DNA of 64,000 nt, from positions 1,984,001-2,048,000 of the forward strand of contig NC_027216.1 of the NCBI RefSeq assembly GCF_000981445.1, written 5' to 3'. The position numbers and the translations under genes are program-made. Origin of the DNA: Babesia bigemina (taxonomy: Eukaryota). A model generated the notes under the pieces. The model was not told the origin of the DNA and did no database searches. It was given only the letters and a program-made list of their open reading frames with translations. Position 1 is the stretch's first letter. Every line of letters begins with the position of its first letter. Positions 1 through 64,000 of the stretch are shown here, piece after piece.

Positions 1-305
1 TCTCCTCCACAGGGTAGGGCAACTTGTAGCGTTTTACACTTCGCAGGTCCCGCATCCGCACAAGAACAAACACGACTACAATGCCAAGATGGCAACCACA
101 GTCGGTCCGGAATGGAACACCAGCAAGATGCACGCTGAGTTGATACAGCCGAAGGTGGGTTTGCGTTACTCGGAAGCAACACTCTTCTCAGACGACTATC
201 GCGGTCGGCTCCGTGGTGAAGCCGATATCTGCCGAGGGCGCAAAGGAGTATGTGAAGCGCATGGGCAAGGTTCTGCAGCGGAACCGTACCCGAGCCAGGC
301 TATAG
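1..305 (+). CDS. UTP14: 3' end of U3 snoRNP-associated protein Utp14 (spliced; gene starts before the window)
   Basis: Removing GT-AG introns 14-46 and 155-191 gives LLHRVPHPHKNKHDYNAKMATTVGPEWNTSKMHAELIQPKTTIAVGSVVKPI...RARL*. This matches the Utp14 C-terminal PHP..Y....GPEWNT......P motif. Confidence 0.75.
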
Positions 306-666
306 CAGTACACACTTATTGCTTCAGACAGCTGTTAATGTGTATTCACATCCACGCATATTTTGGTAGCTGCGTACATTTGTCCATTTTAAATTGTCGT
401 AATGTTAGAGTTAGTGCCATGTGTATGAGTTTTGTGCGGTGTCTTTAGGCAATAGTACCGCGCAGCGTCAATCGTGCGGAGGCGCTGCCGGGGTGGGCGC
501 TCGGTGACGTTGATATAAGCATCGAAAAGCAGCCTTCTCGAATCAAATGGTCACTATAGCATACTGTATGCGCGTATTGGGTGGTTATTGAACGGTAATC
601 CATGCGGTTGTGTGTTGGTCGGTCGGTTCGCGCAAGCCTTCCTGCGCCGTCGTGAATTTATCTTCT

Positions 667-3358
667 ATGCGGCCTCGCATATCGAGATGCATCCCTCCTT
701 GGGAGGTGCACAGCCGCCAGGCGTATCAGCGCAGGAAGTCACTAGCTGCCAGAGCATGCCAGCCTCGAGAAGCTCTACACGTATTCTTCAAGCGGTGTAC
801 GAAGGCAATTGCTGATCACCGATTCGGGGTCCATGCAACACGACTTCTGACAGATGTTGTGCACAAGCAAGAGTTGCCAAGCGAAGAGAATATAGGGAAC
901 GCTGAGGTAGTGCATTCGGCATCGGCGGCCACATCCCAGCAGCCTGAAGAAGTTGTTCCATCGGATACGCCGGCAGCAGAAGATGCGACTTCGCTGGTTG
1001 ATACAACTCCGTTACTAGAGGATGTCAATGTTCGTTTGCAGTACCTGGGATATGTCGGCCTAAGCCGGCGTGACAAGCGCATGCTTATCGACTTCGTGAA
1101 CCGGATCGCCCCGTGCATTACTACTTCAGGCCATGCGCTGAAGTTTCTGAACTCTATGTCATGTGTTGTGAATGTACGGTGTCTGCCTTCGAGTTCGGTC
1201 ACTGGCGCCAACATCAAGTTGGCGTGCCGTGAGGCCTTCGAGTCACTCTTTCGCCGCCTGGACCGCAGCGCCGATGCGTACCACGTAGTGGCATCCTATT
1301 TGAAGCTCTGCGCATTTTACGGCGACGATATGTCTAACTTCTCTCCTGTGTATCATGATATGGTAGAGGCGGTAGTATCGGGGGATGTGTTTGTGACTGA
1401 GCGCCAATTGGATGACCTGCTCTTTGTGTATCAGCGCCTTGCCATATGCGATCGCCGCTTCATGAAGTACCATTCGGATCGTATTTCGCGCCACTTCGAG
1501 TGTTTCAGTGATGATCAAGTGTGCAACTTCGCACGGTACCTGGTCAAGAGCGTTCACGCTCGTGCTCGACCGCTGGACATAGGCGCTACGGCGGACTACT
1601 CGCGAGAATTCGACGCTTCGGATACTATGGCCCTTCTGGATGGGTTCGATGTGGCTTCGAGTTCATATGCACGCTGTCTGGAGTCACAACTGCCCGTTTG
1701 TCTGCACCAATACAGCTACTACAACTTGGTTGACCTCGGCGAGTTTTACAGCCTCTTCAACATTCAGAGCTCCGTTCGCGTGCGGTTTTCAACCGAGCTG
1801 TGGAAATATCTGTACACGCTGCGTTATGGCTACCCTATCAAGGCGCTTGTGGTAGGCGGTGCAAAGTTGTCTCTATAGTGTTCAGATTTTAAGCAAGTTG
1901 GGGCTTGGCGACAGCGCCACGTACGGCCGCTTGATACGCAACATACCCATGACCCTTGCGTTCAGGTGGCCATTGAATCTCGTATCCGAGTGTTTGATAT
2001 CGCTCGAGTGGGCAAAGAGTATGTCTGGTTATATGTTCCTATCAACACATGCCAGGTAGCAAGATCTACGTTATCCTTGCGCACTATCTTTCGAAGAATC
2101 TTTCTGCACAGTTCAACGCGCTCAATGTTGCCCGGATATTCGATTCGTTATGCAATAAGCGGGTAGCGTTGCTGGGCCTGTACCAGAAGGTGCTGCGCAT
2201 CCAGTCGCTGAACCCTGGGTGGCTGGGCTGCGAGGAGCTGTTGGCTGTGGCCAGGTGCTGTAGTCTGTCGAACGAATTATGTTACGCAGGTATGGAAAAG
2301 AAGTAGGATTCTCGTTAGCCGGTATATCCGGTATGCTTAAGGTCCAAGACTTAGATGGCATGGATTATCGGAAGGCCATAACGCTGCTTTACGTAATGGA
2401 AAACCCGGACGCAGCGTTGCTTAAGAGGTGCATACAGGCCATACATAACAAGGACACCAGCCAGTGTTTGGAGTTCGATTCACTGATGCAGCTCCTCAAG
2501 GCGTGCTATCGCCACAAGATTTGGCTATGCGCTTCGCCGCAGCTGGCATTGGAGGCGCTGAGGGACGTCGAGACTGTAGAGGCGCCAGTGTTGCTAGAAC
2601 TGCTCGATCTTCTTTCTCTAGCCGGTCCTATTGGGGAGCCCAATCTATTGGCGAGGCTAGAAGGGTATGTCGAACACGTCATCGCGGATCTGCCGCTGCG
2701 CACGGCTGGAAGGATGCTGTGGCTGTGCTTTTCGCTTGGTGTATTGCCGGATTCGGCGTGTTTCATATCTTTGCTACGCCGCTTCAACCATTTGTACGAG
2801 CCTTCCTACAACGAGGACCACTTGTTACAGGTGTGTGTTGTGTAGGTGTGTGGAAGCACGCGCAGGTACTTGGCGAGGCTCTGAAGCGCCTGAAGTCACA
2901 GACCGTCGAAGTACGAACCTTTCTGCGTCATTTGGAGGCTTTCAAGGACGTTTCCTGGCGACGCGAGCCTGCGGAAATCGGGAAGATTCGCGCGTTCCAG
3001 CGCAACGTCGGATGCAAGGCGTTCGTCTCGGTCTTCCCTTTCACTGCTGACGTAGAGGTCGACGCAACCGCGCTTTCAGACTACGTCACCCGCATTGGTG
3101 GCAGCAGCCTATCCTTGGCGGAGCCATGTCTGCAGTCCAGGAGTTCTTGGTGTGCTTCCTCCGACATTGCGGGCACCGTATTGCTGGACCTCTGCGGGGA
3201 CCCTTACGTCACGGTAGTTGAGCGAGACGGCAACGAGAGGCAGGCGCTCCGCTTTTATTACCAGTTACGGTACGTATTGTCTTGGGGTGTCTGAAATGTG
3301 CAGAGGCAGCTTGGTCGGTAGACCCTTCGCCCACCTCCTGGATTCCAGTGTTCACTAG
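667..3358 (+). CDS. Multi-exon hypothetical helical-repeat protein, possibly with a RAP-like C-terminal domain (organellar RNA binding)
   Basis: ORF-track pieces 610-1878, 1859-2059, 2049-2306, 2279-2845 and 2464-3294 join through short GT-AG introns. The body is Leu-rich and helical. The C-terminus (FPFTADVEV...VLLDLCGDPY...LRFYYQLR) loosely resembles a RAP domain. Confidence 0.6.
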
Positions 3359-3409
3359 CGTCGAATTAGGATATTGTCCGGGATCACTGTGCTCTTTATT
3401 TGAGAAAAG

Positions 3410-3904
3410 ATGTGGATGCATCATCTACAGGACCGTTACGGCAAGAAGTTTGACTGTGAACCGTCTGCAGCTGAACCGGACCCATTTCGTGAAGAGAGCC
3501 TAGGAAACGTGCGCAGATTATGGGTTCCGCCGTTCTTCGACGGTGACTTCCTTCGGCATGGATCAGCTGATCGCAAGGTTGCTCGCCGCCGCGGATGGAT
3601 GTTGTGTCTGTGTTCCACGTTCAGCATATGCGCCGTGTTTTACATGTGGTTCCACTGCTACAAGGCTTCTTGCCGCGACTGCTCCCTTGTAGCCAAGGAC
3701 TTGTCCGAAGCAACTGATGGGGAAGTGGAGTGCCATTGCTCCAATTGCATTGTGAATTTCTTCTTCAGCCCGCAGACCCACTTCGAGAAGTGCTACTATT
3801 CACTTCTCTTCTTCAGCGGTTTGGTCGTGTTTTACATCTTTTTGGTGGCAAGGTCTTTGGCGTTTCAGATTTTCCGCCATTCGAATCTGGCACAGCGGGA
3901 CTAA
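3410..3904 (+). CDS. Hypothetical membrane protein with two hydrophobic segments flanking a Cys-containing loop
   Basis: 164-aa ATG ORF with hydrophobic stretches WMLCLCSTFSICAVFYMWF and YYSLLFFSGLVVFYIFLVA. Confidence 0.55.
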   Translation: MWMHHLQDRYGKKFDCEPSAAEPDPFREESLGNVRRLWVPPFFDGDFLRHGSADRKVARRRGWMLCLCSTFSICAVFYMWFHCYKASCRDCSLVAKDLSEATDGEVECHCSNCIVNFFFSPQTHFEKCYYSLLFFSGLVVFYIFLVARSLAFQIFRHSNLAQRD

Positions 3905-3986
3905 CGGTGTTGTGCCGACTTGGGTTGTATGCTAGACAGCAGACTCTCACGTTTTGTGCGCCAGAAGAGGGTGCATGCGCATTTTA

Positions 3987-5665
3987 ATGGCGGCAGTGTT
4001 TCAAGTCATCAACGTTGCAAATGGTGCAGACGTCATTAGTTCTGCTGTTTCAGTGCCCTGGAGTGGATGAGTTATTGTTTCACGAACTCCAGGAGCATGG
4101 GTGGCCACGCTATCTGGTGGCGCAACGAAGAGAAACCCTCAATTGAATATATTAATGCAGCGATTACGTAAAGTTATGTGTGTCGGCAGCGCACTGCCAA
4201 TAAACGTAGATAAGAATAGACAGCGTGTGTTGCCTTTTGGTTCTACATACCCATTGAGGTTAACACCCTGGCCACGTGGTCCACGGGTGATCACTATAGT
4301 AACAATACCACTTCCAGAGTGCGAGGTACATATATCACACAGAATCACACCCAAGTGCGGCCACAGTGTGCGCAACACTCTCCGCCAAAAAGGACGTGAT
4401 CATCAGCCTATTCCTGTTGCCCCCGTTCTCGGGGATGGTGGCTGACGAACACTTTGAAAGCGTATCCGCAGCAGGCCAGAGACGGTAGTTTGTTGGCGAG
4501 AAGAATCACGGCAGAAGGTCGCGCAGGGTTATTATTCTGCTGTATAATATAGTGTACACATGGAATAGGCAGTATGTGATTTACGTTCAGAATTGCTGAA
4601 CGGTTAGGAAAACAGCGGTAGGACAAAGTGGCGGTTGCGACATTTGGGAATATCGGCATTGAGTCACGTGTGAAATGATACCGCATCTGCTCGTTCACCG
4701 GGAGGATAGTTTATCCGCTTGCGGCCAGATTCCCGGCATATCACGAGACATATTACACCTTTAGCTTCATTAAGCAGCTTATATTAAATTGAATGGTTAC
4801 ACCTTTGCAATAGTTGCGCTTTTAAGCAGTTTTGAAGAGCTGTACGACCGGCAGCTTCACACTCCCGAGTTGCCTTCTGCTCTCGGTGGTCACGAAGATT
4901 GAGCTGATGTAGTGTCTAGGCAGGGAGAATATCGAATCGTTGTCACTGAGACGTAGAAGCGGGCGAGTGGCCGTGTATGCCGCCGCGGGAGTTGACTCAG
5001 GGCGGCGTAGCTCCTTTACTATGGCGCCTATGGAGCGTTGTGCTTTACACATTCTCTACCTAACCTGTCAATTTTTGTTTGGTGCAGAAGTCGATGTCCA
5101 CCTCGCAGCGCTCTGTGTTCTGTGTACTATCAACTGCTTTCACCGTTACCGTTCTCTGGTGGGCACGTTTGAAGCTCCAATCGCATCAGCGCCTTCGCCA
5201 GCTCGTTTTTCAAACCGTTAGAATCGCAGTGTGTTAGCTTTGGTGCGTATAGAACCGGCTCAATCTGCGTATTGTTACACAGGCGCGTCGTAGTACTTAC
5301 CTGCAAATGGTATGTTGCGACGGTGTCTTTCGTCACTTTGTTGGTGACGACAATAGATAGCGCTATTAGCACCTTGTCCCTTAGTAGTTGGTGGAACAAC
5401 GTAGCAATCTGCACGTAATGGATCGATTGGTCCCGGTTTCGTTGTACCTCTTGTACGTAACGAATGACTGGCTGCTTTTGGTGGTACCTGTTCGTCCCAG
5501 ATTGGCACGATTCGTTCGCCGCTTACTTTACTGTTATTCCAAAACGCTTTGTGGCGACGAATGATTCTGCAGAAGGCTAAAATTCCAGTTAAGGTGCCTA
5601 CCCTGCGGATATATGCAATGCTTGTGAAACACGGCGTGTATGAGCGCTTCCACGAAGTTTCTTAG
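3987..5665 (+). CDS. Probable highly spliced hypothetical gene (exon structure unresolved)
   Basis: Many short GT..AG intron-like segments, and a plausible terminal exon IGTIRSPLTLLLFQNALWRRMILQKAKIPVK... No family recognised and boundaries are approximate. Confidence 0.3.
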
Positions 5666-6147
5666 CTCGCTTAAGATTTCCGTGTATCCGCAGTTGTACA
5701 TGGCTGCAGCCTTACGCCGCTGTGTCGGTAGTGTTAAAAGTTAGTAATATATACTAACTGCCATGTGCCCACCACCTTACGTTGTCTACTGTGGGGATGC
5801 CCATTACATAGCATGTCACTTTGCACACAACATGCACTGTGCACTGTAGGGTAAACAAGCTCTTTTGAGGGGCCTTGTGAGGCTCTAAGCGTCTTGTGTG
5901 TAAACACATTGCACATCACGCTTTCCACGTCTCTGGTGTAACTTTGTGTGTCACACCTGCATTTGAGGTATTAAAATGGCGTTCTTTTCAAGCTTAAAAT
6001 TGATGATTATGAAGTATTTTGTTCTGTCATATATGAATGTGTTGTTGTTTTGGTTAGTCACACCAAAAACTAGCAAGTATTCCACGTGATGCATGTGCAG
6101 ATTGAACTCCACGCCGACATAGCTCTACAATCATAAGCCTCGTAACC

Positions 6148-9100
6148 ATGCCTAGTTCTATGTTAAGAACTGTTTTGCGGCTATCCGTATGGATTTTGCC
6201 GCTGTTGGTTTTCAACAACTGTAACACGGCGAATACGCATCTGCAGGACACCTCAGGTGAAAGGTTAGCCCACGCCACTTTCTACATGACGCTGTACAGT
6301 GATCGTCTAGAATGGATAGCATTTGGTTTGGCTGATAAACTTAAAAATTCTACCGGTCTAGAAGCATGTCTTGTGAATGTAGGTTTGTTGGTGAAGGTTA
6401 CGTGAGGATGACATTCACATGAAGCATCGTGCTGTGTTCGACACTATGTTTATCAAGATTCGTATGATGGGTGAAGTGCTAGTTTGTTGGCGTATTTATC
6501 AGCTCCTAGAGGTGCTGGATTGTGCGTGGTTACATCAAACTTGCCGTGTTATTCTCATCGATAATCTTCAAATCATTTTAGATGCCAAGATTCAGCAAAC
6601 TGCTGTCCTCTCAGCACATGATGGAGATAGACCCTACAGTTGTTCAAATATACGTCCTGTACTCAACCAGCAAGCAAAGCATGCCACCGCCTCGGAGCGG
6701 AGTACCTGGCGGCGTATACGCCTCAGTGATGGATTGGATCATCAATAATAGGCGGCGTGATGATTATGAGCGCGATGCTGCACCCGTTGCCGAGAAGAAG
6801 CAATCGCCTGAGAAGGTACTGAAGCAGGTTTGGACGCCGGTGTCCCACCTGAGTCACTTCGCTTTGCTATATCACGAAGACGACATCATAAAACGCAATT
6901 CTTCGGTGAAACGCAGGAAGTTTAAAACTGTTGCGTCGCTGGCGAAGTATGTAGATGCATTTAACAGCTACAAAAAGGCAACCGTTAGTCCACCCTTAGC
7001 CAATAAGTTGGACCACAAATTGAAAGCCGGCACAAGAACAGGGGAGCACGATAAAGGTAAAAAGCCTGTTGTCCCAATTCGCAATGTAACTGAAGGTGCA
7101 AAAGAAGTTATATCTACGCAACCAAAAGATGCGAAAGGCGCTGGAAGGAATCAAGGAACTGGAACGTCGAACGTTGAAGGTGCCAATCAATTAGATATAA
7201 AAGCATCGAAGGATAACAAGGTCACCGTGCCAAATATCACTCCTGCGCAATCACAGCAAAAGGCTCGTAAGAACGACGGAAATGGCCACGAAAAGGATTC
7301 TAACCCAGAAGCATCGATGGCTTCAGCATCAATACCTGCCGTTAAGGCTACACGCGCTACTCCAGAATCAAAGGTATCATCCACTAATGCTCAAAGTAAA
7401 CAACCTAAACATGGTGTTGTGGCTAAGGTTGCGCCAGTTAGGCAGTCTCCGCCGGCAACGGGCAGTAAAGTGAAATCGGGGACTGGTTATGCCCATGAAG
7501 GTAGCAAAACAGCAACATCAAACAAGCCGCATGGTAATACCATAGCTGCCGTGTCTAAAGATAATGTTGCTGGCACATTGAATAGCCGTCGCAATCCTGT
7601 TAAGGTCGAGCCTGGCTCTTCTGGAAAAAACGTACGCCTGCCCGCCAAACCCGCCAAGGCCACCCCCCCGTCAATACCACCCAAGCCCACTCCTAGGACC
7701 TCTGTGCGCTCACGTCCTGCGGCGTCAGGCTCCGCTGGAGTAAAACCGGATAAACCCGTACATGGCAGACAAAATCCGCAGAAGCCGGTTGAACATAAGG
7801 TCGTTGATAAACAAGATTCTCACAGTGAAGTACTTCCAGACCATGATGCCAGTGGTATCAAGGATGTGTCAGCTGTTACGTATGCAGGCAATGACACTTC
7901 ATCTGAAGCAGGTAGTGCCGCGGTTGGGAATGTGACTTCTGACACCCATCAAGACACCTCTCCATGGCAGCCGGTTGTGGAACTAAACCCGGTTATAGAT
8001 CCGTTCGAGCGTGATACATGGATGCGAAAGGCGATGGTACGTCGCCGCAAGTCTAAATCGGAGAGCAAAGAGGACGAGTCAAACGAAGGCGCCTCTGTGG
8101 TAGACGGAATTGACACTGTGGGCAATGCGGAAGCCCATTTGTGCGATGACATAGCACATACACCACCTGGCGAGGAATCGTCGAACTCGTCGTTTGCCAG
8201 ATGCGACAATCAGTCGATAGATGGCCACTCTACCTCGTGCGACGCTGAGACGGCATCACGTAGACTCTTGAGCGCACGCATGTATGATATGTTTGACGAA
8301 GATGTGGACGACGGATATGCGGTAGATACCTACTTGGAGTATGCTGATGTCTACATGGGCCCTTCGGGTGCGTATGTTGATGGTGAAGGTTCAAGCATTT
8401 ATGCAGACGATAGAGATATCACTACCACCCGTGTTGCATACAACACACAACTGGTGCGCAGAGAAAACAATGGCGACTCGCTTATACACACGGGTACCCA
8501 AGACAATGTTGATTCGCTCGCTCCTGGTGATAACAATCTTAGCACCGCTTCACCTCCACAAGCGACATCAGGTCTAAGGCCCTCATCGGTTTCAAGCCCT
8601 GTCAACTATGCTAGTGGATCAAACCATGATACAATTACAAGCAACAATGATTCATCGTCTGGCTTGATGCACGAGTCTCTGCAGGCCCCAGAGCTATCTA
8701 AAAATGACAGTTATTCGGATGACGTGGGACCGCCTCCATCTTGTGCGTTGTGTCTGTCAGATGTACGTTCGGCGTGCTGTGACGTCGAGTGTAACGACGC
8801 CGTGACTCGCATTTTGAACAGCGCTAGTTTAGGTTTGAGGAACCCTATGCGGCAGTTGTGTCGCTCCAGTTCATGTAAAGTTTTGGACGATTTTATATCA
8901 GAATATGACGTCGACGAATCATTCAGAACATATTCCTCCCGGCGATTCGAATCATGGGTCCCTAACATAAAGAATATATTGCGCGAGTTAGGTGGTATTG
9001 AACACTTCCGGGATGATGGTTACGTATACGATATAGACCGCGGGTTGGTGGCGGACATCGTGGACTGGCATGATATGGGACCTTATGGCACTTATTTCCC

Positions 9101-9869
9101 ACCAAACCTGGTACTTCAGACGAGTAGGGATTTCATAAGTGTTGAGTTTGAAGGAAGTGATGGCAACGTGAACGTTGCTCACCGCGAATTGGGAGGATGG
9201 TTTGAGCCTCAAGCCATGGTTGTGCTCCGCAGCCGAAATACTATTCATCGTGATGCAGGGTGGGCACTGTCAGCCGATCCTGAAGGGGAAGAAAATGTTG
9301 ATGTCGAAATTGTTCCTGAAGAAAGGCGCCGTGTGGATGCTTCGGTGGACCTGGAGGATGCCTACCTCGATGCCATATCCCCAACAACTCCAACGCCGAT
9401 GCGCTATCCATTGTGGTACTACGTGTACATGAAAACCGGTTTCAACAGCGGTGCGAGCATGCGTAGTTCCACCTATCAGAAGCTGCTTAATGCGTATGAG
9501 GCTTACGTGAAACGAACCAAACGTGATATCAGCGGTGATAATTCAGCCATCGAATCCAGGTCAAGCACCATTGCAGGTGAGCTGCTCCGTAATATGGCAG
9601 AGTCAAGCCACCTTCCGATCGCCGATTCACTAGATGCCATTTCAGTGTTGCAGCAAGCTTACGGAAACATGCTAACTTGTCTTGGAGGTTTACATTCGGG
9701 GCGCATAATACACGAGACAACACTTCATGTCAGCAGGCGCGACTATATTTTCAATGTTATCGTGGCTTGGTCATGTTTGGCCGCGCTGATTACGATTATC
9801 TCATTGGCCACCGTAGTATCCATCCAGCTAAAACAGAGAACCGCACGCTTCACTTCAACTGGAAAATGA
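6148..9869 (+). CDS. Large predicted type I membrane/secreted protein with a low-complexity Lys/Pro/Ser region
   Basis: Signal-peptide-like exon at 6148 (MLRTVLRLSVWILPLLVF), small exons, then the 1095-codon exon 6582-9869 preceded by ttttag. C-terminal TM: YIFNVIVAWSCLAALITIISLATVVSI. Confidence 0.7.
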
Positions 9870-10757
9870 GGCGGTGTATGCGTGTGCTGCAATCAGCTTA
9901 TTTGCTTCTAAGACGCAAGATAGAACAATGTCTAAATGTGACTGGACTACTGAGTACCATTCAAGTGTAGGCAATCTAGACATAAGTATTCGGCTAACAC
10001 TTACGCACTTTCAATCTCATAGCCCACAAGATCTTACCTTAAACTGTTTGTTTCTACATAACCGCTTGCACGTGTCATGGTGCGATGTGATGCGTCATGT
10101 TGTAGGCTTAATGTGTGAAATGGAGTGGTTAATGAAATCCCGCGAAAGAACGGGAGCATAACGCAACTCAACTACCTATTAATCTTAGGTTGGACTGATA
10201 TATGGTGCATTCTGTTAAAATACATGCCAAAGTCTTTATATAATGACCATATACTAAATGTTTAGTGTACTAGTTATTATATGTCAATGCAGGGCGTCCA
10301 TCACTCATCTACAGTTGCCCGTGCCATTCGGTGGGTTGTAACATGGCCGTACCGGGTTGGTGCCTCAGGAGAGTGTAGCTCATTAAATGATGCATGAGCG
10401 TCATTTTCCAAACGCCTTGCCATATTGATACCTAACACGATGCATTGCTGCGTTGTTACGTGAAGAACATCCAAGCCATTTGTCCAGTGATCTGTGGGGA
10501 CAAGTATGCAGTCTACACTTAACCCCAATGGTCGTCGTATCTCTGTACTGCATGACACTCGGCTGTTGCATCTTTGCCGCCAGATGGGTGTCTGTGGTGT
10601 GGCCCTGCCGGAGCGGTCGAGGGAAGGGTTGGCAGCTTCACCTGTCGGCACGTAGGATATATGTATCACTCTTGTGTGGTGTGATGGCTAGAGAACGGCT
10701 GAAGTTAAATGATGAGGTACATTATTCATGTTTCGTGCAGGTTGACGACAGAAGAAA

Positions 10758-11108
10758 ATGACGGATAAGTGCCAGTGCACCAACAGCGATTCCTGTTCTC
10801 GAACCAACTGCACGTGCTGTATTGTGTGCTGTCCTAAATGTAAAAGTAATGATGGTTGTACACAGTGCAGGCAGCAGCAAAGGGCGAAAAAGGAATGTCC
10901 GCGTTCGAAGTGTCCGACATGTAAAAATATCTTGTTTTGTGGTTGTTCTTATTGTTTGAAAAAAAATGCTTTGATTTTTCTTCCCATATTCATCATCGTA
11001 GTAATTGTTTGTTCATGTTACCATTTCGGTCTGCTGGACATAACGTACCAAAAGCTGTCCGACATTCTCCCAACATCTCGACTGAGCTCCTACAGTGGAC
11101 TCTCATAG
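10758..11108 (+). CDS. Small Cys-rich single-TM protein (tail type SSYSGLS)
   Basis: About 17 Cys in the first 69 aa, TM LIFLPIFIIVVIVCSCY, tail nearly identical to that of 32911-33276. Confidence 0.8.
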   Translation: MTDKCQCTNSDSCSRTNCTCCIVCCPKCKSNDGCTQCRQQQRAKKECPRSKCPTCKNILFCGCSYCLKKNALIFLPIFIIVVIVCSCYHFGLLDITYQKLSDILPTSRLSSYSGLS

Positions 11109-12230
11109 GCTTACATAGCACACGTAGCCATGTCCCATTAGTTCATACAACATAAGCGGTGCTTACATTCAATCTTATGATTTAGATTTGAACGCGTTAA
11201 TGTATTTAATCTGCTGCACTCCTCAACCTGCTCCACATCAAATCGCATCTACATACTCCCTCATCACATCGCATAGCCGCTCAGTCACTACGCGCCGCCG
11301 CACGTGTCGGCAAACTTGCCAAGCTCACCTACCTGCAGCCTTGATAGACCACCTCACCACCGCTCACCTAACTCACTACCTAGCAACCAACCGCCTAACC
11401 TAACATTCACCCAGATATATCACCTAATGCCTACTCAGCAATATGGCAGTTACTGTAGTTCATGTATTGATAGGTTGGCTGTTTGGATTTCGAGTTCTGA
11501 TACCCGTTAAACGTGCCCACGTCCTCCCATGGTTCTAGTGGGCAGAGATGTTAGGTGATACGCCACCAATGTAGGGTTCTGAGGCGTACTCTGATAAGTG
11601 GCGTTCTGAACACTACTTAGATTCGTTGCTGACATGTTAGCTGCCTTGCGTCGCGTAGCGATGGATCCCATTGGGACTGACGTGATGGCCAGTGGACTGC
11701 GTGGTTATGTGAAATTGATTGTATGGGTTTATATACGAAACATATTAAGCGAGAAGTGTGGTATACATCAGCAATCATTAATACAGATATGTGATTACAT
11801 TCATAAGCGGTGGTGGCAACGTTGCACGGTATGTAAGAGGTGGAGTTGATCGAGCAACTGGTACCGGTTGACCTGCATGCCACGGACAGAACACCAGCCA
11901 CATGCGTTAACTAAGCACAACTTCAATTGTGACAGCATCATAGTGGTGATGTGACTGACCCTGCTTTAGACGGCGGTCACCTTGCTGCTAACGTAGCGCC
12001 GGTGGGAGACTATCAGTGTCCTTGCTGCGGTGCGTGTTCATGAGAGGTTGGTGAGTGAGTTGCATAGGTGCGTGGCTCATCTGTTGGTTGGTGGGTGCGT
12101 TGCTTGAGTGATTGATACGTTTGCAGGTTGAGGGAACTGGGAACGGCAGTGGTACGTGTTGCACTTGGTGAGTGCTGCTTGAGTGCTTGATATGCTTGCA
12201 GGCTGAGGGGACTGGGAGCGGTGAAGGAAG

Positions 12231-12809
12231 ATGGGAAGGGACATGTGGACGTGTATATGTGATACTGGATGTCGAAGGTCTGTAGTATGTAATTGCTGTG
12301 CGTGGTGTTGTCAAAAATGTACAAGTAGCGATGGTTGCTTTGGATGTATGGCACATTACCTGGTGCGCAAAGATGGCCGGAAACCATACAATTGCAACAC
12401 TTCGGTATGTCAGAGACAATGTGCAGGCAACGAGTACAAATGTAAATGCAAATGTTGTCTTCAGAAATGTAGTAGTAAAGAGAAGCCTGGCATCTGCATT
12501 CCCCCTCCCCCCGCTCCCCCGCCTCCCCTTTCTTCCACCGGTTCAGAGTCTTCCTCCGCTTCCTCCAGTGTCATCCCAGCCCCCGGTGTTGCCGGCGCTC
12601 GGTCCGGTGGTCCCGGTCCTGACGGTGAAGATATGTCTACCACGTCCCCCACTTTCTCCCCTTCCCCCGAAACCATCGCCGCCGTCATCGTTGCCATCAT
12701 CGTCGCCATCATCCTGCTCGACCTGTGCATCTTCCGCTTTCCGGTGGGCCGCAACATCCGCGATTTTCTCGTACGCAAGATACCCTTCTGCATCGCGTTC
12801 TACAGCTAA
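12231..12809 (+). CDS. Cys-rich, Pro/Ser-linker, single-TM protein (tail type IAFYS)
   Basis: CxC/CC/CxxC-rich N-terminus, poly-Pro linker, TM IAAVIVAIIVAIILLDLCIF. TM and tail are identical in protein to 34431-34955. Confidence 0.85.
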   Translation: MGRDMWTCICDTGCRRSVVCNCCAWCCQKCTSSDGCFGCMAHYLVRKDGRKPYNCNTSVCQRQCAGNEYKCKCKCCLQKCSSKEKPGICIPPPPAPPPPLSSTGSESSSASSSVIPAPGVAGARSGGPGPDGEDMSTTSPTFSPSPETIAAVIVAIIVAIILLDLCIFRFPVGRNIRDFLVRKIPFCIAFYS

Positions 12810-12868
12810 ACTCCGCAATTTGTTGGCGCTAACATCGTAATCCAAATCCCACTGATCACCTGACTGGC

Positions 12869-12938
12869 AACTGACATCTAATGTGCTAGACTACGTAAGC
12901 ATTGCGTTGATGAGTAATAACATGAGCAGTGAGTGACC
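12869..12938 (+). repeat. ~70-nt splice-cassette repeat, copy 1 of 4 (others 13075-13145 +, 15015-15085 -, 35015-35085 +)
   Basis: AACTGA(C/G)ATCTAATGT..(T/C)AG + 5 nt + 35-nt GTAA...GAGCAG + TGAG(G)TG in all four copies. Confidence 0.85.
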
Positions 12939-13055
12939 TCCAACCCCGCCCCTTACATCATCGCCGCCGTCGCCCTCATCATCGTCGTCATCTGCGTCAT
13001 GGTCTACTTCCGCATCCGGCCGTTCCACAGGGTGCGGTATCTACTGCGCAGCTGA
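12939..13055 (+). pseudogene. Orphan TM+tail module (no ATG start, no Cys domain)
   Basis: Translates SNPAPYIIAAVALIIVVICVMVYFRIRPFHRVRYLLRS*, homologous to the C-terminus of 15105-15581. Confidence 0.75.
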
Positions 13056-13147
13056 TGACAATAACTTAATTGGAAACTGACATCTAATGTGCTAGACAGA
13101 GTAATGATTGCGGTGATGACCAATCAGAGGAGCAGTGAGGTGACCAT

Positions 13148-13820
13148 ATACCCCCTCCCACCACCATCAGGGCCATGCTCTTCTGGCTGGTCGGTTTCAA
13201 TACGTACGGACTTATTGCTAAGATAGAGGGACACATCGAAGGCCTGTTGATGGAAATTAACTTTGATGGCAACCACCCTATGTATGCCCTCCAGGTCAAC
13301 GGGGATCTATCCTCCCTGCCCGCATCTCATCGCCGACACCCTTACTGAGACATCTCTCTACGCGGCAAGCGTTATCTACAAATTGCGGCATATTAATTCT
13401 AAAGATGCCTTCTCCAATTTCAACTTCAAATATGAATACCGTAAGCTTCATTACTCCCCCGACCCCGCCGGGCTCCTCTGCCAGCTGCGTGACTACACCT
13501 ACGCCTGCCACCACCAGTTGGCGTTCCTCAAGTCGCAGTGTAATCGGGACAAACTAAGCGGTGGGTGGAAGCATCATCACTATGGCAGTGACATCACTGC
13601 TTCCAATTCCCCCCTCCAGGCGTTCCTGACAGACGGCTGGGATTCCGACTTCGAGACGCACCTCTTCGACCCTTGCAACCTGTGCCTCAAGAGCAGGACC
13701 AGAATGGGATTTACGAGAGGGGATTTGCCTAGAATATCGCAACAGGGCAGTGTCATTTCATCAATCCTCACTCCAAGCTGCGGCGGTGAAAATGATTATT
13801 CGCTACGCGCCAAAAAATAG
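13148..13820 (+). pseudogene. Frameshifted VESA1-like C-terminal fragment
   Basis: PPTTIRAMLFWLVG... shifts frame near 13327 into IADTLTE...LLCQLRDYTYACHHQL...SPLQAFLTD...HLFDPCN...LTPSCGGE. It is homologous to the end of 35536-40308. Confidence 0.8.
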
Positions 13821-14075
13821 TAATTATCGCTATAAGCGGTAATATAATACCCTATGCTACAGTGTTGATTAAATGTATTAGCACATGGTCCTACGTGTCA
13901 TGGTGTACAGGAAAATTACGAAGCAGCAATAATCGCATCGCAAGACCACTGGTTTTAAAACAGGCTTTATGTAAGTACATGTTAAACAAATGTGTCAGCT
14001 ATTGGAAGTCATCACATTGATATCAGAGGTTACCTGGCTACAAGAAGGCTACGTGGACTGGGTGAGGATATGAAA

Positions 14076-14246
14076 TTAGTGGAGTGACGGCTTGGAATCA
14101 CGGAACCCGTCCCGTATTTGGCCGAATATGGTACCAAGGCTCACATCATATTGTCTACCCATGATGTAAAGGACCAATACGGGGAGGGCGATTAGTAGAA
14201 TGGCGCAAACCACGCCGACGTAAAGCTCTGGTTTTTCCCAAGTCAT
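14076..14246 (-). CDS. 56-aa single-TM microprotein lacking the Cys-rich domain (tail KPSLH)
   Basis: GAAG-ATG after the family 5' intron motif. MTWEKPELYVGVVCAILLIALPVLVLYIMGRQYDVSLGTIFGQIRDGFRDSKPSLH*. A same-length paralog lies at 40575-40745. Confidence 0.7.
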   Translation of the reverse strand: MTWEKPELYVGVVCAILLIALPVLVLYIMGRQYDVSLGTIFGQIRDGFRDSKPSLH

Positions 14247-14875
14247 CTTCGCCAAGGCGCACTTGACAATAAACCCTACACAGCAATGAACAACGTACCT
14301 CAATACTTTACCACTTTCAGCAACCGACGATACACAATGCCCATACCATGCCATCCACCTAGTGCTTGGGCAACTGTAAATCGAGACCTCACAACGCTGA
14401 CATACCATGACAATACCCTCTCGCATGCATCAATCAGACATTCAGATTGTGATGTAACGACGCTGCAACTGACAATGTAGTATCCACGAGAAGCGCCAGG
14501 CCTGCCGAACATCTGCTTTGTTTTACCATGGTTACTCTGATATCTGACCAGCTGACCCAAATTGCGTGCTTGATGTTTCTCATCGCCACAAGGCTGCCAC
14601 TGATCAAACCAGTATACAGCACATCTCACTCACATGCCACCTGGTCACCTAACAGATGTCCCATCACGTCACGTGGTGCATTACTCATCGGGTGACGGCA
14701 CGTATTACCACCAAATCAGTTCCACTGTTCTCTTGAGATGAGGTGACCAACCCTAACAAATCAATTAGCACAACGCCATCTCAGCGAATGCCCCTTACCT
14801 GATAACTTGCTGCTTAGGTGAAACTATACTAGCGTAGAGGGGTACGCGGTGCGTGAGGCGCAGGTTTGGCATTCG

Positions 14876-15004
14876 TTATAGAACAGACCCTCTTGCAAGC
14901 ACCAGCCTCTGTGTGTCTTTAAGACGCATAAGCCACAATACGTCAAGCAATATGAAAATCATGACGAGGAAGATGAGGACGACAGCGGCGGTGGCGGAGT
15001 AGGG
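14876..15004 (-). pseudogene. Orphan TM+tail module downstream of the splice cassette
   Basis: Translates PYSATAAVVLIFLVMIFILLDVLWLMRLKDTQRLVLARGSVL*, similar to the AAVIVAIIVAIILLDL TM. Confidence 0.55.
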
Positions 15005-15104
15005 AGGGGGATGTAACCACCTCACTGCTCATGTGATTGGTCATCAACGCAATCTTTACTCTGTCTGGAACATTAGATGTCAGTTGCCAGTTGGGTTATA
15101 GTAA

Positions 15105-15581
15105 TCAGCCGCGCAATAGGTACCGCACCCGGTGGAACGGCCGGACGCGGAAGTAGCTCATGACACAGATGACCAGGACGATGAGGGCGACGGGGGCGAT
15201 GATGACGGGAATGATGACAGAAGGGTAGGCGGTGGAAAGATCATCACCCTTGGAATCGGGGTTACTAGATCGAGCGGCGACGCTGGGGAGAGGTCGTGCC
15301 TTGCTGGAATGGAGACTGCAGTCAGCAGAGAGCGTCTCTGGATTTTTGCCTCTACAACATGGACATTTACATTGACATTTGGGGTTGGTACACTGCTTAC
15401 ATTGGTCTTCACATATCGAAGGATCGCAAGTGTAATCTGACCCGACACCGGTGCGCTCGATGTTGTACGCCATACATGTACTGCACTTTCTACCACTACA
15501 TCTGTCACAACACCAGGGACAACATCTACAGTCCCCCCAAAAGTGACAACTAGCATCACAATAACACTGAAGTCCACTCAT
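15105..15581 (-). CDS. Cys-rich single-TM protein (tail type YLLRG)
   Basis: CYC...CRCCPWCCDRC...CSTCMAY...CQCKCPCC pattern shared with the 12231 and 34431 members; TM VIIPVIIAPVALIVLVICVMSYF. Confidence 0.85.
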   Translation of the reverse strand: MSGLQCYCDASCHFWGDCRCCPWCCDRCSGRKCSTCMAYNIERTGVGSDYTCDPSICEDQCKQCTNPKCQCKCPCCRGKNPETLSADCSLHSSKARPLPSVAARSSNPDSKGDDLSTAYPSVIIPVIIAPVALIVLVICVMSYFRVRPFHRVRYLLRG

Positions 15582-16269
15582 CTTCCCCTCTCTCCCTTCC
15601 CATCAACCTGTACAAGCATGAACCGCGTACCTCAGCCTCGAACACCGGCGGTCTCCTATCGGTTTCACCACCAACAGGGTGACCACCATCTAAAGCACCG
15701 CCAGTCACATGGCAACAATGCATATATCGCAACATCACCTTGTTTTAGTCAAAGCATCTTGATGGTATCCTATTAGTGGCATGCAGGTCAATCTGCACCA
15801 GTTGCGCAGTCACTTCCGTCCATCACAGACCGTACAACTGTGCCACCACTTCTAAATGTCATCGCATTTGTGTTCTACTAACTGACTGAATGAAGATAGG
15901 CTTGTTTTATAGCATTAGTAATTACCACCATGTTGGCCACAAACACCACTGAACTGCTCCACCCACTGTCCATCACGTCGGATTGTCCAACATCAGTACC
16001 ATCTCGCCCGACAGTACGTAAGACTTCGTAACGGCGCAAATATAATAACCGTCTTACACAATTAACTTACCTAACAGGTAGCACACTAGCTCACATGGCA
16101 CAGCATTCGTCAGAGGCCGACCTGGATAGCAGGCCGCCAAGCTTCGCAATGGACCAGCACCTTGTTAGCTTCCTGTGATTCATACACACGTGAATCCGGA
16201 ACATTTCCTTATCCTATTATGTATGATGAATATGAGTTCTCAACGTACTTCTTTGTTTGGCATCTAAGT

Positions 16270-18790
16270 GCCTTAGTGAAGTGAATGATGGCTTCGGCTG
16301 GGTGAGGTGTGGACTGCGCCAAACCATTGCCGTAGGTTTCGAAGAAGATCATGATTACAGGCCATATCCTTCATATTAGAGATAGAGTATACCATTACCA
16401 GTGTATTTATGCCGCATTTCATCAACTACCCCAATGGTTCCGTACCATGTGTGTTGGGCACCGTGGTGGGTGTCAACCACTCATCAATTCTCATCGACTA
16501 GTTCAACAACTGGATCAACCATCAGTTTAAGTGGCGCAATGTATCACCTAATAATGGTGCAGATAGCTGGGGATGCTACCGCATATTGTCCCTGTTACGT
16601 CACGTTCTTCATTGCTGCAACGGTCAACCCGGTGTCATTACGGAGTTATATTCTCCACGACCTATTAGGTATCATATATTGGGGCTCGAAATACACAACC
16701 AGAGCATATCAAACGCAAGCAATGTCATGTTCCTATTTGTCATATGCCTTTGGACTCGGCCCAGTTGAACATGCCTAGGTAGCCTCGGGTGGATGAATAC
16801 GTTGGCAAGTTTAGAGGCAATATAGAATACAACGCGAATCTAGAACGCAAATATAATTTTTCTATATTGGTTAAAAGCACGAGTCTCCGTATAGGCCCAC
16901 AAAGGAGTGCATATATAGCCCTAGTATGGAAAGAGAGTGAATAAGCGAGACAACGGGACCGCTCCAATATCAAGACAAGAGAACGACCCACGCAATTCCC
17001 CGGGATAAGAGGCTCCACACGATGTGCCATCTAAAGTGATACGTGCAACAGGTGGACGCTTTAATGGAGGATAAATCCAGCCGCGGCTTGACGTGGCGAC
17101 GACAAGCTATGGTTTTGGGGACAGGCGTACTAGTAGCACGAAAGCGGGAACTAGCGTTACCCGATCACGATGCAGACTGAGACTCTAGCAGAGTATGCCA
17201 GATGCACCGACTAGGACCATGCCGTTGTCCGGTGGAGCGAGGGTGGCGCCGGCGCAAGCTGGGGAGGAGAACGTCATGCCGTTTACCCCTCAACACTTAG
17301 AAGCCGCCCCTTTCCCCGGAAGAAATGGAAGCAGCTGAACGGATTGACGCAGAGCCGGTATGCATCGTTGACCGAAGTAGGCCATATACGTGATGATATT
17401 GGGATTTATCATAATTTGCTAAGGTGACATGAATTCTTAAGTGTTCCGGCATGGAGTGGAGAATAAGTTGAAGTAGCACTGCGTATTGGTGCTGATAATC
17501 GAAATTACACAGCATTGCAAGTACGTTGCAGATGAATTACTCGTAGTTTATACGTCTACAGGGGAGACGCCGGTATTGTCGAGATGGACGTCTCACTTGA
17601 TTGTTGACATGCGCTTCGCCACATGCGGTGGGATTGGATATTCATGTAGTAGCAGCGTTGGTACATCTGGATTCATGGTTGCCCCATTACAGTGAGGCTT
17701 ATGTGCTAGGTGGTATGGTTATAGACATTGTTTATTAATACTTCGAGAGTGTTCATTTCTTGGGGTACGTTCGTCGTTGCTGTGCAGGGGTAACTTTTAT
17801 GTTTAGAAAACATGACGGGATGTAAATGTATGAGCGACCAAATTGCATGCAACAAAGGGTGCAATACGTGCAAAAAATGGTTCTGTGGATGTGAGTGCTG
17901 TTCGAACGCCACATGGATTTGCCTTGGCGTCGCTGTTGCGGGCGCAATCGGCTTTTTCGGCCTCTTTATTTTGGTGCTTTATATCTGCTCTAAAGTCTAT
18001 AAGATGAGCTTTGGTACAGTCATCGACCAAATAGACTACGCCCTCACTGGTTACAAGCCCGCAGCGTCGAAGTGTAACCTTCAATAATCTGACGGTCTCA
18101 CAGAGCCCACATAGCCTTACTGTAGCCATGTGACATCCGATGTAAATATTGGTGGTTTATATTACGAAGTCAGTTGCGAAAACAGTGCCTAGCGCCCACA
18201 CAGTAATGCAGCACAGGTTATAAACATTAAAGGTCAGTGATGGTGTTGCTACGCCAGGGTAACCCCATAGTGCACGGATGTTGGGTCCCCTCAGCCAAAT
18301 AGGCGTTTCACGTCTTGGATCAAGACTCATTTGTTAATACCAACTAATGCATTTGAGTAGAGCTGTATCACAATGGGGCAGCGAGGGTATTATACGTTGA
18401 GCAGTAGAGCGATGCAAAAATGTCGTATCTCAGTGGACCGACTGAGTAAGACAGCACCTAGCATTAACGAACTATCCGGAGTCCGGTAATCCAACGTATA
18501 ATGCGCAACGCATAACATCATCCACATTCAACTGGATGTTAGAGCAACAAACCCATACGTTGCGATGAGGGACTTGAAACCGAGAGAAGACTACGACTCC
18601 GTAGAAGACCCTCAAGCCCAAACTGGATGTATGCCCGCATGGATGGCACCAGTGACGATCGGCAACGGAGCGACGTGGATCCCGCAACAGGTATCAGCGT
18701 GAGGCGGTAGCCCCGCAAAATCGAAAACCGACCCTAGGCACGTAGTCACGTATAGCACTGTAAGATGAGAGAACACAATAATAATAGCCT
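16270..18790 (+). repeat. Inverted segmental duplication, partner ~30040-32230
   Basis: Several collinear reverse-complement matches: 48-nt identity 17594-17641 vs ~31168-31215; the block 18105-18710 vs ~30105-30710; 16280-16340 vs ~32145-32210. Confidence 0.85.
17812..18087 (+). CDS. Short Cys-rich single-TM protein
   Basis: MTGCKC...CNTCKKWFCGCECC followed by a TM and a VLYICSKVYK tail; paralog of 30730-30990. Confidence 0.8.
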   Translation: MTGCKCMSDQIACNKGCNTCKKWFCGCECCSNATWICLGVAVAGAIGFFGLFILVLYICSKVYKMSFGTVIDQIDYALTGYKPAASKCNLQ

Positions 18791-18984
18791 GAACTATACA
18801 CGCCGCTAGTGGATATTGATGGTATACTAAAGTTCCGAGATCTGAATTGACAGTTACCCCAGCATACGATCTATGGTATGTTACGTATATGCGTAGTGCC
18901 ATTCTGTCTTCAGTTCACCAAGAGTGTTAGATGCATATAGTGCGTTAATAGCTTGCAGGGTTGTTTGTAGAGTGATAGAGGAAA

Positions 18985-19224
18985 ATGGTTGAGTGTAATT
19001 GTGGTACCGGAGGGTGGTGTAATCAACCAAATTGTAAATGTACGACGGAACGTGGGAAATGCAGGTGCAATTGCTGTTGGAAACGAATGGGTCTTTGGGT
19101 TGTAGTCGGCTGTACCTGCATTTTCTTTTTCCTCCTCACATTGTACTACTTAGGCCTTATAGAATGGTATACAAAAGCTATATCTAATCTGTTCCAAAAG
19201 TTGTCCAAGCCTTCACTCCACTAA
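18985..19224 (+). CDS. Short Cys-rich single-TM protein (tail KPSLH)
   Basis: MVECNC...CRCNCCW, TM, tail ...SKPSLH*; family-type GCAG..GAAAATG leader. Confidence 0.8.
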   Translation: MVECNCGTGGWCNQPNCKCTTERGKCRCNCCWKRMGLWVVVGCTCIFFFLLTLYYLGLIEWYTKAISNLFQKLSKPSLH

Positions 19225-20199
19225 AACCTTCTAGTCTCCACCCAGTCCTCATAGCGTTACCGTACTAGATGAGCAATTTAATGTGAATATTGAAGTATCC
19301 TGTTAGCCGTGAACATAACCTAAACCATACGTATCTCATTATCAAGCAGATGCTAACCCAGCAGGCAGTAATGCAGAGGTTTGAACTCTTGTGTTGAGCG
19401 TGAATTGAATATATAGATAACTGTGTGAATAGCGATTATAGTCCGTGTGATATCAAATAATAATGAGGTGAATACCTAGAAGAAGGACTAGAACAGTAGC
19501 GCGTCTCACCAATGCACATGCCAATGTCAAATTAGACATAAGTACTTGATTGCGTGAGTTGAACGTTTAGGCAAATCAGCTGTTTGCGTACAGTGACACG
19601 TGCACGTGTTTTAAAACCAAAGGAATTGGTTGAGCTGCAGCGAAGAAACGGAAGGCTGAATGTGTTCAAGTGTCCAAAATTATGTGTACGACCATTGCGT
19701 CATTTAGTATTCCCAAATAGCTACATGATTCCGCCAAATACTATTTCAAGGGTATGTGCAGTTTGTAGACCGCTGCAAATCAAGCGGGGCTCAAACACAT
19801 TGCAGCAGGAAAGTCACATCGTCCTTCCAGTGGATGACACACAATCTTCATAATCATGTGGAATAATAAGCAATGCAATATAAACACGAAACGCTTCCAC
19901 TTGCCATTTGCTGCAACTTTAAAATTCCAGTCGCGGCACACGTACACAGGCGTCATTCGGGCTATTGTGAGGTTGAACCGGCGTGGGTTAACGACTTGCG
20001 ACATAAGTCGTTAAGTGGCATTGTATAACGACTAAAGTAATATTGCATTTTTAATGGGCTTGTCTTGTTGCGGTACAATTTTTACGTCACTAGCATGATG
20101 CGTCTAGGCCGCTCGTTGAGCGGCGGCCATATGGCGTAGAAAAGGCTGGCCGCCACGCAAACAACTGAAGTGGTTTTACGCAATTGCCGGTGATGTGAA

Positions 20200-20715
20200 A
20201 TGTCGCGCTCAACGAACTCGCTAATCGCCGAGCAGTGTTACCTGATCAATCGTGACACACCGCGACCGCAAAATCAAAAGCGCAGAATCCACAACATTCT
20301 TTCAAACCAAATTTCGTCGCTTAACAACAGCGATAGTCTTGTTTTGAATGAGCAGGCGTCGGAGCAGCCGCCGAGTGAGGAGACTAGCTACGCACGCGCC
20401 GAAGGTGCCAGGCGACCTGCTACGCGGCCACAAAAGAGACCGTCGGCTGCACAGAACAAGTCAAGCAATAACAGCTTCATCCAGCTTCTCACAGGGGATG
20501 CCGTTAGCGACGCGGCAACTGCCATGAGCGCGCAGTCAAGGTCGGTATTTCAGATGTGTAGGCATATCTGCTGCAGACTACGTCAACAAATCGCACAAAC
20601 ACATGTTATGAAATGTCTAGGAGGATTTAAGTACCTGGAAGGAAACGCCTTCGACAACTTCGTCGTTGCTACGCTGCCGCGGTTCGACGCACAAAATAAC
20701 TTCAAAAGCACCTAG
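20200..20715 (+). CDS. Hypothetical protein (possibly one intron)
   Basis: 171-aa ATG ORF upstream of RPC34; no family recognised. Confidence 0.35.
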   Translation: MSRSTNSLIAEQCYLINRDTPRPQNQKRRIHNILSNQISSLNNSDSLVLNEQASEQPPSEETSYARAEGARRPATRPQKRPSAAQNKSSNNSFIQLLTGDAVSDAATAMSAQSRSVFQMCRHICCRLRQQIAQTHVMKCLGGFKYLEGNAFDNFVVATLPRFDAQNNFKST

Positions 20716-20890
20716 TATCACTAAAGTAAAAGCACAGAAGGCATATGGCTGTCGAATAGTATGCCTGTGGCAGATTAGTAGTTGTTTCGCAGCCGCTCTC
20801 CTAGGGGTGTGACGTCTGCCTTTGTGAGCTGCGCCGGCAGTGGCGACTCTGGCCAACAAAATTAAAATGGAATTTTAACGTATCAGAAGC

Positions 20891-22195
20891 ATGGCATTAT
20901 CACGGGAGGAGGCGGAGCTTGTCTACAAGTTGTGTGTGGAAAACGACGGAATCTTTACGGAAGAAATCTTCGGACGACACATCGCAAAATTTAGACACTC
21001 AATACAGCACGGTCTTGTGTCGAACTCTGTCGACTTTCTTAACTTTCTCAAACTGCTGAAGGGTTCCAGGCAGTACAGCTTCCACCACGACGATGATGGA
21101 AAGAAGTACGTCAGGCTGAGGGACAAGGAGTCACGCGAACAAGTGGCACGCCTGCAGGATGTGGAATACGCGGTCTTCTGCACCATAGAAACCGCAGGGA
21201 ACAGGGGCATATGGACGGCAGACATCAAAAAGCTATGCGAAATCACGGTAAGGGTAGATGCAGCATGCCATCAACGGGCGCAGGGTAACCAACTCACCAG
21301 GACGCTAAAGGTTTTGGTTGAGCAGCATGGGCTTGTCAAGCAGGTCACAAACGTGCACCAAAAGAGCAGGAAGCTGTACATGCTCTTCAATATTAAACCC
21401 GCTAGAGAGGTAAGTGCAGTAGTGCCTATTGCCAATAATCGCAGCTAACCGGGGGTTCCTTCTATCTCAACGGGGAATTCAACGAAATGCTAGTAGAGGT
21501 GGGTACATCTGACGACGTCGTGTGTATATGCGTGTCTTTGTTTTGAGTTAGCAGCACGGATTTCGCTTTGGCTGCTGGAAGCGCACCGTGATTCAATTGC
21601 TACGGGTGCACCAACGGAGCCAAACGCGAAAATTGGTTAAAACCCTTTAGTTGTTGGCGCAAAATGCCACCGATGTTCCACGGTAGCTTGCGCTCTAGAA
21701 TGCCAAGACTTTTATTGAACGGTGTCGTCAAGACGAGGTTTCATCAGCGTGCAGCACATCCAAGAACAAGTTGGATCCTTTCTCGCAAAATTCCAGGGGT
21801 CTTCCCTCACTCAAATCACCAACTTCCTAAAAACGTTGGAAAACATCAGCGGGGTAATAACGAAGCGAGTTGTCGTATATTGCATGTACAGGAAGTTCGA
21901 GAGGAGGATGTTCTCTCAATCATACAAATCCTGATGCTGGAGGACAAGGTCTACAGCGCTCCAACTGCACTCGGTGACACCATATACATTGTAAGTTATA
22001 ATATTCCGATCACTTTAGCGCAATTTATAACACTAACGCTGTCTGCAGTGGTCTGGAAGCGCTACCCCCAGCTTCGCCCAAAAAGCTTTCGGCACGCCGT
22101 GCTTCAGGTGTGAGCAAGTGGAGGCATGTCAAATAGACAAGTACCACGATTTGTGCCCGTCTAAGTGCACCTATCTCAAGCAGTGGCTGAGCTAG
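20891..22195 (+). CDS. RPC34: RNA polymerase III subunit RPC34/RPC6 (multi-exon)
   Basis: AGNRGIWTADIK..., VKQVTNVHQKSRKLYML..IKP.RE|LTGGSFY..GEF, and the C-terminal Cys cluster PCFRCEQVEAC....LCPSKCTYLKQWL*. Confidence 0.9.
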
Positions 22196-22357
22196 CACGG
22201 CCCGCAGGCGCACTACAGTATTGCCGCGGTCCAACCAAGCATGTGCCCCCAAAGAGGGGCCTCAGCTAACGGCCACCCATATACATCGTATAATCATCGG
22301 AAACATAGTTTACATTGCAAAAGTGTTGCACTCCATATGACATCCTGGGGCTGAATC

Positions 22358-24230
22358 TCAACCTCGACTGGAATGTGAACTGCTTCGCCGCTGATCGTCT
22401 CGAGCCCTACTAGAGCTCCTACTCCTGCTGTAGCTGCTGGAATCGGCGCTGCGGCGTCGATGCCTTGATGCACTTCTGCTGCGACTTCGACGCCTTGCGC
22501 TCTGTCTTGAACGGTCATAACCTCTGCGTACAGAGAAGGGGCGTCGTGACGGCGACCCCGATCGAGGAGGCGACCTTGATCGCTCACGACGACGCGCAGG
22601 TTCCCAACTGTCTTCAGACTTGTATTTCACCTGTATCTTGCGATAGTTCAAATACATGCCATCACGCTCCAGGGCACGGGCTGCACCTTTCTTGTCCCTG
22701 AACTTGATGAATGCGATTCCACGACGTGCAAGGGTCTCATCCGACGCAGGGTCATCGCTTGAACCACGGTTCTGAGGTAATTGAATCGATTCCACGTCAC
22801 CGCATGACGAAAAGAAGTCGTACAGATCCGCACGTTTGGTCTTGTAACTCACATTCAGCACAACCACCTGAAATGTATAGAAGGTACGATGTCACTAATT
22901 ACCTCGTCATGGCCCTTCAGAAATGTCTCAAGCTCGTTACTGACCCGCTTTGCGTGAAGGTCGGCCTTATGCTGAAGCTCACGGCGCTTGCTCGCAATCT
23001 CGGCCATCTTTCGCGAAACCAGGTCGCGGTCAATCGATATACGGTATACGCGTTTTGATGCCCCAAGAGTGAATCGGTCGCCATTCCTCATAGCAAACGG
23101 CTCATGAGGCTCCAACCGCTGGCCGTTCACGGTCACACCGGTGACGTCGTTGTAGTTCACCATACAAACATGACCACGCTTGTTCATGTATATGGAAGCG
23201 TGGACACGGCTAATGGAAGGGTTGGCGGGTTTTAGATCGCACGATGGGATGCGCCCTATGTCATACAAGCATTTGCCCTCGAGGCGGTGTTTGCAAATGC
23301 CGGAATCACCGTGTGATTCTTCAACTGTTACCCAAAAATCTTCAGCACTCATGTTTTGGCACATTAGTAGCCACACTGCATAATGTTGTGAAATATAATG
23401 ACGATCAGTTGCATGAGTTGACAGCTCACCTAACGGCCACGCGTAACACCACAATTATCTTAATTAAATAGCATCACAGGCCATTGAAAAGGGAATTTCA
23501 TATTGTATTAGTTGCATAAATTCGCCAAAGCCTACCTCGGTGGTCCTTGTAGGCAGACATATCTTCCCGTATTTGCTCCGTGATGCGCCCGACCTTGTTT
23601 TGGCCACTCTTCCCGTCAAATCCCAGAAACAGATCAGTGGATGTGAAAACGATCTGCCTATCTCCAGTCTTGCCAAGACGAGTGCGTATATCTGAAAATG
23701 TTAGAGTGAGGCGGTATAGAGATTACCTCCGTTCCTCCGGTACTTGTCGCGAAGCAGTAATTCTAGCCATTCGTGGCGATGCGCACTCCACAAAGGGTTC
23801 TGATACGCGATTAGCGAAGGTTGTATAGGTCAATGGTTGCGCAGCGCGACTACATAATCAGAGGTGGCATCAAAACGTTAGCCAAATAACAAACAGTAAT
23901 CTAACCTCATCACTGCCTTCTGAGGTTGCAGATACGTCCATAGACGACACATGGTTAGCGACATGAGCTGGCAAATGGTCAGATCCATCGTAGTGGTATT
24001 CTTGACCGTCTATATTATGCGATAAGCGTAGGAAACGCAAGCCATGGGCGACAGAATGAAATGCGATGCCCTTAAACACAACTCGACACTTGTACGCTGG
24101 ATTTAAGAAGTCAAATTCGCCTTCAAAATTATCGATGCGCATCAAAATGGCCTTCAGGGCCGCGGAATCTGCGCGACAATAAGATGCGGAGGAGAATGAA
24201 GTCAAACCTACCTAGGCCTTCGACTTCCAT
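22358..24230 (-). CDS. Probable NADAR(YbiA)-like + FHA + RRM + RS-domain protein (spliced; could be two genes, with FHA-RRM starting at 23352)
   Basis: NADAR-like IDNFEGEFDFL...SVAH, WLELLLRDKY...LGKTGDRQIV...DLFLG..GQNKVGRITEQIR. FHA IGRIPSCD...SISRVHA...GVTVNG. RRM VLNVSY...RGIAFIKF, then an RS tail. Intron 23376-23535 joins the two halves in frame. Confidence 0.7.
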
Positions 24231-24401
24231 GGCGGCACTGTGTCTACAATAGTTTAACAGTTACACATTACATTTTTAATAGGCATTGATGAGTATTCTT
24301 GCGATATTTTACCTTTATGGACCGTCGGCGCTCCCCATCTGCATTGCCACAGCATCACCGTCGTTGCCACCGAAGCACTCTGAAATAGATGCGGTGGCGC
24401 A

Positions 24402-26293
24402 ATGTCCACCAGAGCCGCCGTTAACATACTTTCTATGGACGTTGTGCAGCTATCGCATTACGTGAGAAAAAGATTCCAGCCGTCCCTTGTGGCCACAGAG
24501 GACAGTGATGAAAATCGCGATTTGGCATATCAAATACTCGCTCTGAAGGACCAACTGCAAAATAATAGAAGGGAGCGAATCAAAATATTCTACAATCTGG
24601 TGCAGGCAGCTCACCACGGGTTCTTTGGCCACAAAGCCACGCGAAATATATACATAGGATTCCCCTACCTCCATCGCCACTTTAGCGAAAATTATCGCAC
24701 ATTTGCAGCAGGCAAACCTGATCCTAACTCAGGTTTGGGTGACCAACTCCTTTTCGATGCTGGGAAGCTGCTGTCTCAGCACACATTCTCTGCCGCAGCG
24801 GCACACCTAAGAGCCTTTTCGAATGACCATGTAGGTGCCTTCTTGCGCGTACCACGCCAACACGGTTTGTTATGACTTCTCTAGGCACTAATTATCGTAG
24901 ATGAAGACGTTAGATTGAGCAAGTTGTACGTCAAAACGCTTCTCGAGTTACTGGGGAAGAATGCCTTGACCGATGAAATAAAGGACGAAATAAAAAACGC
25001 TCTCTCACAGGCGGTGAAACAGTGGTCAATTGAACTTACGGGAGAAGAAAATGTCGACAATCTCATTGGTTAGGTTGTTTTAGTAGCCTGTGAATATTGT
25101 CAGAACTTTTTGCGCTCACCTCCAGTCTAGGCCTTGAGGACCCCGGTCTAATGCCTGTCATCGAAAACTTGATACGAGGAAAGCGCACGCCCTTATCGAA
25201 TAAGGGTAATAAGGTGTGAATTGGATCCAAATTTGTACAGGAAAGTTGATATTGTTATTTGGCCTGGCCTCACACGTCGATGCATGGGGAGCGACGTCAG
25301 TGACAAATAGAATTGACCGACTGTTAATGTCATTTCAAGAGACCGTAGGTTCGCATGCCCGCATTTTATGCCTTTATCAGTACCGATCCCTCGATCTCAA
25401 GGATTCGTTGTTATTTGTACAGTGTCTGGCAAATATGCGTTATCGCCAGCGATTGCTGGACCAAGTAGTTGGGGACAATGTCATACCACGCATATCCAAA
25501 ATTCGGTAGGTTGAATCAATGGAGGCTGTACGATGTGGTTGGACAATAAACATATGGTTATATTCTATTAACGACTCCGAACCACATTTGCTGAATTTAT
25601 GATCAAGCAAGTACGTGCATTGATGTGGATGGTTTAGTCGTGCTTTGCCAATGTGGTGTTATTCATTGAATTTTTTGCCATTTTAACTACCAATGCAGAA
25701 TGGAGGATATGATGCAACTTCTTCACTGCTTTGCCAAACTGGATTTCAGGTGTTCGCGAGTAATAAGCGTAAGTGCAGCCTATATGGCACCATAAGCACA
25801 CGACACAGGAATTCGAAAGCACTCCTATATTCATGTCGCTTACAGCGGTCGACCGCGCTGTTCTGGTTAGACCACATTATTGCTCTACAAAAACAACAGG
25901 CCATACTATCGGCAAAACTAGGCACAGCCAACGTGAGAAATCACGGATGGTTAATTGGGGATTCGAACGGCGGAATCCGGAATCCTGGCAAATGTAAGGA
26001 CGATGCCTTCTTGCAAATGGCAGGTATGCTTGTTGCAATGAATTTTAACGCCACATCTCAGAAGAAAGTGTGTTAGAACAAATGCGCAACATAAAGCATC
26101 AACCAAGCGTTCATTAATAGAATTGTATATACCTCCATCCGTTGCTTTGCTTAAAGACGTTAATGTGAGGTGCCATGTCGAGTCAAGCATTAAGCGGGCA
26201 GCAGCAATTACGTATTTGCCTTGGACCGTCATGTTTACAGTTAAGACGAGTTACTGTAACTGTGCTTCTCATGGATTTTTAACGTGTATTTAA
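24402..26293 (+). CDS. Multi-exon hypothetical protein (3' end approximate)
   Basis: 157-codon first ORF followed by a series of short exons separated by ~35-nt GT-AG introns; divergent from the NADAR gene. Confidence 0.5.
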
Positions 26294-27900
26294 AGCTCAA
26301 GCCCTCGCACGGAGTTGGTGTCGATTCCGGGTTGCACGCTGTCCAGTGGTCAAAAAACGTATCCGGTTACATCTATACATTCAACCAATAGAAAAGTGGT
26401 AATAATACCTTTGCAGTCCATTCTAACAGCATCATTTGGGTATGTACCTCGTATATGCTCTTCGGACAAAATGTCCCCCCCTATAATGTCCTTCACGAAG
26501 TCTCTACGCTTTATCCTCTCGCATCTTCATCTCAACCAAATGGTCTACGTTGGTAATGCCGATTTGCACGCTTGTGTTGCTGTTTTAGTGCCAGTTTCCT
26601 GTATTGCACCTGCTGTGTTGTACATGGTGATTAAACGAATATAACTCTCATGTATGAGGCGACGCATCTACATCCTATTTTGTGCCTTCATGAGCACTGT
26701 TGCCAACACCAATCATAAAATGTGGTGTTTACCATTGCATCCGTCAGCCTCGATGAATGTTCCGGTTGTAGCCTTGAATACAAATTCCTTTGCAACCTAG
26801 ACGTCTGCTCGGGCAGCATGATTTTAGAGTAGAGTGAGGTAATTGTAATTGCCAGTCGAAGAACATATTCTTGTATTGTGGTAGCTTTTTGTAACAAGTG
26901 TGAACGGCCATGGACCCTGCGAAGACTGTGCTGTGGAATTACTTGTCACAACCACTTAGTTGGGCGTTATCTACCGCAGGCATGAGGAAGATGCGACGTG
27001 GAGATTCGCACCGCTGCTCGCATTTTGGAACCTCGGCGATGACTTTAACACACGACAAAGAGCAATACGTGGTACCTTGAACGGGACTTCACTGACGCCC
27101 CCAATTTGGATGAGCAACCACTGCGGCGGTGCCTGAGCACGTTGGTTGACCGCTGGGAGTGGGTGGCTAGACCGTGTGGATTTCACCCTATATGGGCGAA
27201 TATCGGTAAACCGTTGCCTATGTATGAGTTATTTTCAGTGTGGTGACATTTATTGTCAGCATCGTGATAAGCCTCGAAGTCGTAACCACAAACTGCACCC
27301 CAACTATGACCTAGTGAGGCCCCGCAAACATGGTCAGCTATTTATTTGTAAACCCGAAATGTTGCACCTCTCGTGCAAACAGGGGCAGTCTGAGTGGAGA
27401 ATTCGCATTCTTACATTTTTCCTAACAGGTGCGTGTCATGTGAGTCCACTTATGCTGATAAAATAACGCCCCAATACATCCGGTAGCTGTCGATATTAAC
27501 GATAAATCAGAGCTGCATGCTGATGGATTGCGCTTACAAGATGAGACGATGAAGGCAGTCTAAATGTGCATTTCTGTTTGAAGAGTACATTTTGAGCTCA
27601 ACAGACTTCCAGCAGCCACCATCACGTATCCCACCTAACTGGCAACTAGCAGCTAACGTGATAAGAAAGTTCATTGCCGAATTAACATTGCATGCCAATC
27701 TTGGCCGCCCTAGTAGTGGGCGTGGGAGAGGTGTTCTCTCATACGCCAGGTGCCCAAGCGTCCGGAGTGTGTTACGTGGCACGTCTGAGGACGTCAATCT
27801 GGGTGATGCTGGGACTTTGTCTGACGTAACTACGGGACGGCGTGGTCACGGGGTATTTTATTCGACATTGCGGTGATTTCTAAATGCATAATGCCACACT
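26290..27900 (-). CDS. Possible multi-exon hypothetical gene (unresolved)
   Basis: Minus-strand exon-like pieces (e.g. RCERIKRRDFVKDIIGGDILSEEHIR followed by a gtac donor). Boundaries are approximate. Confidence 0.3.
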
Positions 27901-28696
27901 GTGTCGCAGCTGGTGACTTGGTAGTGGGATGGTGGTGGCCTGAAGTGGCGCAGTTACGTTTGTTGAAATGCAAGTTAACATACATGAAGACATTGATGTG
28001 ATAGAACAGTCACCGGCAATTCCGGAATCCCGAAATCGACTACCGTGACTAAATTCTGAATTACATCAAATTGTTTGATACGCCGTGTCGAAGTTACATG
28101 GTATGAGACAAAACATCTTCAATGCAAAGGGGGCGTTAAGTAAGCAACCGGCGCGTTCGTCCAAAACGGAAGTATCATAGGTATATACATACACACGAAA
28201 TAGCCCACGCACAGACAGTAATCTAGAAGATGATTGCTCCCTGGATTGCGCAGCATGCGCTGATAACAGCCGCAAACATTGATGTCTTGCGAGGAAGGCG
28301 AATTTTTGTCGCAAGGCGCTCTAGTTATACGCCGAGAGACACTAGAAACTATTATGGTGTCAACTAAGAGCAACATCAATTATGATAATCACGGAAGACA
28401 AGTGAGTGTGAGCTCGCATTTCTCATTGTGACGGTGTGTTGATAACCGGCAGGCCACGTCAATGGTACGGACCTGGTTGCGGCGATGCAGCTAGTTTGTC
28501 ATCCCGCCATTATAACTTACCTACTTATTGTATAGATGGGACTTACATATGCCTAGAAGGTGCGTGTGTGCTAGAAGCAAACACTGCTGTTGTGCAAACC
28601 CCCCATCAAGACACCGCTGTTTGCACACCGGCTGATAAATACATACACATCCACACGCGCGTAACAATTTTTTGTAGTTTAACAATTATTTTCAAG

Positions 28697-29458
28697 ATGG
28701 TGTACAACTCGTTGACTGATGCTCCTCGCAACCTCAAGGAGGCCATTGATTGGTTGATAGCCGTGAAGGGAGATGATTCTCAAACTATCATGCAGACTTT
28801 AGGTGAGACACTATACCGAATTCTCTCAGACAAGAATGTTGGTTTGTTGTTTATACCGGAGATCGAGAAGGTGAAACGTCTTTCTAAAGAGTTCATGGAG
28901 CAACAAGAACTTAAGGGTCGGTGGTTCATAAAAGAGCTGCTGGAGAGGTTCAAAAGGCCTATGAATAAAACCGTCGGTCTTGAATTAAAGCGTCTCTGGG
29001 TGCGCTTCCCAAGTGATTACGAGAACATCATAAAATCCAGGGATGTAACACCTAAAGACTTGGCAGACGGCGTAGAAGAAATTGTGCATGATTGTGACAC
29101 ATTTCTGAAACTCATTAAAAACCGAGAGTTGTATAACTCGGCTTACAGTTCAGAAGCTACGTGGGAGGCTTCATGCTCTAAAAACCCGGAAGCTTGTGCG
29201 TTGGTTCTAGTGGGTATTGCGCCAATGATATGGGCCGGCATACAAACCTTGTGGGATGCGACCCAAGCTGCAATTGAAGAAAAGTCGAAACCTGGTGCGG
29301 AGGAGCGTTTTGGAAGTGTTTTGAAAGCACTGGGTTACAAAGAGCCAGAATGCCGTGCTGGCATGAGTGGTTCAGATGTCCGCCAGGCTTTGCGCGTTAT
29401 GGATAAAGATATGTTGGTGACACTCTACGACATCTCTGGTTTTTGGGCATTCTATTGA
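28697..29458 (+). CDS. Short VESA-related protein (ves2-like, no TM), 253 aa
   Basis: Starts MVYNSLTDAPRNLKEAIDWL (VESA1 N-terminal SLT..P.NLKEAIDW motif), contains Y.SAYSSEATW..SC...PE.CA, and ends GFWAFY*. Confidence 0.85.
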   Translation: MVYNSLTDAPRNLKEAIDWLIAVKGDDSQTIMQTLGETLYRILSDKNVGLLFIPEIEKVKRLSKEFMEQQELKGRWFIKELLERFKRPMNKTVGLELKRLWVRFPSDYENIIKSRDVTPKDLADGVEEIVHDCDTFLKLIKNRELYNSAYSSEATWEASCSKNPEACALVLVGIAPMIWAGIQTLWDATQAAIEEKSKPGAEERFGSVLKALGYKEPECRAGMSGSDVRQALRVMDKDMLVTLYDISGFWAFY

Positions 29459-30729
29459 ATAGACATCCCGAGTTAACTATACACGGAGTTAAAACATCAA
29501 CTTTTCGTCAGGGTAGTTCGTTGGCTTCATACGAATTCTCACGAGGCATTTTTAATTTTTTAAATTTAATTATTGCCAGTTTGGATTATACAATCTTTAA
29601 CTGCGCTGGTGCCTTCAACTGAGAAAAACACGGTTCTCAAGGCACTTCTAATCTCGTTCGTGATGCAGTTTGACCTGCTCTCGTTGCAGCGGCACATGCT
29701 TGCATCCTCGTATACCCAACAGACCTGTGGATATGCGCTGTTCTAAAATAATACTGCACGCTCATGTTCGCCTATGCAGACAGATGAGCAATTAGTGCGG
29801 CTCGGCGTGATTCGGTGGCATAGCAGTTGCAGGAACGTATATCGCCTATGGGGTGCACGGTGTCGACACGTGTAGAATGTATCACTTAGCAACTCTATCC
29901 TTAATTTGTTGGTAATCTTCTGAATCTGCGTGATAATGTTATGTGTAGAAGAGGCATATGCTGCTTATGTGGCCATTGTTGCATTGAAGCTATTATGAGC
30001 CGTGTTCTTACTGCGTAGCCCATTATTGTCCCTTATTACGTCCTCTCACCTTAAAGTGTGCTGTGTGGTTACATGTGACTTGTGCTGCCGTTCAGTTTAC
30101 CAAGGCTGACGCCTCACGCTGATACTGGTTGCGAGTTCCACGTCGGTTTGTTGCCGATCGTCACTGGCGCCACCGATGCGGCACCCATCCAGTTTGGGCC
30201 AGATGGTCTACTACGGAATCGTAGTCTTCTCTTGGTTTCATGTCCCTCATCACTATTTTATGTGTTTCTTCGATCACCACCCTTTGTATGTGGTTAAGGT
30301 TATGCGTTGCGCATTATGCGTGGGATTACCGGATTCCGGGTAGTTCGTTAATGCTGGGTGCTCTATTACTGAGTCGGTCCACGGAGACTCTACATTTTTG
30401 CATCGCTCTACAGCTCAACGTACAACAGCTCCGCTGACCCATTGTGATACAGCTCTACTCAAATGCATTAGTTGGGTATTAACAACTGAGTCTTGATCCA
30501 AGAGGTGAAAAGCGTATTTGGCACTGGGCACCCAACATCCGTGCACTATGGGGTTACACTGAGTAGCAATACCATCACTGACCTTTAATGTTTATAATCT
30601 GTGTTACATTACTGTGCGAGCACTAGACAATGTTATTGCAACTGACTTCGTAATATAAAGCACCAATATTTACATCAGATGTGACACGGCTACAGTAAGG
30701 CTACGTGGACTAGGTTAGGGTATTACATG

Positions 30730-30990
30730 TTAGTGAAGTGAGGGCTTGGTTCCAGCGAACCCATCGTATAGTTGGTCCAAAACTGTCATGAGGCTTTGTT
30801 TATGGACTTTAGCGCAGATATAAAGGACCAAGAAAACGAGGGCCGCTAAGCCGATAATGCTGAAAAACACGACGAAAAAGTAAAACACTGCGCCATTTAC
30901 ACAGCACTTGCAGTTGCAAAACCCTTTTACGCACTGTGGACACGAGGTGCCGACGCATATTCCATTTTTCTCGCAAGCACACTTCGACAT
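30730..30990 (-). CDS. Short Cys-rich single-TM protein (tail KPSLH)
   Basis: MSKCAC...CPQCVKGFCNCKCC, TM, VLYICAKVHK...TKPSLH*. Confidence 0.8.
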   Translation of the reverse strand: MSKCACEKNGICVGTSCPQCVKGFCNCKCCVNGAVFYFFVVFFSIIGLAALVFLVLYICAKVHKQSLMTVLDQLYDGFAGTKPSLH

Positions 30991-32910
30991 TTTATCATAT
31001 GATCACCTGCTAAACAACCCAGCACGGCAATGAACAACGTACCTTATACCTCGAACATCCTCAGCCAACTGACGGTACACAATGACCATACCTCCACCCT
31101 TACCACGCCATCCACCATGTGCTGGGGCAACCATGAATCCGGATATCCCAACGCTGCCATGACACGGATATCCAATCCCACCGCATGTGGCGAAGCGCAT
31201 GTCAACAATCAAGTGGCACGTCCATCCCAGTAGCCCAGAGTCTCCCCATCCAAGCGTATAAGCAGAGACTTATCAATTGGCAACATACTTTCAAAGGTTG
31301 TCAATGCCTACTGCTAGCGCTAATGCGCGGTGTTACGTCAAATCAACCTCCACTCCCTTTCGTAACACTTAAGAATTCATGCTCGCCTTAAATAATTCAC
31401 GGTACGAGATTTCAACCTGAAAACGCCGTTATCCGCATAACTACACGTTGCATACCAGCTCTGCTTCAATTCATCCAGCTGCTTCCATCCCCTCCAGACA
31501 GGGGCGCCTTGTCATCGGTGAGAGGCATGTTACTTCTCCCCAGCTTACCCAGCTCCACCCTCCCTCCTCCGGAAAGAGGCATGACCTACGTCGTTGCATC
31601 CAGTATAACTTTGATGCTCTGTTCTGCCCTGAGTCCGGGCACCTCCAGTCCCACCTTGCAGGCTGCTAGTACGCCTGTTACCAAATCCATAGCTTGTCCT
31701 ATCCCCATAGCGCTGCGGGTGGTTTTCGCATCCATGACGGTATGACGCCTAGCAACACGCTATTGGCGTACGTCGGATATGCCCTGTTCAGGTCTTAACG
31801 TCCACAGAATACGGCGCGAAAAAGCCGTTGAGGGTATCATCAAAGTACCATTTCCACCATGTCTCTGGCTGCGACAATGGAGGTGGTATAACAGCGGCTA
31901 AGCACAGAGTGGACCTTCACCCTCTTCGATATGGTTAGACAAGAACACGTCCTATTTAAGCTTAGTGACACTTCTGTAGTTGAGCTTCCCAATAACAGAA
32001 TTGATAGGTGCTTGGGACCCTCCAAAGTGCGGAACATAAAGGTTACCAAACAATTGGGTGAGTTTATCAAACGTGGCGTAAATTCACCGGTGAAGGCATA
32101 GTGTATTTAAACTATAGATGATATGGTCTGTAATGCTTGTTACAGTCGAAAAACTGTGGCAATGGTCTGGCGCAGTCCACCCACCACCCAGCCGAAACCG
32201 TCACATCACTAGGCAACTTATATGCCAGGCATAAAAATAAGTTAGAATTGCATTACAATTTTATACTATGAGCCACAGAAATGTTCATTAGAAATGCGCT
32301 CATTGATCACGGAGGGCCTTTCTAAGGCGGTGGGTGGCAGGGTGGATTGTTAACGTGGTGAGTGATCAACTATGTAGACAGGTGACAGCCGGGTTGATAG
32401 GTGAATGAGTTGCCTATGTACTGCGCCTAACAAACTGTGTCAGCTAACCATCTTATCATTGCATAGGCGACGGGTTGGGTACTGATAGTGGAGATGGTGG
32501 GTGATGACGGGGCAAGCCGATGGGGTGGCTACTGGGTGCCACGGTAACGGGGAATTTGTCGTAAGCGTGGTGGTTAGTAGTGATGTCGCTTGATACCCCG
32601 TGGTGTACAGAGGCAGTTCTTAACGCACAAACATCATGGTACTTGGAGGCCGTGACAGAGTGGCGTTGTCTGATGGACGGCATTGTAACTGCGCAACTGG
32701 TGCTGGTTGACCTGCATGCCACAGGTGGATACAATTCACATGCGCCAACTCGGTAATATTTTGGTGGCGTTATCTGCATCTTAGCGATGTAACAAGCGGT
32801 GCACTGGATGGCGGTGACCCGGTTGGTTGGCGCCCAGATGGGAGACGGCAGTGTACTTGGCTGAAATACGTAGTTCATGGTTGCACGTTGAGGGGAGTAC
32901 CACGGGGAAG

Positions 32911-33276
32911 ATGACGGAAGAGACGTGTGAGTGTCACAAGGAAAGTGGTGGGAAGTGTGCTGAATCAAGTTGTAAGTGCTGCGCCGGTTGTTGCCCGGAG
33001 TGTTCGGCCTGTCCGAAATGTGTTGAAAGTAAAACAACCCTCAAAAATGGCATTAGAACATGCGATACATCGTCTTGTAGGAAATGCAGTAAAGGTTTGT
33101 GGAAGTGTACTTGCCTATGTTGTTTGAAGCAAAAAACTTGGATTTTCATCTCCGTATTCATCCTTCTCATCATCGTAGTTTCATGTTACCACTTCGGTAT
33201 CCTGAACATAACATACCAAAAGCTGTCCAACATCCTCCCAACATCTCGACGGAGCTCCTACAGGGGATTCTCATAG
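32911..33276 (+). CDS. Cys-rich single-TM protein (tail type SSYRGFS)
   Basis: GAAG-ATG start MTEETCEC; CKCCAGCCPEC...CTCLCC; TM and tail homologous to 10758-11108. Confidence 0.85.
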   Translation: MTEETCECHKESGGKCAESSCKCCAGCCPECSACPKCVESKTTLKNGIRTCDTSSCRKCSKGLWKCTCLCCLKQKTWIFISVFILLIIVVSCYHFGILNITYQKLSNILPTSRRSSYRGFS

Positions 33277-34430
33277 GTTCACATAGCACACGTAGCCATC
33301 TCACATTAGTTCATACAACACAATCGGTGCTTACGTTCAGTCTCATGATTTAGTTCTGAACGAGCTAGTGTATTTAATCTGCTGCCCTCCTCGACCTGCT
33401 CCACATCAAATCGCATCTACATACTCCCTCATCGCATCGCCGCTCCATCGCTGCTCGCCGCTGCACGTGTCAACAAGCTTAACAGGGTGTTCTATCTGCA
33501 AGGGTGATTGTTGTTGCCATGAATTGTAATGGAAGTTACAATTGTGTGTTACCGTCGCTGCGATTATATCGTTTTGCTGCCATCATGTGTTTCCACCGCT
33601 GCTTCATCTGTTGTTGTCATCACTGCCACCGTAGCTCACCTAGTCACCTAACTGGCAACCCATCACCTAATGTCATGCATCACTCATCAGTTAACATACA
33701 TGGTTATTGGTTGTTAGATTAAATGATTATGTGGCACCTGACCAATAGGATGACGTAACATATAAACCTTAATTTGGTCGATGCGTTGTCACGTCGCTCG
33801 CCCGGTACTTTGAGTTGTGAGTCACCTGTGAGACATGCCTAGGCCATCCTACTGACCCAGTGCTGTGAAGTCGGGTGATTGGCCACTAACGTAGGCAGCT
33901 GATAAGTGCTAAGCTACATGAGTTATTATGTAGTTGCCGTGTTACTAGTTACCACGACCGCAATGTGAGTCGCTGGGCAATGGATGGATCCCGGACTCTG
34001 ATGTGATGGCCAATGGACAGCAAAGTTAGGTGACATTGATGGCATCGGTATAGATAAGAAACCTGTTAATGGAGTACTACATCTCTTTTAGGCACTCATT
34101 ATGACACAAACGTGATGACATTCAGAAGCGGCTGCGCCAACTTTGTACTGTCCGTGATGGTTGGAGTTGATTGCTCCACTGGCACTGGTTGTCCTGCATG
34201 CCACAACCAGGATGGTATCAACATGCTTTAGCTTAGTTGTACTTCAGTTGTGATAGCTGCATAGATGTGATGTGAGTGGCGGTGCACAAGATGGTCATCA
34301 TTTTGCTGCTACCGTGGCGCCGATGGTAGATGGCCAGTGTCGTAGCTAAGGTGCGTGTTCATGAGTGGTTGGTTAGTGCGTTGCTTGAGTGATTGATATG
34401 TTTGCAGGTTGAGGGGACTGGGAGGGGAAG

Positions 34431-34955
34431 ATGTACCAGTGTACGTGTGGTACCGGATGTAAAGCGTCTCATTGGTGTAACTGTTGTTCCTGGTGCTGTG
34501 AAACATGTAATAGTAGCAGCCAATGCTATGGATGTATGGCTTATTACCTAACACGCCATTCAGGCAAGAATCTTTCCGATTGCGCTACTTTCGGTTGTAT
34601 AACGAAATGTAAAGGCAAGGAGTTGAAATGTGGATGTAAGTGTTGTAAAGAGAAATGTAGAGAGCCTGACGCCTGCAAGCCCATTCCTCCTCCCCCTCCA
34701 CCGCCTCCCCCTGCTCTACCCGATGCTCAGCATCTTAGGGCCACCGAAGAGCAATCGTCCGATCTCCAAGATCACACCGAAGATAGCAATCTTCCACCTT
34801 CCCCCCCGTCCCCCCAAGCCATCGCCGCCGTCATCGTTGCCATCATCGTCGCCATCATCCTGCTCGACCTGTGCATCTTCCGCTTCCCGGTGGGCCGCAA
34901 CATCCGCGATTTCCTCGTCCGCAAGATACCCTTCTGCATCGCGTTCTACAGCTGA
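34431..34955 (+). CDS. Cys-rich, poly-Pro, single-TM protein (tail type IAFYS)
   Basis: Paralog of 12231-12809, with only synonymous differences across the TM and tail. Confidence 0.85.
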   Translation: MYQCTCGTGCKASHWCNCCSWCCETCNSSSQCYGCMAYYLTRHSGKNLSDCATFGCITKCKGKELKCGCKCCKEKCREPDACKPIPPPPPPPPPALPDAQHLRATEEQSSDLQDHTEDSNLPPSPPSPQAIAAVIVAIIVAIILLDLCIFRFPVGRNIRDFLVRKIPFCIAFYS

Positions 34956-35535
34956 TCTCAGCAATTTGGTAGAGATAACATTGTAACCCAAATCCCACTG
35001 ATCACCCAACTGCCAACTGAGATCTAATGTTGTAGGCAACGTAATGATTGCGTTGATGACAAATCACATGAGCAGTGAGGTGACCTAGCACCTGGACTGA
35101 GTGATGACCTAGCACGTGAGCTATGTGCTCAACAAACACTCAACCAAAAGTCTGCAAAAATATTTCATTTCTACTGCAAAACATCATGTATAACACCATC
35201 CTCCTACCACTCTCCACCCTCACTCCGCCATGGCTGCCTTGCCTTGTCGCCTTCCCTCCTCAGGTGAGTGGTGTGTCTATAGGATTCGTGTGACGGTTCA
35301 TGAATTTTGCAATATGGTTTAGGTGTGCCATTGTATTAGTATGCTGTGTATTGTAGTTACTATGCGCCTCACTTGCTAGCCTTTCCACTCAGCACACTTA
35401 GTTGTCTGCCATGCTGTATTAAGCGGCGTCACCTTAGAGGTGTGATCACTCTAGTGTTTCCCAGTTGACATGGTACTGGAGGCTGGCTGTGGAGGTTTGT
35501 AACAGTGGATCAGTGGGTAATTGGAAGGGGACAGG

Positions 35536-38500
35536 ATGGCGGCTAAGCGTACTTCGTCGGTCACGGAACACGGTGTCAAGTTAGAGACTCTCAAGGATTG
35601 TCTCCAGTTCTTGGAATGGTTGCGAGATACTAAACGGAGTGGTGCGAGAACGCAGTTGGCTGGTCGACTGGCGAGGCTTCTAAACAATAAGTATAATAAT
35701 GTTGACCGACAGCGCATTGAAGACGCACTGTTCCAATTCCTTAATGAAGTGTCAAAATTTCATCACAAGCTATGCAAAAAAGCGGATCAGGGCACACATA
35801 AACCTCAAACCACTAAACCTGCCCTGAACGCTCTCCTAGAGTGCATTCCAAAGGTGCTTGCCGTGATGTACTACTTGCGGTATCATGTTGATAAAGGTTT
35901 CGCAGCTATGGGCGGCGGTGATTGGGCTGATGACATGATTGGGCAAGTTGAAATGTTGGCTAGGGTTATGCCGTCGGGTTCACTTATGAAACATGCCACT
36001 AATATTGAAAAATATCTCATTACAGCAAACGGCGATAAGTACGGTGTTATCCCTGGAGGATTTGAGCCAAGCGATCTGAAGCCAAATACTGGGGGTGGAT
36101 ATTCCGTCGGTTCTGCAATGGCAGCTGACCTTGGAAATCTGCTGGACAAGAATCGTTATAAGGAAAATCTATTCCTCGACGTTTATTCTACTACGGTAGT
36201 TGGTAATAAGGGAACGGACACTCCGAACATCGCCAACGCCCTCCGGTTGGTGCGCGATTTTTGCAGAATATTTGCGGAAGTGGAGGATGAGGATGATTTT
36301 AAAAGTCATTTATATACGAAAGATAAATGCATCAAGTATAATCAATTAAAATCACATTGTGCCCAACTGAAAGACCCTCTTGAAAAGATTTTTAAAGGCG
36401 AGCGGTTTTCCTTTACAGGGTACGGACGCCTATTCAAAGACCTTAATAAACAAAATATTGCTAAAAAAATGGCTAGTTGGTTTAGAACAAATTTGGATGA
36501 TGTACTGAGTAAATTGACGCTAATTAAATCCATTAGTAGCCTAAAAGGTATTAATAGTAGATCTTTTCAGAAAGGTAAAATCTCGTCTGTTGAACACGCC
36601 AAAGCTCTTGCCAACTATTTCAATGAAAACTTCTTCCGCTACGGATTCACGTTTTATGGCCACGACTTTAACAAATGGAGCAATACGTATGAGGTTTTGA
36701 AAACGGATTGGGATGGTGTAATTGGTGTGATGAAAGATAAAAGTGAAGGCCTGGAAGAGCTGGTGCAAATTTTGAATGGCGAAGTATGCAAACTACAGGA
36801 TAGAGAAGAAACACAAAAAGGAAAAGAACAAGGAACAGAAGATAAAAATGAAGATGAAAAGGATGAGGATGAGGAGTCCGAGGATGAAGAGGATGCACCG
36901 TTGGATGATAAAGACAGTCCGCCCGTCAAAACCGAAGCCACTAAAACCGAGGCCGCCAAGCCTACTGCACCTAAAGTCGATGGAACTCCAAACCAGGGCA
37001 AGAAAGCGGAGGGAGCACAGAACCAGGGCAAGAAGGCGGAGGGAGATCCACCTGCCTCATCTCCAAGTTCTAAGCCCACTCAGCCATCAAGCAGTACAGG
37101 TTCAGACTCTAGGTCATCTGGTGCCGGTGGTCCCCGTAGTGTTCAGGACCTAAGTGTCCAGCGCTCTCCTGGCGCTACTCAAACAAGTGGTCAAGAGGAT
37201 GAGACTGGTAAAGCCGCTTCTACCAGGACTCCTATCGGGCCGAGTTCCGATACAGGTGCCGGTGTAAAACCGAATGCGGGTGAATCTACTGATCATAATT
37301 CAGGGAAGAAGTCTACTACTCCACAATGCGAAGCAGGCCAAACACTTACGGACAGCTGGAAAGGTGGCAATAAGATATGTATCTCCGAGGAGCGTCTGAA
37401 AAAAGCAAAATATTGGGAATCAGCATGGACAAAAGCAAACGAAGCAAAAAATGAAGAAGAAGCAGAGGAAAGAAAAGAGAAAGCTGCGTATGAGCAATAT
37501 AAACTTCAAATGAATCAAATGACAAATTACCCGCTGTCGCTAGATGGTTATGACTTAAAATCTCCTTTGGACGGTGCAGCTTTGCCGGATGACTCTACAA
37601 CCCAAAACAGGCAAAAACTTGACGCAAATTTTAAAATAGCCTATGAAAAGATATTACAGAATCAAACACGAGCAGATGATAATATGAACAACAAAATATT
37701 TCAATCAGAACAGCGTGGCGAAGCTGACGAGCAAGCCTGGATTAAACGTGAACATAACCAAGACATTTCATTCCACGGTTTTAAAGTTAAACCTTCACGA
37801 CATGGGTCGCCGATTCCGACTCCGTCCGGATTAACTGGCCAGGTCGTGTCAGATGCAAGTAAAAACGAACGCAGCAATCATGATGACGCAGTAAATCAAT
37901 ATGGGCAACAATGGAAACAATCGGAAGAGCGCATACTGTCTGCAGATGGCTCTCATATTAGCCCACCATTGGAGGGCAAGGCTTTGCCGGATATCTCTGA
38001 CCTTTTATTACACAAGCAGAACGAGGCTGAAGATAAATGGGCAGAATTGAATTCTGGACCGTTTGTACAGAATGCTAAATATGATGAGGTTTTTGGTAAT
38101 AAATTCCCAAAGAAGAAACGTACACTTCATTCGCAACTTACACCATTTCTTACGGGCAATTACGTGCCAGATGAACTCCGTGCATATCGGCTCAATGAGA
38201 ATATTGAAAAAGCTAAAGATGCTTTAAAACGTATATATGCGAGAAATGAATATCAGCGACGTAAGTCGGAATTCATTGGATCACCAACAGCTGACTCCCA
38301 AGGCATACAGAAGTCCAGGCCTTTACAATTTCTTGCATATAATGATATTCCGATGGGCTACCCGATTAAGCCGCCAAAGTTGCCAAATACATCTTCGCTG
38401 GTGCCCGATGTTGTAGGTTTGACTGTAGACGCTGTTCCCAATGACAAATTTGTGAGGCAACCTCCACTTACAGGTGAGCCGACCGTCTCCCCGCCTAAGT

Positions 38501-40308
38501 CAACAGAACATGACCCCCCTATTCCCACGCAACTTGACCCTGGGTTTAACAACATATCAATTGGTGGAAGTGAAGCCATTGCACAAAGTGTGACTACCGA
38601 CTACATACAATCGGCGTTAGTTGACTCGGACCTATCGGTATTCGAACCAATAAAAACCACCAATCTGACTGCGCAACATGACCACGTTGTGACAAAATTG
38701 CCAATCACCGTAACATTAGACGACAATATTACTGCGACTATGGCAAGTGTAGCTGGTCAACCGGCTGCTAGTTTAGATGGCAAAAAAGCGACGCACTACG
38801 ATTATAACAAGAGGCAAATGGATGCGGAAATCCACTATGAGAATCAGAAACTTCAGCACCAGCATGGTCAGCGGCAACGTGAGCTCCAAGCGCTGAATGA
38901 GGAATCAATCAAGACCATTGGCGAACAAGAAATGTTAAGAACTGCCGCGAAAATTGAAGCTGATCGCATACATACCTTTAAAGCTTCGAAATTCGACATC
39001 TCTCATCGAGTCCCCCCTATTTCCCTAGAAATCACAGAACCTCCGACGGATGATTCGGACGATTTTAAAGACGAAACATTTGACCAATTAGATCCAGTAC
39101 ACGATTCGCAAGTGTACATGGATCCATATTATAATGTTACCGACGATCAATTCGAAATAACGACGGTGGAGCGTTCCAATGACCAATCATACAATGTGGA
39201 CTTTACGCCTGCGGATGTGTCTTTTGATTTCGCACATAATGATGTATTAGCAACACCAACCTTTACACCACTCCCACCTGATACATCCCTTCAAATCACA
39301 AAACCGCCGAAAGATGACAAGGCTTACATCGTGAACCAAGACACATATGAAGCTGCGTCACAACCTTTATTCATTGATATCTACAAGCACACACTTGACG
39401 ACCCCTCATATGAGTTAAACATAGATGATCCTCCACTTCCCCCAAAACTCCAACCAGTTGATCCTATAGTCCCATCCACCCCCGCCATAAACCTCAACAT
39501 AGAACCGTTTGACGTTGCGCCTATTTCAATTCCCGAAGACTTCGATCCGCAAATAATTAACCGCCCGGAGCTAAAAATGTGCCTCGCTCCCTGGGCAACT
39601 CAGACATCCACACCCGGCTCCACCGACATCCCCGAGACGGAGCTGTTCCCATCGCAGGCACCGCGCACCGTCCGTGATATGCTTCAGTGGCTGGCAGGGC
39701 TTAAAAACGAAAAGCATCATAAGACTCTAAAACAGTGTATTAAAAAGGCATTTACTGGCTCGCATAAGGACACTTCACAGCTTGCACTCTCCATCAACCA
39801 CAACAACATCCTACCTGATCATGTCCTCGACATACTCCAGCTTACCGCCATGTTTGCAGGTTCAGTGCTCACCTCCATCGCACCTAACTGGAGAGCTAGT
39901 GTTGCATCAAGAACTGTGAAGCCAATGTCCAACCAATCCGATGAACCTGATTGCTGCGCCCTCCTCTGCCAGCTGCGAGACTACGCCTACGCCTGCCACC
40001 ACCAGTTGACGTTCCTGAAGGCGCAGTGTAAGAGGGATAAGTTAAGCGGTGGGTGGATGGGTTGTCAGTACGGCAGTGATGTCAAGACATCATCCCCCCT
40101 CCAGGCGTTTTTAACTGACCGCTGGGACTCCACCTTCAAGACGCACCTCTTCGACCCGTGCAACCCGTGCCTCAAAATCAGGGTCAAGATGGGATTCAGG
40201 ATGGAGGATTTGCCTAATGATTCACCAACTGGCAACACCCTTTCCACCATCCTCACTCCCAGCTGCGGAGGAGAGGACCATGATGCGCTACTCCGTACGA
40301 AATGGTAA
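35536..40308 (+). CDS. Large VESA-related protein, 1590 aa, C-terminally truncated (no TM), with NQGKKAEG repeats
   Basis: N-terminal HGVKLETLKDCLQFLEWL / LLECIPK..A.MYYL; acidic and low-complexity middle; VESA-type C-terminal block PRTVRDML.WL...LLCQLRDY..ACHHQL.FL..QC...SPLQAFLTD...TPSCGGE. Confidence 0.85.
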   Translation: MAAKRTSSVTEHGVKLETLKDCLQFLEWLRDTKRSGARTQLAGRLARLLNNKYNNVDRQRIEDALFQFLNEVSKFHHKLCKKADQGTHKPQTTKPALNALLECIPKVLAVMYYLRYHVDKGFAAMGGGDWADDMIGQVEMLARVMPSGSLMKHATNIEKYLITANGDKYGVIPGGFEPSDLKPNTGGGYSVGSAMAADLGNLLDKNRYKENLFLDVYSTTVVGNKGTDTPNIANALRLVRDFCRIFAEVEDEDDFKSHLYTKDKCIKYNQLKSHCAQLKDPLEKIFKGERFSFTGYGRLFKDLNKQNIAKKMASWFRTNLDDVLSKLTLIKSISSLKGINSRSFQKGKISSVEHAKALANYFNENFFRYGFTFYGHDFNKWSNTYEVLKTDWDGVIGVMKDKSEGLEELVQILNGEVCKLQDREETQKGKEQGTEDKNEDEKDEDEESEDEEDAPLDDKDSPPVKTEATKTEAAKPTAPKVDGTPNQGKKAEGAQNQGKKAEGDPPASSPSSKPTQPSSSTGSDSRSSGAGGPRSVQDLSVQRSPGATQTSGQEDETGKAASTRTPIGPSSDTGAGVKPNAGESTDHNSGKKSTTPQCEAGQTLTDSWKGGNKICISEERLKKAKYWESAWTKANEAKNEEEAEERKEKAAYEQYKLQMNQMTNYPLSLDGYDLKSPLDGAALPDDSTTQNRQKLDANFKIAYEKILQNQTRADDNMNNKIFQSEQRGEADEQAWIKREHNQDISFHGFKVKPSRHGSPIPTPSGLTGQVVSDASKNERSNHDDAVNQYGQQWKQSEERILSADGSHISPPLEGKALPDISDLLLHKQNEAEDKWAELNSGPFVQNAKYDEVFGNKFPKKKRTLHSQLTPFLTGNYVPDELRAYRLNENIEKAKDALKRIYARNEYQRRKSEFIGSPTADSQGIQKSRPLQFLAYNDIPMGYPIKPPKLPNTSSLVPDVVGLTVDAVPNDKFVRQPPLTGEPTVSPPKSTEHDPPIPTQLDPGFNNISIGGSEAIAQSVTTDYIQSALVDSDLSVFEPIKTTNLTAQHDHVVTKLPITVTLDDNITATMASVAGQPAASLDGKKATHYDYNKRQMDAEIHYENQKLQHQHGQRQRELQALNEESIKTIGEQEMLRTAAKIEADRIHTFKASKFDISHRVPPISLEITEPPTDDSDDFKDETFDQLDPVHDSQVYMDPYYNVTDDQFEITTVERSNDQSYNVDFTPADVSFDFAHNDVLATPTFTPLPPDTSLQITKPPKDDKAYIVNQDTYEAASQPLFIDIYKHTLDDPSYELNIDDPPLPPKLQPVDPIVPSTPAINLNIEPFDVAPISIPEDFDPQIINRPELKMCLAPWATQTSTPGSTDIPETELFPSQAPRTVRDMLQWLAGLKNEKHHKTLKQCIKKAFTGSHKDTSQLALSINHNNILPDHVLDILQLTAMFAGSVLTSIAPNWRASVASRTVKPMSNQSDEPDCCALLCQLRDYAYACHHQLTFLKAQCKRDKLSGGWMGCQYGSDVKTSSPLQAFLTDRWDSTFKTHLFDPCNPCLKIRVKMGFRMEDLPNDSPTGNTLSTILTPSCGGEDHDALLRTKW

Positions 40309-40574
40309 TCATCGCCTTACTCGATAGTGCTCTACCTTGTGATGCATTGTGCCGCAGTAGCTATTACGTGTATTAGCACATAGCTTACAGTACCATGGCT
40401 GTAGTCGACTGTATATAGCTGCGACAACTACTCTGTTTGACAGCCGTCTATAAAACGTGCTGCAAGTGAGTACATGTAATACGACCGTGTTAGTGATTGG
40501 ACCAAAGCATAAAAATTGAAATCGAAGGTTACATGGTTAGAGGGAGGCTATGTGGATTGTGTGACGCCAAACGT

Positions 40575-40745
40575 TCATTGCAGTTTAGGCTTGGAATCAC
40601 GGAACCCGTCACGTATTTCGGCGAAAATTGTACCAAGACTTTTGTTATAAACTTGCCCCATGATGTAAAGGACCAAGACAAGGAGGGCAGGAAATAAAAT
40701 AAAGCCGCCAATAGCGTAGCCAACAGGACCTTCCCATTTACCCAT
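40575..40745 (-). CDS. 56-aa single-TM microprotein with no cysteine (below the ORF-track cut-off)
   Basis: MGKWEGPVGYAIGGFILFPALLVLVLYIMGQVYNKSLGTIFAEIRDGFRDSKPKLQ*; paralog of 14076-14246. Confidence 0.7.
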   Translation of the reverse strand: MGKWEGPVGYAIGGFILFPALLVLVLYIMGQVYNKSLGTIFAEIRDGFRDSKPKLQ

Positions 40746-41654
40746 CTTTCCTACAGCTCACTTCACAAAGACCCCTGCAGAGTTATTAATCACTTACCTT
40801 AGGTTTGATATAGCCTCAACCAACCGACAAGATGTAGTGCCTATACCAGCACACCTGGCATCCCAACTATCTTGTGCTGGGGTAAGAATTATTCCCGACT
40901 TGCAACTTTGGCATAGTGTGAACCCACACAACGTCCGAGTGCATATATGAGACATATGGGCATCCTAATCTAGATAGCAAGGGTTGAAGCTGTCCAATAT
41001 ACAAAATAGTTTTTTCAATCACTGACCAGTGCTTGCATGCCACGCCTTAACTGTTCCACCGCATGGCTTGGCGAGCTGCCATTGACTATTATGATGTTAG
41101 CTATTACCGGTAATCATTTCCTCTAATGGCGCCTCTCTGTGGCGTAACCTAGCAATAAAGGCGGAGATTCCTAGAATAATTCGTTACCCTACCGTCCACA
41201 TAAACAGTAACATGTCATCCAGTCAGATGATCCACAGGTCACTACATCACTTAAAATTACACTCGTCACCTTCAGCATGATGAGTCATCAGCACGGGTCA
41301 TAAAGTAACTATTTCAATTGTACGACAGATGTAAATTAGATCATTAGGCATAAACAGCCCCCATGTGTTGTGAAGCCGATTTAATACCGATTTGAAGCAT
41401 CACATAATTCGTTGTGCGGCAATGGCAAACACCAACGTGAGATGTCTGAAATCATTTTTGGTCTACGCTCAAGTGGCTGTCAACAACGACTTTTACTAGA
41501 TTGCAGTTGCGATCATTTATCTCTGTCCGGTGTCTATCACAAACCGTTGCTTTTACTCCGTGAATGTAAACTAAGTCAATCATTAAACTCGTGTGATAAT
41601 ACGAGTCGATTACGATAAAAGGTGAACGCCAGGACACGCACCGGCACGTGTAAG

Positions 41655-41945
41655 TTAATTGAGATTCTTGCTCCCGAGGCCAGAGTATGACGAAGTGTAC
41701 CCGGTCCACTCGTAGACTGCTTTGGGAATAAGGTAAGCCGATGACTTTGTCTTATAGAGGTATATCGCAAAGCCGAGCAACACTGCGAAGACTATAAATG
41801 CGATAACCCAGCAGAGTATTGACGTAATTGCTCCATTCTTGTGCTTGGTACAACATGGACATGTACACGACCATTTTGCGCACTGTTTACAGTTCTTCGT
41901 GCTACATTGAGCACAGTTTGTGCATTCTTTGCATGTTTCTGACAT
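41655..41945 (-). CDS. Short Cys-rich single-TM protein
   Basis: MSETCKECTNCAQC...CKQCAKWSCTCPCC, TM, tail with SSYSGL. Confidence 0.8.
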   Translation of the reverse strand: MSETCKECTNCAQCSTKNCKQCAKWSCTCPCCTKHKNGAITSILCWVIAFIVFAVLLGFAIYLYKTKSSAYLIPKAVYEWTGYTSSYSGLGSKNLN

Positions 41946-44117
41946 CTTGCACTCACTTTGCAACCTTTTTTAGCGATTAACAACGTACTCAAAATGTTGC
42001 AGCAGTTGGGGTATGCACCGTTAATCCCTCTAGGGATTCGCGGTTTTTAACGATTACTATATCATAAAAAAGGAACTGTACATATCCCGATGCGTATTGA
42101 TCTTTTTAGCATCAGCACCTTAACTCCGCTATGCCAGGATACCACGCCACTGCATGTGATGACGAGCATAAGAGGGACTAAGTCACATGCGTATCATATG
42201 AACGTGGATATAACCTATGGTGATATTTCTGGTTCATTTACTTATATCAACTACGCAAAGTTTAGGGGTGTCTAAAACTCCCATATAAATCCGCGCATGC
42301 TGTTACGACTTGCCAATGCAGCATCCAAGGCTGAATCACGGGATTGTCGAATCATTCCACTATGAACAGCACTCGTGCATAACCTACGGATACGCTGTAG
42401 AGCTTGTATTAATAGTTCCGCTCCGTGTACCAGGTGTCTGCCAGAACGAACTACTCCCCATCACCAAAACATTCACTATCCACACTCACAATACTCTTTG
42501 ACTACCATATAACAGCATCAATGTAAGCGTACACTTGGGGTTTTATGCAGTTCCAGCGGATCTGACAAGATTGTTATTACATGGTCTGATTGCCCAACCT
42601 GCTATGTACCAGGGGGCAACGCAGCTCCAATTACACCTTATACGGAGAGTTGCTCGTAAAATGCAATCTAATCACATTGGCACTCAGTATATCTTTTCAT
42701 AACATGGGTTCTCGCGTATTACCTAATGCAGGCGTTTCTCTACACCACGTGACTCGTTTTATACCTGCCATTCAAGCTGATAGCTGATCGAAGTGTCTCA
42801 ATAAAATAATTGTAAAGTTCCTTCTAGCGCTCTATGAAAATATCTCACAACCATAATGGCAACGCGTGATGCTATAAACATCATAAATGCTACTATACTA
42901 AGTACCATTGTCGCTGTTGGGGCTCTGGCGTATCATCTTAATATGGGTCAACCATCAGGCATTTGATGGCAACGTTGTTAGCAGCAGCAACGTAAATGCT
43001 ATATGCCGATTAGATTATCGCATAAGGATGCTATTACCATATTAAGAGCCCCTAACCACCAGGACTGAACAGCCACAATCGTTGGTGCCTCTTCAGCGAT
43101 GGGAATTTAAACAACATGAGGGACTGTATGACAGAAGTTAAGATGCTTTTCTAGCATAGGCATCGTATTAATTGAGTAATCGCATTAGTTCTCTCCATCT
43201 GATCAGTTTCGCTGAGTATTGCATCAAGCAGTGATTCCTTGTAGGAAAATACGTATTGGGAACTCATAATGACACCAGATTACTGAAGGCAACATAATAA
43301 CACATTCAGCATATGCCGGAGTAGTAAGAGTACGGTTTTGATAACGCTTAGCAACAATGTTCCAGCTGCATGATGTCGGCGGTAACATTAATTGTTGATT
43401 TTTTCATTCGGTAATGTAACTGTTTCATAGCTATTGCACTCTCTTAATTAATATATGCAACACTTCTAGCGCTCAATCTGACCACATTGAGCTTGCACCC
43501 ATGTTAGTTCATGGGATGGACTCCGTCACCGAACTTCATTAGCACTGGTTTCCCATCGTCTTAAGCATTTTTCATGAGCTCTTGCACTATCGTCCATATA
43601 CTCTTTGCGAGGCATAGCAAACACAATATTAATACAGCCGATGAATGAACACTTCAAAACAATGAATGGCAAATAACTGTGTGGATCTTTGGTGCCAAGT
43701 CGTATCATGTAAGTCTAAAAAAGTTGTCATGATCACACATCGCATTCCGAAGTGTTTAGATGTACATGGCTTCATTTGCCCTTAACCAAACAGGCGTTCT
43801 GCGTACCAGTAACGGGAGTTACACCGAATCACCCCAATGCCTCAGCGACTGGTAATTAACGTGAGAAGGTTGAGAGAACTGTGATATATAGATTGAAGGC
43901 ATACACAACACGCCTGTATGGTATAATGCATTGCGTGTGTATGCAGATGAAACAACCATACGCCAAAATGCGCTATGTAGCAGAGTATGCAGAAAATATG
44001 GACTGTGTTTTACCCTCCTACGAGAGCATCATTGTGAATTAAGAGTGTACACAATATTGACCATGATTACACTTGATACGTTAGAAAATGGGTTTTGAGT
44101 AGTGGTAAGATTGCCAC

Positions 44118-45254
44118 TCAGTGTTCAGCGGATTCCTGCTGCTTCTTCTCTTTCTTTTGGCGAGCTTTTCTGGAAACCTTCTTGGCAGCTTTTTTCGCAG
44201 CCTTTACAGACCTTGCCACTTTAGCAGCCTTGGCAACCTTCACAGGTTGTTCAACGTCATCTACTTCGGGTTGCACAGGCTCGACGGATGGTTCGGCCTC
44301 GGGGATGACAGACTGTTCGCCCTCACCTTCAAAGGATGGTTCAGCCTCGGGAATAACAGACTGCTCGCCCTCGCCGTAAACGGATGGTTCGGCTTCAGGG
44401 ATAACAGGCTGTTTGCCTTCACCTTCAACGGATGGATCAGCTTTAGGGTCTTTGGGTTGTTCAACTTTTAGATCTCCAATTTTATCAAATCCATAGAAGG
44501 CCCAAAATCCAGCGAGGTCGTATATTGAACTCAACATATCGTATTTCACACTATTTAACGCCGTAGATATATCCGCTCCACTCATGCTAGCGCGATATTC
44601 CTGCGTTTTGTACCCAACAGCTTTCAGCACATCCTTGAGATGCATTTCCGCATAACTAACTAACCATTGACGGTTCACAACGTCCGCACTGGCCTCTTTC
44701 AGGGACCGTAGACCTGCGTATAGCATCGGTGCGATTCCCACGAGAACCACTGCGCAAGCTTCTGGCTTCCTCGAGCACGATGAATCCCACGTAGCTCTTG
44801 AACTGTAAGCAGAGCTGTACTGTCCAGGAATTTTCACATCATCCAAGAACTTCTCACAACCATCCACAGCTTTTGCCAACTCCACTGCGATGTCTTCAGG
44901 TTTCACACCTGTAGCTTCTATGACGTTCTCACAATCGCTTTGGGCGAGACTTCCAAAGTGTCTATGGAATAAGCTGAATTTCGTACTCATTTCGCTTTCG
45001 AATCTTCTCAGCATTATTTTTACGAATGAGTGTTCCTTAAGCGCCTTTTGTCCCATGAATTTGTGAGAAATGGACTTTACTTTCTCTAGAGCTCGCACCT
45101 TAATCCTGCCAACGGGCTTGTCTGCAAGAAAATCGTATACCGCGGAAGCCATAGCGTTAAAGTTGTTTTCGGCTTCTGTTCCCTTAAGGGCTAACAGCCA
45201 ATCAATGGCCTCCTTGAGGTTGCGAGGAGCATCAGTCAACGAGTTGTACACCAT
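44118..45254 (-). CDS. Short VESA-related (ves2-like) protein with a repeat and basic C-terminal extension, 378 aa
   Basis: MVYNSLTDAPRNLKEAIDWL...GFWAFY core followed by three 16-aa repeats and a Lys/Ala-rich tail. Confidence 0.85.
   Translation of the reverse strand: MVYNSLTDAPRNLKEAIDWLLALKGTEAENNFNAMASAVYDFLADKPVGRIKVRALEKVKSISHKFMGQKALKEHSFVKIMLRRFESEMSTKFSLFHRHFGSLAQSDCENVIEATGVKPEDIAVELAKAVDGCEKFLDDVKIPGQYSSAYSSRATWDSSCSRKPEACAVVLVGIAPMLYAGLRSLKEASADVVNRQWLVSYAEMHLKDVLKAVGYKTQEYRASMSGADISTALNSVKYDMLSSIYDLAGFWAFYGFDKIGDLKVEQPKDPKADPSVEGEGKQPVIPEAEPSVYGEGEQSVIPEAEPSFEGEGEQSVIPEAEPSVEPVQPEVDDVEQPVKVAKAAKVARSVKAAKKAAKKVSRKARQKKEKKQQESAEH
44281..44436 (-). repeat. 48-nt coding tandem repeat, about 3 copies (PSxxGEGxQxVIPEAE)
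   Basis: Visible directly in the translation and the DNA. Confidence 0.85.
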
Positions 45255-46237
45255 TTTGAAAAGAGTAGTTAACGTATACCGTCGCAATACCTGCGTTAAT
45301 TTTGTGTCTATTTACGATACGCTGTGCCAACGGCCGTATTAACAGTCGATCAGTGCTAGACACGCGCCATTGCCTTTTAAAACGAGCGCACCTTGGCGAA
45401 ACATAGAAACATGTCTAAACATATCGTAGTTAAGCAATAAAGGCGCAACGATGTCCAACCTACTGCGTCGCAGTCAGATCTACAGAGTTGGCGTGGCATG
45501 CAGTTTGCATCACGCATGTCTTCGTCTATATATATTTTGGATAAAAATGTAACATCTTTAAGCTGCCCCCTTTGGTACGATTTTAAACGAAGCAAAGAAA
45601 TTCAGAGTGTTACAATGTGACACGAATAGTAGCTTGCATCATAAGCCTTCACATGTCCGTTACATCCGACTGTCCCACCATCTCTCAGCATCACATCCGG
45701 ATAAATGCATAAATATACTGTCTGGTTACTCACTATAGCACTAACATACCATCTAGTAGGCAAACAGTCGTATCACAACCTCATTTAGCATTAAATGCTG
45801 AAATAAGTCAATATTTCCAGTACATCACCTTCCACATTGCCGGTTGGGTGGTATGGGTGGCAATGGGTCAGAAACAGCGTAGCACGTGACATTTAATATA
45901 TGTCACCTATTCTAGAAACTTATATGATCACTAGAATGTGAGAAAAAATAACGGTTGTGGGCCTCCAATAGCGAGTTACCGGTGATCGGGAGGGCAGATC
46001 TACGGAGGGAAGGATATGAGACGCTACATCCCATTATATGCAACTTACACACAGCCCAACAGAAGATTTAAACATTTCATGTGCTTCACGAGCGTTTTGT
46101 CTCCACGTTCCGCAGGCTTATCACTCCACGTTGCCTGGGTTGTCTGCCAATCATGTTTGGGCGCATAGACGGGAACGTGTAGTATGCAACTGGTACACGT
46201 AGTGTATCACAACATTATGCACCTGGCACAGGTGGAC

Positions 46238-49150
46238 TTATTCTTTGCGCTTGGGCATCTTCTTCGAGCCCTGAAGCGCAGGATTGTCGTTCGTGTAGTA
46301 ATGTGGAGCAAGCTGAGTGAGCCACTCAGGGCGTATCTGTGACACCTGACGCATGTACTGCCTGGTAGTCATCACCAAATCTGTGTAGACGACACACTTT
46401 GGTTCCTGGTCAAACAACGCAGACTGTGGGTGAATGTCTACGTTCTGCGGATGTTTTAACGTGCGATATGCTCCGCTTCCTTTTGGCCCACCCCTCACAG
46501 CGGCTTGCGTGAACAGCCCCGACGTAACTGACATGAGGATCGCATCAGTATCTGTGACGTTAGATATAACCTCGACCTCCACGCGCTTCATTAGCTCCAC
46601 CAACTGCTCACGGATGTCTCGAGCACGTCTGAGTGACTTGTGTTGTACGTAATTTTCGTAACACCAGGCTACGCTGAACTCGGCCTCCTCCCACTGGTTG
46701 TAGACGTTCAAGAGGACAAGGTGGTCTCCTCCAGTGCGGAAGAAGTTCTTCCTTGCATTGTCCGCATGCAATTGCTTGTCCTTTGGGCGGTAGAAAATGT
46801 TGTTGCCGACGCCCAGCATCGCACATATGGTGATAAGCTCATGTGTACACTTGTATTTTTCCGCCGATAGTAGCATCTTGCTGTAGGTTGGGTCCATCGG
46901 CAGTTCAGCCATGCGCCTCCCCATTCTAGTCAGTTCTCCCTTGTCGTTTAATGCGCCAAGTGCATAAATAAGCTCTAGCGCCTTGATAAGCGTTTCAGGG
47001 GCGGGCGGGTCCATGAAGTCGAAGTTTATTAAGTCATCGATACCGAGAGCTTTGAGACTTAGCACGACATGCGCAAGGTTGGTCCTCTGGATCTCGGGAT
47101 CGTTGACATCGTCCATTTCCTTTTCATACGAAAACTTGGTGTACAACCTGAAGCAGTGCCCTGGCCGCACACGACCAGCGCGGCCGCTGCGCTGGTTGGC
47201 TGACGCTTTGGAGCACGGCACAGTCACTAGCGACTCCATGCCAGTTTTAGGGCTGAAACTGTTGAGCTTGCAGAAGCCACAGTCGATGACGTAGACGATC
47301 TCGTTTAATGTGATCGAAGTCTCTGCGATGTTAGTGGCGAGAATGGCCTTCCTTGCGTTGGGTGGCGTGGGCTCGAATATCTTGGCTTGCATGTCGCTTG
47401 GAAGCGTGGCGTAGACCGGCAACACGATAAGCTCGCGCATGTCCTTTCCCCTATTACGAAGCCGGTTTTGCAGCTCCTCCTGTACCTCCTCGATCTCTTG
47501 CTGCCCCGGCAGGAACACAAGGATATCTCCCAGTGGCTGCGTCACGTGAATCTGCAGGACCGTGATCACAGACGCGTCCAGGAAGTTAGCCTCAGGCGCC
47601 TTGGTATAGTATATCTGTACAGGGTAGCGCCGTCCCGGGATTCGGAAGATCGGTGCGTGGTCGAAGTACAGCGCAAACTTCTCCGCCTCCAGGGTAGCCG
47701 ATGCCACGATGAGCCTGAAGTCGTTTCTGTACCGGCACAGGTCCTTTACCAGACCGAATATTACGTCAGTGTGCACTGTGCGTTCATGCGCCTCGTCAAT
47801 CATCACCACCGAGTAGCTGGCAAGGTCCGGCTCAGTCATCATTTCACGCAGTAGCATACCATCGGTCATGTACTTGATCACTGTGTTGCTGCTCGTGCAG
47901 TCCTCGAACCTGATGGTATAGCCGACTTCCTGGCCAAGCTTGCATCCCACCTCCTGCGAAACCCTTGAAGCGACGGCCATGGCGGCCACACGTCTGGGCT
48001 GCGTACAACCGATTTTTCCGGCCTTTCCATACCCAACCTCGTATAAGTATTGTGGAATCTGCGTCGTCTTACCGCTACCGGTATCTCCCACGACTACAAG
48101 AATGGGGTGGTTACGTATCGCTGACAGCAGCTCGTGCCGGTAACTGTAAATCGGCAACCTGCATCGCTCCTCCATGAGCTTACGATGCTCCTGACGTTGT
48201 CTGCGCCGCTGCTTTGCCAACACGCGATCTGCAAACGTTTTCCGTTTTTTCGTGGCCGCGGTGGAATCTGAAGTCTCCCCGTCAGAGTCAGAGGGAGACT
48301 CCTCTTCGCTAGATTCTTGTGCGTCCTCAAACACCGCAGCCACCGCATTCACACCCACGGCTTTCGCGTCGAATTCTGTGGGCAGTTCGCCGGAGTGGCA
48401 CTCGCTGGTGACAAAGTCGATCGTCCCATCGAGCCCTATCAAGCCTGGTATCCCCGTTGGTGGCTGCATTTGCCCAGTTCCCGGCATACTCGCACTTGTG
48501 TGGCCACGACTTGCCGATCCCCTTGAAATTCCACCCAGCTTCATCTGCTGTGTTTCCCAACTCTGACCATCGTCCACTACAGCATCCATCTGCTTATACG
48601 TTTGCTTTCGCTTCAGCACCTCGAGACGCTGACTGGTGTCCTCATCGTACGAGTCCGGCATCACGTAGCCGCTGATATCGGCGGCACGGGACGCGATTGT
48701 AGTTTTGGCAAACTCCACAGTACTCTTCTCGAACTCGAGCGTCTTTCGTGCTGTGTCATCTTTCACCCCCTTGTAAAGGATCTCCTTTTCGCCCAGCGCC
48801 CGTTCTGCGAGCTCGAGACGGTCCACTTCACGGTTAACCAGGTATTGACGCCGCGCCTCGATGCGCATGCGCTCCATGTAGTCCTTGTCATGTCGCATGT
48901 CTATATTTCTGCCTTTGGTGGCCTCAAAGGCAATTTCGGCTCGACGCAGCACCTCCAGCTCATCGTCGCGGAGTCCACTGTTGCCGCTTGCCCCATCCAA
49001 AGGCTCTGAGGAGCCATTTGAACCGCCATTGGGCACTGGAGATGTGCCGGGTGCCCCCACGGGCTCATCCCTGTCGTCTCGTCCAGCACCGCCGCTCATT
49101 TTGGGGGGTGTTTTCACGTTGAAATACAGACTCGACAGCGATTTATACAC
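46238..49150 (-). CDS. DHX16: Pre-mRNA splicing DEAH helicase Prp2/DHX16 (first ATG in this exon at 49099; small upstream exons possible)
   Basis: [32 protein letters not shown], plus Prp2-type [16 protein letters not shown] and [19 protein letters not shown]. Confidence 0.92.
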
Positions 49151-49934
49151 AATTCTGAACCAATTGGTACACCTATGTCGAAGTAGATGATGTGCATGAC
49201 CTAAGCAAGGCGCATAGCTCGCATCATTTGAAAATCCTCCATGCGATGATAAGGCGACTTACCCAGTGATCACCCTGCGATGAAACCCAAATGACCTAAA
49301 TAAAGCTGCGCACCCTTATTTACGCAATTCTGCACAACGCAGCTTTAACAACTAACGGCATTTGCTCTTTAGGCGACTCTGCTCGAATCTGCATCCCGGC
49401 AGCTTTTGACCCATGAACGCCTTCCGCAATGTCAAAAACAAGATTCCACCTATAAATTACAAATGGTACAATGCAATACGCCTGTGGATGGTGCGCTGTA
49501 TTGCAAAACTCTCCACGAATCCGTTAGTAAACGTGTAGTTGATGGGCTGGATTAACTTTCTTGAGATTCTGTACGCCTAGACAGTTTTCGTCCGGCATAA
49601 CTACACTGGAGATTTAGATGGTAATCAGCAAACGCGGGCGAGTGCCTTTGAGACTCACAAAGAATCGATGCGCTCCGGCTCACACATCCTTCTAGCGCGC
49701 GACCATACGGCGGGCGTAGAAGTGTGCTTTCAACTGGATTCCTCGTTTCAAGGTGCATGTATTGACTCAATACAGCATCTTATGGCGCGCTTACCGTCTG
49801 GCACATCGCAGTGAGATTGTACTTGTGACTCGGCCGACTTGCGGTGTCAACCGGCAACTGTCTCCACGAAGGCAGGCCGAATCGAACAATCCACTTTAAG
49901 CAACAAGGTTCTGAAGTTTTGGCGGCAGACGAAG

Positions 49935-50821
49935 ATGTCTTACATGTTGCAGCACCTCAGGTCCGGATGGGCGGTGGTAGGTTTTTTTCGTTCCTAGGCA
50001 GTCAACGCGTACAGGATCAAGCTATCATGACCGAGGAGGAGCGTTTGGTGGTAGGTGCGGTGTGTGGAGGTTACAGTTTCCAGTGCATCAGGTTCGGTCA
50101 TGACTACAACTATGCGTGCATAAAAATGGACGAGTTGCTTTACAAGGTTGCGGACGACGTAAAGAACTTCTGCGCCATATACCTGGTACGTATCGTCGGC
50201 ATGCCTTACCACAGCACAATGTCACGGGGTTGCACGTATATTGTGAATATATGCGCAGTTAAGCTCGTTGCCTTAACGCGTTTGCAGGTTGACATCACCG
50301 AGGTACCGGATTTCAACGGTATGTACGAGCTCTATGACCCCGTATCAGTCATGTTCTTTTACCGGTAAGCAGCATTTCTGGGCCGCCCACGTGAGGCAGA
50401 AACAAACACATGATGATCGACCTTGGCACCGGTAACAACAACAAGATCAACTGGGCCATGAACGACAAACAAGAGCTGATAGACATAATCGAAACCATCT
50501 ATCGCGGAGCTCGTAAGGGTAAGCTGTTTTTGGTATTGCTGTGTGGAGTGATTACGTTGCTAATTCCTGTAACCTGCCGTGCCTGCGGCTGCCAATAAAG
50601 CGGCAAGCGCTTCCCCGGACCCGGAGAATCCAGATACGCTACCGCGTGCACTAGAATGTGTTGTGTCTGGAGAATCCGAATGTATGCGCATTGACGGCTG
50701 CCATATATAGGTTACACCATTGGAGTGAACGTTGCTCTGACCTTCCACATCAGCTTACACACGCGCAGGGAGGGGTCTGGTCATCTCCCCTAAGGATTAT
50801 TCGACCAAGTACAGGTACTGA
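49935..50821 (+). CDS. TXNL4A: U5 snRNP thioredoxin-like protein Dim1/TXNL4A (6 exons)
   Basis: Spliced MSYMLQHLRSGWAVDQAI..EEERLVCIRFGHD...VDITEVPDFNGMYELYDP...NKHMMIDLGTGNNNKINWA...YRGARKGRGLVISPKDYSTKYRY*. Confidence 0.95.
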
Positions 50822-51053
50822 ACGCGCCTCGTTAAAGGGGTTGCACCCCCAAGTTTGGGTTTGGTGGCGCGGCATTGATTGTTGCAGCGCCCCCTTTCCA
50901 CCATCTTAGGCGGGAGCGACCTGGCGGCCGTTAACCAGTGCTGAAACTGTCGCAAAGGTTTTGTAGCCGTCGCCAATTTGCGACAGTTGCGCAGATTCGC
51001 CTCAGGGGTTGTAGGACAACCCCGATGGTACGCTATCCCACCGCTTGCGGACG

Positions 51054-51860
51054 ATGGCCACGCGTGAGGAGCTCCGCACCGGCGTGAAGATCGCCAAGGG
51101 CAATCCCAAGCCAGCCGAGGATTTCGAGCCTAAATCTAGGTCGGTATGGGACAAGATAGGGAAGCTCGAGGACCGGGGCCTGTGTATGGAGTGCGAGCGG
51201 CGCCGGTGGAAGACCAGCAACATACAGGTGTGCCTCGACTGCGCCAAGAGCCTGAAGTCGCTGACGTGTTGCCACTGCAAGATATCGTACGTGAACCACA
51301 AGTTCTGCGCGAAGGCGTCGAAGATTTACAAGCGTGAGCTGTGCCTGTCTTGCGCGTCTAACTGGGCCACGCACAACTGCGACCCGAAGCTGTGCAGGCT
51401 CTGCAACCAGTGGTCTGCCTGGCGCTCCACGTCCGAGTGCGACCGTTGCCACGACCTGCTGCTGAAGTACGGCGAGCCTTCGAAATGCGAGTCTTGCAAC
51501 AACAACGCGGCGTTCGACCGCGGTGAGTCCGCGCGGCAGCGGGTGAACGACCTGCGGCTGTGCTTCCTCTGCACGTGCAACTACAAGAAGAATGACTACT
51601 ACAATCGCAAGTTGTTGATGCATATGGGGCAGGATGCAGGATCGGGCAAGAAAGTACAGCGCACCTCGAGCGCTCAGGAGGACTCGCCGACCAACCCGGA
51701 TTTGGCAAAGACCAAAGCCGAAGGTGCGGAGGCTTCGGCTGAGACCGCCGCACAGCGCGAGGTGGCGGACCTGAAGGAGTGCATCAAGAACCTGAAGCGG
51801 AAGTACGCGGAGCTGCAGGAGGAGAACATCAGGCTGAAGAAGCGCCTCAGGGAGCAGTGA
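51054..51860 (+). CDS. FAM76-family Cys-rich protein with a C-terminal coiled coil
   Basis: CDRC....KYGEP..CESC...AAFDR....R..V....LCFLCT..YKK matches the FAM76 pattern. Confidence 0.75.
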   Translation: MATREELRTGVKIAKGNPKPAEDFEPKSRSVWDKIGKLEDRGLCMECERRRWKTSNIQVCLDCAKSLKSLTCCHCKISYVNHKFCAKASKIYKRELCLSCASNWATHNCDPKLCRLCNQWSAWRSTSECDRCHDLLLKYGEPSKCESCNNNAAFDRGESARQRVNDLRLCFLCTCNYKKNDYYNRKLLMHMGQDAGSGKKVQRTSSAQEDSPTNPDLAKTKAEGAEASAETAAQREVADLKECIKNLKRKYAELQEENIRLKKRLREQ

Positions 51861-51907
51861 ATGCAACACCCACGCACGTTAGCAACACCCCGAGGCCCTC
51901 AACACAG

Positions 51908-51949
51908 GGCACGTGCTTGGAACGCTCATAGCAGTTCCAAGCACGTGCC
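51908..51949. other. Perfect 16-bp inverted repeat (hairpin) between convergent genes
   Basis: GGCACGTGCTTGGAAC-10 nt-GTTCCAAGCACGTGCC. Confidence 0.8.
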
Positions 51950-52177
51950 TCACCGCCCGTATGAGTTGACAACTAAACATTAAAATAAAGCAGTTTATCT
52001 CCCGACCGGCCTCGTTGCGTTCTGCTGCGTTCGGCAGCCTTATATGTCCAGCGGCCCGTCACACACCGTTAGAGCTGCGTTCATGTTGTTTGGCGCGCTG
52101 GTCAGCCGTGACAAGCACCGTGTAGGTGCAATCTGCACAGCATTGCAGATGGCGTGGCAACAATACCGACCCAGCGG

Positions 52178-54706
52178 TCACTGGCTTTCTTCGGTTCCCT
52201 CGTCGCTTCCCACGAAAGACGCCTCCTCATCGCTGTGCACGTCGTTGCTTGCGAAGTAGGACACTTGTTTGGCCTCCAGCGCGATTCGAAGACGATCCGC
52301 TATCCGGTTCTTGGCCGACTCCACGTCGTCGGACCGTATGTCCAGGCACGTCGGCCTGAACACGTCGAACACGAATGTGGTGTCGTCATGCGCGATTGAG
52401 CTGAAGACCAGCGGCCATATGTCCGGGAAGTTTCCGCTGACCTCGGGACTGTAGCCATAGGCCAGGGTTTCTTCCGCATCTGGGTTTCGAACGAATACCA
52501 GCACGCGGCAGAACCCCTCGTCCGAGTTTCCGCGTGAGTGCAAGCTGGATATCATGAAACCTAGGAAGCGCAGCTCGTCAATGTGCTCCACGGCGTGCTT
52601 CGGGAAGAGCGTGGCGAAGAGCACCTTGTGCGTACCGAATACACGCGACTTGATTTTGCACGCCGATATGGCGTCGTAGGTGTCCACCACCAGCTGGTAC
52701 GTTTTCTGCTTCAGCTGGGTCATGATGACCTTGTCGTAAAAGGACTCCTGCGACATGCGGTCGGTGAGCGTATTGTACATGAAGTCGGAGGCTATGAGGG
52801 GCGCGGTTCCCACGGTAGACTCGTTGTCCTTGTTCGTCCAGCCAACGAGAATTGCGATTAGAATGTATATCATGTCAACGCACGGCATGGCGCAGCTGCG
52901 CCTAAGCCACAGGAGCTGCGTCATATCCACCCGCTTTATCCGCCCGTTTAGCTGTCGGAGCACCTGAGACTGCCGTTTGGGGTCTAGGTTGCAAAATTCT
53001 GACGTGAATTCATCCGTCATGAGGTCGCAGTGTATCCGAAATTCAGCGAGGGTATCCCTTTTGCGCTGCGGGTCGTACATGAACATGTACGGGCTTATTT
53101 TGAGCGCTTCCTCGAGCGACCTGCGATCGATTTATACCGAAACACGCATATTCGAAGCACAGTGTCAAAGCAGTTATCTAATCCCCAATACACGCAGAAC
53201 TCGAAAACGCAGTATTCGCAAACCTTGCAGCATGAAACGCAGGCTGCGCACAGCACGCTGCTCAAAACACTCATCGCCACAACAGCCACTTTTACGGCAT
53301 AACCGAGACCACACTGTAGATGTTTGACGTCACTTACGTGAATGATATGAGGGGGAAAGGTGTGCGTTCCGAGTCGTACTGCACATACGGCCCACCGTCA
53401 AGCATCGAAATCTCCTGGAATAGCCGGGTGATTTGCGTGTTCACGTTTGTGTCCAAGGAACAGGAATGCTCCATGCGGCTGATGGTAGCGACAGCCGATG
53501 CGTACATGATCGCCGCTCTGCTGGACTCATGGGTGGTCTTGGTGATTGATGCGATAAGGGAGGCTACCGAGGTCGACATGTATATACCACCCACTAGCTC
53601 CCGCTCTTGCTGCGGCAGTGTGAATTATGCAAATGGCACCGTACGTACGATTGACTGCTCCAGCGCCACTTCCTCCTCATTCCCGACGAAAAAATACCAG
53701 TCGGCGTCCTGCAAGCCCTCAGTAGCGGCGACCGGTCAACTTACGAATGAGACGTTGAAAAACGTGAGCGGCCTCGAAGCCGGCACAATGCATATCTTGA
53801 GCTCCGATCTTCGAGACTCCGGAAGTTTCTGGGAGAAGTGGACCTTGATGGCGTAGAGAAGCTCCGGGTCCCAGCCATGTACCCCTAGCAGTACGACCCG
53901 CAAGTAAGCCTCATGCTGCAAACAGTTCAGTTGGTCGGACTGTGCCAACAGCATACAGCATGCAAGACTCGTCTAATAAAACCCGATCCAAACACGCATG
54001 AAGCTACACGGTCTCACGGAATACACTGAAGGCATCGTGCCATAGACAACGCTTTGTACAGTTAGGATCACTACACCTTGACATTTACGCACAAATGCAG
54101 CGTGATACACATACAATCACGCTGCTACACACTTGTCAGTTGACCGGTGGGGAACACACGAGAGGACATGCAGTCACACACAGCATTAGACATCAGCGAC
54201 AAATACACAGCAACGATGCCACCAAAATAGCCACTCACACGTCTACGGCACCGGCTATCGACTATTTGCAACTATGTCTGCGTAATGAACTGATATGCAA
54301 CCTAATAGCGGCATGCATCAACAAAGGGTTAAGTACACCAAATCGTCGCATATCGTCCAAACACCAACCTGTACATCCGGGTACGTTGTGATGATGCTGA
54401 GGTTCTTCTTTATGTAGCTGTATATGTCCGCTTCGCAGTGCACTGGGTAGCTCGTCAGCTTCAGGCCGTGGCTAAGCCGCTTGTGATGCTGAAGGCTGTT
54501 TAATGCGAAACGGTCACACCTACCTCCAGTATGAACAGCGCACAGACGCCGTCCACGTCGCCCTGGTAGAAGACGAATACACCCAGGTCTTCGTCGTCAT
54601 CTGCGTCGGCGGCGAAGGGCGCGTCTGATTCCTCGTACGCATCTGAGGCGTTAGCCCCTATATCTAGCACCTCCTTTTCGAACTCATCGATGGTGCAAAG
54701 CGGCAT
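52178..54706 (-). CDS. CDC45: CDC45-like DNA replication initiation factor (multi-exon)
   Basis: N-terminal VFVFYQGDVDGVCALFIL...YPV motif typical of the Cdc45 DHH-like domain. Later exons are consistent (STSVASLI...IMYASAVA; CVDMIYILIAIL). Confidence 0.55.
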
Positions 54707-54894
54707 TGGTAAAACCGTGTGGAAGGTCGGTGCCCACGGTGAGCAACGCCCGGCCACACATCACCAACCAGACAGGGCGGCACGGCTCCACCTGCTGTGC
54801 CAGGCACGAGCCATGTAGACGTTAAAACTTTAAAGCAATTTACTTAAGGTGTGTTTTTGATCTTTCTGGGCATTTTGCCGTCGCCGTGGAACCT

Positions 54895-56801
54895 TCATAT
54901 GCGGGACCTCGCGCGCTTGGTGGTAGAGGCCATGTTGTACTCCTCTTCGCCACCATCCACGTTCATGTAGACCTCAGTGTCGCTGGTGACATCAATAAGG
55001 TCCTCACGTCGCAGTTTGCACCACTCTTCGAAGTCGCTGTTGAGGTTCGCGTTGCAGCGCACACTCACCGTCGCAACTGATGGGTCGTACAGGTGCGAGA
55101 AACGGTCGCGAGAATCGACGGGGAGAAGCTCCAGGAGCTACAAAGCATTAGAGGGTTGACAGAGCGCACGATATCGAGCAACATACACGCTAGACACGTG
55201 GATTTATACACGCATTCAGGGAGTTTACACGGCGGAGAACACCCGGGCCAAAGCGGATGAACATTACACGTTGCAAAGTTGTGCATTAACTAACACCACG
55301 GGTCACACAAATTAGTAGAATCCCCTCCATGCAACGCAAAGGTGGGAAGGCTGACACAAAGTTTACAGTGACACGCAAATAAAGACTACGCAGCCGCCCG
55401 CATCGGCTGAGTGTGGCGACTGCGTTGGCAAGTGCCGCTTATCGCCACCAGCTGTGTAAACAGCGTCTTAGTCATCACCAAAGATGAACACGGCACGAGA
55501 CATGCAAGCATACCCACCTCCTCTAGCAGTGGCCGGTCCAGCCCTTCAGTGATCAAGTCACGCCAGCCATCACGGGGGTGAAGCCCCAGCATCTCACGTT
55601 CAGAACGTTTGGGCAGCATGAGGCACATGTAGCTTTCCGTGCAGCCCACCAAGCGATCCAGCCAAGCCTGCGCGTCGACGCTCTTCTTCATTTTCTCGGT
55701 GTAGCAGTTGCAAGCAACGCTGCGCACAGAGCACTCCGATCCCACCGAAGCCAGCACCCCGTCGTCGACGATGCCCGAAAACTCGGGAAGCAACAGGTGT
55801 CCCGCCTCGTCCATGTGGCACTCACCGTACTCCAACTCCACGGGGTGTTCCTCGAACGTGGAGGGCTCGTAGTGACGTGGTAGCGACATTTTCTTTATGC
55901 TCGCGAGCAGCAGCCAGCACTGCCGCGGGAACATGTCCAGGTCGTTGTGCATCGCGTATGCGAACTTGTGGTATGCCGACGGGCCGTTCTCCGTCATAAC
56001 CGAGGGGACGTTGAACATTTCCAACATGAGGCGGGGGAGGAAAGCTTGAAGCAGTATCCTAGAGCTGTGCTTTGACAGATGGGGGTGTAGCCATATGCAT
56101 CGTATGCACCTTTCATTCGTCATAAGGCACTCGACGATGGCCCCTGCGATTATTTTGCTCTTGAATACCGGGGTGCTGGCAGAGCTGCCGGCTCCAGCTG
56201 ATTCCGGAGCGCCCTGTGCCTCCGCGGGTGCCGCAGTGTTTTCCGCCGCATCGGCACGCCCGCCTTGTGGTCCTTCGCCCTGGCCGGCCGGGTCGCGTTC
56301 CTGAGCCTTTTGCGTTCCATAGGAGGGGTTGGGCACATCAAAGAAGCTCTCCGTGTTCAAAGTGACCAATAAGCCCGAGAACTCGGGGTCAACGATGTCG
56401 GCATTGGTGGTGTCCAGCTGCTTAATGATCTCTTTGGTGAGTGGCCGAAGGTCAAAAGGAATATTTTTGTTGCGCGGGTTATCCGAGACGTTCCACAAAG
56501 TTTCTACAGCTGCTTAGCACTGAACACAGGGCGACCAACCTATGTACGACCAGTTCCTCAGAATTCGCGTTTTCAAAAAGTGCTGATGACGGTAGATGGT
56601 GGAGTACGGTTCGTGTTCGACGCCCGTGTCCAGCACCTCGTCTAGTGACGAGGCCCACGAAGGCAGCGGCACTGGCAGAATGTACTTCTTCAAGCGCAGA
56701 TTGTGCCTCCTGAAAAATTCCTCGGTTTCGTCGAACAGAAGCTTTTTCTGATGGTCCGCAAAGGCCTTGAAATCAACGGTAGGCGAAGGCTCAGTCGACA
56801 T
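54895..56801 (-). CDS. Multi-exon hypothetical protein
   Basis: Exons from ORFs 56514-56927 and 55386-56498, plus a terminal exon ...DFEEWCKLRREDLIDV...KRARSRI*; GC3-rich codon bias. Confidence 0.65.
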
Positions 56802-57791
56802 TTTCAACCATCGGCTGCAGTTTACAGTCAGGTCATGTCTTGCCGTTGGAAGTCGAATCGCGCCACATGGCACTGCATGAACTTCTTGTGGCGTGTAACG
56901 CGGCAAAAATTGGATGTCCCGAATCAACGATCCCTTAAGCCGATGGCGCGCTACTAAACGCAGCCTGAATCCCAGACACGTGCCAAGCGCAACGTCAGGC
57001 GCGCTGTGCCATATGGCAACCCTCCCCGCGAGGCAGCGGAATCTACCGCTTGGCTTCGGATCACTGTGCTCTCACGCCGTCATATGGAATAGCGCCCGCG
57101 GCGACGCGCGAGCTGTTCGGTCAGTCGTGGCACTTAAGCAGACCACGCCTGAATAGCGCGGCAATAGCAAATGAGCTAACTATTGGAATATTGCGAGAGC
57201 CGACCCATGCCAGACAACCACCCATAGACAGAATACAACAGGGCCCCCAAATCCGCCTCGCTGGTGTTCTTACTTGCAGTTGTGTTAGTATTTTTGGCGC
57301 ACACGCAATGCCGGTATGCTTGCAAGCGAATGCCCCAAATGCGGCTTCGCGAGCTGCCTACGACGCGTACACACCGGTGTTGTCGTGAGGCCTGAGCGCT
57401 CGGTTTGGCGCATAACTGAAACGAAACACACAGATGAGACGACCCAAGCGTCGCACTGGCGTTGCTATTTTACACACATTTGGCACTCGTGTCTAGGCGC
57501 CGTTCCCTGCGCATTGTCTAGAACACGCACACGCACGGGCAATGTGTGCGTTTTTTCGGTGGTTCGAGTGATGTGTTTGTAGAAATGCTCATGTGAGTTG
57601 AATTGCGCTTCGGTTGCCGCTTAATGGGAGCGTGAAATCGGCGTCACCAGGACTACATGTACGGTCGGCGTTACTGTCTGTCTGTCACGCCGCGGTGGGT
57701 TAAAGTGCCCAAATACTAGTGCCGCATCGGCATCGTGAGCGTCTACATCTTTGTATGTCGGCAGAACGTATCGTGCGACGGCAGCCAAGCG

Positions 57792-59348
57792 ATGGCTGCG
57801 GGCGAAGAGAGGGAAACGAGGTTTGCTTCCCGGAGCAGAATCAGCACGCGGTTAAGCAACTCCGCTAACAGCGTCCGCGTCGGCGATTCGAGCTTCAACT
57901 CCCAGGACTACTCCACGAGCCAGTCTTTCGATGCCGAGGAGACCGTACGTGAGATCCTCTTCCGCCGCCGCAACACGAGCGAGCAGGAAGCGGGGCTGTC
58001 ACGCTTCCGTCGCGACCGATCGCAAAAGGCGATGCATAATTCGCGGCGGCTGGGTCTTATAATGTTGGTTCTGGGCCTAATAAATGGCGGCTTGTTTGCA
58101 CTGCTCCAGGCAAGACGGAAGGCATACGCAGAGTGCACTGTTGTGGTTCCTGACCGGCTTCAGAGGGGCTACGAAAAGTGGGTGCATCCAATAACGGAGC
58201 AAAATTGCTCGGGCGACACAAGTAGATTCGAAAAAGCGAATAAGATTTACATCTACTACTCCATCAACAATTACCCATTCCACGGCGCTGCTGCTTTCAA
58301 GCTGCACTCAAAGAATCAGCTGGAGGGGATGGAGCCTACTAAGAACGACATTCATTCTTGCTATCCATATCACGTGGTGTCAATAGCAGGTGAGCATTGC
58401 AGCTGCAAAATGCCCATTGTCGTTCAGGCGTGGAAAAAATCATATACCCCTGCGGACCACACCTATGGCACTTTTACAGTGACATTTTCAAGTTCTCGAC
58501 CGAGAACCCCGATGATTCAACCGTCTTTTTGCCCATTGACGACTCGCTGGCGACCCTGTCGTACTGCCAGGACTATACCCATATGCGGAATCCGCCAGAT
58601 AAAAGCATCAACGAGACATTGTAAGTTCGTGCGTCGATAATTGCCCTCCTGTACATGGAACAACGGCTTTGGGTCCAAAGCAATTGCGCCTTTCGTGTAT
58701 CGTGTTTTTGACTGGTTGCATACAGCGTGCCACACGATGTCGTGGCAACCCTCCATTTCGTTTGTTCGCCTTTTGTTATCATCAACGGTCAATGTTCATT
58801 ACATCCTGTGTATGAGTCATTGTTTCAACATGACGCCATGTAGCTTCCGTTCGAATCATACCGACCGCCATTCATAACGCTGCAGCAAAACAACGTACTA
58901 CTGGCTACAGGAAAATTCTATAGCCGTTAATTCGGATGAAAATTCGGAATCTGGCGAGAATGTGGACACCGGCTTTGTCACCAGAAAGTCGGCGCAAAAT
59001 ATCAGCGCCATTCGCACCCTCATGAACGCCAGGGCAGGAAGGGGCTTGCAAAATGGCCACATCATACAGTGGATGACGCCATCGCCGTTCAAAACGTTCA
59101 AGAAGTTGTACGGGGTGCTGCAAGGGCCTATCGCATTCCCGCTTTATGTTACCATGCACGTGACGTACGACGCCGAGAGTTTTGGTGGGTGGAAGTCCTT
59201 GTCATTAGTGGCCTCCGGCTGGCCTTACGGCAAACTCGTGCCAGTACAAAGCTTGCTCGGCCTTATTGCCGCCATGTGCTGCGCCTTTGCGTTACTGCTA
59301 CTGCTAACTAAGCCGGGCGACCCGCAGCGATGTGTAAACCTTCTATGA
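57792..59348 (+). CDS. LEM3/CDC50 family flippase beta subunit (multi-exon)
   Basis: Two TMs; IYIYYSINNY, IYPCG, QWMTPSPFKTFKKLYG and Y....FGGWK motifs. Confidence 0.85.
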
Positions 59349-59846
59349 GCTTCTCCCGGCCCTAAGCTGTTACACACTGTAAAGCAGACACTACATTTAA
59401 GCATTGTTGCCGTGGACAACACAGTATGTTGAGGTGTAATATGTTTTTTGCGTAGCACTCATATGCACCCACCGACGTCGGCGACATGTATGCACCTATG
59501 GATTCTGTCGAAGGTGCTGCCTGATGTCGTCTCTACCGTGCCCGGATTGCTAACACTAAGCGCATTAGGGCGATATATTAGTAACGGTTTGGGTAAACGG
59601 CGCCGAAAGTGCACTGTTTGCCATCGCCGTTACCGCCAAGTGCGACGGTTGCTGCGCGCCGGCGTATGTGTAAGGAGAAAACGTGACAAAAAGGACGTCA
59701 AAGAAGCCAAAATATCTACTTATTAGTAGAAAAATAGAATGTGTTAAAAATTCGCCTTTCATAACTGTCACGTCCGTCCATACGTACGATGTTATGAATT
59801 AGTTTAACATGAATTCTCACGTGTAATGTAGTTATTAAATATAAAA

Positions 59847-61634
59847 ATGCAGTGCATATTGAATAGGATTACGCTACTGGCTACGCCAGTTATTTTCTTT
59901 CTTTGGCTATCCACGGAGATTTCGCCTGCAGGATGCGCCTTCGTGACCTTCCAGAACGAGCCCACGTCCACGAGAGGCACCAGGAGGTCTTCCCGTTCGT
60001 CGCGCAATCAACAGGCGACTTCGAGTACTTCGCAAGCTGGAGCTGGTGAGGCTACAGAGCGCACGGGGGGCAGAGCTGCGGGCTCCAAGCTTATCCCGCA
60101 AACGCCATGGACCAGGTACATGATCAAGTACGACATCGCTCGCTGCCACGGATCCGGTATTTTCGTCGACATCGGAGGATACGAGGCTGTTGGAAACAAG
60201 TATTATCGTATGCCCACAGGAAAATGCCCCGTTATGGGTAAGGTCATCAACCTTGCGAGCGGTGCGGACTTCCTCGAACCGATTTCTGCCGACAACCCTC
60301 GCTACAGGGGTCTGGCGTTCCCCGAGACTGTGATCAAGCACACTGGAGCTTCGGCAGGTGCTCTTACAAACGCAGGCAGCATCCACGGTAATTTGTCGCC
60401 AGTATCAGCCGCCGACCTCCGTAAGTGGGGTTACAAGGGAAACGCCGTTACTAACTGCGCCGAATACGCCAGCAACATCGTGCCCGGTTCCGACCAGAGG
60501 ACCAAGTACAGGTACCCCTTCGTCTACGATGGAAAGGAGGAGATGTGTTACATCCTGTACTCTCCGATGCAGTACAACCAGGGAACCAGGTACTGTGACG
60601 AGGACGGATCAGCGAAGGAAGGACCTAGCTCGTTGCTCTGTATGAAACCGTACAAAAGCGAGGCCGATGCGCACCTGTACTACGGATCAGCGCGCATTGA
60701 CCCGAAGTGGGATCAGAACTGCCCTATGAAGCCCATAAAGGACGCCATTTTCGGTACGTGGGTTTCCGGCGCCTGTGTTGCACTCGAATCTGCTTTTGAG
60801 GAGTATGTCGACAGCGCTGAGGAATGTGCTGCGATCCTGTTCGAAAATTCAGCTGCGGATGTTGACATTGACATCGACTCGGAGAGGTACAATGAAATCA
60901 GCGAGCTCTACAATGGTCTCAAGAACCTTCATCTTCAGCAGATCGCATTCTCGCTGTTTGCCCCTATGGCGAAATCAGCCGCTTCCGCCACGCTGTCCAA
61001 GGGTGTCGGTATGAACTGGGCGAACTACGAGTCCGCAACAGGTGTTTGCCGTATCCTGAACACAACGCCTACCTGCCTCATCATCAACGCCGGCAGCCTG
61101 GCCATGACCGCCCTCGGTTCCCCGTTGGAGTCGGACGCCATTAACTACCCGTGCCACATCGACACCCTTGGTTACGTCGAGCCGCGCAAGAGGGACAGTA
61201 GGGAAGATGGCGACAGGAACTCCGGTATCACCACCGCTCTCAACATGCAAACTTTGAAGTGCACGAAATACGTCCACTCGAAGTATTCTGAAAGCTGTGG
61301 CACGTACTACTACTGCTCCGAGGAGAAATCCGGCTACCTCAGCAGGCTGTACCAGTTCATGTGCTCGCACAACGTGAAGAAGGCTGCGGTTATTTCCACG
61401 GCGCTCGTGTTGCTTTGCTTGGCCATCTACTGGATTTACCAGAGGCTCTGGAGCACGAAGAAGGGTCGTCAGCACGATGATTACGACCGCCTTATGAGCA
61501 AGTACGAGTATGACGATGTATCGCATGACAATATCGAGCCGGAGCACCAACTGAGAACAGACGCGTACATCTGGGGAGAGGCTGCCGCCAGACCCAGTGA
61601 CATAACGCCAGTACACCTGACTAAGCTCAACTGA
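59847..61634 (+). CDS. AMA1: Apical membrane antigen 1, 595 aa, intronless
   Basis: PWTRYMIKYDI..HGSGIFVDIG, YRMPTGKCPVMGK, YRYPFVYD, G.NWANY, PTCLI, TALGSP, TM and cytoplasmic YIWGE motif. Confidence 0.97.
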   Translation: MQCILNRITLLATPVIFFLWLSTEISPAGCAFVTFQNEPTSTRGTRRSSRSSRNQQATSSTSQAGAGEATERTGGRAAGSKLIPQTPWTRYMIKYDIARCHGSGIFVDIGGYEAVGNKYYRMPTGKCPVMGKVINLASGADFLEPISADNPRYRGLAFPETVIKHTGASAGALTNAGSIHGNLSPVSAADLRKWGYKGNAVTNCAEYASNIVPGSDQRTKYRYPFVYDGKEEMCYILYSPMQYNQGTRYCDEDGSAKEGPSSLLCMKPYKSEADAHLYYGSARIDPKWDQNCPMKPIKDAIFGTWVSGACVALESAFEEYVDSAEECAAILFENSAADVDIDIDSERYNEISELYNGLKNLHLQQIAFSLFAPMAKSAASATLSKGVGMNWANYESATGVCRILNTTPTCLIINAGSLAMTALGSPLESDAINYPCHIDTLGYVEPRKRDSREDGDRNSGITTALNMQTLKCTKYVHSKYSESCGTYYYCSEEKSGYLSRLYQFMCSHNVKKAAVISTALVLLCLAIYWIYQRLWSTKKGRQHDDYDRLMSKYEYDDVSHDNIEPEHQLRTDAYIWGEAAARPSDITPVHLTKLN

Positions 61635-63777
61635 GCAGTCCACAATAACGTGATTTTTAATGCGAGTATTTAAATGTATACCTACACGTTCATTCCTGTC
61701 AGAATTCGTTGAGAACATGCACAATTGCAGAGGAAACTAAAATGATAAGTAGAATGACGAGCCGATTCGTAGTTGGTTTACTACTGTTGATGATATATAT
61801 ATATATCTCCTGTCTGCATATCTGCAAGGCGTCACCAACGTTGATGCACTTGGAATATGTCCGTTAACGTTTGGAAGATTATCAGTACCGTTGTTATATC
61901 CAATGACTTTATTAGAATTTACATGCTGTGGAATCCCAATCTTTCCGTTTATAAACGTCTAAAGTTCACATACATAAGCTGTTTAATTACGCGGCCAGTG
62001 TCTACGGGTTACTTTTAAGGCAAACGCTTCAATTAGCGATACGCGGAACCACGCTAAGAGAATCCCCCAAAGGATCGCGCATTACAAGTATTTTGATTAT
62101 TCATAACACTTAAGCCATATAAATATTCAATACTCATTGATTGTGCAAAATGACGGTTAGACGATAACCAATGAAGGATGTTCTACACACCTAACACCAT
62201 CGTACACATTGTCGTGGCGTTGCGACGTATCCTTGTTTATCCAAATTAAAAATGCAATGGGCATTACAGTTTTAAACTCCACAGATGAACAACAACTCAA
62301 TAACATAGGAGAAGCTCTAGCTCAGACGGAATATCATACCAAATGCAGTCCGCTTGCGCTCGTTACTCCCTTTACCAGAAATACTTCAATAAATGCCTAC
62401 GGGAGTGGTATCATCAAAAGAGTAACGGTTCAGGATTCTACTATGCTAATCCACCGGGAATCCTTTTCACTCCGCTAAGGTCGGTTCGGTTGGTTACAAC
62501 ATACAGACACATAGATCATCGAAGCGTCAAGAGGGGACCTTCTCCGTGCCTATGTCACATTGGTTCTTCGATAAACGTGCAACAGATCAAAATGTGTCAC
62601 GTAATGTCGACGTGTTTCGTACACCAAGCAGCGCGGACAGCCGAGAAGCAGGAATGAATTATCTGCATATGGGATACGACGTATCATATACTTTGTCTCT
62701 GGGTAAACTCGTCCATAAGCATATGGACATCACCCATACCGCTTTCTGCAACCATTACGACATCGCTTTCAACACATTGTACAATGTCGGCAGGTGAGTC
62801 CGCACCTTATGTTTTCTATGATATGGCAAGTGGTTTCGTGTATGATCTATATTGAAAAGTACGCAGTAAATGGCATAGTCAATGTAATATTGTGCACGAT
62901 ACATAAACAGTATTATCGTCATCCGTGCAATCTATAGTGTACTGATCACTTGAACAACTAAACCCGCTTTCAGGAGTCTGGATTTATCACCTGAAGCTTT
63001 CACTGAATTTCCCAACTTCAGGTTGGTAACAGGAAACATTTTCGGCATTCATTCTATTTTGACGGAGCCATGTTTCAGAACCGTGATCATGTCGGTTAGG
63101 CGTAAAAAGTTGGTTCGCCACTGTAATCTGTAACAATGTTACAGTATGAAGGAAATGCTTCACTATCGTACTCTTACATCTGTAGCGAACGCCGTAACCA
63201 AGGGCGGGTGCATCATACTCATTGCAAGAGATACAGAGGGTATGAACGGAATACAGAAAAGATTTGACAGCCCACAAGTAAGCGATGGTTTATTATTTTA
63301 AATTGATTATAGATATCGCAATTGTTTGTCCAAAGAGAAGGGTTAAGTATGCCAGCAATCATTCAGGGAGATGAAAATGGGCCCCATGGTTTCGGCCATG
63401 AATCGGATTACCCCTTCTTAGATTCCGAAGTGCATGATCATATCAAAACTATAATTGCTTGTGAAGCGAATTCCATTTCGCAACCCCTATACGTGTATAT
63501 ATACCACAAGTACAGTTCAAAACTGCCTAACCAGAGACTCTCTAAACCCGTTAATACGGTCTAATCAAATGCCGTTTTACCACCATCCAAAGTCTTTCTT
63601 AATTCATAACGCAGCCCTCAGACAATGAAGTTATAGATTATCAATTTTGAATTGTTGAGACCAAGGTTTAATAAGCGGCTTGCTAACATTACCTCAATCC
63701 ATTGTGTGTCATACAAGCTGCCAAGCTTTTATTACTCAACGTTTAGTGTCATTGGAACTTCCGAATAAGGCAAAACC

Positions 63778-64000
63778 ATGAATGTGACACATATGAAGTA
63801 CGTCATCATCATCGTGGAGATAGGAATCACCAATCGAGACTACCTACTGGACACGGATAAGTTCAAGAAGCAGAAGTACGAAGACCTTATCGAGGATCTC
63901 AAGGCGCGACAGTTTAACCAGCAAACCAAGATCAGGGTTATCCCCTACGTTATGACGTGGGAGGGAATAGCGACAAAGGAGCACAGGAAGTACAGACGGG
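63778..64000 (+). mobile_element. Fragment of a non-LTR retrotransposon restriction-like endonuclease region (runs off the window)
   Basis: Open frame MNVTHMKYVIIIVEIGITNRDYLLDTDKFKKQKYEDLIEDLK...IRVIPYVMTWEGIATKEHRKYRR; in-frame stop upstream at 63766; GC content rises at the boundary. Confidence 0.7.

What the first reader, a model, noticed from the sequence alone, without database searches (positions are those of the whole stretch)
12744..13145. Repeated 3' splice cassette with a 5-nt microexon that could swap the C-terminal tail
Seen in four copies, each just after a TM-tail stop codon: branch-like CTGA(C/G)ATCTAAT, an AG, exactly 5 nt, an exactly 35-nt GTAA...GAGCAG segment, then TGAG(G)TG. 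The 5-nt pieces are ACTAC 12890-94, ACAGA 13096-100, ACAGA 15060-64 (minus) and GCAAC 35036-40. The 35-nt segments are 12895-929, 13101-135, 15025-59 and 35041-75. Phase-0 donor candidates sit just after the TM: CCG|GTGGGC at 12744 and 34890 (both giving 146-nt introns) and RGG/CGG|GTGCGG at 13032 and 15128 (both 64 nt). Splicing gives a common tail in one frame: FP-TTE*, FP-ATEVT*, HR-TDEVT..., HR-TDEVV.... The unspliced IAFYS tail nevertheless shows only synonymous change. Inference: two isoforms per gene through intron retention versus microexon splicing.
Basis: partly seen in the sequence, partly recalled or inferred. Interest (0 to 1): 0.8.

Follow-up and report, generated by a model that had tools for sequence, protein, structure and literature searches.

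The report
Splice-linked tandem membrane anchors in Babesia
In a family of small cysteine-rich membrane-protein genes of the cattle parasite Babesia bigemina, a repeated element that looks like splice signals sits behind each membrane anchor; the long unspliced tail is likely the main product, and optional splicing is predicted to give a two-residue stub or a link to a second anchor, but no RNA evidence was available.

Summary
All coordinates check out: four copies, found nowhere else in the window. The host genes are an unnamed B. bigemina family (22-Cys domain, stalk, one TM, tail). The unspliced tails are coding and selected: 38 of 38 type-A gene models keep the 21-residue tail, and 5 of 6 tail changes in the window are synonymous.

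The first intron looks real (G|GTGNG donor on rare codons, conserved branch block plus YAG). The microexon is doubtful. The 35-nt segment has ordinary intron length but weak donors, and 2 of 7 further copies appear to have lost its GT or AG. The invariant GTAA is also G plus a TAA stop, so removing only intron 1 gives two residues and a stop in 4 of 4 copies.

That frame instead runs into a second, complete TM-plus-tail module in six annotated loci; the two such modules in this window are out of frame. Best reading: an optional retained intron in tandem TM modules. A passenger 3' flank is the main rival. No transcript data could be examined.

The parts
12231..12809 (+). Gene A: 192-aa ORF, 22 Cys, Pro/Ser stalk, type-A TM, 21-residue tail ending IAFYS
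   Evidence: nearest models are B. bigemina hypothetical proteins
12091..12126 (+). Predicted 36-nt 5' UTR intron of gene A (repeat unit D7)
   Evidence: joined flanking exons have stops in the ATG frame
12168..12201 (+). Second predicted 5' UTR intron of gene A, 34 nt
12744..12889 (+). Candidate optional intron 1, copy 1 (146 nt): phase-0 donor after FRFP, branch-like block 12868-12884, YAG acceptor; contains the coding tail and stop
   Evidence: splicing not observed
12890..12898 (+). Copy 1: 5-nt piece plus G = two codons, then TAA (12896-12898)
12895..12929 (+). Copy 1: 35-nt intron-like segment (only copy with +5G)
12936..13055 (+). Orphan type-B TM plus VRYLLRS tail with no Cys domain; 29 of last 30 residues match the best full model; not in the EVT frame
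13032..13095 (+). Candidate optional intron 1, copy 2 (64 nt)
13096..13135 (+). Copy 2: 5-nt piece, TAA at 13102-13104, 35-nt segment 13101-13135
13155..14190 (+). Fragment similar to the 3' end of the large ORF at 35521-40308 (71% over 735 nt); ves1a-like by inference; joined directly behind copy 2, not in the EVT frame
   Evidence: label inferred from table S2 of PMC5660447, no Pfam match
15105..15581 (-). Gene B: 158-aa ORF, 22 Cys, type-B TM, VRYLLRG tail
15065..15128 (-). Candidate optional intron 1, copy 3 (64 nt)
15025..15064 (-). Copy 3: 5-nt piece 15060-15064, TAA at 15056-15058, 35-nt segment 15025-15059
14876..15007 (-). Orphan third-type TM module behind copy 3; not in the EVT frame; resembles the second TM of model P0054
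34372..34407 (+). Predicted 36-nt 5' UTR intron of gene C
34431..34955 (+). Gene C: 174-aa ORF, 22 Cys, type-A TM, IAFYS tail
34890..35035 (+). Candidate optional intron 1, copy 4 (146 nt)
35036..35075 (+). Copy 4: 5-nt piece, TAA at 35042-35044, 35-nt segment 35041-35075; followed by EVT and a stop, no TM module

Best explanation
The element is likely the far end of a real but optional intron that begins just after the membrane helix of a small cysteine-rich surface-type protein, and the unspliced long tail is likely the main product. Shown: TM-tail-stop-element units lie in tandem behind the gene, in several orders. Inferred: with the intron retained the protein ends in its selected cytosolic tail (21 or 7 residues). 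With only intron 1 removed, two codons and the TAA inside GTAA end it as a stub. If the weak 35-nt intron is removed as well, the frame continues as E-V-T into the next TM module, which in intact loci would give a two-TM form; in this window both such links are out of frame, so no second-TM protein would be made here.
For: Tail is coding: 38 of 38 FRFP sites among 57 retrieved proteins carry the 21-residue tail, 31 identical; 16 of 22 type-B sites continue V-R unspliced. 5 of 6 tail changes in the window are synonymous (P about 0.009), and divergence rises at the stop, not at the donor (3/66 vs 14/80, Fisher p 0.019). Donor: all 4 TM-proximal sites have -1G and +5G, as do 9 of 9 reference donors (6 from Dim1 and RPC34, 3 predicted family 5' introns), against 5.6% of all GTs. 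The Val codon there is GTG in 4 of 4 but in 0 of 18 other Val codons of the same TM/tail stretches. By eye, tails of P0051 and P0053 place the type-A and type-B donors four codons apart, both at phase 0. Acceptor: branch-like block 15 of 17 columns invariant, YAG with a T/C swap, like CTAAC/TTAAC before the AG of two longer introns in conserved genes of the window. Stub: two residues then TAA in 4 of 4 copies, while the other two frames vary. Second TM in the EVT frame in six models (P0029, P0034, P0036, P0049, P0054, P0057), with linkers differing by whole codons. Housekeeping introns here are 33-38 nt in 5 of 6 cases.
Against: No transcript was seen. The gene models are ab initio (PMC4066756 section 8), and they can only read through the element in the EVT frame, so the six in-frame cases are a biased sample; the unbiased window sample is 0 of 2 in frame. 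All donors of the element score 2-4 of 6 against 4-6 for the reference donors. The copies are one or two independent origins: a stop within three codons of a YAG happens 12% of the time, and G-ending codons also cluster next to the type-B donor. None of 57 proteins ends in the stub or in a TDEVT-like tail. 0 of 17 family locus tags are in a published RNA-seq table of 3,721 genes (another isolate, so divergent paralogues may not map). Most intron retention in P. falciparum is reported to have no function (PMC10449492 abstract).
Confidence: 0.45

Rival explanations
1. The element is a passenger: ordinary 3' flank (or a decayed intron pair) copied along with TM-tail modules that are duplicated in tandem and swapped between genes by recombination. 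It is rarely or never spliced, and tail choice happens at the DNA level.
For: Splice columns no more conserved than background (P about 0.12); weak donors; apparent GT or AG loss in 2 of 7 further copies; 0 of 4 window copies give a conserved spliced protein beyond two residues; copy 2 is fused to an unrelated fragment; the four type-B Cys domains scatter among type-A ones in a tree of 18 of 48 rows, though holding them together is not rejected (p-AU 0.093); the front of the element recurs without the rest at 27632 and 33644.
Against: Does not explain rare G-ending codons exactly at the donors, the conserved branch block plus YAG, or TM modules repeatedly starting in the EVT frame.
Confidence: 0.3
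2. Both introns are real but lie wholly in the 3' UTR: a donor after the stop (12837, 34983; 53 nt to the AG) and the 35-nt intron leave the protein untouched, mirroring the short UTR introns at the 5' end of the same genes.
For: GTAAYC at the same place in both type-A copies; 34-36-nt introns upstream of the ATG; junctions would lie 27-45 nt after the stop.
Against: These donors score only 2 of 6 and lack -1G and +5G; type-B copies have no usable GT after the stop.
Confidence: 0.1
3. One reading: both introns are removed and a 5-nt microexon gives every gene a common short T-D-E-V-T tail as a second functional isoform.
For: Phase arithmetic works in 4 of 4 copies, and the 35-nt length is typical of introns here.
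Against: Products are 3, 31, 28 and 5 residues with no common end; the 5-nt piece is the least conserved part (1 of 5 columns); models P0029, P0034 and P0036 imply a 3-nt piece if their acceptor is the same AG, and P0047 a 34-nt segment.
Confidence: 0.08
4. The element is the start of a separate tiny gene: ATGs inside the 35-nt segment open a 55-65-residue TM-plus-tail protein downstream of the main gene.
For: The ATGs are in the EVT frame, one is present in all 4 window copies, and model P0049 is called this way.
Against: Changes in that frame are almost all non-synonymous; 0 of 4 window copies reach a TM from these ATGs; no room for a promoter between the upstream stop and the ATG.
Confidence: 0.07

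Closest known systems
Toxoplasma myosin B/C (C-terminal change by intron retention) and Plasmodium MAEBL (alternative 3' splicing gives soluble or membrane-bound forms), as summarised in PMC6381282 (passages)
   Same: One locus, alternative C-termini decided by a 3' intron, with a likely change in location or anchoring.
   Different: Those are single-copy genes with shown isoforms; here a multigene family of 50 or more models, tandem TM modules, a two-residue stub, and no transcript evidence.
Babesia VESA1 / ves1 (PMC4066756, PMC6630957, PMC2034396; passages and sections)
   Same: No signal peptide, variable N-terminal part, one C-terminal TM, short conserved tail, short 5' introns, location among ves-like loci.
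   Different: 160-200 aa instead of about 100 kDa; Cys-rich domain, which B. bigemina VESA is reported to lack; no sequence match to the large ves1a-like ORF in the TM/tail searches.
BbigVes2 (PMC4066756 section 22)
   Same: Short multicopy genes near ves1 in B. bigemina.
   Different: Ves2 is homologous to the ves1b 5' end, has a signal peptide and no TM; this family has a TM and starts straight with the Cys-rich domain.
Schistosome micro-exon genes, MEGs (recalled; only a search listing seen)
   Same: Parasite surface or secreted families with very short exons.
   Different: MEGs use runs of symmetric in-frame microexons; here there is at most one asymmetric 5-nt piece after the TM.

Membership tests
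Spliceosomal intron (intron 1, 64/146 nt) | GT donor with -1G and +5G, branch motif, YAG acceptor | tested here: met
   4 of 4 copies; donors score 3 of 6, below the reference donors
Spliceosomal intron (intron 1, 64/146 nt) | Removed from transcripts | not testable with these tools
   No reads could be laid on the locus
Spliceosomal intron (35-nt segment) | Typical length and GT-AG ends | tested here: met
   35 nt in 4 of 4; housekeeping introns 33-38 nt in 5 of 6
Spliceosomal intron (35-nt segment) | Donor context like local introns and ends kept across paralogues | tested here: not met
   -1G 0 of 4, +5G 1 of 4; GT or AG apparently lost in 2 of 7 further copies, inferred from protein
Coding microexon | Conserved length and encoded residues, conserved downstream product | tested here: not met
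   1 of 5 columns invariant; products differ in all four copies
Alternative C-terminus by intron retention (MyoB/C type) | Retained form encodes a selected tail | tested here: met
Alternative C-terminus by intron retention (MyoB/C type) | Both isoforms detected as RNA or protein | not testable with these tools
   No transcript or peptide data for these loci were reached
VESA1 (ves1a/ves1b) | Homology to the conserved VESA C-terminal domain | tested here: inconclusive
   No Pfam hit; TM/tail queries do not match the ves-like ORFs of the window; no VESA-named protein among hits; no direct profile comparison was run
VESA1 (ves1a/ves1b) | Large (about 100 kDa) ectodomain | tested here: not met
   158-192 aa
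BbigVes2 | Lacks a C-terminal TM | tested here: not met
   TM helix predicted at residues 148-170
Structured non-coding RNA | Rfam match or shared secondary structure | tested here: not met
   No Rfam hit over copies 1-3 at E up to 5; folding z 0.35, 0.97, -0.37, -3.43, and 1 of 15 consensus pairs with a two-sided change

The most novel reading that the evidence does not exclude
An undescribed B. bigemina-specific family of cysteine-rich surface proteins stores its membrane anchors as tandem modules joined by an intron / 5-nt exon / 35-nt intron linker, so one gene can make a one-TM protein with a long tail, a one-TM stub, or a two-TM hairpin whose final tail faces the other side of the membrane: a splice-set topology switch in a variant-antigen-like family.
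Probability: 0.2. Interest if true: 0.75.

Novelty: new variant of a known kind. Interest (0 to 1): 0.42.

Why it matters
B. bigemina's species-specific surface families are mostly unannotated, and its reference gene models were made without RNA support. If splicing here is real, dozens of gene models have wrong or incomplete 3' ends, and a parasite membrane-protein family controls its tail, and perhaps its topology, by intron retention, which has only been shown for a few single-copy apicomplexan genes. Even if the element is a passenger, the family itself (50 or more models, no Pfam, fold or cross-species match found) and its interchangeable TM-tail modules appear undescribed. The question is cheaply testable on existing RNA-seq.

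Tried and rejected
No whole genome is held for this window, so other DNA copies could not be read; seven extra copies are known only through read-through protein models. Sequencing runs: no RNA holder was listed for 6001-16000; this is no evidence either way, and no reads could be laid. Metagenome contigs: no relative by protein and no match to a pattern of the element. Pfam: no family above cut-off for any family protein. AlphaFold model of gene A is weak (mean pLDDT 62.9, pTM 0.32); Foldseek against PDB found nothing at E up to 0.001; ESM Atlas hits were all under 0.9. Rfam and folding gave no RNA element. My first idea that the post-stop GTAAYC is the better donor was weakened by scoring. 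My five-intron hand model of RPC34 had stops, so only its first two introns, which keep 179 codons open, were used as references. A second GT five bases after the type-B donor puts the third-type TM in frame in copy 3 but gives a stop in copy 2; treated as chance. The tree used 18 of 48 rows, dropping 30 that lack a full Cys domain in one frame. P0056 (E 9.7e-4) lacks the family motifs and was set aside. Earlier findings of the scan: nothing by place or sequence, eight unrelated entries by words. Literature searches that found no description of the family or element: Babesia + microexon, 0 papers; B. bigemina + ves1 + intron; BBBOND + transcriptome; cysteine-rich + gene family + transmembrane; microexon + apicomplexan. 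One supplementary index file of PMC4066756 was not searchable, figures were not seen, and subscription papers are not in the library.

Full report
Context. The window is from a Babesia: it carries AMA-1, and the family proteins match only Babesia bigemina hypothetical proteins. The finding lies in three paralogous genes (A 12231-12809, B 15581-15105 minus, C 34431-34955) that encode 158-192-aa proteins with 22 cysteines, a Pro/Ser stalk, one TM and a short tail. There is no N-terminal hydrophobic leader by inspection. Net charge is -3.2 before and +4 after the TM (35 type-A models), so the tail likely faces the cytosol (positive-inside rule, recalled). A full-library profile search gave 37 hits, 36 of them family members already seen or named B. 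bigemina and one weak unrelated protein. No other Babesia species appeared, but representatives at 50% identity can hide such members. Pfam, Foldseek and ESM Atlas gave no usable match.

Observation. All coordinates are right and there are exactly four full copies. They are paralogues, 56 of 79 columns invariant, so keeping six splice columns has P about 0.12. Conservation is uneven: branch-like block 15 of 17, three bases before the AG 0 of 3 (always ending in a pyrimidine), 5-nt piece 1 of 5, 35-nt segment 27 of 35.

The unspliced tail is the selected product. Among 57 retrieved proteins, 38 of 38 type-A TMs carry the 21-residue tail (31 identical; two of these models are the window's own loci) and 16 of 22 type-B TMs continue V-R. 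In the window, 5 of 6 tail substitutions are synonymous, including TAA/TGA (P about 0.009), and divergence rises at the stop rather than at the donor (3/66 vs 14/80, p 0.019). Gene conversion could homogenise TM and tail, but would not be expected to stop at the stop codon or favour silent changes.

Intron 1 looks real. I took six reference introns from conserved genes in the window (Dim1, four introns giving 126 open codons, two of them confirmed as gaps against a solved homologue; RPC34, first two) and three predicted 5' introns of the family. Five of the six housekeeping introns are 33-38 nt; all nine donors have -1G and +5G. The four TM-proximal donors have both features, found in 5.6% of GTs, and they sit on synonymous sites that break a strong C-ending bias: Val is GTG in 4 of 4 against 0 of 18 other Val codons. 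Hybrid tails in P0051 and P0053 suggest by eye that the type-A and type-B donors are four codons apart yet both phase 0. Ab initio gene finders chose the type-B donor in 6 of 22 models and the type-A donor in 0 of 38; these models had no RNA support (PMC4066756 section 8). Against: the donors score 3 of 6, below every reference, and only one or two independent origins are involved.

The microexon is doubtful. The 35-nt donors lack -1G in 4 of 4 and +5G in 3 of 4. Seven more copies can be glimpsed through read-through models. P0036 has Leu where others have Val, implying loss of the GT; P0057 has Gly where others have Ser, implying loss of the last AG; P0047 implies 34 nt; P0029, P0034 and P0036 imply a 3-nt piece if the same acceptor is used. 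A simpler reading fits all window copies: 5 nt plus G are two codons and TAA is a stop, so removing only intron 1 ends the protein two residues after the donor in 4 of 4 copies. This has a 12% chance background for a single origin, so it is parsimonious rather than proven.

What the EVT frame really is. Double splicing gives tails of 3, 31, 28 and 5 residues, not a common tail. Behind the element the genome often has another TM module without a Cys domain: type B behind copy 1, a third type behind copy 3, a ves-like fragment behind copy 2, nothing behind copy 4. In six gene models the EVT frame runs straight into a complete second TM and tail, with linkers differing by whole codons. In this window both second TMs are out of that frame.

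Mechanism. Shown: anatomy, tandem modules, selection on the long tail, uniform stub frame. Inferred: optional splicing of intron 1, a cytosolic tail, a two-TM form in intact loci. I give this 0.45. Expression is unknown: 0 of 17 family tags are among 3,721 genes in one RNA-seq table from another isolate, and 0 of 5 in one proteomics table.

Comparison. It would work like Toxoplasma myosin B/C or Plasmodium MAEBL (PMC6381282, passages). It shares VESA1's overall layout but not its size, and it is not ves2 (PMC4066756: abstract, passages, sections 8 and 22 part 1, supplement searches; PMC6630957 and PMC2034396: passages). Two family accessions, inferred from numbering, are absent from the cluster table of PMC5660447 (passages and supplement searches). 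PMC10449492 (abstract only) cautions that most retention in P. falciparum has no function. PMC3467087 (passages) gives a mean B. bovis intron of 60 nt; PMC9531838 (passages) notes that Babesia UTRs are unannotated. Searches that found no description of the family or element are.

Verdict. Real feature, partly right interpretation, untested at the RNA level; new variant of a known kind; interest 0.42.

Noticed in passing
window 12085-12230, 34366-34436: Tandem 75-nt units of a 34-36-nt intron plus a short exon upstream of the conserved GGAAGATG start; 24 of 48 gene models translate such units as variable RGLGAAVVEGTG-like repeats, but joined exons have in-frame stops, so they are probably 5' UTR intron arrays and many models have wrong N-termini.
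   Followed up: partly
window 10746-11108, 32818-33276, 41655-41969 (minus): A second small Cys-rich single-TM family with a different tail; two members sit directly upstream of genes A and C as part of a duplicated block; none carries the element.
   Followed up: no
window 27632-27664, 33637-33688, 14640-14690: A CACCTAACTGGCAAC-like intergenic motif resembling the front of the element recurs without the rest; possible regulatory motif.
   Followed up: no
window 11650-12070, 33980-34390, 15600-16000 (minus): About 400 nt of upstream sequence is conserved among all three family genes with no shared open frame seen; candidate promoter or 5' UTR.
   Followed up: no
window 35521-40308: 1595-aa ORF, ves1a-like by inference, starting about 460 nt behind copy 4; its 3' part is duplicated as a fragment at 13155-14190.
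   Followed up: partly
window 28412-29458 and 44118-45311 (minus): Two related ORFs beginning MVYNSLTDAPRNLKEAIDW, ves2-like (one label inferred from a published table); the second ends in 48-nt repeats and a basic tail.
   Followed up: no
window 35001-35086: Copy 4 alone folds better than shuffles (z -3.4); the other three copies do not.
   Followed up: partly
window 22855-23454 and 22358-22891 (minus): An FHA-like frame and an RRM plus RS-rich frame abut and are probably one spliced gene (domain names by inspection, not tested).
   Followed up: no
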